NCBI RefSeq assembly: GCF_006345805.1
Contig: NW_021832844.1
Location: 1-64,000, forward strand
DNA from: Octopus sinensis
Lineage: Eukaryota
Reading direction: 5' to 3'
Length of the DNA stretch: 64,000 bases
The translations under genes and the position numbers were made by a program. The notes beneath the pieces were generated by a model, which searched no databases, was not told where the DNA came from, and was given only the letters and a program-made list of their open reading frames with translations. The first letter of the stretch is position 1; the number at the start of each line of letters is the position of its first letter. Shown piece by piece: positions 1 to 64,000 of the stretch.

Positions 1-151
1 CGTTTTTACCCATAAAATATGAAGTATTTTGACTTTTAATTATTTTTTTTTAATTAAAAAGATTATGATTTAGAAAATAATTTTAAATCTTTAAAATTAG
101 CGATAATTGACAAAGAAAAAACATTTTTTTTAATTTTTAGATGCCTTATTA

Positions 152-759
152 TGTCGCGAGCGCAGCGCGCGACCGAGCGCTAGACGCGACTTTGACAGCT
201 AACAAGCCTGTCATCAACAAATATATTTATTAAATTATTTAAAATTTTAACATGATTTAAAATTAAAATTGAAATAACTTAAGTTTTCCATTGAATCCCA
301 TAAAATAATTTATAAGTAGACCTTAATAGAAAAAGTAAAATCAATGAATACTGAACGCTAATTTGGTTTAGGTTGTGAGGGGGGTAATAATTTAACAGAT
401 CTCATTGCTATTTTTTCGTTTTAATCTCTAAAATTAGGTCTTCTAATCAAAAATGAACTGTGCAGACAGGCTTGCTCCTTCAGAAGATTCTTGTTTTGAC
501 ATTTTAATAAATTATGAAGCATTTAGATTTTTTCTCATTATTCTAAAATATCCATTATAAATTTTAAAATATTATTTTTATTTATGAAATCGGTTTTAAA
601 GCTCATTCTGCTTTGGCATCGATTTTAAATTTTGTTATCGAATATATTTAAACCCAAATACCAGCCTGGGTATTTGTCAATTTATAGATTTGTTGATTGA
701 TCGGATCTAGAAATTGAGTGGTCGCTCGCTGCGCTCGGTCGCTCGCTGCGCTCGCGACA
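152..759. mobile_element. MITE with GC-rich terminal inverted repeats
   Basis: Left end TGTCGCGAGCGCAGCGCGCGACCGAGCGC (from 152) matches the reverse complement of the right end (ending 759) at 28/29 nt. TA flanks both sides (150-151, 760-761). Interior is AT-rich with no long ORF. Confidence 0.75.
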
Positions 760-762
760 TAT

Positions 763-2813
763 TAATATTTTGTTGCATGCCTTTTTGAAACAATTACTGC
801 TTCTAACCTTCTTTTGTATGTATCTATTAATTTAAAGCATTTTTCTTTGGAAATTTTATTCCACTCCTCACGGCAGAATGCTTTTAACTTCACTATATTT
901 CTAGCTCTTTGGTTTCCTACCTTTATTTTCAACGTTTTCCATAAATTTTCAATTGGGTTTAAGTCAGGAGATTGACTAGGCCATTTCAGAACATTTATTC
1001 CATTATTATTAAGCCATTCAGTAGTTATTTTAACTTTATGTTTAGGATCGTTGTCGTGTTAAAACGTCCAATTGCTTCTTAGCTTTAATTTATTGATGGA
1101 CGGAACTAAACAATTTTCCAAAATTTCGACGTACAGTGGGCGCAAAAAAAATCCGGTTTTCTAATTTCTCTATTTTTTTATATGTGCGATATAATATTTT
1201 TTTTAATCTTAAATTTTAGTGAAAAGTAACTCTTATTTTTTTATTTTGATTATTTTCATTATTTTTTTCAAGAGATATTTCCAATTTAAATTTACAATGC
1301 GCAAAAAAAACCCGGTTTTTAAAAAAAATGTCAAATTAATATTTAATATGCCGTCCTTTAGCCATAAAAACATCGTACACCCTTCTCGGCATGCTGTTTA
1401 TGAGTTTCTGTATTAGATCTTTCCGCATATTTTCCCAAATTTCGATAATTTTATCTTTCAGCTCATGCATATTTTTTGGAGGATTTTCGTACAATTTACT
1501 TTTAATATATGCCCAAAGATGTTCTATTGGATTTAAATCTGGCGATTGCGGTGCCCAATCCAATAGTTTGACGCTTCTTTCGGCAAAGAAATCTTTCGTG
1601 ATCTTTGATGTGTGTGGAGGAGCCATGTCTTGTTGGAATATGAATTCATTCAAGCACATTTTCGCAGCGGACTCCCACAGATTATTTGATAATATGTTCA
1701 CATAAGTTGCTGAGTCATAGTTCCATTTATAAATACTAGATTGCCTACTCCATAATACCCGAAACATCCCCACACCATTATTTTCCCCCCTCCAAATTTA
1801 ACAGTTGGAGATAAGTGCGATTTTTCTAGACGTGTGTGTTTTTCCTATAACAAAATTCCTTTTTTTTGTGATTAAAAATTTCGAAACAGCATTCATCACT
1901 AAAAATAGTTGATTTCCATGACGTCATATTCAGTGCGATAAATTTTTTTGACAAGGAATATCGTTTTTCGATATTAATTTTAGACAGATACGGTTTTTTT
2001 TGACACACACGTGAATATATTTCCTTTTGTTTCAGATAATTCCCAATTGTTCGTTTTGAGACGATTTTTCCTGTCAAAGAATGAAGATCCTTTGACAGGC
2101 AACGGGAAGATTTTTTCGGATTGTCAGAAACAAGCGTCAATAAAGTATTTATATCATCATTATTTAATGTCCTAGGTCTTCCAGAACCGGACAGTCTCTG
2201 TGTTGTTCCATATTTTTTGTATTTACGTATGTAATCTCCCACTGTTGATCTGGGAATTTCTACTTCTTCTGAAATTGTTTATATGTCCAATTAAGGAAAT
2301 AAAGTTGAATAATTTGTCCTTTCACAATTTCTGAAATACACGACATCCAACAACAACAAAAATGACAACAATTTCAAATTTTTGAGAATAAAAGACTCAA
2401 TAATTAAAAAAACCGAGTTTTTTTTGCGCATTTTAAAATTAAATTCAAGATATCTCTATGAAAAATAAAAAAATACTTAAAATTAAAAACATACTCGATT
2501 TACATTTCAAAATGATACTAAATTAAAAAAAAATAATATAAAATTTATATTGAAAAATTCGAAAAATAAGAAAACCGGATTTTTTTTGCGCCCACTGTAC
2601 ATCTTGGCATTAATATTCCATCTATGAAAAATAGTTCACCCACTCCTTAAGACGAAAAACACGCCCATAACATTATGCTGCCTCCTCCGTGCTTAACTGT
2701 CGATATGGTACATTTTTTGTCATATTCTTGATTTTTTTTCCTCCAAATATATTTGTTAGAATTGAGGCCAAAAAGTTCAATTTTGGTTTCATCTGACCAG
2801 AATATGTTCATTA
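763..2813 (-). mobile_element. Degenerate host Tc1/mariner transposase (DDE region), interrupted by the 1134-2597 element
   Basis: Minus strand 2600-2813 reads WSDETKIELFG...TVKHGGGSIMLWACF. It continues across the TA at 1132-1133 into HDNDPKH...WPSQSPDLNPIENLW...ATKY-stop at about 763. Confidence 0.85.
1134..2597 (-). mobile_element. Tc1-family DNA transposon A, full length, transposase split into two ORFs
   Basis: Perfect 29-bp TIR CAGTGGGCGCAAAAAAAATCCGGTTTTCT with TA duplication (1132-1133, 2598-2599). ORFs 1826-2242 (GSGRPR, FSDEC) and 1336-1773 (FQQDMAPPH, WAPQSPDLNPIEHLW). Confidence 0.95.
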
Positions 2814-2815
2814 TA

Positions 2816-4257
2816 CACTCCATATAATAAAAAACCGGATTTTCAAGTTTGCATGTTTTTACTAGTATTTTTTTTAATGTATATCAATTTTTAAATTACT
2901 TTTCAGCAATCGTTTGTTGTATCTTTTTACTATTTTTAAAATTATAATATATATTTGAATAATTGATCTTGATAAAATCTTGACGTGTATTAAAAAACCG
3001 GATTTTTTGTTCGTTAGTCTGTTGCTAAGCCAATTTTTAGGTATTTGAAAAAAATGCTTGATAAAATCACTAAAGGAAAGATTCTAGCACTCATTCAATT
3101 AAATTGGACACAAAAGAAGATTGTTGAGGAGCTGAATATTCCAACTTCGACTCTCAATGATTTTCTGAATAAGTTAAATAAAAAAGGGACTGTTGATCGT
3201 ATACCTGGTTCTGGAAGACCCAAAAAGCTCTCTAACTCAGATATTTGTAAACTTGTTAACATTGTGAAAGAAAATCCAAATAAAACACTGGCCAACCTGA
3301 AAGAAGAAGTCTTCGATTTTACAGGAAAAGTTGTCTGCAAAAAAACAATAAGCAATTATCTACATGAAAATCATTACAAAGCATGTGTGTACAAGAAAAC
3401 CTTTTTTATCAAAAAAAATAGTGAAAAACGATACGAGCTTTCAATAATCTTTTCTACAATAAGCAATGAAACGTGGAGAACTGTTATATTTAGTGACGAG
3501 GCTTCCTTTGAAATTTTTTCATCTAAAAAAAGAAAATTATGCTCAGAAAATTTTTTCAGCCTTAAATTATGCCCATTTAACGCCAACTTTGAAGTTTGGT
3601 GGTGGAAAAATTATGGTATGGGGTTGTATCTCCAATCATTGAAAGGGGAATTTGGTTATAGTAAATGAAAAATAAATTCTGCTGTATATATCAACATTTT
3701 AATAAATAATTTGTGGAACTCGGCAGATAAAATGGGGTTAAATCGTTTTATTTTCCAACAAGATTTCTCCCCCTGTCATAATTCACGGAGAACAAAACAA
3801 TTTTTGGATGAGAAAAAATTGAATTATTAAATTGGGCACCACAATCACCAAATTTGAACCCAATTGAACATGTGTGGAGCTACATAAAGGAAGAATTGAG
3901 TAAAAAAAAGCTGCATAGTAAAAAGGATTTATGCGAAAATATCATAAAAATTTGGGACGAAATACCAATGGAATTTGTGAGAAAATTAACTGAAAGCATG
4001 CCAAGAAGAAGCATTGAGCTTTATAAGGCACACGGAGGACACATTAATTATTAATCATTTGACTTTTTTTCTAATCCGGTTTTTTTACACAGAAAAAATT
4101 TAATATAGTCAGTTTAGCTGTACAAAAAGATTATTGAAAAATTATAAAAAGAAAAGTTACGAAGATTATCATTATAAATTAAAAAAAGTCTAAAATTAAA
4201 AACAGAATATCAAAAAAATTAAGCATTCGAAAATCCGGTTTTTTATTACATGGAGTG
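2816..4257 (+). mobile_element. Tc1-family DNA transposon B, full length, frameshifted transposase
   Basis: TIR CACTCCAT(A/G)TAATAAAAAACCGGATTTTC with one mismatch; TA at 2814-2815 and 4258-4259. ORFs 3045-3668 (GSGRPK, IFSDEASF) and 3854-4054 (NPIEHVW). Confidence 0.95.
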
Positions 4258-4689
4258 TAATATTTTTAAGAAAAAAGATCATTTTCTTTGTAGAAGAACA
4301 GCATATATATTCCCAATCTTTTGTACATAATAGATTTAAAGTTTTTCTTAATATGCTAGGAATTTTTTGAGAGCTAAACAAATCTTTTAAAAAACTGTCG
4401 AAAAATCGTCAAAACCTATTTTTATGACTGTGAAGATCGCTGTTGGTATATATAGATTTTATCAACTTCTTCCTGAAATTATTTTATTTACCAAAAAAGT
4501 GAAGAATGGATTATTAAAAGACAAAGGTTGCAGATTTAGGATTTTATGTTGATATATCTTTAAATTCGTCTACCCTGAATGTTGAACTACCAGGCAAAAT
4601 AAGCTTAATTATCAAATTTGTGGATATATTGATGGATTCGCTAAAAAATTTCGTTCATAGAAAACGCAGATATTTACAAAAAATACATA

Positions 4690-6573
4690 CAGTAAAACCT
4701 CTGGTGCTCGCCACCTCTGTTACTCGCCACCTCTATTGCTCGCCACTTTTTTCAAAAAAATTAAAAATTTATAGTAAATTTTGATAATATTTCTATTGCT
4801 CGCCATTTTCTAAATCTCGCCATTAATTTTTAAAAACATTTTTTTTGGTTAAACTATTTTAATATAAATATTTCAACCATGCTAAATTCAACATGCGTAA
4901 GAGCACAAGATTTTTAAAAGAAATGTTATTATATCGAAAGAGAAGAGATTGATTTGAGAAATCAATTGAGGAAGCCCGCTGCCTGTATGGAAAGCGAGTT
5001 CCCTCGGAGTATGGCTATTCGATCCTTTGTCTTAGCCATACTCCTTCACGAGGATCATTCTTCTTTGTGGCGAGCATTCTTCGAGTTCGCGCAAGAACTC
5101 GGCATCGCTGGGCCAACTGCTCCTGATGACTCAGCCGCAACAGGGGTGAATCTGTAGCGGTCCCGAGGAAGGAATATTTTTTGGTTTTAAGGTTTTCCGC
5201 GATTGAGGCAGCTGCTCCAGGTGTCTGAACCGATTTAAGGAGATTCGTGCTTGAGTAAGTATCGACGCAAGTTGCGTCCCAGACCAAAGATCGTCCGAGT
5301 TGAAAGGGAAAAGAGTCATCCCGTCAGGTCTCTTTCCATCACCTCGATCGAGACCCACTGGTTCAAGCTGTGCTGGGAAGCCTGCAGCTTCAGAGCTCTG
5401 ACGATCACGTCGTCAGAGCGGCGTGACGTGGTCCTCTTCCGGCGGATCTCCTGCAGGATAGCGGGTGCAATCCCTTCGCATCGACCGTTTTCCCGCAGCG
5501 CAGAGCACAAGATTGTCTTTTAATGAAAAACGTCGCATTATTCCGTACATGGAGGAGAACAAAAGTCTCACACGATGGACCGTATAGCTTACATTTTTTC
5601 TTCTGTTTTGAATAAAAAAATATCTCGAAGGGCTGTAAACGATTTTAGACTTTGAAAAGAGAAAATAATGTCTACTGATCCTATTTTCTCCAATAAGAGA
5701 TTATCTAAATTAACTTATTCTGTTATTGACACCGAACTGTTAACTTGGATGAAATACATTGAGCTTAGAAGGGGGACGATAATTCAATTTTGTTGAAAGC
5801 AAAGAACATTGCTAATATTTATAGAATTAAAGAGTTTAAAGCCAGCAATGGATGGCTAAGCAAGTTCAAGATACGGAACAACTTAAAATTGAGGACTTTA
5901 CATGGAGAATCAGGATCTACTGCAGTTGATCAGAAACAGAGAATTGATGCATTTACTTCTTGATCTCTGCAAAGATTCACCACCATATAATGCTGAAAAC
6001 ATTTTAACGCTAATGAGACTGGGGATTTTTTACAAATCTATCCCTTCAAAATTATGATCAAATGGTAAATATTTTGAAAATATTGGGCCCCGTGGATAAA
6101 GAATGATTTTATTAATCATGAATTTACTGAAAATAGATGAAATTAAAGGTTACCTTAATATTGTTGGAGATTCTTTCCCACAAAAATATAACGATGAAGA
6201 TACTCATAATGATGAATCTCATGTTATTCGGAGGAGGCTTGAAAATGTTGAAAAGAATAGTCATTCTTTTATCAAAATAAAAATTTTGATAAAATTCGTT
6301 GGAATTAATCAAAACCGTTATTAGAAATATGGCTAATTCAAAAAAACTATTAAAGATTTTTTTAGTTAATTTTTCCTTTTATTTCTTTCGATTCTCTTTG
6401 TTCTTGCTCAAATATGACTTGGAAGGCTCCACTTATGAAAGGAAAGTATCGAAAACCGGATGTTTCAAAATTTCAGAGTCGAAAAATTTATTGATTATTT
6501 CCATTGCTCGCCAAATTCTATTGCTCGCCATTTTTCTTCGGTCCCGAAAATGGCGAGCACCAGGGTTTTACTG
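4690..6573 (+). mobile_element. pogo/Tigger-like DNA transposon, degenerate
   Basis: Ends CAGTAAAACC(T)CTGGTGCTCGCCA in inverted orientation, TA flanks, repeated subterminal ATTGCTCGCCA. Transposase remnants SKEKRLSFNEKRRII and ASNGWLSKFKIRNNLKLRTLHGESGS. Confidence 0.85.
4952..5509 (-). mobile_element. 5'-truncated CRE-like non-LTR retroelement (restriction-like endonuclease region) inserted in the pogo element
   Basis: Motifs GLDRGDGKRPDGMT, VWDATCVDTY and IAILRGN. A 6-bp duplication AGATTG (4946-4951, 5510-5515) restores the pogo reading frame when the insert is removed. Confidence 0.9.
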
Positions 6574-6676
6574 TACGTTCCTATATTTGTCGGAAATTTC
6601 CAAAGGTGTTTCAACTAAAAAATATTTAAAAATAATTAAAGATTTAATTCACAATTGTTAATTAATCAACTAGAAG

Positions 6677-7033
6677 TTAACAAAGCCATCCATCCGAAGT
6701 GGACCCCGCCGACATTATCGACGTTGCATTGCCTCTCACGATCAACTGGAGAAGCCACCGTATCTCACGTGTGTCGTGACTTTTTAATGTGGCTAAGCAT
6801 CCAAGCTTCTTTAGGAAGCGGAGCGATTTCCTACTAATTCCTCCAGTTGTCTTGACCACAATCGGATAGAACGCGAATCGGTCTCGCAGAGCTTCATATT
6901 TTCTCTCCTTTGCTCTCATCGTTTTATCCGCGGCATGCAGTCTGTCCACTGCGTTCCCGGCAATGTTGGACGGGCAGGCAGATGCTGGATTTAGTAACAC
7001 TAATAACAAAAGAACAACAACTAAAAACAACAT
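6677..7033 (-). mobile_element. CRE-like retroelement endonuclease C-terminal fragment
   Basis: KERKYEALRDRFAFYPIVVKTTGG...LIVRGNATSI. Confidence 0.8.
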
Positions 7034-7039
7034 TCATAC

Positions 7040-7383
7040 GTCTTGAGACACTAGACGCACATACCTCCCTATTTCTGTTAAAAAATGCCTTTCTGCGCAC
7101 CCTACTACCTGGAAATGCAACAGCTCGACAATATCGATTGTCTCTTTCGGACCACCATTGAACGCATGTGAAATTCGACGACCAAGGGTGGGACCAAGCG
7201 ACCATTCCCGTTAACCTGGGCGGACTGGGAATCCCTTCTCCGAAAGATCTAGCTTGCCCCGCATATCTATCCTCTTTGGACTCCAGCCAACTGCTGATCA
7301 GGACTGTGGACACTCTCTGCCCGTCCAACATTGCCGAGAGCGCAGTGGACAGACTGTATGCCGCGGAAAAAACGATGAGGGCA
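7040..7383 (+). mobile_element. CRE-like retroelement fragment (post-RT region joined to endonuclease region)
   Basis: AHTSLFLLKNAF and QATIPVNLGGLGIPS...AYLSS motifs, then a segment 92% identical to 6911-6977 in inverted orientation. Confidence 0.7.
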
Positions 7384-7499
7384 GTTGTTTTTAGTTGATG
7401 TTCTTTTGTATTCGAGTGTTACTGATTCCAGCTTCAGTGAGAGGACATCCAAATATTTCTAGTTGTTCTGATTTGGTTTCTGTGAGGATGATCTCTCTG

Positions 7500-7770
7500 A
7501 ATGTTTCAAGAAGCAGGTCCCATTTAGGCTACGGAAATCCAAAATTGATAACTTCGCACTTATTGGTGTTTAGGGTTGGACATAGAAATTCCAATTAGGC
7601 TATCACACTTTTTAGGCAATCTAGCACATCCTTCGGATGGCCGCCCATTGTGCAATCATCCAAATACCATACCCTCAGAGGAGTGGAACAATATCTTGTG
7701 ACACGGGAAATTCCCAGGCTGAACAAGGCAGGGCGCAGTGGGTCTCCTTTGGAATTATAAATTGCCAAGA
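7500..7770 (-). mobile_element. CRE-like reverse transcriptase core fragment
   Basis: Minus strand reads KGDPLRPALFSLGI...VWYLDDCTMGG...LNTNKCEVI, the same motifs as 9601-10092. Confidence 0.65.
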
Positions 7771-7957
7771 TTTCTAAGGAATTTTGATCCAGAAAACACT
7801 AAAGTAATTTATCCTTGGAAAGCGTTTTAACTGATACGTTCTATTATTAACTAACTACATAGAAATTCTGTGTTTAATTATTATTGTTTAGTCTAAGTGG
7901 TCATTAATTTTTTTAGACAACTAATTTATTAATCAAATTAGGTCAAGAGAAAAATCG

Positions 7958-8230
7958 TCATTGGCAGATAGCCAGAGTATTGCTTCTGACTATGGCTATA
8001 GATATTCGTTCGATTAAATACCGGTGCTCACACGGGTTGCCGGTAACCCTTTCGATTAATGAGGCAATGCGCTGGAGTAGGGTCCGAGTAGAAGGCCCCT
8101 GTATTCCTGACGTCTCAACAGTCAGGGGGACAAACACTCTGCCATTCCCAATTCCAGCGTATTTCTCAGCTTTTCTCTTCTCAGTCCGTTCAGACGGGGC
8201 TCCCGGACTCATTTTTATCGAAAAATGACA
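7958..8230 (-). mobile_element. CRE-like retroelement endonuclease C-terminal fragment
   Basis: KAEKYAGIGNGRVFVPLTVETSG...RISIAIVRSN. Confidence 0.8.
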
Positions 8231-8413
8231 AATTTGTTTATTTGTTGTGGTGTAATTTTTCCCCATTTGTAATTTTGTCACATTCATTGTTGTTCTTCAT
8301 TGTACTGTCTCATTTTCTGTGTATCCTATTGTATTCTATTCTAATCTATTCATGGAAAAAGTAGATAATCCCACATGCCTTTCTTTCGAGAAATCGAACA
8401 GACGGAAACGTGA

Positions 8414-10092
8414 AATTTCCATCTTTCTTGTATTGGTCTCAAGAGGAAGCAGGCATTTGCCTTCCAGACGTGGAATTGCCCTTCGTGCGTAGTTCCTAGA
8501 TGGTGTCCACCTCCCTTTGCCCTTCCCGTTTCTGATGCAGAGGATTTCCTGCGATATCTGTCCGCTTTGCGACGGTGCAGGTACATCCCCGTCAGGATTC
8601 CGAAGGCAGTCAAGTTACTTGCTGCAGAGAGTCTTGCCACCTTGATCGGAAATGTCACGAAGAAACACTCCGACGCCCTTTCATGGGCAAAACTATTCCT
8701 CTTTCCCGTCTACGCTTTGGGCGTCCCGATACAGCAACAAAGGGATGGACAATCCCTTGCTAAAGTTTTGAGAGCGCAGATCGCTGAATTCATGTCCAAT
8801 TTCGAGTCCGTCCTCTGCCCCCTACCGAAGGGACGCACAAAGTTGAAAGAAGGCCCTCAAAGGCATCTGAGGCCGAAAGGATACGGCGGCTGGTACGGAC
8901 AAAACTCATGGAAGGAGACGTAAAGGCCGCTGTACGAACCATATCCTCGGACCTGGGCACCCTTCCATACAGCACTGCTACTGTTTCCGCATTGAAGGCG
9001 AAACATCCCAGCGCCCCTGAAGACTTTTGTGAATTCCACCTCCCTAATGTCATTCCACTAGTAGCCTCGGCCGCGGACGTCTCCGATAGCCTGAAATCCT
9101 TCCGCCGCAGCAGCTCTGGCGGTGTGGATGGCCTAAGGCCTGGGCATGTTCGTGATTTGATATGCCGGCTCTCAGGGGAAAACAATACTACCTTGCTCGA
9201 AAAAATCGTCGAACTCTCTAACAAGATTCTGTCCGGCGATTTATGCTCTTTTGCCCGTAAACTGATCTTCTCCTCATGTTTGACGGCCCTAAAGAAGGCA
9301 AATGGCGGAGTTCGCCCCATTGCTGTCGGAAACATTTTCCGAAGGATTGCTTCCAAGATAGCAAGCTAGGCAGGCTCTGGGGAACTTCTACCGTACTTCT
9401 TAACAACACAGCTCGGAGTTGGTGTCCGAGGAGGCGCTGAGGCCGGGGTCCACGCTCTACGTGAGTTTATTATTTCTTCCACGGATTCCCAACGAATTCT
9501 GGCCAAGATCGACTTAAAGAATGCATTCAATTCTGTTAGAAGAGACTGTATTCTTGAAGCTTGCGCCAAAGAAATTCCGTACATCCTACCGATTGTCAAT
9601 TTGGCATACTCCAAGCCTTCCGCGCTTATATTCGGGACAACCATACTTGATTCTGCCAATGGAGTTCAACAAGGTGACCCTCTAGGTCCTTTCTTATTCT
9701 CCCTCGCAATCCACCGAACAACGAGATCGTGTAAAAATGATCTTAGCATGTGGTATTTGGATGATGGAATAATTGGAGGAACCCCCGAAGGCATCTTGGA
9801 AACCCTGAAGTCTCTTGTTTTTAATTTTGGAGCGCTTGGGATTGAATTCAACTGCGGCAAATGCGAAATTGTGAATGTCAACACGGACGAACTTTCCTTT
9901 CGTAAGTGGATGACCGAATTCGACAAACTGCTACCTGGATGCACCTTCCCCCTCAAAGAAAACTTGATTTTTCTTGGATCTCCTATTTTTGAAAGTGGTA
10001 TCAAAGCTGTTATGAAGGCTAAAATTTCGGAATTTTCCCTTCTCTCTGAAAAATTACGTTGTGTGGATAGCCTGACGATTCTAAAAGTATAA
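8414..10092 (+). mobile_element. CRE-like non-LTR retroelement: PHD half-finger plus reverse transcriptase, disrupted and 3'-truncated
   Basis: One frame 8414-8923 (FHLSCIGL...WNCPSC...RIPKA...WAKLFLF). Then VRPIAVGNIFRRIASK, QLGVGVRGGAEAGVHALR, KIDLKNAFNSVRR, GVQQGDPLGPFLFSL and WYLDDG, with frameshifts and stops. Confidence 0.9.
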
Positions 10093-10231
10093 ACAACAAC
10101 AGTTAAGTACAAATAAATTTTAAAACTGAAATAATGTACGGAAACGACACCTTAATAAAGATTAAATCCAAAGAATATTAGAATACATAATTTAATAGAC
10201 TACACGAATAGGAAAAAATAAATAAGACAGT

Positions 10232-12718
10232 CTACACATTGGAGACGGCATTCTTAGTGACACTCTCGAGAAAGCCCTCGAGAGCCACATCATCCGTCAC
10301 ACCAAATACGAGTCCTCACTACTCCTCGAAGGATTCACTTTATTCAGCAGAAATCTCTCCTGTGACCCATCATGCCTCGTCTGTATCAACCGAGCCACTG
10401 GGAATCGACCAACCAATATTTTCTTGGCATCCTCCAAGGGGACAGTGAACAGTTTATCCAGATAGGAATACTCTTGCCTCTTGTGTAGTTGCTGGTCGTA
10501 GTAATAGGCCACAGCACGTCCGAAATATATCAAGACAGAGAAGAATGTGTCCATCAAGAGAACATGATCCTCCTTTATACTCGAGGCGTCCAGTGGGGCA
10601 TTCTGCACACAGAACTCGATTCCATTGTTGGTCACCAAGAAGGAGTATGATTTGAGGACAGGTTGAATCATTATGAGAGAGTTGGTCACATTCTCCGACA
10701 TGAAAATATGTCTGTTGTAGGATGTCTCGTCGGGACTGTTATTACTTGTCCGTGAAAACTGAGACCGACGGAGGTGGAATACAAATTGGGGGACCATTGT
10801 GAAACGGGGGTGGAATCTGTACGACTGAGGACAGTTCGCCTGGTAGTCCCCGAATTGAGCACACTACACTAAACCACCACAACAAACCAATTGAACCAGA
10901 CATTTGTCAAAGTAACGAGCTATTTTGAATGTATAATCACAACTCGCTTGATATAGACCTTTCCTTGTCAGTAAAACAGTCCCAGCAAATTGGTCAAAGT
11001 AGTGGGGAATCAGGTGACTCTCATTGGGGCCAGACCAACTACAACATTCGAGAATAATCCACTACTTTCTAGCCACCGTCGTCACTCGGAGATGTCTTCG
11101 TCCATCAGTATGCTGATAGTTGGTCATAAACTGAAAGTACGCCTGTCCACTGGGAGTGACATTCTTCTTATTCTCATTCCCGAAATAGAAGGCCAGAGTA
11201 GTGCGGGGTGTGAGTGCACATACTTTCCACAAAACAGTGCCTCCACTCCCAATCACAGTGGAGGACACAGTCGAGTCCTTCTGAGAGTGCGACTGGACAT
11301 GTCCGATAGCCCCGTTGATGACCAAATCTCCACTCACCTTCACCTTCACAGCAGCATTGAGTCCCATTTGTAATTGTCCGTGAGAATCCTGCTGGAAAAG
11401 TGCCCGAATATTCTGGACAAACAACTCCGAATCGAACGAATCGGCCAGAATGATATTCCCTCTGGCATTACCCAGCATTATACCCAGTCGAGTCCACACA
11501 CGCCGACATTTCGTGGATGCCCGTCTCCTTGGGAGTGCACGAAAATATATCCACTGCCTGTCCGTTCTGGGATGCCCTCTCTGCCAGCCGAGAATAATGC
11601 TACAACACAACACGACTGCCACCTTCATTGCTGTGCTCATATACTCACAGTTGTCTGTCAATATGTCGTGGTGGGTTCGGATTGGCTTCTTCAAGTCATC
11701 ACTGCACACTTGGCCAGGCCCAGTCGTGCATGGCCCGCCTGTGAAGAGCAGAATTCGCCCTCCCAGGTTAGGAGTCAACACTTCCAGGAGACTTATAGCC
11801 AGGGAGAGTGCTGAGCCTGTTGCTCTCAGTGGGTGTCTTCCTTCCGTCACATTCCACACATCCTGACTCAAATCAGTTATCAAATCTCCCAAATTGGCAT
11901 CACATTCCTCCAAACGTTGCAAAAATCTAAATATTTTAATACTCAAACTTATTTTCAGTCACAGTACAACTCGATCTACTCGAATCGACATTCTCCAGCC
12001 CCAGAAAACTCTACTAAACTGGAATACAGGAATCTGACCTTAAGTTGGTCCTTTGAGTATGTTTTCGACCCTTTGAAGACATAAGCCCGGGCCACATCCT
12101 CACAAAAGAGTTCATGAATGTACACAACACGGGAAAAGGAGATCAGCCCGACATATGCCTGTTGGGGCAGCAGGGCAAGGGTGGTGGAAAGTGTCTCCCT
12201 CAGTGACGACATCTCCACTTCATCAAGACACGTATCCACCACAAATAGAAAGACCGAAGGACGTGGTGGAACTTTCTAGAACATTCGAGAACATAAAGAA
12301 CGAGAATATATTCCACGGAAGGAAGTACAAGTTCAGCAACTTTGTTTTGTTCCGTCATTCCGTGATAGTGCGGAGGCATCTACAACTGGTGGGAAATCCA
12401 ATTACCATGTTTCTTCCGCGACAAAAGCAGCAAATCCAGGCGTGTTCTTGATAGTTGATTTGGCTGGAATATACAAGAATGATACCAGTGGAGGTTAAGG
12501 ATGCCCTCACATTGGTGTGTTGGGCATTTAAGAGGCTCGTAGGGAAGTTGAATTGTTGTCTTTGGGTTGGCAAGGGGAGTGAGTAGGCAGCCCATTGGGA
12601 TGATTGTACGACTGGCCTCTGTTCGGGATGATGGGAGGAGATTCCATGAAAAGCGTACTCCACATGTCTCCTCTGTATCGTTTATAAACTTGTCTAGTGC
12701 TCGGTAATGGTCTTCCAT
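10232..12718 (-). CDS. SEC23: COPII coat protein Sec23, multi-exon
   Basis: GVRFSWNLLPSSR, zinc finger C-C...WICCFC, FVVDTC, GGPCTTGPG, LLNKVNPS, TDDVALEGF. Introns at 12464-12485 (22 nt), 12380-12405 (26 nt) and 12276-12301 (26 nt) restore the frame. Stop TAG at 10232-10234. Confidence 0.97.
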
Positions 12719-12884
12719 TTATAATTAAAATGTCGTTTTTATAAACCACTAAAGATAATACACGACTTGAATATATTTAAATTTTAAATATTATTTTACT
12801 AAAAAAATAATTTATTTTATATTTTAAAATAAGGAATTAATTCACAAAGAAAATGAATTTATTTATCTAAATAACTTATTAACT

Positions 12885-14517
12885 GTGTGTCAAGAGTGGG
12901 CGTCATCTGACCGTGTCGCAGTGCTTCAAATCAAATATGGAAAAAATCTCAACTCAGTGCTCTCCATTATAAATTTATATGACAAATACCGAAGAGCTGG
13001 ACGACCTCTATTCGACCCTCACGAGTGTATACAGCTCGCTTTCCGCTTCTCTCTCATGTTTGTTGGCGGAGACTGGAAGGCTAGGGCTGGAACTGCCAAA
13101 CCTAGGGAAACATGCATTGGAGATTATGGAATAAACCGCCGCAACCTCCTCGGAGAATCCATGATACAATTTTGCTTATGCAATACATGCTTCAAGCACC
13201 CGGCAAGGCATAAAACCACCTGGACTGGGTTTAGAAAAGATAAACTTGGAAATACCATTCCGATTTATAACCAGATAGACTATATTCTTTGCAGGCAGCA
13301 TCAAAAGGCCCTTCTGAAAAACTCGAGGTAATATGGTGGACTTGAAACCAGCAGACTTGTTGTGGCTCAGTTAATGCTGTACAGAATCCATGGAATACGT
13401 GGATAGCCCAAAGGCACTGCCCCAGTACGATACTGAGAGGCTTGGATACAAAGAGTCCACCAAGCTTCAATATTGTACGAACCTGAAAAACAGCATCGAC
13501 TGTATCGACCAAAATCAATCAGCTAACAAGATCTGGGAGGAAACAGTTACCGCAATACGGAATAACGCGGCTGACGTCTTGGGTTCCACACATGGAGCCA
13601 TTAAAAAGTTGAACGCCGGAAGATCCGCAGGGCCAGACAATATCCCGGCAGAACTGATAAAACACACACCAGTGGAGCTAGCTAGCTCTCTTCAGGAAGA
13701 CAATCCGTTGGATCTTGAAAAAGGATGGCTAATACCATTACATAAATCCGGGAAAGCTAAAGGCCTCGTTTGCAACTTTAGACCAATAATTATACTAACT
13801 TCCATACGCAAAACATTATCCCTCATCGCATTACACCGGATAAAAAATAAAGTTAGCAAATTCCTATCCCCTGGCCAAAGTGGTTTTCGTACAGGCATGT
13901 TTACTGCTGATATTGTTTGGGGGCACAGATGGTACTGCGCTCTATGCCGAAAATACAAAAAATCTATCGCAATACAAAAAATCTATCGCATTGATATGTC
14001 TCGGGCGCTTGATTCTATACAAATGGGAAAACTTATCGAAGTTCTGAAGAGTTTTCTTCACCCTGACGACGTTAAAATAATACACCTGCACATGCAGAAC
14101 ACTCATCTCTCTGTCAAACTTAGCAAATGCTGTTCAAACTTTTTTCGGACTTCTCGTGGAGTCTCACAGGGGGATTCGCTATCTCCAATCCTCTTCGTTG
14201 TAAACCTTGAAGCAGCACTAAGAGAGTTCAGAGCTCTCGTTGGAAACAATTATGAGGAGATGATTTATGCAGACGATCTGGACTTTGTTTCCGAGGATAT
14301 TCAAACACTCCAGCACATTCTCAAATGGTTTTTATCCGTAAATTTCGATAAAACGGAATTTACAATGCTCACACGTACTGATCGTAGATCCGACGAATCT
14401 TGGAAAGTAAAAGAAACTGGGCTCGTATCTAGGACACTCAGAAGATGTTACTCGCAGGGAGATCCTTGCTATGAATGCATTAAGGGAATTAAGAAAGACA
14501 GATTGTGCCGAAAATAA
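12885..14517 (+). mobile_element. APE-endonuclease plus reverse transcriptase non-LTR retroelement (RTE-like), degenerate
   Basis: EEP motifs GDWKARAG, CNTCF...TTW, NQIDYIL. RT motifs AGPDNIPAELIK, NFRPI, QSGFR, GVSQGDSLSPILF, YADD. Confidence 0.85.
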
Positions 14518-14524
14518 AGGAGTG

Positions 14525-15851
14525 TTAAATGTCCAAATTGTCAAGCCTGTAGAGTCGAGCAGTGCCGTGTGCATCAGCGAGGGCGAGTAATGGAGAGATG
14601 GGAGAGAAGGCGAGAGTGGTGACGAGTCCGTAGTAGGGTAAATGTTGATAGACAGTGCGAGAGGAAGTATTAATCTAAATGACTATGAATGTAAACCAGT
14701 CTGAGTGAATTGTGTCGGTGTGATGAGAGTATGGCGAGGAGTGAGTGAGTGGGGTGGAAAGTGGTGAGGGTGGGGGAGGTGAGCAAGTGAGTGAACTTGG
14801 CAGTGGGGGATGGATAGGAGTGAGTAATACAATCAGTGGTGTTGTACATGGTGACGACTCCACTCGCACAGCTGGGAATGTAAAGAAAGAATACCCGGAG
14901 GCAATATAGTGAGGGGACACAGCGAGACATGTGCCCCTGACACACCCCACATCGACGAACTTGTGACAACAGGCGTGCATTCGAGTGTCCCACACCCAAA
15001 CAACCCCATCGTCTGCAACCTCAATGCACTACTTAACCCCCATTCATCAATATTTGATTGTTTCCGTAAAAGTGGCTGGCGGAGGTGTGGTTGTTTCGTG
15101 TGTACGTCCGGACCATCTCCCGACTCTGAACATAACACAGCAACCAACATTCGAATCCATCACGTGCACTTGTCCCCGCCTGCTCCCCTGGAAGGCCAAC
15201 AACCTCCCATCCATGCTCTCACAAAATGCCCCCAAAGTGCCACTAATGCCTACACTCCCCACATACACACTACCTCGACCGGGGGGCACTATCGTCGCCT
15301 TTTCTGTCTCCAAGTCGTAGTGAAGGAACGACGTCGACTTGCCTGTCCCCACCACACACCCACTCCCCACGAATTTGGCCATTTTTAGGGCAAAGTGGTC
15401 GACGTCGACGGCCGAAATGGAGTGGCACGTCTCCTCATATCCCACGAATTGCAGTGATTTGTGTCCCACCAGGATTAGTCGACTTTGTCCGTGGAATTGT
15501 AATGAATGGATTGGGGACTAATCACTCATTTCTCCTTCCTACATTCAAGTTGGTCACCACGTCCTCGCATCGGTGGTACTCCACCTCCTCTGACCACACT
15601 TCATTCCCACACGACTGTTGTCCTCCACCCATCCTCTCTGCCCACTCACCCTGCCCGTTCACCTTCACAAACCTGTCTACTCACCACCACACATACTCCT
15701 TCCGCAGGTATTCTCCACTCACTGAGTCCTCCATGTCCGTCCACGCTGCCTTCCTCTTCCCACGCTCACCACCCCTCTCCAATCTAACACTTTCCTTCCT
15801 TCCAAACAGCAGCGATTCCAGTTTACTCTCGCTTAATGTCGACCTCACCAT
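14525..15851 (-). CDS. UTP18: U3 snoRNA-associated WD40 protein UTP18
   Basis: N-terminal LESLLFG...AAWTD. Later FVDVGCVRGTCLAVS...SGVVTMY...TFHPTHSLLAILS...LRL and FSP...LALAD..G.A.LYRL, colinear with the UTP18 C-terminal propeller. 22-nt intron near 14676-14697; stop TAA 14525-14527. Confidence 0.88.
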
Positions 15852-15959
15852 CACCACACGTGATTATTATCTATTTACTTATTTATTTATTTAACCCCCT
15901 CAAATTAAGAGGAATCTCTTAGGGTCAGACCATATTCTGTTTATTGTTTTGAAGAGTTT

Positions 15960-16985
15960 TTTGTTTTGTAGTTGAGTGTATTGGCGAACTGACGCCACTT
16001 TTCATTGTTCCTTTCCTTGAATTTGTTAGATATCTTCTTGTTTAATTCCCTTAGTCGGGTGGCAATATCCGTGGTTCCTGACCGAGACGTGTTTGAGGTT
16101 GTCACGAGTTTTCATTAAATCTGCTATTTCCTTGGAGTAGTTCGGGTTGTATTTCCTTATGTTCCGCATGGGGATGTGTCTTTTCGCTGCTTTCGTGAAA
16201 AGCTTGTTGGATTTATGTATATTTGACAGGCGTTTGTCCCCGGTAATTTCCAAGAAAAGTTTTTCGGTTTCGTTTTTATAAAGGCTTCATTTGGCTCTTT
16301 TGTAGTTTACGAACGTGTTATTGTTCGGAATGTTGATTAGGACATGAGTTTGTATTAGGGTTGGTCTATGATAGTTGATTGATTGTGTTCCATGTGGAAT
16401 TAGGTTTGGAGAGCAGAAGGAGATATCCGGAGAGGTGGTGTTGTGTTTTGATTGGCTGTTGGATGTATTTTGTGGGGTTGTTGAGGATGAATAGATTGTT
16501 TAATTGTTAACATATTAGATTGCCGCGAAAGCTGTTAGGGTTTGATTTGTACCAGAATGTGTTTTGTGCATTCAAGTCACTGACGAGGAGATTATTCATG
16601 TCGTAGAAAGTTTCAAGATGAGGATTGTATGAGCATGGAATAGTAGTTGAGGTGGGGGGATGTAGATGTTGATTATACTGAAATGGTTATTTTTTATTTG
16701 GATGGATTTTAGCTCGGTTTTTTTACCGGCTTTATGTTTGAAATCGTTTGATGTTTCGATATATGAGATATTTTTACTGATGAACGTAATCAGGCCCCCA
16801 TCGGACAAAGGTCTGTCAAGTCGTATAGTCGAATAATCTGGAATTTTTGGCGTTTAATGTTTTTCATTTAATTTGCTTTGTTGAATTAAGGCAATATCGA
16901 TGTTGTTGAGATAATAAAGTGTTTTAGCTCCATGAGTTTGTTTTGGATTCCGTTAATGTTTAATTGGAGAATATTTATCTTATTC
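15960..16985 (-). mobile_element. I/Jockey-group non-LTR retroelement, APE endonuclease region, degenerate
   Basis: LQLNINGIQNK, IINIYIPP, DLNAH, SPDISFCS motifs. About 16150-16400 is repeated at about 23440-23690. Confidence 0.75.
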
Positions 16986-17049
16986 CGACGCTTTGGACTG
17001 TTAATGGTGTGATCCTTTTGGATCTGCCGGCTTTTAGCCTTGGCCGCCT

Positions 17050-20000
17050 GGGACTGTCACCCGGGAAACTATTGTTATTATTTTAGCACATTCCGTAGGG
17101 AGATAAACAGAAAAGTTATATTTTTACACGTGCCACACACGACACGACCTTCTGTACCGACGATTTCCAGTTTCCGCTGTTTTGGGCGAGTATCCGAAGT
17201 TCGTCGAGAGCAGCACAGGTCTTCAGGGTTTTCTTTAAAAGCCTCAAGTCGTCTTGCAGAACAATTGGTAGGGTTGTGTCGTCCTCGGAATTTTACGTCA
17301 TCTGATAGGAAGTATTCTTCCATGGTCACGTAGGGATTCCATGTCAAGACAATTGGAATAAACTCTACATTTGCTTCATCGACAGTTCGTTTGCAAGCAG
17401 ATAGTATTTGTGAAATTTCTCCACTTTAACTTGCTTTAAACGATCTTGTGAGGTAATCCCCACCTCGATTAATTTTATTTCTTTTTCTTCACACACAAAA
17501 ATGTCATTATTGACACAACCAAATGTCCTTTCAATTTCCTGTTTCGCCGAATTCTATACTTTCAACATACAGTCTTCCCTCTATTGCTCGCCATTTTTGG
17601 GACCAAGCCAAAATTGGCGAGTAAGAGAAATAATCAATATCCTATTTTCTATCAACAAAAAATTTCTATAATTTTTAACTATCTAAACATTTAAATAAAT
17701 AGCCGAAACATTTATTAAAAAAACCAAAATTTTAAGTAAAGTAATCATTTATAGTTTTTTTGTATGATCTTTTCTCTATATTTTTTTGCATTTTTAATAA
17801 ACTTTCTAGCATATTCACATCAAAATTATCGTCATGTGAAAAATATTTTTTGAGGTCCGAAATACATTTTATCGCATCTCGATGTGTAATACAGTTGTTT
17901 CTTTCACAATCTTCAGTAATTGAATTACAAAAAAGTGGCGAGTTATAGAAATGGCGAGCAATAGAATTGGCGAGCAATAGAGGGTAAACTGTATGTGAAG
18001 ATGGACATACTTAACCACCTCATTATGCCTTCGGAGATAATCACTGTTTAGCATCCCACCACACCGCGTGGCTAGATGGTTAACAGTCTTCTTGCTTTTT
18101 TGCAATGACGGAGAGTGATCCTGCGTATGTAAAAAACAAATTCTTATCTTGTAAAAAACAGTACAATTCTTCGCACCGTGGACTATTATTCCCTTTCGAT
18201 AGCTATTGCGAAGAAGTAGATTGATTCCTTCATACATTTAAACATCACCGAGTGTTGTGATTTACAGCTGATTCGGCTAAGCAAAAGTTTTCTTTGAGCA
18301 TCCTTCAATGTTCAGATTTTTCTCCGCCGACAGCTGCATATTTGGAGGCAAGAAATTCTGCGATTGTGGGATTTTGAAGTGCCATTTCTCGTTTTAATTA
18401 TTCGGAGAATATCCGACCTCCTCAGACAGATAGTTGACTGTTTTTCCAAACTTTTAAGAAACTGTTGAATTATTAATTCGCTTTAAAAGAAATTGAGGCA
18501 AGTTATTTTCCAAGCGTGTGAAATCCAAACAACCTCTCCTTATTTGCAGACTGGAGATGTAACTTTGTAAGCAATCGGCGTATTTGTTGGTCAATTTCGT
18601 TAAATTCGTACGTTTTGATATTAATTACTCGATATAATAATTATATAGGGATAATGCATATTCATTAATGCCACAAAACAAATCCACAGCATTCAGCTTT
18701 GTTTTTGACAACATAATTATCCTTTTCTTGACATTCTCCAGTATGGAGTCCATAACTTTATTCTTGGGAACATTACTTCCTCTGTCTTCAAGTACACCCA
18801 AGTACCGATATCCCTGATTCCATCCACAGTCTCACAGAATGTCTCGACGAAATCGGCAAGTTTGGCATTAACACATTTTTTACAAGTTTATACAAAGTTG
18901 GTATACACTTTATAGAGCTAAGTCCTTCGGAGTGTCACAATCACGTTTTTTAGTGATAAAGTATGTTACCCCAGTGTAAAACCAGCTATGAGGCATATAC
19001 TCTCCGTTAGTTATTCGAACTATCTCTTTACACAGAAACACGTGCAAAAAGTCCAACTTTTTGATGAAAAAGTTATACGTTCCGTAACATCCACATGCCC
19101 TCCAGTCTGATGCATATTCGAGCATATCCATAATAAAATCACATGTGAATTGAAGTCGCGTGGTTTTACCCTCTCGCCTTCAGTAGACTTCACATCCACA
19201 AAATCATAAACTACGCCCCCATATTTTTCTTGCTCCATACATTTTCCCAAAATGACAAGCACTCCTCATCACCAAACGCATATAGACTGGCCTCATTGGT
19301 CGAAGATAAATTTCGGAAAAGTCTTCTGCTGTTTAATTCAGCTTCGTTCAGGAGATCAGGTCCCGCATGTCTGTTATCACAGGCGACGCCCGCGAATCAA
19401 GATGGTTTTTTGAGCGGATATCCCTTGCGATAGTACGCTCTAATTCTTTCTCGATCGCGTCGGCTTCCCGTCCATGAAGCTTTCGAACACTTGTCCGAAT
19501 TTTTTTTTCGTAATAAACAATCATTTAAAAAAAAATTCAAAACACGCATTGTCTTTCCGGAAATCCTTTTTCGAGGTATGAATTGATATCTGTTTCTTTT
19601 ATTCTGATTAGATCTTTCAATAGGGTCTCAATTCTGATTAGCTCCCCCTCCACTTAGACTGTTTATATCCGTAGCCACAGAGAACATTCATTGCATTTTG
19701 CTTTTCGGCATGAGGAAAAGTTTGTTTGAAAAAAGACAAGTTCAATTTCTGCTTTTAATTTAGAGATGTTTCTTTCCGTGTTTTCCAACCACGTACTCTG
19801 TGATCTGGCACTCGTAGTTAAAGCCAGATAAGCACACTGTGCAGCATATGGGTAATCTGAATAATATCTTTTGTCGGATTATCTTTTGTAATATAATAAA
19901 TTGCAGAGTTTAATCCAGCTAGGATGTCAGATTTGACCATCCTTCGCTTGACCTTTGGAGTTGACTTTCCGAAATCTCTCTAAATAGACTAGTTCCTCAA

Positions 20001-20390
20001 AGCAATTTCTAAAACTGGAGATTTCAACGTCCACGTTTCTGAAACTGCCAGAGTCGTATTTCTTTTCCACATTGTTATTCCGTCTAGCCATGCTCTTCAG
20101 TTGGCATAAAGTGGGGCACCTTCTCATTGGAACTTCAGCAGGACAAGGCCACCTCCTGTCCCGTCTTTGCTTCATGGCAAGGGAAATCTGAAACATCCAT
20201 TCTCCTTCAGAGACACCGTTGACATTTCCAATGATCGCAGAAAGAGAATGCAAGTTAGTTTTAGGAGTATCCCACAGGAGACATTCCTGTTTTCTTTAAA
20301 CTATTTTTATCTGCAGGAAGGCCCATAGGTTTCGTTTTCATTAACTGTTTGGAAAAGTAAATGCACACATCATAACACAAATATATTAAT
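17050..20390 (-). mobile_element. R4/Dong-like RLE non-LTR retroelement, degenerate, interrupted by a pogo MITE
   Basis: HLATRCGGMLNSDYLRRHNEVVKYVHLH resumes across the TA-flanked MITE as IC-KYRIRRNRKLKG, then IEVGITSQDRL...EKFHKY...FIPIVLTW. Homologous to ORF 61273-62283. Outer boundaries approximate. Confidence 0.8.
17570..17991 (-). mobile_element. Internally deleted pogo-like element (MITE), relative of 4690-6573
   Basis: Inverted ends CAGT(CTT/TTA)CCCTCTATTGCTCGCCA, TA at 17568-17569 and 17992-17993. Keeps the pogo C-terminus (...KKTINDYFT, ORF 17732-17977). Confidence 0.85.
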
Positions 20391-21068
20391 TCGACATGAA
20401 ACAATTAATTTTGTCTTATTTTTGTAACATTTAATGTCTAAAAATGGGAGTTGCGAGTTTTAGGAAACAAAATTTTATCTATAAAAGTCCAAATAAATTT
20501 TCTATCTAGCGATTGTTAAAATGTTTGTTCTAGTATTATTGTTTTCAACTTCTGGCATGTTTTGGTATCAGCCCGATGTATTCACAAGTAATTTGTTTAT
20601 AATCAGCTTTTATTAGATTTATTGTATTGGGAGGATGACATAATAATGAATGACCCAAAATGTTTTGATCTTGAAGGTTAAAATTGTCAAATAAAATGTT
20701 AATTTTAGAAGTACGTGAAGAATTATTTAAAGATCTCTACCATCATGTAACAAGATTTTGTGGAGATATAAAATATTATATTCATTACATGGGTTTGAAA
20801 TTTCGAAATATAGTATAGAATATCCACACGCACACTATTTTATAGACAAAGACGGAAACGTTGAAGTTTGTGTCCAACGGAAATATCGTAAACATTTAAC
20901 TGAAGACAGAGTAGTAATGGTTTATATGTTGAGTATATAATTTAAAGGTGAAAAACGGAACTGACTATGGAATAGTGGATACCATAACATTAACCACAAT
21001 AGAAGGAACAGAAGGAACTGATTTTTTTTTCAGATATCATCTAACTGACCAGAAGTTTAAAACACATT

Positions 21069-21560
21069 TTGGTATTTTATACAAGATTAAAAATAGTTTT
21101 TCCGTATCTTCTTGAAGAACTCATTATAGACTACTATCAAAACACTTATCTTAATTTCTTCTTGGAAACAAAAAAAACTGAATTTACGGCGGGTGATATA
21201 TGTATTTATATTGACGACTATTCACTTTGTGAACCAATCATAAATAGTTATAAATTTCTAAATTCATTATTAGACGTTGCTTCTATGGAACTATGGAATC
21301 TAAAAGCAGACGTAATTTATCTTTCTTTAGAATTCAACCTACCTCGTGGACATACGGAATTTTATTTTATGAATAAAACCTTCAAAAGAACTGGCGAATA
21401 TCTTCCTCTTAACGAAGACACCGATACAGAAATATACAGAATCGGAACAGAACTGACGGAATGGAAACAAAAAAATAGTTCACAAATAAGTACGAAACAA
21501 GATTCGATGGAAGTATCACAGGAAAAAAACAAAATAGAAAAAAAATGTTCGTTTAATTAA
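21069..21560 (+). CDS. Orphan open reading frame, possibly the 3' part of a gene starting near 20750
   Basis: About 160 codons open in very AT-rich DNA; no motif recognised. Confidence 0.3.
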   Translation: MVFYTRLKIVFPYLLEELIIDYYQNTYLNFFLETKKTEFTAGDICIYIDDYSLCEPIINSYKFLNSLLDVASMELWNLKADVIYLSLEFNLPRGHTEFYFMNKTFKRTGEYLPLNEDTDTEIYRIGTELTEWKQKNSSQISTKQDSMEVSQEKNKIEKKCSFN

Positions 21561-22689
21561 ATGAAATTGTAGACATATATATATATTCGGTTTCATCAGT
21601 TGTTGCTGCGATTCTTATTATCACTTCCATGATAGGTAATCAAAAATTGTTTAATATAAGTTTTAATACGCTGGATCAAATCAAGAAGATCAGAAAAAAT
21701 TTACGAGAAAATAAATACATACTTAACTGGATTCTCATTTCGTCAAGAAACTAATAAATTAGTTGATGGCTTTACGAGAAGCTGGGCCACCCTGGCGAGT
21801 AGAAAAGTCATTCCCACGGATCATGGCGATCGACAGACGTTCCAAGATGACTCTTATAATTAATTAAGCAAATAGACAAATATAATCGGATTTTAAATTA
21901 ATTATTAATTTGTTTGAATAAGAGTTATTGCAGTCAACCCTCGCAGATTAGCCCTTTTTGATACGTGAAAATTTTATGGCCATATTGAGAAATGACCAAT
22001 CTGGAAAAAATCAATACTCAAAAAAATTAAAATAAACACGTTTAAATTTAATGAGTTTTTAGACTTGGCTGTCCTTTTTTCCCACGCGTACAAACTGAAA
22101 ATTTTACTTTATCCAGAAAAATGATGTTTTTATATTCGATTTCAATTTGTAAGTGGTAGTGTCAGCATTTCGTCCCACTGGTATTTTCGTTACCCCGGGT
22201 ATCATCAAGCAAAAGAAAAAATGCTAGATTTGGCACATCGTGTTATTAAAGAAGCCAACGTTTCCAATATACACACTGAAAATTGGGATGAATGCGACAC
22301 GAAGAAAACCGACAGACCTCTTAGGGTCACACCATAAGTTAAGGAGGGAGTTAATTCTATATGATCTTATAGCGGTGAGGTTTTTGCTATCAAGGACGAC
22401 GTGCGTTACTGTGTGTCGTCAGTCATGCCAGATTGGACAGGACGGATTGACGTCCTTATTAAGTTTGTTTTGATAGTTGAGGAGCAAAGGGTTATGCCCA
22501 CAGCGAAATCTTGCGAGTTTGACCCGATCTTACGGCTGAGATCTTTTTCAGCTGATTTATATTTTTGGGAGGGATTGTTAAGGATATTATTATACAATCA
22601 AAACCACCGTTTAAAACCCAAAATAACTAATCAGGTGATCCCAGCTTCTTTAAGGAGGCTCCTCATTTTTTCCTGACGTTCTCCCCTTG

Positions 22690-23700
22690 TTCTCGCACAT
22701 TTCTTGTAAGGGCGCAGTATGTGTGTCATTGCGAATGTCGTTCCCCTGTTTTTCGCAAGATCTCCTCAAAAGTAGAAACATTTAGTTTTTCGTTTGGTTC
22801 TTTTAGAGTTTTGCAAATTCTTGATTGAATTTTCAAAATTTTTTCCCGATTGGTGTAGCAAATTGTGGGTTCCATGTACTGCTTGCAGTCGGCTCGACCA
22901 CTGTCTGAATTTTCGAAGGAAAACTCTAAGTATGGTGAGTTTTTTCATAAATCTCGTGATCACATCATTCACTTGCTGCGAGAAAGACATATGGGTGCCA
23001 TATGTTACTCCCAAAATATTTTTCGATTTTCGGAATGGTATCTCCACATTTCTCTACTTCCGCTTTCCAGAGTCTCTTTGCTGAAGTAAAAAAGATAGTA
23101 ATCGAATTTCCTGGACTTGTTGATAGCAATCACCCTTCAAGACCGTAGAGGTAGTTTTGCAGCTTTTCCGCTGCTATTGTGACCTCTTGGTTTGCGAGAG
23201 GCAACTACAATATCATCCGCATATGATAGAACAATTACATCTTCAGCTTTTGACATCGGGAGCTCTGATAAATATAGAAAAGAGCTGGCGAGCCTTGAGG
23301 TACTCCATTTTGAAAATACTTCGAGCTTGATTTTGTACTTTTCCTATAGATTCTTCCTCACCGCCCAGTGAGAAAATTAGCTATCAACTTTTTTAGGATG
23401 GAGAGAATATTGCTGAGAAATATTTTCCTAGTCAGTATTCCACATGGGGATGTGTCTTTTCGCTTCTTTCGAGATAATATCAGTGAAAAGCTTGTTAAAT
23501 TTATGTATATTTGACAAATGTTTGTCTTCCGTAATTTCCGAGAAAGGTTTTTCTGTTTCGTTTTTATAGAGGCTCCATTTGGCTCTTTTGTAGTTTACTT
23601 GTTATTGTTCGGAATGATTATTAGGACATGAGTTTGTATTGGGATTGGTATATGATCTGATGATAGTTGATTGATTGTGTTCCATGTGGCATTTGATGTT
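22690..23700 (-). mobile_element. I/Jockey-group retroelement fragments (endonuclease-RT linker and RT/thumb)
   Basis: YADDIVVAS and ILGVTY...F..QV...KKLTILR motifs; shares sequence with 16150-16400. Confidence 0.7.
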
Positions 23701-24513
23701 ACGTTTGAAGAGCAGAAGGAGATATCTGAAGTTTACCTAAACCTCAAACTATGACTAGCAAACTTTTTGAGTGGCCGTCGAGGCCTTTTTATGGCTGAAT
23801 AAACTCTGTTTCTAAACGGTTACCAAACCGTGTCCCTCAGGGGTCACAAATGTCTTCAATTCTTATCAACCTTTATATGAGCGACATTTCAATCACTATT
23901 CACCAGGACGACATCTTACTGATGATATCATCATAGGATCACGGGATCAAAATCTACTCACAACAATCCAAAGACTTTAAAGAAATATTAACAACATATC
24001 TACTTGGCTATGTACAAACCAGCCCCGAAAAATGCATGACCCACTTTATTTACGACTAAAAAAACGCAGTAAATACTCGGTGTGTTTTTTGCCACCCAAT
24101 TCTCATTCTCTGAGCATATTGACACTCTTACACTATCAAGAAGATTAAACTTTTTAAAAACCTTTCCTGGTTCATGCACGGGAATACAAAAACCCTGGTT
24201 TAACACAATATACAAACTATGTCAAACCCTCTATTGGTTATGCTTGTATTGCCTGGGGATCATATCTCAAAACAAATCTGCTCGAACCTACAGCGGAAGG
24301 CTGATAAGTCTATCTCCAGTTTTACTGAAATATGAATAAATAAAATAAATATTTGGGACTGGTCTTTATTTCTGTGGCCATTTCGAGTTAATATTCAAAG
24401 AAAGTTAGTCTGAAATTTGTGAATATCAAAAACTTTTGAATTTTTATTTAAAACAACATATACATTTAATTAATAATAAATTATCGTTGGTTGATTCTCC
24501 TTGTGACACATAA

Positions 24514-25148
24514 ATGAGCAAACCCGCATTGAAAATGCTGCAAATTGACTGGACTAAATTTGTGCAGAACATTCCCTCAAAATACAAGAACTTGGCCAAA
24601 ACCCTGCGCAGTACATCCACTAAATACGAGACCAAGTAATCCCCTCCTATTTATACTCAGAATGAACCAATTCCCAGCCACACTCCAACAGATCGATTGG
24701 AAATACTACGAATCCATATTGGGCACAGACTCACCGGAATTGGCACTATATAAGAACAATGTGAGGACTAATGACTGAATTGTGTAGTATGGGAAGGTCA
24801 CCGTGGACTACCCTGTTGACAAAGACAACCAGTCTGCCCAGATTGACCACCTGGAACGACAAGCAGTTCTGTCTTTTTTCCTATCCGTAGACAGCAGAAA
24901 TAGAGGAGTTCAAAAACCAGTATTCTGGCATATTACAACACCTGGAGGAGTCGGTATGTTCTGGTTGTGAGTGGTAGGTGACAGCAATCAAGTCCCTTCC
25001 ACGTATAGAGGACATGAACTATGAAATGATGATGTATTACTTCCCCAGAGATGTCTCCTTCAATCTACAACGACGGTTTCGATTCTATCCCTATGTTGGA
25101 GTCCACCAGCCTGACTCGAAGGAGTCTTATTTCCCGGTCGTTAATTAA
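24514..25148 (+). CDS. ATP5PD: Mitochondrial ATP synthase subunit d
   Basis: Spliced product MSKPALKMLQIDWTKF...FPATLQQIDWKYY...VTVDYPVDK...LPRIEDMNYE...FYPY. Four introns of 25 (24636-24660), 27 (24761-24787), 25 and 24 nt; stop TAA 25146-25148. Confidence 0.9.
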
Positions 25149-25260
25149 TTACTGACTGTTTTACTAATATTGTTTTGATTAATTTAATTATTTATTTAAA
25201 TGTTTTTTGGTTAGATATTAAATAATGTAGTGACGTAATATTACATTAGTTGTTGGTGGT

Positions 25261-26890
25261 ATGAGCAGTGAGGAGTCGTCCTATGCAAGTCATTCCTCAG
25301 AAAGCAATAGTCCTGCTGTAGTGCCAGCCTGTCCTGTAGTCGCCCTACCTCCAAAGACGACGGTGGACAAGACAAGAATGATGAACCTGGCTTACTACTA
25401 CCCTAACTGTAACATTGACGTGTTTCCCACATGTCTCAACTCCAACGAGTGTAGTCAGTCCATAGTACTCACTCAAATGAACATGGTGGCTACCTGTATA
25501 AATATTTCTCTCACAATCAGCCCTAGGCAAGGCATCTGGGAAGGGGGATGCCTTTTCAGTCTCCTCAAACAAGCCAGTGCCTTTGTCCTGTGCCATCTAC
25601 TACTACGAAGTGACAGTCCTCAGTGATGGAGTGGACGGTCATATTGGAGTAGGCTTTGGCCCAGGGGACTGTCACTCACTCCTCCCGGGTGACTACATCT
25701 CCTCTACTTAGGCTGGGCAGCTAAATCCGTAGGCTACCATGCAGATGACGGATTTGTCTTCTCGTGTACTCACACCAGATATGGAAGTGGGTATAAGGCA
25801 GGGGATGTTGTCGGCTGTGGAGTCAATTTGATGACTGGCCGTGTCTTCTTTACTCAAAATGGATTCTTTCTTGGTATATTTGTTGTATTACTGTGTAGGG
25901 TATTATCGGGTGCCATTCGTCGAGAAGGACATGGTCAGTCTTCTTTTTATACGTGCAGGACCAGTTTTTTGTGTTGGTGGGAATGCAGTCGCTTGGGGAA
26001 TCTTTATATGTCAATTTTGGACAGGAGAAATTCGTGTTTGACCTTAAAGGCTTGATTAGGGTGTTTGTTTTATTTATTTCTTCAGAAAGAGCGGACTTGT
26101 CTCCTTCAACCAATTGACGACAAGCCTGTCCACATCCTCCTACTCTGTAAAATGTTGGTGGAGTACTTGGTCTACCACGGGTACTACAAGACGGCTGTGG
26201 AGTTTGGAAGTATGTGTTCTCTCGACGTTGACTTTGATGCCAGTCTTTTTATCTTTAGTCAAGGTTATGGTGGCTTAGTATTCCCAGAACTCAAAGATTT
26301 GATCCTCAGTGGACAAATGATTCCCGCCATTGAAAAGTGTTCAGATAAGTTTCCCGCCATTTTTGATAAACATCCATCGGTCTATTTCCGTATGAAGGTC
26401 CGTCATTTTGTGGAACTCGTAATGTTCCATCACAGAGAGACATGTCCATTCGAAGACATGTGCTTTATTTACACGAGTAGTCCATCCCCACTGTCCACGG
26501 ATGATGCTGTCATGTTTGTTCTGTATGCCCGGGAACTGTACCAATTGTGTAAGAGTCTGTTTGCAAATAATTTGCCTGAGATGGAAACTCAGGAAAGACA
26601 TTTGATGGTGATGAGTGGGCTTATTGTGACAGGAGGTTGTTACGCTCATTCAGTTTGACAATCCCTGGACATCCCCTTATGGACCCGTCTTTATGAATGA
26701 GGCACAGAGACTGGAAATATTCTCTAAACTCAACTCTATTCTTCTGGGTAGACTTTTCTTTTTATTTTCAGTGGCATTTGGGTCACAGAAAACTCCAGTC
26801 ATCGAGATAGCTGGATGTCAGTTGAACAAATGCCTTGATCTTATGCGAAAGCTTAAAATCCCAGAATCATTTTTGATATCGTTATTCTAA
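25261..26890 (+). CDS. RANBP9/10: Ran-binding protein 9/10 (SPRY, LisH, CTLH, CRA)
   Basis: SPRY motifs GYHADDGFVF, GDVVGCGVN, FFTQNG; LisH VEYLVYHGYYKTA; CTLH LILSGQMIPAI; C-terminal KLNSILL...QLNKCL. Confidence 0.9.
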
Positions 26891-26984
26891 CTCATTATTC
26901 TTTCCTTCAATATTATTGTCTATTGAAACTTGTATTGGGTACATAGATTTTTATTTTTTCAAAATAGACTATCATTGCGTAGAG

Positions 26985-27990
26985 CAGGCATTCTCAACCT
27001 TTTTTTGTTCATCGCCCCCTTAGATATTTTATCGCCCCCTTGTCCACATACAATTTAAAAATTTTTGGTAATTGTCCTTTAATTGGTTGTTTTTTGTATA
27101 TAACTCAAAAATCAAAATATAAAATAATAAATCAAATGTAAAAAATTGAATTTTTATTAAAAATTATTAGTGAGACCCTTGATATTGATGTTTACTCGCT
27201 AAATATTCTATGTCGGGTTTAATTCTGCTCAACTTTAGGCGCATATCGCCTCTATAAGACACTTCCAGTCTATTTCTTTCACATTGTGTATTATTAAAAC
27301 TTCGAAAATAACCTCACAAATCCCATTAAAACAGCTTTACTATCTACAATGACGCTTTCATCGATTTGTAATGAAAACTTACTTCGCTTCAGTCTTTCAA
27401 TAAGGATTTCCTTTACATTTTCATTCTTCGACGAATCGAATCATTGCTAAGAGGTAGACTTTTAATAATTTTAGAAGCATCTTGATTTATTACATCCGAC
27501 ATTATTACTTCCAGTGATGGAATTATTACATTTTCTGCGATAGTATGAGAACTTGAAGTTTTTGCAATAATTTCAGCAATTTTATAAGATGCGATGTGCG
27601 CACCCACAACTACATATTAATAAATGTTAAATAACCATCATGTACTGGCTTTGTGAATAACGATTTGATCTTTTTCTTATTTTCAAAATTGTATTTTAAA
27701 TTTTGAAAATATTCAATCGGCTTTGACATTTTTACCGGGTGCTTGCGTTTTAGATGATCCTGTAATCGTGATGGCTTCATCGCCTTATTTGAAAAAGAAC
27801 ATTGACAAATAAGACAATAAGGCTGTTTTGTATCTTCAGTACTTTGAATAGTTGAAACCACATTAGCACAATCATTAACACAATTTACCACCAATTGACA
27901 GCGCAATCAGAAGAATTTGCGTAAAAATATTAACTATTTAGTTAAGTTTTTCGTAAAGATAGAATTTATTTTCGGTATGCCTCTTTTCCT
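26985..27990 (-). mobile_element. hAT (Charlie/ZBED5-like) element copy 1: 3' end present, catalytic core deleted, 5' TIR missing
   Basis: End CAGGCATTCTCAACC preceded by GCGTAGAG; about 95% identical to 43793-44033. BED finger PYCLIC...MKPSRLQDHL...HP and LPLSNDSIRRR. Confidence 0.9.
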
Positions 27991-28279
27991 AAACTTTTTT
28001 ATTATTCAAAAATAATTTTTTCAATAGATAACCGAAGGAGGAAAAACGAAGCTGAAGAAAAAACGGTCAGCTTAAGGTAATTAATTAAATCTTTTTTGTG
28101 TGTCGCTTTTTTGGCTGCTGCTACTCTGCCTGCCCCATTTCCGCCTGCCCCATTTTCGCCAGTGGTTTGTCTAATCAAGGTCACTAAGCTAAATCTCCGG
28201 ACTATAAAGGCTCTTAAGCATTATCTTAATTGGCTGTTAAAAAAATTAGACAGGTTGTTGCCGTGGCGGCAGAGATTTT

Positions 28280-30965
28280 TTGTTGTTGTTGTTGCATAAC
28301 CCCGGTCTCACATTAGGGTATGAGACCGGCGGCTAGCAGAAACAACAGCGCCTTCGCGGGTTGCTCCCAAAGGACCTCGGGGGAGTGGACAGCAAATTTC
28401 CTGCGGACAGGGAGGAGAACAGGGCAGCGGAAAAGGTGATCAGTTGAGTGATCTTCGGCACAGCAGAGGTTGCATACCGGGGAGATCACGGCGTTCAATG
28501 AGTGAGCGTAGGAGTTTAGTGAGTGGTGGTGGCCCGAGCGGAAACGAGCAAGGTTGATCTGAGCGGAACGCTCCAGAAGCATTTCGGAGGGGTGAACTTC
28601 CGGAGGAAGTTTGTCGAGGACAGAGTTAGGCTTCAGCCTTAGAATGGACGACGTTGAAATGAAGTCGTGGATTTTTTTCATTGGCTGTGAACATTGGTTT
28701 AGGCCAGGGGTCACCAAACTTTTTGCACTCGCGGGCCGGATTGACCCCAACACAATGAACGCGGGCCGGAGCACGTGCATAAGATTATAATTTTACTAGA
28801 AATTCATAAGTGTGTTTTTTACAATAAAAACTAATTTAAACAAAAATAAAGTAAACAAAAATTTTAATGAGAGCTATGGAACTGTGATCTTTTTTTGATA
28901 AGTTCATCAATATTTGGTTTTAAATTGCTGCATCCTATCATGAGAATTGATTTTAAGTGTCCGTCAGTCAATCTTGCACGATGGGCAGACTTAACATATT
29001 TCATCCTCGAAAACGTTTGCTCACATTGGTAAGTTGTGCCAAATATAGAAATCATCTTTATCGCAAAATTCTTTAGTCTCGGAAACTCATCATCCTTGAG
29101 ATATTCGTAGAACTCAGCGAGTTTGGTCCGTCTGTGACAATCTTTGAGCTGTTCATTTGATTGTAAGTCAATAACTTCTAATTGTAATTCATGTTGAACA
29201 TTTTCAACATTACAAGAAAATGGATTTTCGAACAAAATTATATCGCTTTCAATTTTGTCAAGTTCAGAAAACTTATGTAAAAAATGATGTTTTAATTCTT
29301 TGATAATTCCAGTTTGGAAAGTAATGTCGATCTCATTACAGTTTGCCTCACAAAAACTTTTAAAACAAGAAAAGTGTGAAAACTGACGTACTCCAAGTTG
29401 TGACTCGAATAACATCAATTTTTGTCGAAATGCTTTAATTATCCTGTAGAAATCACAAATTAAGTTTTCCTTTCCTTGTAATTTCAGATTTAGCTCATTC
29501 ATGTGAGTTGTAACATCAACCAAAAATGATAATTTTGATAGCCAAGCAAGATCTGATAATTCGGGATAATAGTTATTTTTACTGGTTAGAAAAATATCAA
29601 TCTCACTTCGGAGTTTATAAAATCTATTTAATACATTACCACAGCTAAGCCATCTAACTGCAGTGTAATATGGTAAGTCAAAATATTCAGATCCAAAATC
29701 GTCAAGTAAAACTTTAAACTGACGGTGATTAAGTGAGCTCCCTCGAACAAAGTTTATTATGCGAATAACTGGATTCAACACACATGAAATATTAAGAGCC
29801 TTCGCACATAGTGCGTGCTGATGAAGGATGCAATGAATGAACAAAGTGTTTGAAATATGTAATTCCTCCAATTTATTAGTTATTTGCCCAACTAGACCCT
29901 TTTTAGAACCAGCCATATTCTTTGCCCCGTCAATCGTAACAAAACTTTAGGCCATTGATTTTGGCAAGTACCCTGGAGTATAGTTTGGCAGGCGTGTTCT
30001 TCAATGCACGGCCGTTGTCATTTAGCGTGTTTAGGGCAGTGCAAGGGTGGTAAAATTTTCGCGAAGCGAATAGGAATTGTGCTCCTCTCATGTTTAGATG
30101 TTCCTCTATCGGGAGGAGATTGGTTTCACAGTGCAGATGGTCGATGGTTGTTGATTTCAGGCACCCGGATATGATGCGCATGGCTTTGTTTTGAATTGAT
30201 TGGAGAGCCACAGAGGAGCTCATAGATAGACAGGGAGCCCAACTCGGACTCGCGTAGCTTAGGACAGGGCGAATGTATTGTTTATACACACGTTTGAGAA
30301 GTGGTTTCTGCGCACCAGTGATGCGACCACTTATTGCTTTCAGGATATTTGTACGCCTGTTAGCCTTGTCAGAGATCTTCAAGACATGTTTATTGAAGAA
30401 CATCGTTGGGTCGAAGGTTAGTCCGAGAACAGTGGGGTGTTTTGATAGTGGGAGAACAGAGCCAAAGAGAGATAGGTTGGGATGTATGTTTGATTGTCTT
30501 CTGTCGGAAGATAATAGGGTGACCGAGGACTTGGAGGACGAGGCCTCGAGCCTGTTTTCTCTGAGCCAATTCTCAACGGAGTGGAGTTGTTGCTGAAGGT
30601 TGAAGGAGGCAGCTTTGTAGTCTTCGTGTTTTGAGGCAATAATAATGTTGTCAGCGTAAGATAGTGTCAAGTGGTTAGGGTTGTTTGCCGGGAAGTCGTG
30701 CAAGTAAAGATTGAACAGGGATGGAGACAGCACGGAACCCTGCGGTACCCCGTTTGGAAGGTAGCGTTGTTTGGAACAATGGTCCATGAGGGAGACGTAG
30801 CCCATGCGGCCCGATAAGAAGTTAGCAAGCCAGGATTTGTAGTTTGAGTCTAGGCCGGTCGTGAGAATTTTCTTGGTGAGACCGCAACGGGGGACGCTGT
30901 CAAAAGCTTTAGATATGTCGATGGAAGCTAGAACTGTTCGTTTAGGGGGCCTCTTCTCATTGAAG
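28280..30965 (-). mobile_element. I/Jockey-group non-LTR retroelement, RT to 3' end with (CAA)n tail, split by a hAT element
   Basis: SIDISKAFDSV, GVPQGSVLSPSLFNLY, YIRPVLSYASPSW, C-terminal CNLC...STDHLFRCP, and (TTG)5 at 28280-28294. The frame AKINGL-NQCSQP is rejoined by removing 28705-29945. Confidence 0.9.
28705..29944 (-). mobile_element. hAT transposon of a second family (GTF2IRD2-like transposase, C-terminal half), one TIR only
   Basis: End CAGGGGTCACCAAAC at 28705. Uninterrupted 350-aa ORF 28864-29916 with HCILHQ, VRWLS, FGTTYQCEQTFSRMK, RARLTDGHL. Confidence 0.9.
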
Positions 30966-31107
30966 CCGTGAAATTGAAGAATTTAAAATTTCATTATTTT
31001 TATGATTTATTTTGATTTTATTCCTTTGAAATCAGTTTCTTTTATTATTTTGACATTTTATATTGGTCCTTTATATATGAGAACTATCCAAGATTAACTA
31101 CGCTTAA

Positions 31108-31138
31108 GCGCAAAAAAACCGTTTTTCTAATTTCTCTA
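31108..31138 (+). repeat. Solo remnant of the Tc1-A left end
   Basis: GCGCAAAAAAACCGTTTTTCTAATTTCTCTA closely matches 1140-1172. Confidence 0.5.
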
Positions 31139-31282
31139 ATTTTTTCCAGGTAAGCCAGCATAATATGTGACATGGGTGGCTGGATACGCATGGGAAACCG
31201 GCTGCATTTTACCTTGAAAAATCTTAATTTAACCTTTAACAAATCATACTATTTTTACCTTTTTTTGTTACAAGAAGTTAAT

Positions 31283-31640
31283 TTATGGACAGTTAGAAAA
31301 GGGAGAAAGATTGTTGAAGACTACGCAGTTTAAGGCGTCCTCCCAGTCTCGCGGATTGCGAAGCAGTTGCCGCTGATTACGGTAATGAAGAGGCGTTGAA
31401 GAAGCCAAAAGGACTCTCTTGGGTTTTCCTCCTTTTGTCGAATCTTCTCTCCAAACCGCGTAGGAAACAAAGCTACTTTCGGCCAAAGACCCAGAGGTCT
31501 CAACGGCGATTAAGGATTTTGAAATTTTTGGCACGATTGGAAGCAAAGCCTGGGTCGACAACCGACATGGTTAGGTTCCCGTTGGAGAATGTGTCACAGC
31601 AGGTAGAATCCCATATAAGAGATTTTCCCTGCTCGAAGAG
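31283..31640 (-). mobile_element. CRE-like retroelement endonuclease fragment
   Basis: VWDSTCCDTFS and LIAVETSGSL motifs. Confidence 0.7.
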
Positions 31641-32414
31641 GAATATAGGGCCGTTTTACCTGAATTATCTCGACTCGATTATTTGATAAAATGTTGATTA
31701 TTTCGGCAGCCGGATAGAATGGAGAGTCGAATTTATCTAGCCGCAACGAAGGATTTGTTACATAGTCTTTTTTAACTCGAACCTAACTATAATTTTTTAT
31801 TTAAACTTTATCTCCGACACTAAATTCGTATTTACTATTGTGAACATTTATTTTTCTATTTATTGCCTTATAGTAGGCTGAGTTTCCATCAATAGAATTT
31901 AAATTAAATTTGAATTTTTTGGACTTGGTAAATTAAAATCCCCAAATATAAATTTCAAGTTAAAATACTTGAATTTTCAATTCAGTCTAAATTCGAACAA
32001 ATTTCTAAATTTCAATATTTTCTAAAAACACAATTCGATATTTATGATTTGCAACAGCATCTTTTATTCAGCTTATCCCTTGATATTTTCCCTCGAAAGG
32101 TCTCTAATTTGAAAATGAGTGTACAGCCTTGTTATAGCAGTACACTGCATTTTCAAAATCTATAGCCACTTTTTTTAATCTGTTTCTATCATTTTGGAAA
32201 GTTTTCGGGTGATCGTTTGTTTAAAAAATTCTACAATCCCTTGTGTACGGGGATTTTTTGGTCTTCTATGTATCTGAACTACGTTGAACTCTTTGCATGA
32301 ATTTCTCAGAAAAACATTTTTATATTCTGAATTATTATCTGATTGCAAAATTTTGCAAGGTCTAGAAAAAAATCTTAAGTTGTTGCATACTTCTTTTGAA
32401 AATTTATTTATTAT

Positions 32415-32660
32415 TTATTTATTAATGACCAAGAGACCAGGTAAGCCAGTTAATTATAATCCCCGCGAGTCCCCGATTCAAACGAGGGAGATCTTTCTGA
32501 AAGGTTCGATCCTGTCCACGTGATCGGACTGAGACGACGATGTCCCACGGTCAGAGTTCTAGAAGTCCTTTTTCGGTAGGCATTAAGTGCCTTCTGAGCG
32601 TTTCCATGTCCGATTAGAAGTTTTAACTGACATGGTGGACCCCATAACGCCACGCTAAGA
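32415..32660 (-). mobile_element. 5'-truncated LINE 3' end with (TAAA)n tail
   Basis: Shares the terminal ATTATAATTAACTGG(C/T)TT...TTGGTC and the upstream sequence with 44034-44182 and 60433-60590. Confidence 0.7.
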
Positions 32661-32699
32661 CCGGAAAGAAGGTAAGAGACCCCTTTTTTTCTACTTTGT

Positions 32700-33610
32700 C
32701 GTGCCAGAAGTACTCATTGCCTCGCGGGCAGGCGAACGATAACGAGAATTGACCCCAGAATGAAACTAGCCTCCCTCGGAATCGGAAATGTATACGATAC
32801 CAAGTTCTATCGAACTGGACTTCCCAGAGAAAGTGAAAGGCCTGTAGTAACTGTGTACGTTTTCCTGCAAGCATCGTTAGAGTCGGGTTGCTTGTGAGTG
32901 CAAGCTAAAGTGGGTGGAAAGCTTCACCTAAGACTAAAAAATGCACGAGTTCGATAGCGAACAAGTACCGTGAAGGAAAATTGAAAAGAACTTTGAGAAA
33001 AGGGTTAAAAGTGCGTGAAACCGTTTAGAAGGAAGCAGATAGAGCCTTGACGCTTTGTTTTACAGTTGGGACGCAAAGCAGCTGTAATGAGTGTTCTAAC
33101 TGGTTGCTAGTTTGGATGTGCCCTTTTGATGGCTGTGTATACTTTATTGTTAGGGTAATGATTCTTGCAGCTTGTTGGTGTTTTATCCGACCCGTCTTGA
33201 AACACGGACCAAGGAGATTACCGTATTAGCAAGTCTAATGGAGTTATTCCATGTGGCGTAATGAAAGTAACTGGATGTGACGGTGTTAAACCTGCAACAT
33301 ACGCCCCTAATTGTAACTACGGTTTATTAGGGAGTGTTAGCTAATGCGTTAAGACCCGAAAGATGGCGAACTATACCTGGTTAAAATGAAGCCAGTGGAA
33401 ACACTGGTAAAGGTCTATCGCGGTTCTGACGTGCAAATCGATTGTCGAAGCTGGGTATAGGGGCGAAATACTAATCGAGCCATCTAGTAGCTGGTTCTCT
33501 CCGAAATTTCTCTCAGGATAGCTGGTGTTCGTAAAAAGTTTTATATGTTAAAGCGAATGATTAGAGATCTGTGCTCAGATTGGGTGCATAGTATTCTCAA
33601 ACTTTAAAAA
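32700..33610 (+). rRNA. 28S (LSU) rRNA 5' fragment, isolated and truncated; probable rDNA pseudogene
   Basis: Universal LSU segments GAGTCGGGTTGCTTG, AACAAGTACCGTGA, CCGTCTTGAAACACGGACCAAGGAG, GACCCGAAAGATGG, GACGTGCAAATCG, CATCTAGTAGCTGGTTC. No 18S, 5.8S or 3' LSU adjacent; left boundary approximate. Confidence 0.9.
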
Positions 33611-35327
33611 CGTGAGATACGTTGACAAGTGTTTCACGGATCCAAACCAAAGAGTCGTCAAGTCCCTCCTTAGACTCCAATCTGGTCACCAGACAGTCCA
33701 AATGTGAAGACATAGCACTCCCACCCTCCAAATACTCTCCCTGCACTCACAAAATAGAAAAACCAATTCCCTGTCAATTGAAACACGCATGTCTCTCATT
33801 TTCGACTGAAAGTCCGCCTCCCGGTTGTTAAGGACGCCAATTTCAGTGGTCAAAGCTCCCACCTTGCCTTCATAAACCTCCCGAATCTTAGACAATCTGG
33901 CGACTTCTCGTGCAATGACCTCATCGCTGATCTCCTCGCAGTCCGTGAGCAAGTCTCTGACGGAAGTGAGGATCTTTTCTTTAAATTGTTCATACTAAAC
34001 CGTTTTTACATTTTGGTAACTTTATTGACTGTTTTTTGCAGTTCAAGACGGTTGGCGTTTCCCGCCTCTTCTAACTGATGGTTTTCGGTTTTGTATTTGT
34101 CAATTTGAGTTTCCAGTAGATTGCATTGCTTGGCAGTGAATTGACGTCAAAACCTCCGCGTATTTGTCTATTCTTTTCTTTTGTCTTAACATTTCCTGTC
34201 TCATAGTCGTCAAATCTGCTGTAAGCCGACGTCCTTCACTTTCTTGGATTTTTAGACTCTACAAATCAAATCGAAACAAAACATTTTGCAGACTTTCGAG
34301 AGCAGGACTGTCCTAAAATGTCATATAAATATAAATAACATCTTTTTTGCAAGAATTCTCAATCTCGACTGACTGCCGGAATATCAATTCGTCCTAAAAA
34401 TCTAAACACAGCCAATTCACCTTAGAAACTGAATCTCTTTGTAGTTGAGTAACTAATTCCTCCAATATCTTCTTATCACGGTGAACACGTTTAAATTCCG
34501 CCGAGGATGGCGACTTTGGTTCTTCCACGTTTTGGACTGATCTTGTTTCACTCAGTTTAACCTGAAAATATAAAATCACAAAACCTTGTCTGAAAGTGAG
34601 TCAATAAGAGAGTCCTTGTATGTCACCTGTTCCTCAAGTCTCTGCCGTAACTCGAGACTGTTCGCCAGCTCTTGGGCGGTGAGATCCTTTGCTTTCCTGA
34701 GGTGGTCTATCTTGCCTTCCAATTCGTGAATAATTTCTCTCTGCAGTCTCAACTCTTTGTCCTTCCTTCCACTTTCCGAAACCACATTTTTGACTCTTCT
34801 TAACTCTTCTCGGAGTTTTGTGACCTCGTCTTCTTGATGAGTCCTACTGGATGGGGACATTGGCTCACAGTGCTAAAAGTTATTTCCCGCTCTCACAATC
34901 GGTTGTCGGAGTGTAGAAAGACTCCCCGTTGGCTCGGAAAAAATTCTTCCTGGCGGAAAATTTTCAACCAATTCGGAATGACGGGTGATGGTGGGACAGT
35001 TATTTTGTACAGGTGGTATTTCTTCAAGACAGAACTCGAAAGCTGATGGTTCGAGACCAAAATTGATTATATCTCCCGGGGATAGTCTGACTGTCGTTAT
35101 TCTGTAGCCGTTCACGTGAGTGCCTGTGCGGGTGTTCAGATCTTGAAGGATAAATGAATTATTGTGTTTGGAATAGTGAATTGTGGCGTGTCTATCGTCC
35201 ACAGAACTCGACTGAATAATGTATTATTTGATACATCGATTATTAGTCCACATTGGCGGCGTCCTACAGTGGTACATTCTCCGAGTTCGTATAATATGCC
35301 ATTGCTTCTCAGATATGCACAATTCAT
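33611..35327 (-). CDS. FHAD1: Forkhead-associated domain protein 1 (FHA plus coiled coil), apparently 3'-truncated at the rDNA junction
   Basis: MNCAYLRS...TTVGR...VDDRHATI.Y...SFILQDLNTRTGTHVN...LSPGDIINFG follows the FHAD1 N-terminus. Long coiled coil; the frame runs into 28S sequence at about 33611. Confidence 0.78.
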
Positions 35328-35519
35328 GCCCAATTAAATAAGCAGCAAGAACTAATAAGCAATTTTGTTAATAAAATGTTGTCCGGGAAACATTTTATTC
35401 ATTTTTAAACCAAAACAAAGATAAATTAAATTAACTTAATTTCATAATTAGAATTTTTTTCATTATTGGACAACTAAATTGTTCTCCGGTTAATTCGACA
35501 TCTTTACTTGTCGTTTTGC

Positions 35520-35875
35520 TTTTCTACTTGTGGGGCAGTCATGAAGGATCCATTGACGGGGGAGACAACCTTGGATCAAATGCGGGTGTTGCGACGTCAT
35601 TAAATGCACGTGTGTCCATCCTTGTTGCAACCAACCCTGCTTATGGGCGATATAACCCACGCAAGTCGAATGAGCAGAATGTTCAGCTTCCGGGCGCCCT
35701 GTTGTCCCGATTCGACTTGCTTTGGCTTATGCAGGACAGAGTGGAGCACGACAGCGACCTTCGGTGTGTGTCTGAGTATATGTCCAGATTGGCACGTCAT
35801 GTGGCTTGTCTACACCAGCACGGGCGACATCCCCAAATCCATTTCAGTCCCCTTTCAATGAGAGCAATGAGATAA
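35520..35875 (+). pseudogene. MCM7: MCM7 AAA-domain fragment with internal deletion and a retained intron
   Basis: [13 protein letters not shown] is joined directly to [29 protein letters not shown]...[10 protein letters not shown]. The 24-nt intron GTGTGTGTCTGAGTATATGTCCAG is present; no other MCM7 exons seen nearby. Confidence 0.9.
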
Positions 35876-35979
35876 AATTGCAGTTGAATTATTTATTCAA
35901 ACTAGAGCAATGAGATAAAATCCAAGCATTTGGTTTTTAAAAATTGAATTTGTATATTATTTTTCAGCGGAAACAGGGC

Positions 35980-36400
35980 AGTCAATTTTAGCAGACAGAA
36001 ATTGGGATTACTTCACAACGATCCTTGAAGCATGTAGAAGTAGAGAAATTACATAAATATGACCTTTTGGCGAACGAATTGAAGGTAATCCATAATGCAA
36101 ACGTGAATGTCGTACCGTTGGTTATTATGTGGGATGGAATAACATCCAGATTCTATAAACACTACCAGAACTCCTTGCAAGTCCAGGGATCTACGCGAGC
36201 TTATATTTAGTCAATCGTGATCAAGGATCTCACATTGGAAAGCATGCGCCCGGAGTATAAACTCCTTCTTACAGCGGCGAAGCATGCAACTAAATCGGAC
36301 TCGAGAACAACCACAAAAGTGGCCTGCCCTGTAAAATGGATAAGTGTACCCGTCGAGAACATTTGCTCGGGCTCGAAGAGAAGGAGAATCGACTGAAAGC
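35980..36400 (+). mobile_element. R4/Dong-like retroelement endonuclease fragment
   Basis: EIGITSQRSLKHVEVEKLHKYDLLANEL...VVPLVIMWDG, homologous to 61273-62283. Confidence 0.8.
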
Positions 36401-36932
36401 AGACGTATTAATTAGAAATCAATTTTATCTGGACTTTTCAAATAAATTGTTTGGTAATATGATACATTAAGTATTGTTGTTATAGGAAGTATATTTGGAA
36501 AGCCTATGGGCTTGTATTTAAGATAACTAAATTAAATGACGATGATTGCACCCTCAAACAGTAGTATTTGTTTTTTTCATTCTGTTTTGGTTGGGGATTT
36601 GTTCAGGAGACTTGCTTTCTTACATTAAAAAGCTGAGAAAATCCCGAAAATGAAGTTGGACAGAATGATAATAATTTGGAGTTATTCTTGATTGATTTTT
36701 TAGTTTAAAATAAAGTCATCAATTTATTCATTCCCCCCATTATACATCTTTATTAGACAGACAAAAATATAAAAAAAAAATTTTTTATTTACGTAGAATA
36801 AAATATAAAATAATCTGAATTATTGGTTTTACCCTCAAAATGTAAATGCGACCGCTTTATTTATTCGTGCAAGTCCAAAAAACTTTCTCAATATATCTAA
36901 ATTGGAATCAACAAATAAAAATCATTAAAAAT

Positions 36933-37930
36933 TTAAACGTCAGGGCCATTGGGTACAAACGTACTAAGGATGAATTTTATGTCATCTGGCAGATCAGCCA
37001 CTTTCTGATCTTCCAAAAAGTCAAAATCATTTTCGTCCGATTTATCTCCAACTTCCTGTTCGTTCCTTTCCACCTCCGACATCACATCCAAAGGAATATC
37101 AAAGACACATTTCTCTTCTATAGTTTTGCAATCTTGGAAGATCTCTTTCAATACACACCGACTCAACGGGAAAGTCACCAGACACCTCCCCCACAGGACT
37201 ATTCAATGAACCCCCCTCACTTTCCAAATTATGTGATTCCCAAATACTATCCATTTTCGATGAGGCGACTGTCGTGCATTCCACTGACAAGTCGCGGGGC
37301 TTCGATCAGGGGATAACCCGAGAATGGACAGTTTCAGGTTCCCACACACATCGACGTACATAGACAGAATGACACTGTTCGGTGAATTGTGCAGTGCGGA
37401 ATAAGTGAAGAAAAAAAGGGGGACACTCGACGAAGTGACATGTGTGCACAAATGACATTGCAGCCTTATACAAAGCAAGACGACAATCGGGACTACTCCC
37501 CACTCCACTGCATAGCTCGAGGAAGACAAAAATCATAAACATCCCTCACCAATGAACAATCTAACGTGCGGCCAAATACAGAGAACACGGAAGAGACCAC
37601 CGCTAGTCAAGAATGCACATTATACTCACAATTCAGCATCCCCCGAATTACCGACGGTGATTGGTGAGGACAACGCAAAGCGGTCCCCTCCAACGTCACA
37701 TATTTCCGTTTTCAACGTCGTTAGTGGATGGGGACCGACACGTGCGGCCACACTGACTCTACCGTCTACAATATTACAAACCAAAACCTCATTTTTTATG
37801 ACAGAATACAAAATAGAAGAGAATATACCATAAAAGCAGCAGCCTGAAGTCAAGAAAAAACGTACAATTACAGGGAGAGACGAAGGGAAGCCCCGACAGT
37901 TGCATGTTGATCGAATCCATCTGCACATAC
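36933..37930 (-). CDS. Uncharacterised intron-containing gene
   Basis: Coding-like composition, overlapping minus-strand ORFs joinable by 22-25 nt GT-AG introns, acidic C-terminus ending at stop 36933; family not recognised. Confidence 0.4.
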
Positions 37931-38899
37931 AAATGAGGAATATTGAGCTCACAAAATAAACTTTTCTTCTAGATTTTGGTCTTGGCGGGAGAAGAGACAA
38001 ACGAATCGTCGACGGAGATGTTCTGTTTTATTTTATTGGCCAGAGTACGTACAAATGAGACTTTCTGCCGTTTCGAAAGCGTGGCGACGGATTCGTTTTT
38101 ATAGGTAATTTAATTGCTTTGAGACTGGCTGCTTATATTTGATTAATAATTCAACTTGTAAGCCATTCTACTAATGTTCTTACACGTAATTCATATCTCA
38201 CGGTTTGATAATCCCTCTGGTTAGTTAATACTCTTCTAACTTTATTAAAAATAAAGAATTGTCATCTGATCAACTTTAGTTCTCTGGACACGGTTATTAG
38301 GTACTTCAAAAAGATAATTTTGGAAGCAAGAGGATGCTATACAAACGGCATGCTGCTACTGGTCGAAGGAGGTCTGCCTTGGCCAAGGAAAGAAATCGTC
38401 TCAAGAAATCCTACGAATGACTTCAGACATGATGATCTATATCAGAACATTTTTATTTATTTATTTAAACGCCAAGACCACGATGAGAGTCAAACAAAAG
38501 TCACGTGATCCCGATGCAGTCGACGAGGGACCTCATTTTCGCTGGGTGATCTTTCCACGAGCCCACACAAGATCCCACCGAGCGGCAGGCCGTTTTTGAC
38601 AGAGCCGGATTAAAGTGTTTGAAATTGAATCGGGTTCTTAAAACTGTAAACTGAAATCGATCAATAAGAGAAATGTGAAAAATCATTCGGCACGCAGCAA
38701 AGAGCAATTAAACTGCATCTGCAGAGGAATATATTCAAAAGGGTTGAATAATCTGATAAAGTTCTATGCGAAAATATCACATAAAAAAGAGAGAAAATCT
38801 GACACAGCACCCTAAAACATAAGAAACGGTCAGCACCTTTTTTTTCGGTGAGAGATGTAGGATACTTCAATAAACCCAAATGTGATACCGTCATTATGG

Positions 38900-39400
38900 A
38901 CACAGCCATTTATAAAGAAACGACTCTCCATCTTTCATACCGGTTATGGTTCTTGGAAGAATAAAAGAATTTTTACCATAAAGGTCTTTTCAATATAGGT
39001 TTAAGGAGAAGTCCACGTCTACATGCTTAAAAACATTCACTGATTTCATTCTTACTGGATTTGCAAGTAAACCGAAACACTTAAAAAGTTTTCTTTATTC
39101 TGTCGGCATACACAAAGCCTTTAACTTTGTCTCAAGGAGAATTCTATCAAAGAAATTAATTCCAGGGAAGCTCAAATTATAAATTTCACCTTTTAAGTGG
39201 AAAAAGGAAAAGGGTGTGACTTGAAGGCCTGAAGTCTACGTATCATCTTCCGCCCAACAGAGTACCTCAGGGATCCTCTTTATCTTTGGCCCTTTTCAAC
39301 TTCTTCCTGGAAGATCTTCCGCCCCCTACTGACAATAATGATTTCATCCTATTTTATGCGGATGACATCGTATTGGCCCCACGGGATCTCCACAAGTGAA
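38900..39400 (+). mobile_element. Degenerate non-LTR reverse transcriptase fragment
   Basis: HKAFNFV, VPQGSSLS and ILFYADDIVL motifs on the plus strand. Confidence 0.55.
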
Positions 39401-40269
39401 GAGTACTTCCGCATCTTTTTGCATTAAGAAATTGTGGCGATTGATCCAGAGGCGGTTTACAATAAATGTGTTTTCTCTCTTGAAAGAAAACACAGTGATA
39501 CAGTCCTGTTTTTTCCCATCTCCCCAATCGATCCCAGTAGGTTCAACTATGAAGAAGATTCCGAAGACTTCCAAAAGCTCTCCTGATAAGGTTAATGGCT
39601 TATTTGATAATAAAAATTTCTAAGCTTTTGCCTAGATAGACAAACTAATCACTTTATGTTTGTCATTTTTAATTTCATATCATTAAAGTTTTATTTTTGT
39701 GGCATTATTTTGAGTAAGGAATAATCTATTTTTCATACATTTGCGAAGAGTTTAAAATTTTAGAATACAAATAAAGTCAAACCCCGTTTACTTGCCAAAT
39801 TTTAGACCAAGCCAAAAGATGGAGATTAACTGAATTTAACGAGTAACTGAATAATCAATAAAAATTTTATATGCACAAAATTTAAAAATAATTAAACTAA
39901 ATAAGTAAGGGGGCTAAACCAATAAAGATAAAGAACATGGTTTTATGGTTTATAACATAATGATGGAACTGAAAAATTTATAAAATCTGATTAAAAAGTT
40001 GTTTTAATCCAATAGTACTAAACTGCATTATTTTATTTTTGAACTATAGTGATCTAAAACAGATGTTTAGCCTAAATTCCAGTCTTTTTGACAAATTAAA
40101 TTTTAAAAATCCACCTAACTCTATTTTGCGAGAATAAATTTTTCTTTGATCTTATTTCTTAAAACCGTACTACAATTTCATACTCTACCGTCTTTGATGT
40201 TGTAGTTATAATTTTACGTCGCGATTAAAGTGATATTTATGAATATACCAACGTGTTAAATTGATAAAA

Positions 40270-41044
40270 ATGTTTCGAATGGTAGCTTTGAATTTTCTAA
40301 TTTCGTCTTAGAATGAGATAAGTAGGACAACTGTGGTGGCCCTATCCTATTTTGGAGGGGTTGTTCTTGCTGCAGATAGCAGAACAACCCAAAATCCGAA
40401 TACTCGGAACGAAACCTGTAATAAATTGTTCAACTAACAAATTAGATAACAACATTACAAAGAAAATATTTCAAATTACAATCAACTCGATTGTAGGGTT
40501 CTCGGGGAACATGTATGTTTGTGAAATATTGTTGGATGCATGTCGTTCTAAATATTTGTATTTTTCTGATTAATTTGTTATTTAGATTCGCCCAACATGT
40601 CGAACCATGGACTTTAGCAATGTTCATTAAAAAAATTTTGGCAAAATACAAACATCCAAATCTATTGTCGGTATATTTTATTTTTTTATATTTTTAGGGC
40701 GTGGTTCTTGTATGTCTTTATAACGGTAGAACCTACACAGTTAGGATTAATTCCTTTGAATTTGTGGACAAATTAAATTTCCCGACGGCAATGGGATCTG
40801 GACAAATCTTCGCATTGGAGTGGATATTCAGCCAGTATTTCTGTATAATTATTGGCAGTTACCCCGGAGGATTTATAACGCAAAGTGAGGCGATTAAAGT
40901 AGCCCACGATGCAATAAATTATGCTGCGCGAAAAGACCGATTCACAGGAGGATTTTCCCAAAGTATATTTTAATAAATAATATCTTAGTTTACACAATAT
41001 CTTCATCTGGGATTAGTTTTGTGGGGGCAACCCAACTAAACTAA
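40270..41044 (+). CDS. PSMB5: Divergent proteasome beta5-like subunit
   Basis: Spliced: MFRMNEISR-TTVVALSYFGGVVLAADSRTT...KKIFQI...FSGN...KYKHPNLLSGVVLV...AMGSG...AINYAARKDRFTGG...IYTISSSG. Introns about 24-30 nt; stop TAA 41042-41044. Orthology to beta5 rather than a paralogue is uncertain. Confidence 0.78.
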
Positions 41045-41568
41045 TTGAAAAAAAATCTAGAAACCGAAACCTTTGATGTAATTGGTTTAACGAATTTTGT
41101 GCCTCTTATAAAATAAATATTTTTCATTTCTTTCCTTACAGTTGTAAGTTGAAACATATTGGTGGCGAATGGTAATCAAAAAACACTCATTTCTTTTTCA
41201 AGTTCACTTCAAAAAGTATCTCAAATTGTCAGAAATCATGTTGTTTTCTTTTTGTATCGATTCATATCAGCATTCGATGTGCGGAAAGCAATGTCTTGGG
41301 GAAACTTTTCTAACAAGCCTGCCACAATACTCATAATAGTAAATAATTAACATTTAGGAGACGTAATTTTAAATATTATAAAATTAAGTTGTAATATTTT
41401 TCTAATAATTTTTTAAATATATATTAAAATTATTTTAATAAATTTTGTTTCCTTTGTTGTTGTACTTTTTTAAATGCAATTACATTTTAGCTCAATAGAT
41501 AACACAACAGGCTGATTGTTTTTTAATTACGCTGTTAGATTATACGCAGGAAGAATTATTGGAAATTA

Positions 41569-42078
41569 GTGATACATTACATCTTGGCTCAAGAGAAAAC
41601 ACAACAGGCTGTTTGTTTTTTAATTACGCTGTTAGGTTATACGCATAAAGAATTATCGAAAATTCTTGATAAATTGATTTCTCCGCGATGTAAGTTCACA
41701 TTTTCCAGTCCTGAAATTCAACATATGCTGTCACATAGCGAAAAAGAGTATATAAAAAATAACAACCTTCTCCACAAGAGAGTCACAGCAGAAACATTCG
41801 GAGGTGAAGAGCTTGGAAGATGCGTATATTGTGGCAGGCTCATTCGAAAAGCTTCCCCAAGTACAGTTGTACTTTGTGAGGATTGTCCCGGACATATTCG
41901 TTGCCTAAGATTTGTGAATGGAGATGACCATTTTTTAATGTATTCAAAATCCGAACAACAAAAGGTCGTAAATTTTTTTCCCAAAAAAGATAAGCTCGCA
42001 AATTTTTTTTCCGAACCAGATAACGTCGCAACATCTCTTGAATACCAACAAAAAGCCAAATTATTTGGTTTTTATTAA
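41569..42078 (+). CDS. Orphan ORF with a CxxC...CxxC..HxxC cluster
   Basis: About 165 open codons containing CVYC-x13-CEDC-PG-HIRC; upstream partial duplication and an inverted remnant nearby. Confidence 0.35.
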   Translation: MIHYILAQEKTQQAVCFLITLLGYTHKELSKILDKLISPRCKFTFSSPEIQHMLSHSEKEYIKNNNLLHKRVTAETFGGEELGRCVYCGRLIRKASPSTVVLCEDCPGHIRCLRFVNGDDHFLMYSKSEQQKVVNFFPKKDKLANFFSEPDNVATSLEYQQKAKLFGFY

Positions 42079-42183
42079 TTGGTTTAATAAATTTCATTGG
42101 TTTTGTTTAATAAATTTCATGGTTTAATTGAGAAATTAGTTTACTTCCTTCCTTGTAGAATGTTTTTTCCATGATGTTTCACA

Positions 42184-42553
42184 ATATGGAAATTTCCAAA
42201 TTCAATATGGGATTTCCAAGTTCAAAGTGGGATTTCCAAGTTCAATATGGAAATTTCCAAGAATTTCCAAGTTCAAATTTTTAAATTCAATATGGGATTT
42301 CCATGTTCAAAGTGGGATTTCCAAGTTCAAATTTCCAAATTCAATATTGGATTTCCATGTTCAAAGTGGGATTTCCAAGTTCAAATTTCCAAATTCAATA
42401 TTGGATTTCCATGTTCAAAGTGGGATTTCCAAGTTCAATATGAAAATTTCCAAGGATTTCCAAGTTCAAATTTCCAAATTCAATATGGAAATTTCCAAAT
42501 TCAATATTGGATTTCCATGTTCAAAGTGGGATTTCCAAGTTCAATATGGAAAT
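42184..42553. repeat. Minisatellite, left arm (14-21 bp ATTTCCA-core subunits; 54- and 106-bp higher-order units)
   Basis: Tandem variants of TTCAATATGGGATTTCCAAG, TTCAAAGTGGGATTTCCAAG and TTCAAATTTCCAAA. Confidence 0.95.
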
Positions 42554-43445
42554 ACCCTGTTGCTGTTCTCGCCTGGAGATCGCTCGGACTTGGCCTTCCG
42601 GAGATTCCTTCAATACAGAAGAGTTGGGATGTCATCCGGTGCACACACCTGTTGGAGAGTCTTCGCACGCGAGTCGACCAGTTGGAACTGGCTTCTTTGA
42701 ACTGTGCCTGTCAGCCTCACTCAGGAGACTGGCTAAACGCACTTCCGTTGGCGTCCAATGGTCTGCTTATGGAAGACGAAACTATACGTATCGGAGTGTG
42801 TCTTCGACTTGGACTTGAAATCTGCCAACCTCACCGTTGTCGCTGTGGTTTTTTGATTCCTTCGAACGGTTTACACGCATTGTCCTGTAGGAGGAGTACT
42901 GGCCGATTTCCCCGCCACGTCCTCCTCAATGAAGTAGTGAAAAGGGCTTTGGATTCTGCGGGATTCCCATCGACCCTTGAACCTATTGTGCTCTGCCGCA
43001 GTGACGGAAAGCGTCCTGACGGGATGACTATATTCCCCTTTAGAGGAGGAAGGTCTCTTGTTTGGGATGTAACTTGCGTCGACTCCTTTTCAGATACTGT
43101 GCTCACAGGAACAGCCAGTACACCAGGCTACGCATGTGCGCTGGCAGAAGAAAGGAAGTTGACGAAGTACGCTGTGCTTCCGAACGTCGTTGAGTTTGTC
43201 CCCCTAGCCTTTGAGACTTCCGGTGTGGTTGGAAAGAAGGTAGAAAATCTGTTACGGGTTGTGGGAGGAAGAATCTCACAGAATACAAATGACCGGAGGG
43301 AGACGAGCTGGCTTTTCCAGCGCATCTCGGTTGCAATTCTTCGCGGGAACTGCCTCTCTATCCGCAGTGCTTCGTCGTCGGACTAACCCTCAAGTTCACG
43401 ACATTAATTCTCTATTCATCCTATGTTTTTCTCTTTGTCAAAATA
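42554..43445 (+). mobile_element. 5'-truncated CRE-like retroelement (thumb, CCHC knuckle, RLE) inserted in the minisatellite
   Basis: Uninterrupted GDWLNALP...CRCG...HALSC...RH, RPDG, WDVTCVD, KLTKY, FVPLAFETSG, ILRGN. 11-bp duplication AATATGGAAAT (42543-42553, 43446-43456). Confidence 0.93.
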
Positions 43446-43716
43446 AATATGGAAATTTCCAAGGATTTCCAAGTTCAAATTTCCAAATTCAATATGGAAA
43501 TTTCCAAATTCAATATTGGATTTCCATGTTCAAAGTGGGATTTCCAAGTTCAATATGGAAATTTCCAAGGATTTCCAAGTTCAAATTTCCAAATTCAATA
43601 TGGAAATTTCCAAATTCAATATTGGATTTCCATGTTCAAAGTGGGATTTCCAAGTTCAATATGGAAATTTCCAAGGATTTCCAAGTTCAAATTTCCAAAT
43701 TCAATATGGAAATTTA
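43446..43716. repeat. Minisatellite, right arm
   Basis: 106-bp units start at 43447, 43553 and 43659. Confidence 0.95.
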
Positions 43717-43719
43717 CCA

Positions 43720-43792
43720 TTTTTACCACCTATCGTGTGTAGGTTTATCTAAGGCCTCATCCTCCCGTATTCCTCTATGGAGATGTCTAGAG
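43720..43792 (+). other. PHD-finger C-terminal half, like the N-terminus of the CRE-like ORF at 8414, cut by the hAT end
   Basis: FYHLSCVGLSKASSSRIPLWRC versus FHLSCIGLKRKQAFAFQTWNC. Confidence 0.55.
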
Positions 43793-45458
43793 CAGGCATT
43801 CTCAATCTTTTTTTGTTCATCGCCCCCTTAGATATTTTATCGCCCCCTTGTCCACATATAATTTAAAATTTTTTGTGCATTGTCCCTTAATTGGTTGTTT
43901 TTTGTATATAACTCAAAAATCAAAATATAAAATAATAAATCAAATGTACAAAATTGAATTTTTATTAAAAATTATTAGTGAGCCCCTTGATATTGATGTT
44001 TACTCGCTAAATATTCTATGTCGGGTTTAATTCAGACCCTGGGACATCGTCGTCTCAGGCCGATCTTGCGGGAAGGATTGAACCTTTCAGAAGGATCTCC
44101 CTCGTTTGGATCGGCGATCACGGGAATAATTATAATTAACTGGCTTTGCCCGTGTTTGGTCTTTAAATAATAATAATAATAATAATTCTGCTCAACTTTA
44201 GGCGTATATCGCCTCTATAACACACTTCCAGTCTATTTCTTTCACATTGTGTATTATGATTGACAAAACTAAATCCACTTTCAACTAAATAAGTGGTTGG
44301 GAATGTCAATAGTACATTACTCATTTCCTTCCATAAATTTGGAAATTTCATTTGTAGATCTTTTGATTGCCAAAATTTAGAATATATCATTTTTTCGTGA
44401 AATTATCTCTTCTGCCAAAACCAAGTCTTCTTCAGTCTGCAAAAATGCGACTATTGCATCGTAAAAATTAACAAATCTTTCTAAAGCATTTCCTTTTGAA
44501 AGCCATCTTACTTCCGTGTGTAATAAAAGTCGAATAAAATCTTCACAAGCATCCTTACAAAACTTTCTAAAAAGACGATCACATTTGCTTCGTGTTTTAT
44601 TCTGTTAATTGTTTTAATTACAATATTTAAAGATTGATGTAAATCAGGACATATAATCTTCGATACCAGTTGATGGCGATGTAAAATACAATGAACCGTA
44701 ATGACCCATGGATAATCTTTTTTAATAAGAGAAACAAATCCCTTATATCTTCCAACCATTGACATAGCACCATCAGTCGCACATGAAACCAAATTTTCAA
44801 ATAATATTCCATTTGTTTCAAAAAACCCTTTTACTACGGAATATATTGACATTCCAGTTGTACAGGTTTCCAATAATTCGACAAACAATAAATCCTCATT
44901 TAATACACATTCATTATCGAAATACCTAAATTTTATTAAAACTTCGAAAATAACCTCACAAATCCCATTAAAACAGCTTTACTATCTACAATGACGCTTT
45001 CATCAAGTTGTAATGAAAACTTAATTCGCTTCAGTCTTTCAATAAGGATTTCCTTTACATTGTCACCCATTTCATCAATTCTTCGACGAATCGAATCATT
45101 GCTAAGAGGTAAGAGGTAGACTTTTAATAATTTTAGAAGCATCTTGATGCATTACATCCAATATTATTACTTCCAGTGATGGAATTATTACATTTTCTGC
45201 GATAGTATGAGAACTGGAAGTTTTCGCAATAATTTCAGCAATTTTATAAGAAGCGATGTGCGCACCCACAACTACATATAAATAAATGTTAAATAACCAT
45301 CATGTACTGGCTTTGTGAATAACGATTTGATCGTTTTCTTATTTTCAAATTCGAATATTTTATTAAATATATTATCGCCCCCCTGTACAAAATTATCGCC
45401 CCCCTGTACAAAATTTTCGCCCCTAGGGGGGCGATTCGCCCCCGGTTGAGAACACCTG
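43793..45458 (-). mobile_element. hAT (Charlie/ZBED5-like) element copy 2: both ends present, BED finger deleted
   Basis: Ends CAGGCATTCTCAATC (43793) and CAGGTGTTCTCAACC (reverse complement, ending 45458), subterminal ATCGCCCCC repeats. FSLQLDES, ATDGAMSMVG, HCILHRHQL, FPTTYLVESGFS. Confidence 0.93.
44034..44182 (+). mobile_element. 5'-truncated LINE 3' end with (TAA)n tail inserted in hAT copy 2
   Basis: TSD TAATTC (44028-44033, 44183-44188); the empty site GGGTTTAATTCTGCTC is seen in hAT copy 1. Confidence 0.88.
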
Positions 45459-45706
45459 GCGTAGAGTTTGTTTTTAAAATAGTGGAAAATTCAGATTTCA
45501 GTACATCATTGTTTATTGAAATTAAGTAGTTTTTAAACGACATTGTAAGACGGGATACATTGGTCAATTACTAAGTTTACTATTTTAACATCAATTGATT
45601 CAAGTTTCTATTTCTTAGTAAATATATTAATGATATTCATAGATCACTTCTATTGACAACATCAAGTCTCGTCCAGATTAGTGAATTTGTTTGATAAATC
45701 AGTGTA

Positions 45707-47533
45707 CAGTCAAACGCCTCTAAACTGAATCGGACTGTCAGAATTGTCCAGTATAACGGAAAGGCCGGTATATTGAACAAGTCATTAAATTTACTTATAA
45801 CTAAAAATGAAACAGTATTAATAGAAGTCTGTCAATAAGTATTTTTTCGTATTAAGCTTTGATTCAGCAATTGTTTTATTGTTCAGATAGATCAGTCTGT
45901 TGACGGGATTAAGTAATGCAAAGACTGAGAGCAAGCAAATTGCCAGATTTGCTTTAGAATTTGTTGGAAATTTGTGCGTATTAATTTTTCTATATGTTTT
46001 GGCTCTGTTTTTTATCAGAATCTGAGTCATTGTCATTCTTTTTAGAAGCTGAGATATTTGGTATTGCTCAACTAGGGCTGATTTCCATCTTTTGAATTAT
46101 CAGTGGGTAGTTCCAAGTCTAAGTTGACAAATTTTTTTGTTATTGAATTATTCACTAGACAATTAATGAGGGGTATAAACAGCAAATTATGTTCAGGATT
46201 GTAGTTTATATTATATGTTTAATAAATTTTTTTTTGCAAATGGTCTCGCATTAGTTTCTGTGTCCATTTTGCCAAGAAGTTAAGTTTTAGTAGTCTTTTG
46301 TATCTTCTTTGTGAGAAATGTTTGTGTCGGCTTAGGTGTTTGGATTTTTATTTGAATTTTCTTCTTTAAAAACAATTTTTAACTTAATTTTTTATCGAAG
46401 CTATCATCTTTTAGTTTTCGGTTTTCTGTCGAGTTTTTCGCAATACAGTGGATTTTATTTTTAACGAAAATTTAAAATAATTTTCGTTGGACACATTGCA
46501 TCACAGAAATCAATTTTCTCTATATCTTCATTTTTATTCTCTTAATCCTTATCTTTATAGGGCTCAATTGTTCTCAAAAATTCTTTTCATTGTTGTTGCA
46601 AATTTTATAGGTACAATTTTCATTATCATTTGAAATCGGAGAGTCCTCGTTAATAGTAGAGTCATCCGGAGTGTCCTGCTTTGCCCAATTGTTAAATACT
46701 TTTTCAATGCAATTCGTTACTGCTTTTCTTTTAATTTCATACCACGCTTCAATTATCAATGGTATTAGATCAACTATAATTTAAAATTTCTGATTTTTTC
46801 ATCTTTGAGATCATAAGATGACATTTTCGATAAAAAGTCAGCATGGCCTTCATATAAAAATACAGGATTGACTAATTGCGCATCTCCTGATATAGTACGA
46901 GATTTTATTCTTAAAAAAATTAATCCATGTACTTGAAGCTTTAAAATTTGGAAATGAAAATTTTACGAAATAACGAAAATTATTTTTGTTAAATTAAAAA
47001 ACTTAATTGTTATTTGCAATTCCCTTGATCACTTACCAATGCAAAATCCTCAATATGTAAAACCCTTCCGGAAACAAATGACGTGCGGTGAGCGACGGTA
47101 GGAGGCTGACAAATGGGAAAACTGGGCGGACCAGATATTCCCCACCTCTCTTTGGATCCGGAAAGCTGTATTGAAGATTTGAAGACTAATGTTGATCAGC
47201 ACGAACAGTTCCTTCTTTCTTGGCTTTTTTATTCGATTAGTTAGCTATGACTGTTTGTGCCGGATTTGCTATGCTAAGCAATCTTGGGGGTTAATAATAA
47301 TTTGCAATTCAAGGTTAAAGACGAATAATCGTATTTGATCAAAGATTGATGTCAAAATGCCGGTTTATGATAAAAGAAAATTAAAGTCGGACCACAAATA
47401 CAGACGGTATTCTAAATAGAATATTGAAGATAAAATAGAAATGATGGCCTATAAGGTGAATCGGAACCAGAAGTTTAGTCCGGTTTTAAGAAAATTCCGA
47501 TATACCGACAAGTCAGTTTAGAGGGATTTGTCC
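45707..47533 (-). mobile_element. Degenerate pogo/Tigger-like element
   Basis: TA-CAGTCAAACGCCTCTAAACTGA versus imperfect inverted TCAGTTTAGAGGGATTTGTCC-TA. Remnants FPNFKASSTWI and IIEAWYEIKRKAVTNC. Confidence 0.55.
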
Positions 47534-47539
47534 TATTTG

Positions 47540-48060
47540 TTTTTGCATAACCCCGCTCACACACTCATGTATGAGAGTAGCAGCTAGCAGAAACCTTTCT
47601 TCGACTTGATGCCGGCAATTTTCTCGGAAAACGCTGAAATCAACAATCTAATTCACAAAGCTCTGGAAGAGCTGGTTTCATTTCAGTTCTGAAACCGACG
47701 GGCCTTGTTCTTGAAGATGCTAAACATACCGACGGCTTACGGTTTTCGCTTTTGAATCGGGGAAGCAGTTTGTTTGGGACGTCACCTGTGCCGACTCTTT
47801 CGCCAAGGGAGCTTTGAATTCCACTGCTTGTCGACCCGGTTCGTCGGCCGAGAAAGCCGAATCCACGAAACTGAGGATTTGCGCGATCGCCTTTGCTTTT
47901 GGGCAATTGCCGTGGAGACTTTCTGTGTTTTTGGGGCAAAGACGCTTGCTCATCTTTAGAAACTTGCTGTCTGTGCACCCATCGCTTCAGAGATCCTTGG
48001 GAATTTATATTCCTTATTCAGAGGATCTATTTTACGCGGGAATTGTCTCTCAATCCTGCT
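47540..48060 (+). mobile_element. CRE-like retroelement endonuclease fragment
   Basis: EPTGLV, FVWDVTCADSF, AIAVETF motifs. Confidence 0.78.
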
Positions 48061-48384
48061 AGATTTTTTTAATTACTAAAAATTATTAATGCACTTTTAT
48101 TTTTTATGTCTGTACAAAACTAAATTCATTAATAACCTTAACCCAAAACTAAAATAAATCCGAAAGTTGGAAAGGTTTTGAAACATGTCGTGGTATAAAA
48201 ATTATAAATAACTAAGAAATTATCTTGATTATATCATACAAAAAACGGATTTTAAATATATTTATTTTATTAAAGTTATGATTTATAAAATAAAATATCA
48301 TTTCAGCGCTTGTTGTGGTGTAGTTAATTAATTATTTTATTTATTAAATATACTACTTTCATTATTTATTACAAATTAAACAGA

Positions 48385-49832
48385 ATGGAAGAATCACGAA
48401 ATATACTTCAAAATCAAACAGTCCCTTACGAACCTCATCCAGACAAGAAGTACCCACTTACCAACAAACTTCAATTCCTCAAGAAAAACGTGCTTCCGGC
48501 AGTACTGAAGCACCAAGTCTCCTGGCCCTTCCGAAAGCCGGTGGATGTGGTCGGACTGGGGCTAACTGTAATATAGTCAGTACATTGCAGGACTACTACA
48601 CCCTGATCAAAACCCCCATGGACTTGTCCTCGGTCTGTAAGCGACTGAACCACGGGTGGTACAGCTGTGGGGAAGAGTGCATTGCCGACTTTAATCTAAT
48701 AATCCAGAATTGTCTCGCATACAACAAGCCTGACGAAGATGTGTCCAAAATGGCTCAAATTCTCAAACGATTTTTTGTTGAAAAACTCCTAAAAATGCCT
48801 CAAACGGAATATGTGGTCACTCCTGGCAAGAAGAAGGAGCCTTCGGGAGGGAATAGTCGACCAATGCCTAAGAAGGTGTGGCTTTATCTCATTCCAGCGA
48901 GTCCGAGGACAGGGGACTCTCCAAAAAAGATGTTTTGACGTGCTTTGTGAGTTGTTGGACCCTCGTTATGCCGATTTGGTCGGAGAGGAGGCCACTGCCC
49001 TCGAAAATGTAAGAAATGACGTGGAAAATATGAAATATTCCGCATTCACGGAATTTGTGAGTGATCTCCGTGCCGTGATAGCCAATTTCCCCACATCGGG
49101 TGAAAAACTGAGAGTATTGGGTGTCCTCAATGTAGTCCTTGTTGGAGGAGACGATAATAAACGTGGGGATTCGGTATTCCAACGAGGAAGGATTGGAACG
49201 GAATTTGGACGCATTGATGGAGAGGGTGGAGAAGTTGGAATACGAAGTGAGTCTCCTAAAGAACCCGACCCCCCAAGAGAGTTCGAATCCCCCGAAGGAT
49301 GTGGAGGAGGAAGGGTATTCGTATGAAGAGAAGAGGAGACTTAGTTCTACTGTGACGACTCGTTTGCCCAGTAGGGATGTGAGTGTCATTTGTAGCGGAG
49401 GAGTTGATCAGAGTTATTCAAATGGTTAAGGAAAAGGAGCCGGATGCAGGCAAGTTGAGTGAGACGGGCGAATTTGTGTTTGATTTTGAAAAGTTGAAGA
49501 CATCGACGATTCGACTGATTGAACAGCACACGAACGACTGTCTTAAAAGGGCTGAAAAGAATCTGACGAGTGGGGGAAATAAGAGGAAGTACTCCGAAAG
49601 ACTTAAGCAGGAGACTATTGTCGAGCGTAAACTCGAATTGGAGAAAGTTTTGGGAGACGTGAAGAGCATTCTGGCACCAAACTCGAAGAAAGCCCGTACT
49701 GTCGAACTGTTATGTGTAGGCACGGTCGAGTCGGAGACCAAGTCAGAGAATCACCGAATGGAGAGACTTAGCGAAGAGTCGAGTTGGTCGAGTCATTTTG
49801 AGAGCGAATCCGATGGAGTAGATTTGGGTTGA
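48385..49832 (+). CDS. BRD2/3/4: BET-family bromodomain protein (BD1, degenerate BD2, coiled coil, ET domain)
   Basis: [40 protein letters not shown]; ET domain [10 protein letters not shown]...[12 protein letters not shown]. Confidence 0.93.
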
Positions 49833-49930
49833 TTTTCATTACGCTGTGTATATGACTTGGTTTGTTTGCCTGTGTGTGGACTGAGGGGCAATAATACTAC
49901 TAATAACCCGGAAATATATTTCAATACAAA

Positions 49931-52092
49931 TCAACACTTAGTACTATCGAGTGCGTCAGCGAACGAATCAACGTCAGGGGGAGAGTTAGTCATGTCGGTG
50001 GTCTCTGTCACCGTTCTACACTCTACTGACAAGGATACAACCTTCTGACAAACTCGAGTGATTCGTTCTCTAAGAAAGCCCTGATGGAGTTGGAGGCGGC
50101 CACCTACACTCAACAATGATAGTCAACCTCTGCCCAAAGAGTGGAATATCCACACCCGTGTTTGTCCGTGTGCATCAAATCTGGTCTGTTAAGAATCCTA
50201 AAGTCATCTCGAGGGCGAGCAAAGGGCATAAAATCATCCCAGACTGATTTATGCACCAATTCCCAGTGTTTAGTACTACCACATCACACCAGCAAATGTA
50301 CCATCGGTGAAGATCAAGGTCATACATTCCGTAATAAGCCATCCACAAATAATCCACACATTTGAACCAGTTTTTGGCTAACGTAAATACTCAGAACCCC
50401 ACCTTTGGTTATTTTCACTGCCAGATCCTCACTTAGAGAACTCATGCGGACTAAGTTATGAGGCAGGAGACAGAATTTGGTCAAAAAACGGACTCCAATC
50501 GGGTTAGGACTATGAGAGACAAGTCCCGCGATTCCGTGATAGTCAGGAGAAGTTACCAATTCACAGAACATGGTGGAGAACTGCAAATGTGTGACCCAGG
50601 ACAACCTGATTAATAAAGTCCTCCAAAAAATCGAAAGGGACAGGGGTCTCTCCCTCAGAAGGATAGAGATTGAGGGAAATGTAGAAGACAGGAGTCACCG
50701 ACAAGGGTCCACTCCCTCCACGGATTCGGTGACATACACTCTCGAAGGACTCCCTCTTGTCCCCTCGTCTGAAGGGGTCCAAATAAAAGGATCCAATGAC
50801 TTTTCTCGAATGGTCGACCACATCATAAAGACGCACATTTCCATCCCAAACGTGCTCCTTCTCCGTGAAATCAACAGAGAAAACTTCCCCCACCACCCCA
50901 AACAACCCATTGATGACGTCACTGAGGGGAAAGTACTCAGCACGTGACTCGAATGTGGTACTGTCTCATATTGGTGGGTCAAACCTTGAAAAATGGTCCT
51001 CGTGCACTCTCCGCCAGAAGGGGATGTCGTACTCTTCCATTACATTACGGAACCCACGGTTTTCCGCGAAACCTTGAAGTTCCTCCAGTCTGTTGAGGGT
51101 GGAAGGAATCAGTCGAGACTTGAGACGAACAAGAAAGTCCTCGACCACATCTACGTTTCCCGCCGTCGACAATTCCGCGGCATTCTCATAGCCCAACAGA
51201 CAAGCCCGACGGTAACACTGGTGACGAATCCTGCCGATTGTCACCGCGTTACTCTCATGGTAATTCCCCCCTCTGGTGACTCCGATCATGAGACAGGCCT
51301 GCCACAAATTCGAACGGAAAGTCCTGTTTCCAGCAAATTGGAGGACGTGGGACATTGCCGAGGGTCCCACACTCACCCCTGACCGCGGAACATTCCCGAA
51401 ATGGTACTTCCACAGACTATCCGGTAGGTTTTTGAGCAGTTCTGGATCGTCTGCAGGCACAAATGTATTTTCGGAGATATTTCGGGCCAAATCACTAGTT
51501 GTGTGAATAATGGAAGGAACCAGTATTTCTTGACAGAGATGTCGAGTTCTTCCGTGTACATGAAAAAATCCTGTCTCTTATCGTCATTGGAAATGGAAAA
51601 TCCGTTGGCGGAAAAATATTTTTGTTGTTTTTCCGTGATTTGATCGACTCCCCAAGGTAGCTTCGAAAACTCCTTTCCGCGCAAAACAAATTTGTAGAGA
51701 GGCTCAGACTGTCGGATCAGTTTTTGTAGGTGACTCCAGTGCTTGTGTGCCTGGGCATTATGAGGGGACTGACTCTGTCGACGGAAGTCTGAACTGCCCG
51801 ATCAGTGCATAAAAGTTTGTAGAGGTTGGCAGTGTCCACCACGTAGGCTAAGGGAACTCCCAACAACTCAAATTCCTCGACCAAGTGGGAATAGTCTCGG
51901 GGAGTTCGAATGTCTGGACTGATTAGTAGTGTCTGTACTTGCTGCTTTTTTGAGTAGACCATCCAGATGTATTTCCGACACTAAACACGCCTTGTGGACA
52001 GCTGAGAAAATTCGGTGGGCGGGCATCGGGGGGAAAGAGGGCAATTGGTCAAAACTCAGTAAAGAATTGTTGGAGGGAGTGTCGTTGCTCAT
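49931..52092 (-). CDS. M3-family oligopeptidase-like protein lacking the HExxH zinc motif
   Basis: LLSFDQLPSF, FRSNLWQA, YENAAELS, YDIPFWRR, VIGSFYLDPF, WAEVAA. The HEFGH position reads NQFST after splicing 50581-50605. Confidence 0.85.
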
Positions 52093-52299
52093 TTTAGGCA
52101 CTCTTTGTTAATACACATCATTTTCTTACACTATGAAGCTTCCAGTCGAAGCTTGGGCGACAAGTCGGACAGAAAATAAATTGGGAATTCGGTTCACCAA
52201 CATGTTCTAATTAATTTAACATTTTTTATTATCAATTCAATATTAATAAAAACTGACAAGAAATCTCAAAAATTATAAAAGTAACAACAACAGTAACAA

Positions 52300-53713
<1,414 letters not shown>

Positions 53714-53792
53714 TTATATAAATATATTTATTTATATTAAATTAGTATCAATTTTATAATAATTAATAATTTAAATATTCCATTGTGGTGTT

Positions 53793-54177
53793 ATGGATTC
53801 CGACGAAATTAATGTTTTATTTTCAGAAATGATTAAAGACAACTTGGACGTGCTACAAAAACAACTAAACAGTTAAGAACCCGGTGGTATATTGACAGCC
53901 TCACTAGAGGACTACAAACTGCTCACCAACATGAACAGTGCCCTGTCTGAAGAGTATGAAGAAATGAAAGCCAAACTTGAGAGAATCAAATCATTTTTTG
54001 CCCACATTGAAGAGAAAAGTAATTTGTATGACAATTGTTGCAGCAAAGAACTTGTCTCTGCATATTTCCAAAATTGATACAATCGAATTAGCAGTCGAAC
54101 AAATGGAAGGACTTGTCAAAAAATTGACGGGATATACTGAGAATTTGGAAAATAAATTTTATAAACGAATTTCATAA
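53793..54177 (+). CDS. BLOC1S2: BLOC-1 subunit 2
   Basis: LEDYKLLTNMN...YEEMK...IDTIELAVEQME...LENKF, with two short introns. Confidence 0.85.
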
Positions 54178-54365
54178 TTTAAAGTTGATTAATTGTTTAT
54201 TGGAGACGGAATTTTTGATTTATATATAAAATAACTAGGTTACTTAACATTGAAAGTTTACAATTTTATTTAATTAATTTTTTATTAATGATATTTTTAA
54301 ATAAATTATAATCAATTTAATTTTATTCAACGTGGTTAGTTTTTTTAATGAAAATTTAGTCCTTC

Positions 54366-55299
54366 ATGTGGATAAAATTTCTCTTAAACAAATACGCAGG
54401 TCATTTAGTCCAAATAAGAGGAATCCATTGGTATAAATCATTAAACTAACCAAAGCCAAATCCCCTCATATTCGGGGCACAGCCACTGGCAGAACATCCA
54501 AGCCACCAAGTCACAAAAAGACTCAGAAAAATCAAAAATAATCTCCCGCCACACCGCAAACCTGCGAAGAATAATGAGTCCTCATTTAACAAACTATTCC
54601 AGTCACATCCAGGAATCCCAACCCCGTCACAAACACTCAACTCAAAAATGCGGTCGAGGAAGCACGGAAGGACAACGTTCCGCAGTCCTCCATAGACCGA
54701 GTGTTGAATAAATTTGTAATTTGCTCAAAAAACTATTCCAACAGTCCTCGGAGACCACCAGTGTGTGTGTGAGGGCAAATGGTCCCGGTGGAGTCAAGCT
54801 CTGCATCACCGGGGACTCTCAGACTCCCAAAAAATTAGTGACCGACCTACGATCCCTGCTCAAAAGGAATGGGTATCTTCCAAATGTTTAATTTTTGATT
54901 TTTTTATTGTGACGACAAACCTGTGGACCACTTTGAAGTCACCGGTGTCATCCACGTGGAGTCAGGGTCACTATCCTTGGATGAGATGGTCGACATTGGC
55001 ATTGAATTGGGGGCTAATGAGGTACTCGAACGGAAGGACGAGTCTGGAAATATATATTTTCTAGTTTTGTGTTATTTTATATATTTTATTAGTTTATAAC
55101 GGACAGTGAGTCGTTTAAGGCCGTCCGTGATTCGTTGATGAGGAAGGGTCACTCGTGTCTCTATTCCGGGGTGGAGTATGTGGCTTATGATCATATTTCT
55201 CTCATGGAAGGGACAGCCAAGAACGCGTACACCAAATTGATGTCTCAGTTGGATGACCTATTGGAGATAAGGAAAGTTTATGATAATGTTGATGACTAA
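54366..55299 (+). CDS. TACO1: TACO1/YebC-family translational activator
   Basis: GHSHWQNIQATK, LKNAVEEARKDNVPQSSIDRVL, C-terminal IRKVYDNV; N-terminal presequence-like segment and short introns. Confidence 0.88.
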
Positions 55300-55559
55300 T
55301 ATTTTGCTATAAAATAGTCATAAATTAAACTTTATTTTGCCTTTTTAGTAAACCATCCTTGTTCCATTAGAAATGACTTGTTTGGTTGAATTTTTTCTAA
55401 ACCTTGAAGAATAAAATGGCATTTAATAATTCTTACAAATCAAAAAATCAAGTCTTTGATTTCACAAATTATCCATGTTTAATTTAGGCGTCAATTCCAG
55501 TTTAAAAAAAAACTAGGCTAAATTACATTCAATAATATTTCACCCAAATAAAGAAGAAA

Positions 55560-55790
55560 CATCAAAAAGAAGAAATATGATGGGCTCACCGATCGTTACG
55601 TTTTCCGGCCGGTTGCTGTCGAAACCCTGGGATCGATTGGGAAGGAGTCGTTGTGCTTCCTCAAGTGTATTGGACGTCTCAAGACCTTGAGAACACACAA
55701 TCCTCTGGAGACGAGATGGCTCCTCCAGAACGTGTCCCAAGCAATAGTGAGGGGAAACAGGATCGGCATCAGTTCTTCTTCTTATTGACC
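55560..55790 (+). mobile_element. CRE-like retroelement endonuclease C-terminal fragment
   Basis: FRPVAVETLGSIG...WLLQNVSQAIVRGN. Confidence 0.8.
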
Positions 55791-56868
55791 TTAACATTCC
55801 TGCATTATGTTAATTATGTTGAGAGAAAAAAAAATTTCACCCAAATTGTGTATGTTTCATGCCAATTTAGAATGTACTTTACAAAGATATGGATATCTAG
55901 TGATTGTGAGTAGTCTGTTTCAAAGCAACTGGTGTTAGAAAAACACAAGGACTGTTTTATCATGATATTGATTATTGGACATTCTATAAATTCTTGCATT
56001 TGACAAAATATATGATGTCATGAACTCGTAGAGAATCAGATCTTATTATTCACTTAAGCAGGCTGGATAGACAGTCTTTACTTGTCAAATCATCAGAATT
56101 TAAATAAATAGGTAATAATTCAATAACATATAATTGAACACGAACATGCTTAGTACAAGTATTAACGTCAGAATGATCGATCGACTGACCTCTCCTACAA
56201 AGAGAGAAACACAAAGCAATAAATGTTATATCAAAGAATTAGTGCACATACTAAATGTCCAGTTCATTCCCGTAATCGGCCACTTCTTTCACAACACAAA
56301 TCGGGACTGATAAATCAGGTCGAACTACCAACCTTCCGATTTGTCTTCAAAATAGGAATGTCGGTCATTTGTAAAGCAGGATCTCTTAACTTTTTCTATT
56401 TTCTTATCAATTTGAGTAAGACAGCGAGTTTTTTCGAGTTCGATGAGACGTTTTTGTTGCAAATGCATTATTTCGGCGTGCCTGTTCTTTGCTATGCTCG
56501 TTCTGCGGGGTAAATTGTGTTCCACCATCGCCCGAAAAACGGCACTGAGTATTTATATATCGCATATCCCCATGGCAGTGACGACTGCAGTGCAACTCAC
56601 CTCATTTATTCCACAAATTATTACCCAAAATACACCTAATTAACACTTGGTGGTTTATCCTAAAGTACATTGGCCCATTACACTAATACGGATAAGGAAA
56701 AAAAGTGAACTTCCAAAAAGAATAATAAAATAAATGTTTAATTATAAATAAGTTTATTTAAGTTTATAATATTAATTATAAAAAATATTACTAATATATG
56801 ATCCAGATTGATGTGTGTCGGCCAACAAAAATGTATCGATTTGTCATAATTCTGACGCTATTAAATAA

Positions 56869-57426
56869 TGATGCATTTATTAAGCCAAAATGTCGATCTC
56901 AATCGTTTGGATTCCCCAACAGAACGAGCTCGGACTCACTCCATAACCTCCCTAAGACAGTCCCTACAAATCGGCAACCCAGCCACTCAATACCTGGGCC
57001 GAAAAAAGCGGAATATTTTAAGAAATTGTAACCCAAAAAAATAGTCATTCAAAGGTCTCCAATTAGGGGAGTACACAGATCAGGTCGAGGGCGAAATTGT
57101 CACTCGGGGTCCTTCTCTGTTCGAGAAAATGGCCAGCGACGACGACTTGTTCAATGTCCCTTATAAACAGTCATTCCCAGCTCTGGAATGAGTTCGTCAG
57201 TCTTTCCGAAGAGGATCAGTTTTTAGTGCTACAGGAAATCCAAGAGAGGGAGTCATGTGAGAGAGGGAATCACGGTTTCCGTGGCTCAGTACTACTTTCT
57301 GGACTCAACGGGTATTTTCTGGGTTTTTTGGCAGTGGATCTCGCCTACAATGTGTATGTGAGCAATTCACGTCCAATCTTCCTACAACCAAAACACCGAT
57401 TTGTTAAATTTATTAAAGTAAACTAA
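56869..57426 (+). CDS. R3HDM4: R3H-associated-domain protein (R3HDM4-like), possibly partial
   Basis: GRKKR followed by WNEFVSLSEEDQ..VL, recalled R3HDM4 N-terminal motifs; exon structure not fully resolved. Confidence 0.45.
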
Positions 57427-57471
57427 CTTATTAATTTATATTTATTAAATATATAAATTATGTAAGTAAGA

Positions 57472-59128
<1,657 letters not shown>

Positions 59129-59329
59129 GGAGCTTATTTTTTTACTAAAAATAATTTCTAATTTTCATGAAATTAAATTTTTGTATTTCGTTTCTTAATC
59201 ATTGCGTGGAAATTACTGCTGATATTTCTAGATAATTTGGATATTTTACACATCTGCGACAATAAGAAAGTCATAATATTTTTGTCGTTTGTGCCACACC
59301 CAGGAGTCTATGCTGGCTGATTTTCGTGC

Positions 59330-59620
59330 CATGCTCTACTCAATGAAGTGATTAAGAGGGCATTTGATTCGGCGGGATTCCCGTTGGCCTCTTTCTGGGT
59401 GATGGGAAACGTCCCGACGGGATGACTACATTCTCATTCAGGCGAGGGAGGTCTCTTGTTTGGGACGTGACCTGTGTGGATTCCCTGTCGGAGACATTAT
59501 TGGCCAGATAAGAAGTTATTACGGCTAGTGGGAGAAAAAATCGCATTGAAGACTAATGACCGGAAACGAGCTGGCTCTCCCAGCGCGTTTCAATCTCACT
59601 TCTTTTCGGGAACTGCCTCT
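59330..59620 (+). mobile_element. CRE-like retroelement endonuclease fragment, internally deleted, close relative of 42554-43445
   Basis: HALLNEVIKRAFDSAGFP, DGKRPDGMT, SLVWDVTCVDS. Confidence 0.82.
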
Positions 59621-60432
59621 GGATTTTTCAGCTTATTTGATTATGCTCGATGTTTGATTATATTTAACTCTATCGACTTTTATACTTTACGAAAAAAAAT
59701 TTTTTGGTTTCAACTGCAAACTATGACGAAAGGGGATTGGTATCATGTAAAATAAATGTTCTTGAGATAAGTTTTACCTTACATTATAAAAAAAATGATA
59801 ATTAAATTGATTTCGTAATAAAACTAGCAAGATACAAGATATATGATGTTCTGCCTCTTATTTAAACCCAAGGAAACATCGTAACCCATCTATTGGGGAA
59901 TTGCATAATAGCCTCGGGTCACTAAAGTTAACTAACTACTGTGATCCTGTTAAGAATAGTTATTTTAAAATGTTTAGATGCGTTTTTTTAATTTATGTTA
60001 TTTTGTGTTTTTGATTTGGACAGCCTTTACACTTATTCCAGAATTGGCCAATAGATTTGTATTTTCTATTGCTAGAACCATAAAACATTGAAACAAGAAA
60101 AAATTAATAATTCAACATTCTAAAAATAAAATATCGATTTAGATTGTGAAACATGTCAGATCATTGTTGCTTCATTAGGAAATGCCAATTAAAATTTGAT
60201 AGTGCTCAGAAATTTATGTGAAAGAAACGAGGTGAGCAATCTCAAAAGGAACGTGGTTATCTACGTCTTTAAAATTTAAAAGTTTTCATGCCTCAATTTT
60301 GTAATAAAAACTTAGTTTTTTAGTAAAAATAATTTCTAATTTTCATGAAATTAAATTTTGTATTTTGTTTCTTAATCATTGCGTGTAAATTATTCCTGAT
60401 ATTTCCAGACAAATTGGATTTATTAGCACATC

Positions 60433-60590
60433 TAGAACTCCAATCCCTGGGATATCGTCTTCCCAGATCGATTACCTTGGGCAGGATAGAACCTTTCCGA
60501 AGGACCTCCGACCCTTGCAAAGTGCATCAGGGATCACGGAGATTATAATTAACTGGTTTACCCTGCTCCTTTGGTCAATAAATGTCTTAT
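60433..60590 (+). mobile_element. 5'-truncated LINE 3' end (same family as 32415-32660 and 44034-44182)
   Basis: GGGATATCGTC...GAACCTTTC.GAAGG...ATTATAATTAACTGG...TTGGTC. Confidence 0.7.
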
Positions 60591-61272
60591 CCGTGAGAAT
60601 AAGAAAGTGGTAATACTTTTGTCGCTTGTGCCACACTTAGGAGTCTGTCGTCCGTAATCTGCCTTGAAGAGGATCAGAACATTGAAAGTATGTTTCCACG
60701 AGAGATCCGTCTGTAGTATGTGGCCGAAAAGTTAAAATTTAATGATATTTGTTTATTTGAATTAGACTTAACATAATCTTAATTACATTGGACGTGATAG
60801 ATTGTTCAGTTTATTGACATTCACCAGGTTATTAAAAATTTTGAACGTAATCGATCTGGCGCTCCGACCTATCTGGACGGTGACAATAATTGTCTCTACG
60901 TGATCTGCTTTGGTAACGGAGTATAAGTCTTAGTTCTTGATCTTTGCATATTCCAGTTGTTACCTGAGTTGTTTCCTGCTAAGATTTTCAGCACATTTTC
61001 CTGAGTTGTAAAGTAAAGCGTGGTTTGAGAGATGCACGTAACTTAGCCATCTCAAATTTAGTCTCTTTAGTGCCAATGTCTACATCTTTTTTCGTTGGAC
61101 ATTTTCACAGTCACCAAGCAGTGATCCGACTTTAGTAACTTTATTTTTCGCTTGACTGTGATTGAATCAGTCTTTGGTCGTTTATTTTCAGGAACCACTC
61201 TTCGAATACTGCAGGTTAAGTGCAATCCAATCTAATAGACTACGTAATATCAATGAATAAAAAAGAGACAAA

Positions 61273-62283
61273 ATGTTACTATTTCGAATACATAAAACAA
61301 GAAATCTTACCTTCAAATACAATATTGAAGATCTTTCAGAATTGAATATAAACATAATCAAGGAGAATCAACAAAAGAGTCTAATGAAGATTATTAAATC
61401 GAAGATGTTGCATTCCGTACTTTTCAAATGTTGTGAGGATCAGAATGTTGACATCAATATGTCTACGGAATGGCTAGTGAATGGAAACAACAGTCCGAGA
61501 TCAGAAGCAATGTATTGTATTATTCAGGATCGAAATATATTTTTCAACGATAACGGAGGAATGTGTAATCATTGTAATCAAGCTAAAAAATCTGTTGATC
61601 ACATGGCTACAAGATGTAGCAGAATGCTGAACAGTGATTATACCAGAAGACATAATGAAGTTATAAGATGCATCCATTTGCATCTCTGCCGCCAATATGG
61701 AATCAAGAAAACCAAAAGGTTAAAGTCACAGACAGTCCAATCGGTTAGCTCAAATCATAAAGTGGAGATAAGAGTGGACACCACCTTGCAGACAGATGTT
61801 CATGTAAAAAACAATAGGCCAGATATCTTTGTCCTTGATAAAACGAAAAACGAAATCACTCTAATTGTAGTCGGAATTACTTCCCACGCCATGTTAAACC
61901 AAATGGAAGTAGAAAAACTACATAAATATGATCTTCTTGCTGGAGAATTATCTCAAATCCACGGTGCGAAGGTAACGATAATCCCCATTGTCCTCACATG
62001 GGATGGGATAGTTTCTAAATTCTATAAGTCTTATATGGAAAGACTGAAGTTGGATGCTTCCACTAGATCGTATATACAATCGCTGACAATTAAGAAGACA
62101 TTGGAGGCCATGCTTGTTGAACATAAACATGGAGTGGAAATTGAAAAACATGAGGAACAAGTTTCGAGAGCCACCAACCACCTCCTAAAATTGGCTAGAG
62201 AAACAACAGATCCACTAGATTTGCCGGAAGATGTGTCTCATGTGTCATATGAAGTGTTAGAGGAGGAGAATTATACAGATTAG
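61273..62283 (+). mobile_element. R4/Dong-like retroelement C-terminal ORF (zinc knuckle plus restriction-like endonuclease), RT absent
   Basis: WLVNGN, CNHC...DHMATRC...RRHNEV, NRPDIFVLDK, GITS...EKLHKYDLLA, IPIVLTWDG. Confidence 0.88.
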
Positions 62284-62341
62284 TTAGTTATTAGTAACTA
62301 AAGACGTTAATTTATAATAAGGCTTTAGTTAAAAAATAAAA

Positions 62342-63331
62342 TTAAACAACTCCCCGTCGCCGGTTGTTTAGCCAGACGGTATTCTTGGTATGACTAACAA
62401 GCAACATAAAGGAAAGCTAAAAATGATTAAAAAAGTACCAATATGAATATATATCCCCCAAGAATGCCAATAATATACCACCGATACTTCATAAACAGTT
62501 GTTTAAACTTAGTCAGACACCCCACGTGATAGTACTTGGAAATTTCCCCGTTCATCTGCCTCAGTCACCCCAATAATACCCTGACTCCATTCCCACACTC
62601 CAAGTCCTGTTTGTCGACAGTACAACACGAAAAGGGCACTCCTCCACGCTCTTTCGCCAGATTGTCGAGTTGTTGACTAAAATATATGTTTTTATCCCAG
62701 TCTTCGGGGTCGTTGAGACCACAACAGTGAGCCTGTCTCTCTCAAAAAATCAAAAAAAAAACGAAGGATTGAATCGAGTCGATAATGTTCCTCAAATTGG
62801 CATCATCCTGGTACTTCTCCACAATAAAGGACATTTTCCCGCCAATGTTGAGTTGATTGAAGTACTGGGAGACTTGGGGAATGGAGACGTAGACAGACAC
62901 GAACAGGAAAATGAGGATAATTAAAGATAACAACACTTTCAGACACTTTGAGAACTAAAACCAAATAAAAAAGAGAAAAAATACAATTCTGATGAGTTTT
63001 GTGTTTTCTCTGAGCACTCCAAAACAGCCAATGCTATTCACGACTAGTCCAATCAGAAGGAGAGCCACAAAAATGCCCCCGGGATATGCCAGGATGGATA
63101 TAATGGCAGAAGTCGACTTTATGCTCAGATTGTTGACTGTGAGGACGAGGGAGTACAGTCCGGCAGAGAGGAGTAGTACAGCAATGATCTATTTGAGAAG
63201 GTTTCCCTTACCTGGATAGTGCTGAGGACGATTACTATGAAGGTTTTCTCCAGGTTCCATTTTGTTAGAAGCTTCATTATTCTCTGGCGGAGATTGGAGA
63301 TATAAATATCCATTTTTCGTAAAAACCACAT
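62342..63331 (-). CDS. Tetraspanin of TspanC8 type (TSPAN5/14/17/33-like)
   Basis: Four hydrophobic segments, YQDDANLRNIID, CCG...DW..NIYF, ER.GVPFSCC, GC; stop 62342-62344. Confidence 0.88.
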
Positions 63332-63620
63332 TCAAAAGAGATATATACAAAGCAAGCCACAGCTAAATTGTTTGTTGGATTATTTGAGATTATTTTTAAT
63401 ATCATTTGATAATAAAATTTGGAATTATTAGATTATTACGATGCTGATTCTCGCTTTGGAAGTTGTTTGAATTTTGTGTCCACTAAATGATTTAGATATG
63501 GCGGGAAAACATTTTATTTTAATAAAATTGAAAAATATTTTATATTATTAATTAATAGATATAAAAATAATTAACTAAAATTTATTTTAAAATAATAGAA
63601 ATAAAAACCCGCTATTTGTT

Positions 63621-64000
63621 ATGATGGAAGGACTGTTTTCGTCAATTCTCGACACCACAAAATTGGGAGCTCTAATAAAGCCACTGACCATAAAAGACGT
63701 GTGTCCTCACTCCTAATGCTTAGTACGCACATGTGGTAATAACACAAGACGGCCTAAGACTGACAGCCGACGACTGTAAAAGTGTCCAAATTAATGCATA
63801 TATCAATCAAGACTTATTTGAAGAATATCAATTAAAAATAGATAAAATTCAATTTATAATTAATATATCAATTTTAATAGTATGTTAAGTAATACATTTT
63901 AGGATGTCCTCTCTGTGTGTGACTCCCTCCACAGTGGGGATGCCGTGGTGTATGTCCTCTTTGGTCTCCCTCAACTGGGCTGTCCCTTAAAACTCCAGTT
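63621..64000 (+). CDS. RAD1: Checkpoint clamp subunit RAD1, 5' part running off the window
   Basis: YAHVVITQDGLRLTADDCKSVQINAYI..DLFEEY and LGCPLKL parallel RAD1 ATCFATKNGIKVTVENAKCVQANAFI and YGYPLML. Confidence 0.75.

Follow-up and report, generated by a model that had tools for sequence, protein, structure and literature searches.

An 18.5-kb block of predominantly repetitive DNA carries one 8-bp duplication that is common to the outward-facing ends of two hAT copies, hAT-A and hAT-B, and since the duplication is shared in this way, entry of the block as a single composite unit through the left terminus of hAT-A and the right terminus of hAT-B is the most likely explanation, which we favor with moderate confidence. 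Searches of the assembly for an empty site, a donor and a second copy yielded none, so that joint movement of the block is something that we infer. The block measures 18,474 bp between its outer ends at 26985 and 45458 and lies in a gap-free 64-kb window, a term used here for the whole stretch of DNA analysed. The elements and flanks that delimit it are the following.

26977-26984, no strand: left copy of the outer target duplication (TSD), GCGTAGAG, an 8-mer that flanks no other left end of the family in the assembly
26985-27850, minus strand: hAT-A, a fractured non-autonomous copy that retains its left TIR intact (CAGGCATTCTCAACC), with TCGCCCCC repeats in subterminal position and the remnant of a BED finger
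27841-27850, no strand: 10-bp fracture microhomology ACTTTGAATA, joining hAT-A to a fragment of repeat X
43719-43788, no strand: repeat R, 70 bp, the old left flank of hAT-B, with four other copies
43785-43792, no strand: inner flank GTCTAGAG, taken to be one half of an earlier target duplication of hAT-B that has survived
43793-45458, minus strand: hAT-B, an intact-ended deletion derivative of 1,666 bp with both TIRs and transposase remnants
45459-45466, no strand: right copy of the outer TSD, GCGTAGAG

That the outer ends form a pair with one shared 8-bp duplication is supported and statistically significant. The hAT left end CAGGCATTCTCAACC starts at 26985 with GCGTAGAG immediately upstream, and the hAT right end (...GGTTGAGAACACCTG) stops at 45458, with GCGTAGAG again directly downstream, whereas the inner left end CAGGCATTCTCAATC at 43793 is preceded by the differing 8-mer GTCTAGAG. 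Both copies point in the same direction and their outer termini constitute a proper inverted pair facing outward, as the original prediction had read them: the matching outer 8-mers, the differing inner flank and the single orientation all hold. Comparison of the window with itself aligns 26980-27225 with 43788-44033 at 96% identity and 27291-27687 with 44933-45349 at 92%. Within the window GCGTAGAG occurs twice, both times at the outer ends, and a pattern search of the whole 2.7-Gb assembly found it beside no other left end of the family, the closest left-end flanks being those of two copies with GCCTAGAG. The family to which hAT-A and hAT-B belong has the TIRs CAGGCATTCTCAA and CAGGTGTTCTCAA and subterminal TCGCCCCC repeats; the TIRs begin with CAG, CAGGCATTCTCAACC and CAGGTGTTCTCAACC are complementary at 13 of 15 positions, and this is conserved in all family copies. 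The expectation that hAT elements create 8-bp TSDs is borne out by perfect 8/8 flanks in 27 of 33 distinct complete copies, and in four of the 33 the flanks look unrelated. The target consensus of the family is nnnTAnnn: among 52 flanks, 86% have T as the fourth base and 88% have A as the fifth. Under a position matrix built from these 52 independent flanks, from which GCGTAGAG was excluded, the probability of GCGTAGAG is 1.2e-4 and that of any two duplications being identical is 7.5e-4. The original prediction had cautioned that target preference makes flanks similar, which is true for GCGTAGAG and GTCTAGAG with six of eight bases alike, and had nevertheless taken the outer match as an argument for pairing; these probabilities sustain that argument, GCGTAGAG being rare and not a common TSD of the family. 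Such a layout of the ends is the hallmark of an insertion made through one terminus each of two separate hAT elements.

Of the two hAT copies originally proposed as boundaries, the right one is intact and the left one lacks its right end. In hAT-A the last ~190 bp are missing, right TIR included; it is collinear with the complete copies L002, L005, L012 and L020 (~1,036 bp) up to 27850, and homology to the family ends at 27840-27850. Past ACTTTGAATA family copies read on as ACTTTGAATAAACCC and copies of repeat X as ACTTTGATAGTTGAAACC, and the junction between hAT-A and X occurs nowhere else in the assembly. The zf-BED match in hAT-A reaches 21.3 bits, just over the Pfam cut-off, and the Dimer_Tnp_hAT match in hAT-B is weak at 17 bits and under the cut-off. 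In addition, hAT-B contains a 21-bp subterminal tandem repeat (45371-45423), a 150-bp foreign insert (44034-44182) and a right-end deletion junction at 45364/5 that is common to at least 12 other copies, and its last 85 bp show zero private changes in comparison to 41 family right ends. Since hAT-A and hAT-B are distinct deletion derivatives with 3 and 6 private substitutions, respectively, in the first 241 bp, they are two elements and not one that was duplicated. The two flanks of hAT-B, GTCTAGAG and GCGTAGAG, differ, making it an outlier for a simple insertion, and such disagreement is expected if its right end was re-inserted together with a partner end. The four other copies of repeat R diverge after 43788, which is the fourth base of GTCTAGAG (GTCT/AGAG), and the junction between R and hAT-B is single in the assembly. 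That homology to R ends inside the inner 8-mer of hAT-B is a mild coincidence if the block is a composite; alternatively, it may mark a repair junction.

Typical copies of the family are 0.6-1.6 kb long and have both ends of one element. Two longer elements, of 6.1 kb at C12463:171205-177314 and of 4.7 kb at C8750:~16917-21578, likewise show perfect TSDs. They are 94-98% alike, suggesting fairly recent activity, and hAT-A and hAT-B diverge only ~1-2.5% from the family consensus. The block resembles these ordinary Buster/Charlie-type insertions in its TIRs, its TCGCCCCC repeats and its 8-bp nnnTAnnn duplication, but differs in that its ends come from two deletion derivatives 15.9 kb apart and in that it contains an extra internal left end. 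The Pfam search of hAT-A/B sequences gave no match to an RNase-H-like transposase core, and among the family loci examined there was no intact autonomous copy or intact open reading frame, coding remnants being decayed or interrupted. The target consensus nnnTAnnn was reportedly put forward by Arensburger and colleagues in 2011 as a criterion of the Buster clade, and from its target we take the family to be Buster-type.

Between hAT-A and hAT-B lies a patchwork of multicopy units, comprising LINEs, a second hAT, 28S, FHAD1/MCM and satellite sequences.

27841-28287, no strand: fragment of repeat X, 447 bp, an internal part of a larger high-copy repeat
28288-30969, minus strand: 5'-truncated LINE with RT and C-terminal domain (RVT_1 E = 1.4e-25) and a (CAA)n tail at 28288, interrupted by hAT-2
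28706-29945, minus strand: hAT-2, nested in the LINE, 1.24 kb long and derived from another hAT family, with TSD TTTAGGCC and TIR CAGGGGTCACC
32403-33622, plus strand: multicopy 28S unit, ~300 bp plus the 5' end of 28S rRNA (Rfam LSU matches at 32707-33657)
33619-36694, no strand: multicopy FHAD1/MCM mosaic unit, an FHAD1-like 5' part joined at 35575 to an MCM fragment
35998-36447, no strand: high-copy repeat of ~450 bp, with over 15 copies (89-94% identity)
38028-42180, no strand: further multicopy repeats, including the so-called beta5-like region (40322-40973), in at least 15 places at 86-95% identity
42182-42553 and 43446-43718 (within 42182-43718), plus strand: 20/106-bp satellite, split by a LINE fragment
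42554-43419: young 5'-truncated LINE 3' fragment inside the satellite, with copies at 97-99% identity

Repeat X is present in at least 40 copies of 93-99% identity, and since 13 of 16 examined copies have both outer flanks in common, 27841-28287 is a fragment and not a whole element. Its junction with the LINE contains the microhomology TTGTT and occurs once in the assembly. Copies of this LINE elsewhere (97-100% identity) run uninterrupted across the hAT-2 site, and hAT-2, with a Dimer_Tnp_hAT match of 28 bits, has dozens of copies at 99-100% identity. The interior hAT-2 and LINE, 99-100% identical to other copies, are probably later insertions. Copies of the 28S unit on C8750, C8697 and C6303 (96-98% identity) all stop at 33622, and the unit overlaps the FHAD unit by 4 bp. 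The latter combines an FHAD1-like 5' part with an FHA domain on the minus strand (35223-33686; Pfam FHA 2.5e-13) with a C-terminal MCM P-loop fragment on the plus strand (35579-35875; Pfam MCM 1.4e-20) and exists in at least five copies, of which those on C8597 (98%), C8884, C2167 and C9340 begin alike at 33619-33624; the junction at 35575 is common to the copies on C8597, C2167 and C9340 and was not seen in that on C8884. For the LINE fragment inside the satellite, copies elsewhere have varying 5' ends and a fixed 3' end. The 28S fragment, the FHA domain, the MCM P-loop fragment and the satellite named in the original prediction are real, whereas its beta5-like gene finds no support in Pfam, the search of open reading frames in 38028-42180, this region included, having returned no match. 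A search for TIRs on the cargo units found nothing convincing. Essentially every tested part of the cargo is multicopy elsewhere at 86-100% identity, and the cargo, which to the original prediction looked like displaced host DNA, is not unique DNA of this kind.

How could two elements bring in the DNA between them? In the reading that we prefer, one hAT transposase reaction would have inserted 26985-45458 by pairing the left terminus of the fractured hAT-A with the right terminus of the separate, intact hAT-B, that is, by alternative transposition, and the product would be a macrotransposon or a composite insertion. In a macrotransposon, the interior would be the DNA that lay between hAT-A and hAT-B from the start; in a composite insertion, it would consist of the outer flanks of two reversed ends, joined anew. 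A staggered 8-bp cut at GCGTAGAG, once filled in, would give rise to the two outer duplications, while the inner end of hAT-B would retain half of its earlier duplication, GTCTAGAG, together with its earlier flank. The inner side of hAT-A would be an older, microhomology-mediated fracture, and the family transposase would presumably have been active at the time of insertion. The A/X, X/LINE and R/B junctions are each single in the assembly, which fits a cut-and-paste event that leaves no copy.

Alternatively, a family element may have resided at GCGTAGAG and later gained ~16.8 kb without transposition of the block, in which case the outer duplication would be that of the resident. We regard this as unlikely, despite the fact that it accounts for the identical outer flanks equally well. 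The additional DNA could have arrived by homologous integration of an excised circle with one hAT copy, by ectopic double-strand-gap or break-induced repair after an excision attempt with a distant two-hAT locus as template, or by template-switching filler synthesis. Such a history would agree with the chain of microhomologies (A/X 10 bp, X/LINE TTGTT, 28S/FHAD 4 bp), which is typical of template switching or end joining, and a repair junction would be a natural reason for homology to R ending at GTCT/AGAG, 4 bp off the tip of hAT-B. Extrachromosomal circles are moreover reported for dicyemids (PMC6543705), but the median of ~700 bp given there compares with ~17 kb needed here. A crossover with a circle, which the original prediction had offered as the other origin of the block, should leave a complete left copy provided with a right end and a flank of its own; these are missing from hAT-A, so the circle would require an extra deletion and this origin is unsupported. 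Furthermore, hAT-A is of the L002/L005 type throughout, whereas hAT-B shows the features of a separate subfamily up to ~85 bp from its tip, so that recombination with a resident element of the A type would have had to occur in these last ~85 bp. The differences between hAT-A and hAT-B are private changes, with no mosaic pattern seen. Copy-paste repair predicts a surviving template, but the A/X and R/B junctions are single in the assembly, and a filler of 16 kb far exceeds what is usual for gap repair.

It could also be imagined that hAT-A and hAT-B inserted independently into native, repeat-rich intergenic DNA, hAT-A landing in GCGTAGAG and later losing its right end, and the flanks of hAT-B coming to differ through mutation or local rearrangement. 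The interior does resemble ordinary nested repeats, the preference for nnnTAnnn (often TAGAG) raises the likeness of flanks, as in the six bases that GCGTAGAG and GTCTAGAG have in common, and unrelated-looking flanks do occur, in four of the 33 complete family copies. Such a coincidence nonetheless appears very improbable, for it requires a disrupted duplication of hAT-B, as in ~10% of copies, and in addition agreement at all 8 positions with a rare 8-mer (1.2e-4 to 7.5e-4) that genome-wide is found at no other left end of the family. Moreover, conversion of GTCTAGAG into GCGTAGAG takes two adjacent substitutions in the vicinity of elements that are just ~1-2.5% off their consensus.

Searches for related loci bear on a possible artefact of assembly. 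A query with the joined flanks (...GACTATCATT-GCGTAGAG-TTTGTTTTTAAAATAG...), as the empty site would read, matched in the assembly the flanks only separately, plus a twin of the left flank (98% identity) that ends with its own contig, C12460, at the counterpart of 26948, 36 bp before the insertion site; the empty site that the original prediction had proposed to look for is thus represented by nothing beyond separate flanks and this shortened twin contig. For the right flank, the closest twin lies on C8699 and starts only 683 bp past the block, which makes it uninformative on the insertion site. Queries with the A/X/LINE and R/B junctions returned only themselves, so that the assembly offers no donor footprint, second composite copy or excision product, and mapping of the cargo, also proposed originally, led to no donor locus. 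The joint movement of 18.5 kb originally suggested is partly supported: the paired termini with one TSD stand, and movement as a unit is their likely origin. The assembly is rich in near-duplicate contigs (89-100% identity), and the end of the left-flank twin so close to the block shows that the assembly graph breaks just here. A simple hAT insertion at GCGTAGAG might have been threaded through another locus bounded by a pair of family copies, which in a mixed sample could stem from a different haplotype or strain, to yield a chimeric contig. We see only a slight chance of this, as both of the switches that it requires would have to fall within short homologous stretches (no longer than 417 bp, at 92%, or, for the right tip, 85 bp), the window has no gaps, and contigs of up to ~1 Mb suggest long reads that would span repeats of 1-1.7 kb.

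Several further ideas did not survive: tandem duplication by unequal crossover is rejected because interior and right flank have no long repeat in common; an old element filled by nested transposable elements and then trimmed is disfavored, A/X being a microhomology to an internal repeat fragment and not to the terminus of a transposable element; cross-mobilization by the very young hAT-2 family is rejected because its TIR CAGGGGTCACC is unrelated; and a cargo of unique displaced genes is rejected in view of the multiple copies of the FHAD1/MCM unit, of the 28S unit and of the 38-42 kb region.

Insertion of the block through paired termini of two elements has counterparts in other organisms. 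Since hAT-A is fractured, the nearer analogy is the maize Ac/fAc macrotransposon or composite insertion and not a pair of whole elements. Composite insertions of Ac/fAc are 14-24 kb in size, have an 8-bp TSD and consist of fAc plus flank joined to Ac plus flank (Zhang et al. 2014, PMC4270019), and Ac macrotransposons of 10-28 kb are described by Sharma and Peterson (2022, PMC9910405, citing Huang and Dooner 2008; Wang et al. 2022). Like these, the block belongs to the hAT superfamily, is bounded by one fractured and one intact separate element, has an 8-bp TSD around the whole, falls within the range of 10-28 kb, retains an old flank on the inner side of the intact element and has internal junctions with short microhomology. 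In contrast, the maize cases were seen genetically, with progenitor, donor, twin sectors and footprints, while the present case is known from its end product only, which fits direct or reversed donor ends alike. It further differs from maize in its Buster-type nnnTAnnn target, in its non-autonomous copies of ~1-1.7 kb, in its occurrence in an animal, probably a dicyemid, and in a cargo of nested repeats instead of genes and enhancers. In bacterial composite transposons and in the giant 'TE' transposons of Drosophila bounded by foldback (FB) elements, two element copies mobilize the intervening DNA, likewise as a unit with a single target duplication; unlike the single-copy block, these units are recurrently mobile, exist in several copies and employ different transposase families and chemistry. 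Reintegration of eccDNA would also leave foreign DNA between two repeat copies with common outer flanks, but the block has no circle junction and no complete left copy. The circular DNAs of dicyemids are, according to PMC6543705 (citing Noto et al. 2003), sub-kb to ~1 kb in size with a median of ~700 bp, and non-coding or mitochondrial.

The window appears to come from a dicyemid-like organism with tiny introns. The assembly, which has the size of a host genome, is probably a mixture of host and parasite in which this contig belongs to the second organism, a circumstance that matters to all users of the assembly. A SPRY/CTLH (RanBP9-like) gene lies ~90 bp upstream of the target GCGTAGAG; an exact-protein look-up of seven flank open reading frames gave no match in the protein collection, and a homology search with the RanBP9-like gene found best matches to fungal proteins at only ~30% identity, indicating that no near relative is available. 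The multicopy mosaics of FHAD1/MCM and 28S gene fragments hint at active shuffling of DNA in this genome.

In maize, alternative transposition with paired hAT ends has been proven to drive duplications, deletions and the shuffling of genes, and to our knowledge natural examples in animals are scarcely documented. We consider the chances evenly balanced that the block, now fixed, arose naturally in an animal through alternative transposition of a hAT family, a fractured and an intact Buster-type copy having moved ~16 kb, with units that carry gene fragments, to a position beside a gene in a dicyemid-like parasite. If so, a mechanism of the Ac/fAc type, so far genetically documented in maize, would also reshape metazoan genomes and would operate in the repeat-rich, highly reduced genome of a parasite, for which this locus offers a concrete place for testing.

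The 18.5-kb block is bounded by two copies of one hAT family, hAT-A on the left and hAT-B on the right, which share one orientation and whose three ends lie at the positions given by the original prediction:

begins 26985: left end of hAT-A, CAGGCATTCTCAACC, 5' flank GCGTAGAG
begins 43793: left (inner) end of hAT-B, CAGGCATTCTCAATC, 5' flank GTCTAGAG
stops at 45458: right end of hAT-B, ...GGTTGAGAACACCTG, followed by GCGTAGAG

No more TIRs of the family are found beyond these ends within the 64-kb window, in which GCGTAGAG occurs at two sites only, the two outer flanks of the block. How rare is such a shared flank? Family copies were gathered from the window's own assembly with the left end and the right end as queries, and 27 of 33 distinct complete copies (0.5–1.6 kb) show perfect 8/8 duplications, 2 further copies being 1 base off; the target consensus is nnnTAnnn, frequently TAGAG. 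A position matrix from 52 independent flanks puts the probability of GCGTAGAG at 1.2e-4 and the probability that any two duplications are identical at 7.5e-4. Moreover, pattern matching across the entire 2.72-Gb assembly revealed no other family left end beside GCGTAGAG, the closest left-end flank being GCCTAGAG (2 copies). From the flank counts and this search it follows that GCGTAGAG is not a common target duplication of the family, and the flank observation is real and statistically sound. hAT-B is an outlier in that its two flanks disagree (GTCTAGAG versus GCGTAGAG), whereas the family otherwise retains its duplications.

Elsewhere in the assembly, two left ends of the family with the identical flank CTCTAATG lie 5.8 kb apart (G000:C725:1363-1592, L016, and 7194-7424, L010), indicating that a region with a hAT end in it was duplicated in tandem. 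Two long family members also have perfect 8-bp duplications, one of 6.1 kb (G000:C12463:171205-177314, L015/L032; GCTTAATG) and one of 4.7 kb (G000:C8750:~16917-21578, L025/L053; GCCTAGAG); a foreign hAT is nested in at least one of these members, and they might represent relics of autonomous elements or additional composites.

hAT-A and hAT-B align at 96% across the first 246 bp and at 92% across 417 bp further in. They are distinct deletion derivatives with 3 and 6 private substitutions, respectively, within the first 241 bp, and therefore two elements and not one that was duplicated. hAT-B (43793–45458; 1,666 bp) has both termini, with a deletion junction at its right end (45364/5) that is common to at least 12 other copies and with zero private changes in its last 85 bp. 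hAT-A, which contains a BED-finger remnant (zf-BED profile match), is incomplete: from 26985 to 27850 it is collinear with ordinary copies of ~1,036 bp (L002, L005, L012, L020), and the expected family continuation past 27850, ACTTTGAATAAACCC with ~190 bp more up to the right TIR, is missing. The actual continuation, ACTTTGAATAGTTGAAACC, is an internal 447-bp piece of X, an unrelated high-copy repeat, and the switch from hAT-A to X falls within a 10-bp microhomology.

The interior (27851–43792, 15.9 kb) is a mosaic of repeats:

27841–28287: X fragment, 447 bp, internal to a larger repeat
28288–30969, minus strand: 5'-truncated LINE with RVT_1 match, split by hAT-2
28706–29945: hAT-2, 1.24-kb derivative of a second hAT family, TIR CAGGGGTCACC, TSD TTTAGGCC
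32403–33622: multicopy 28S unit, ~300 bp plus the 5' ~900 nt of 28S rRNA
33619–36694: FHAD1/MCM unit, FHAD1-like 5' part (FHA domain) fused at 35575 to an MCM P-loop fragment
within the interior: high-copy repeat, 450 bp
38028–42180: further multicopy sequence
42554–43419: young 5'-truncated LINE fragment, splitting a satellite
43719–43788: repeat R, 70 bp, adjoining hAT-B

hAT-2 has a recognizable TIR at one end only, and its dozens of copies are 99–100% identical, so it was mobile very recently. All other copies of the 28S unit stop at 33622, and a start at 33619–33624 is common to the four other copies of the FHAD1/MCM unit on C8597, C8884, C2167 and C9340 (89–98% identity; at least five copies in all). 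The inner junction at 35575 recurs in the C8597, C2167 and C9340 copies, with the window copy lacking ~146 bp there; this unit may be a mobile one that captures gene fragments, or else a segmental repeat. R recurs at four further places (C9497, C8744, C10278, C1995; 94–97%), and the match of these copies ends exactly at the 4th base of the inner flank GTCTAGAG of hAT-B (GTCT|AGAG). The original prediction had taken the cargo for displaced host DNA with a beta5-like gene; since the interior is a repeat mosaic and a Pfam search lent that gene no support, the cargo is not unique displaced host DNA. A 150-bp insert inside hAT-B (44029–44182) repeats the first ~155 bp of the 28S unit, inverted and at 81–85% identity. 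The satellite stretches on either side of the young LINE fragment (42437–42553, 43446–43562; 117–171 bp) are mutually 99% identical, which reflects either homogenisation of the satellite or a target duplication of unusual length.

How could such a block arise? A fractured hAT-A with intact outer end, ~16 kb, and an intact hAT-B with an older inner flank are enclosed by one 8-bp duplication, which is the layout of maize Ac/fAc alternative-transposition products. Those composite insertions are 14–24 kb long, consist of fAc plus flank and Ac plus flank bounded by an 8-bp TSD, and have joins with 0–4 bp microhomology or formed by recombination (PMC4270019); macrotransposons of 10–28 kb are known to excise and reinsert (PMC9910405). 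The best explanation, and on balance a probable one, is a single transposase reaction that would have used the left end of hAT-A together with the right end of hAT-B, the interior being either the original DNA between them or two outer flanks re-joined. Querying the assembly with both flanks joined via one GCGTAGAG matched the flanks separately and yielded no joined site, and neither exact-protein look-ups nor homology search provided a route to related genomes. The junctions of hAT-A with X, X with the LINE, the 28S unit with the FHAD1/MCM unit and R with hAT-B were each found at this locus alone. The macrotransposon reading is the best supported, by the end layout and the one outer duplication, but unproven, and as no empty site, donor or second copy was found in the assembly, it is from structure only that we infer movement of the block as a unit.

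Alternatively, a single element resident at the site may have acquired the extra DNA when a circle integrated or through ectopic repair. This would account for the matching outer flanks and agrees with the chain of microhomology junctions and with the R homology ending at GTCT|AGAG, yet is rather unlikely, as copy-paste repair predicts a surviving template, and none was found, and a crossover could fall only in the last ~85 bp. The circle proposed originally finds no support, since its integration predicts a complete left copy, whereas hAT-A is incomplete, and known dicyemid circles measure only ~0.7 kb (PMC6543705). Coincidence is very improbable, requiring a broken duplication at hAT-B as well as a rare 8-mer that matches exactly. 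An assembly chimera, which would need two switches, each inside short homology, is also highly doubtful; it is kept alive by a 98% twin of the left flank (window 25058–26948), which the joined-flank query matched at the end of G000:C12460 (..218487) and which ends with its contig 36 bp short of the block. This twin may belong to another haplotype or strain, or mark a structural difference at which the assembly graph broke. On the right, the first 682 bp of flank are unique and a 94–96% twin on C8699 begins only at 46149. Tandem duplication is excluded.

Genes of the window are all compact, with introns of ~25 bp:

10297–12718: SEC23-like gene
25234–26890: SPRY/CTLH RanBP9-like gene
48348–49832: bromodomain gene
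50320–51801: M3 oligopeptidase-like gene (M3 peptidase)
52510–53713: RBBP4-like WD40 gene

The RanBP9-like protein is just ~30% identical to its best database relatives, and there are several partial paralogues of the bromodomain region (87–96% identity). The 28S core (33250–33622) is 96–97% identical to small contigs (C8750, C8697, C6303) but only 80–82% to the chromosome-sized contigs compared (C2, C3, C4, C8, C17–20, C27, C28; coordinates up to 163 Mb), and the hAT, LINE and cargo repeats match small contigs only. Two organisms seem to be mixed in the assembly, where near-duplicate contigs (89–100% identity) may stem from haplotypes or from strains occurring together. The dicyemid genome has introns of ~38 bp, 49% repeats and an octopus host (PMC6736024); the ~25-bp introns of the window genes, together with the distant RanBP9-like relatives, the 28S contrast and the small-contig repeats, suggest that the window may come from a dicyemid-like parasite carried in a host-sized assembly.
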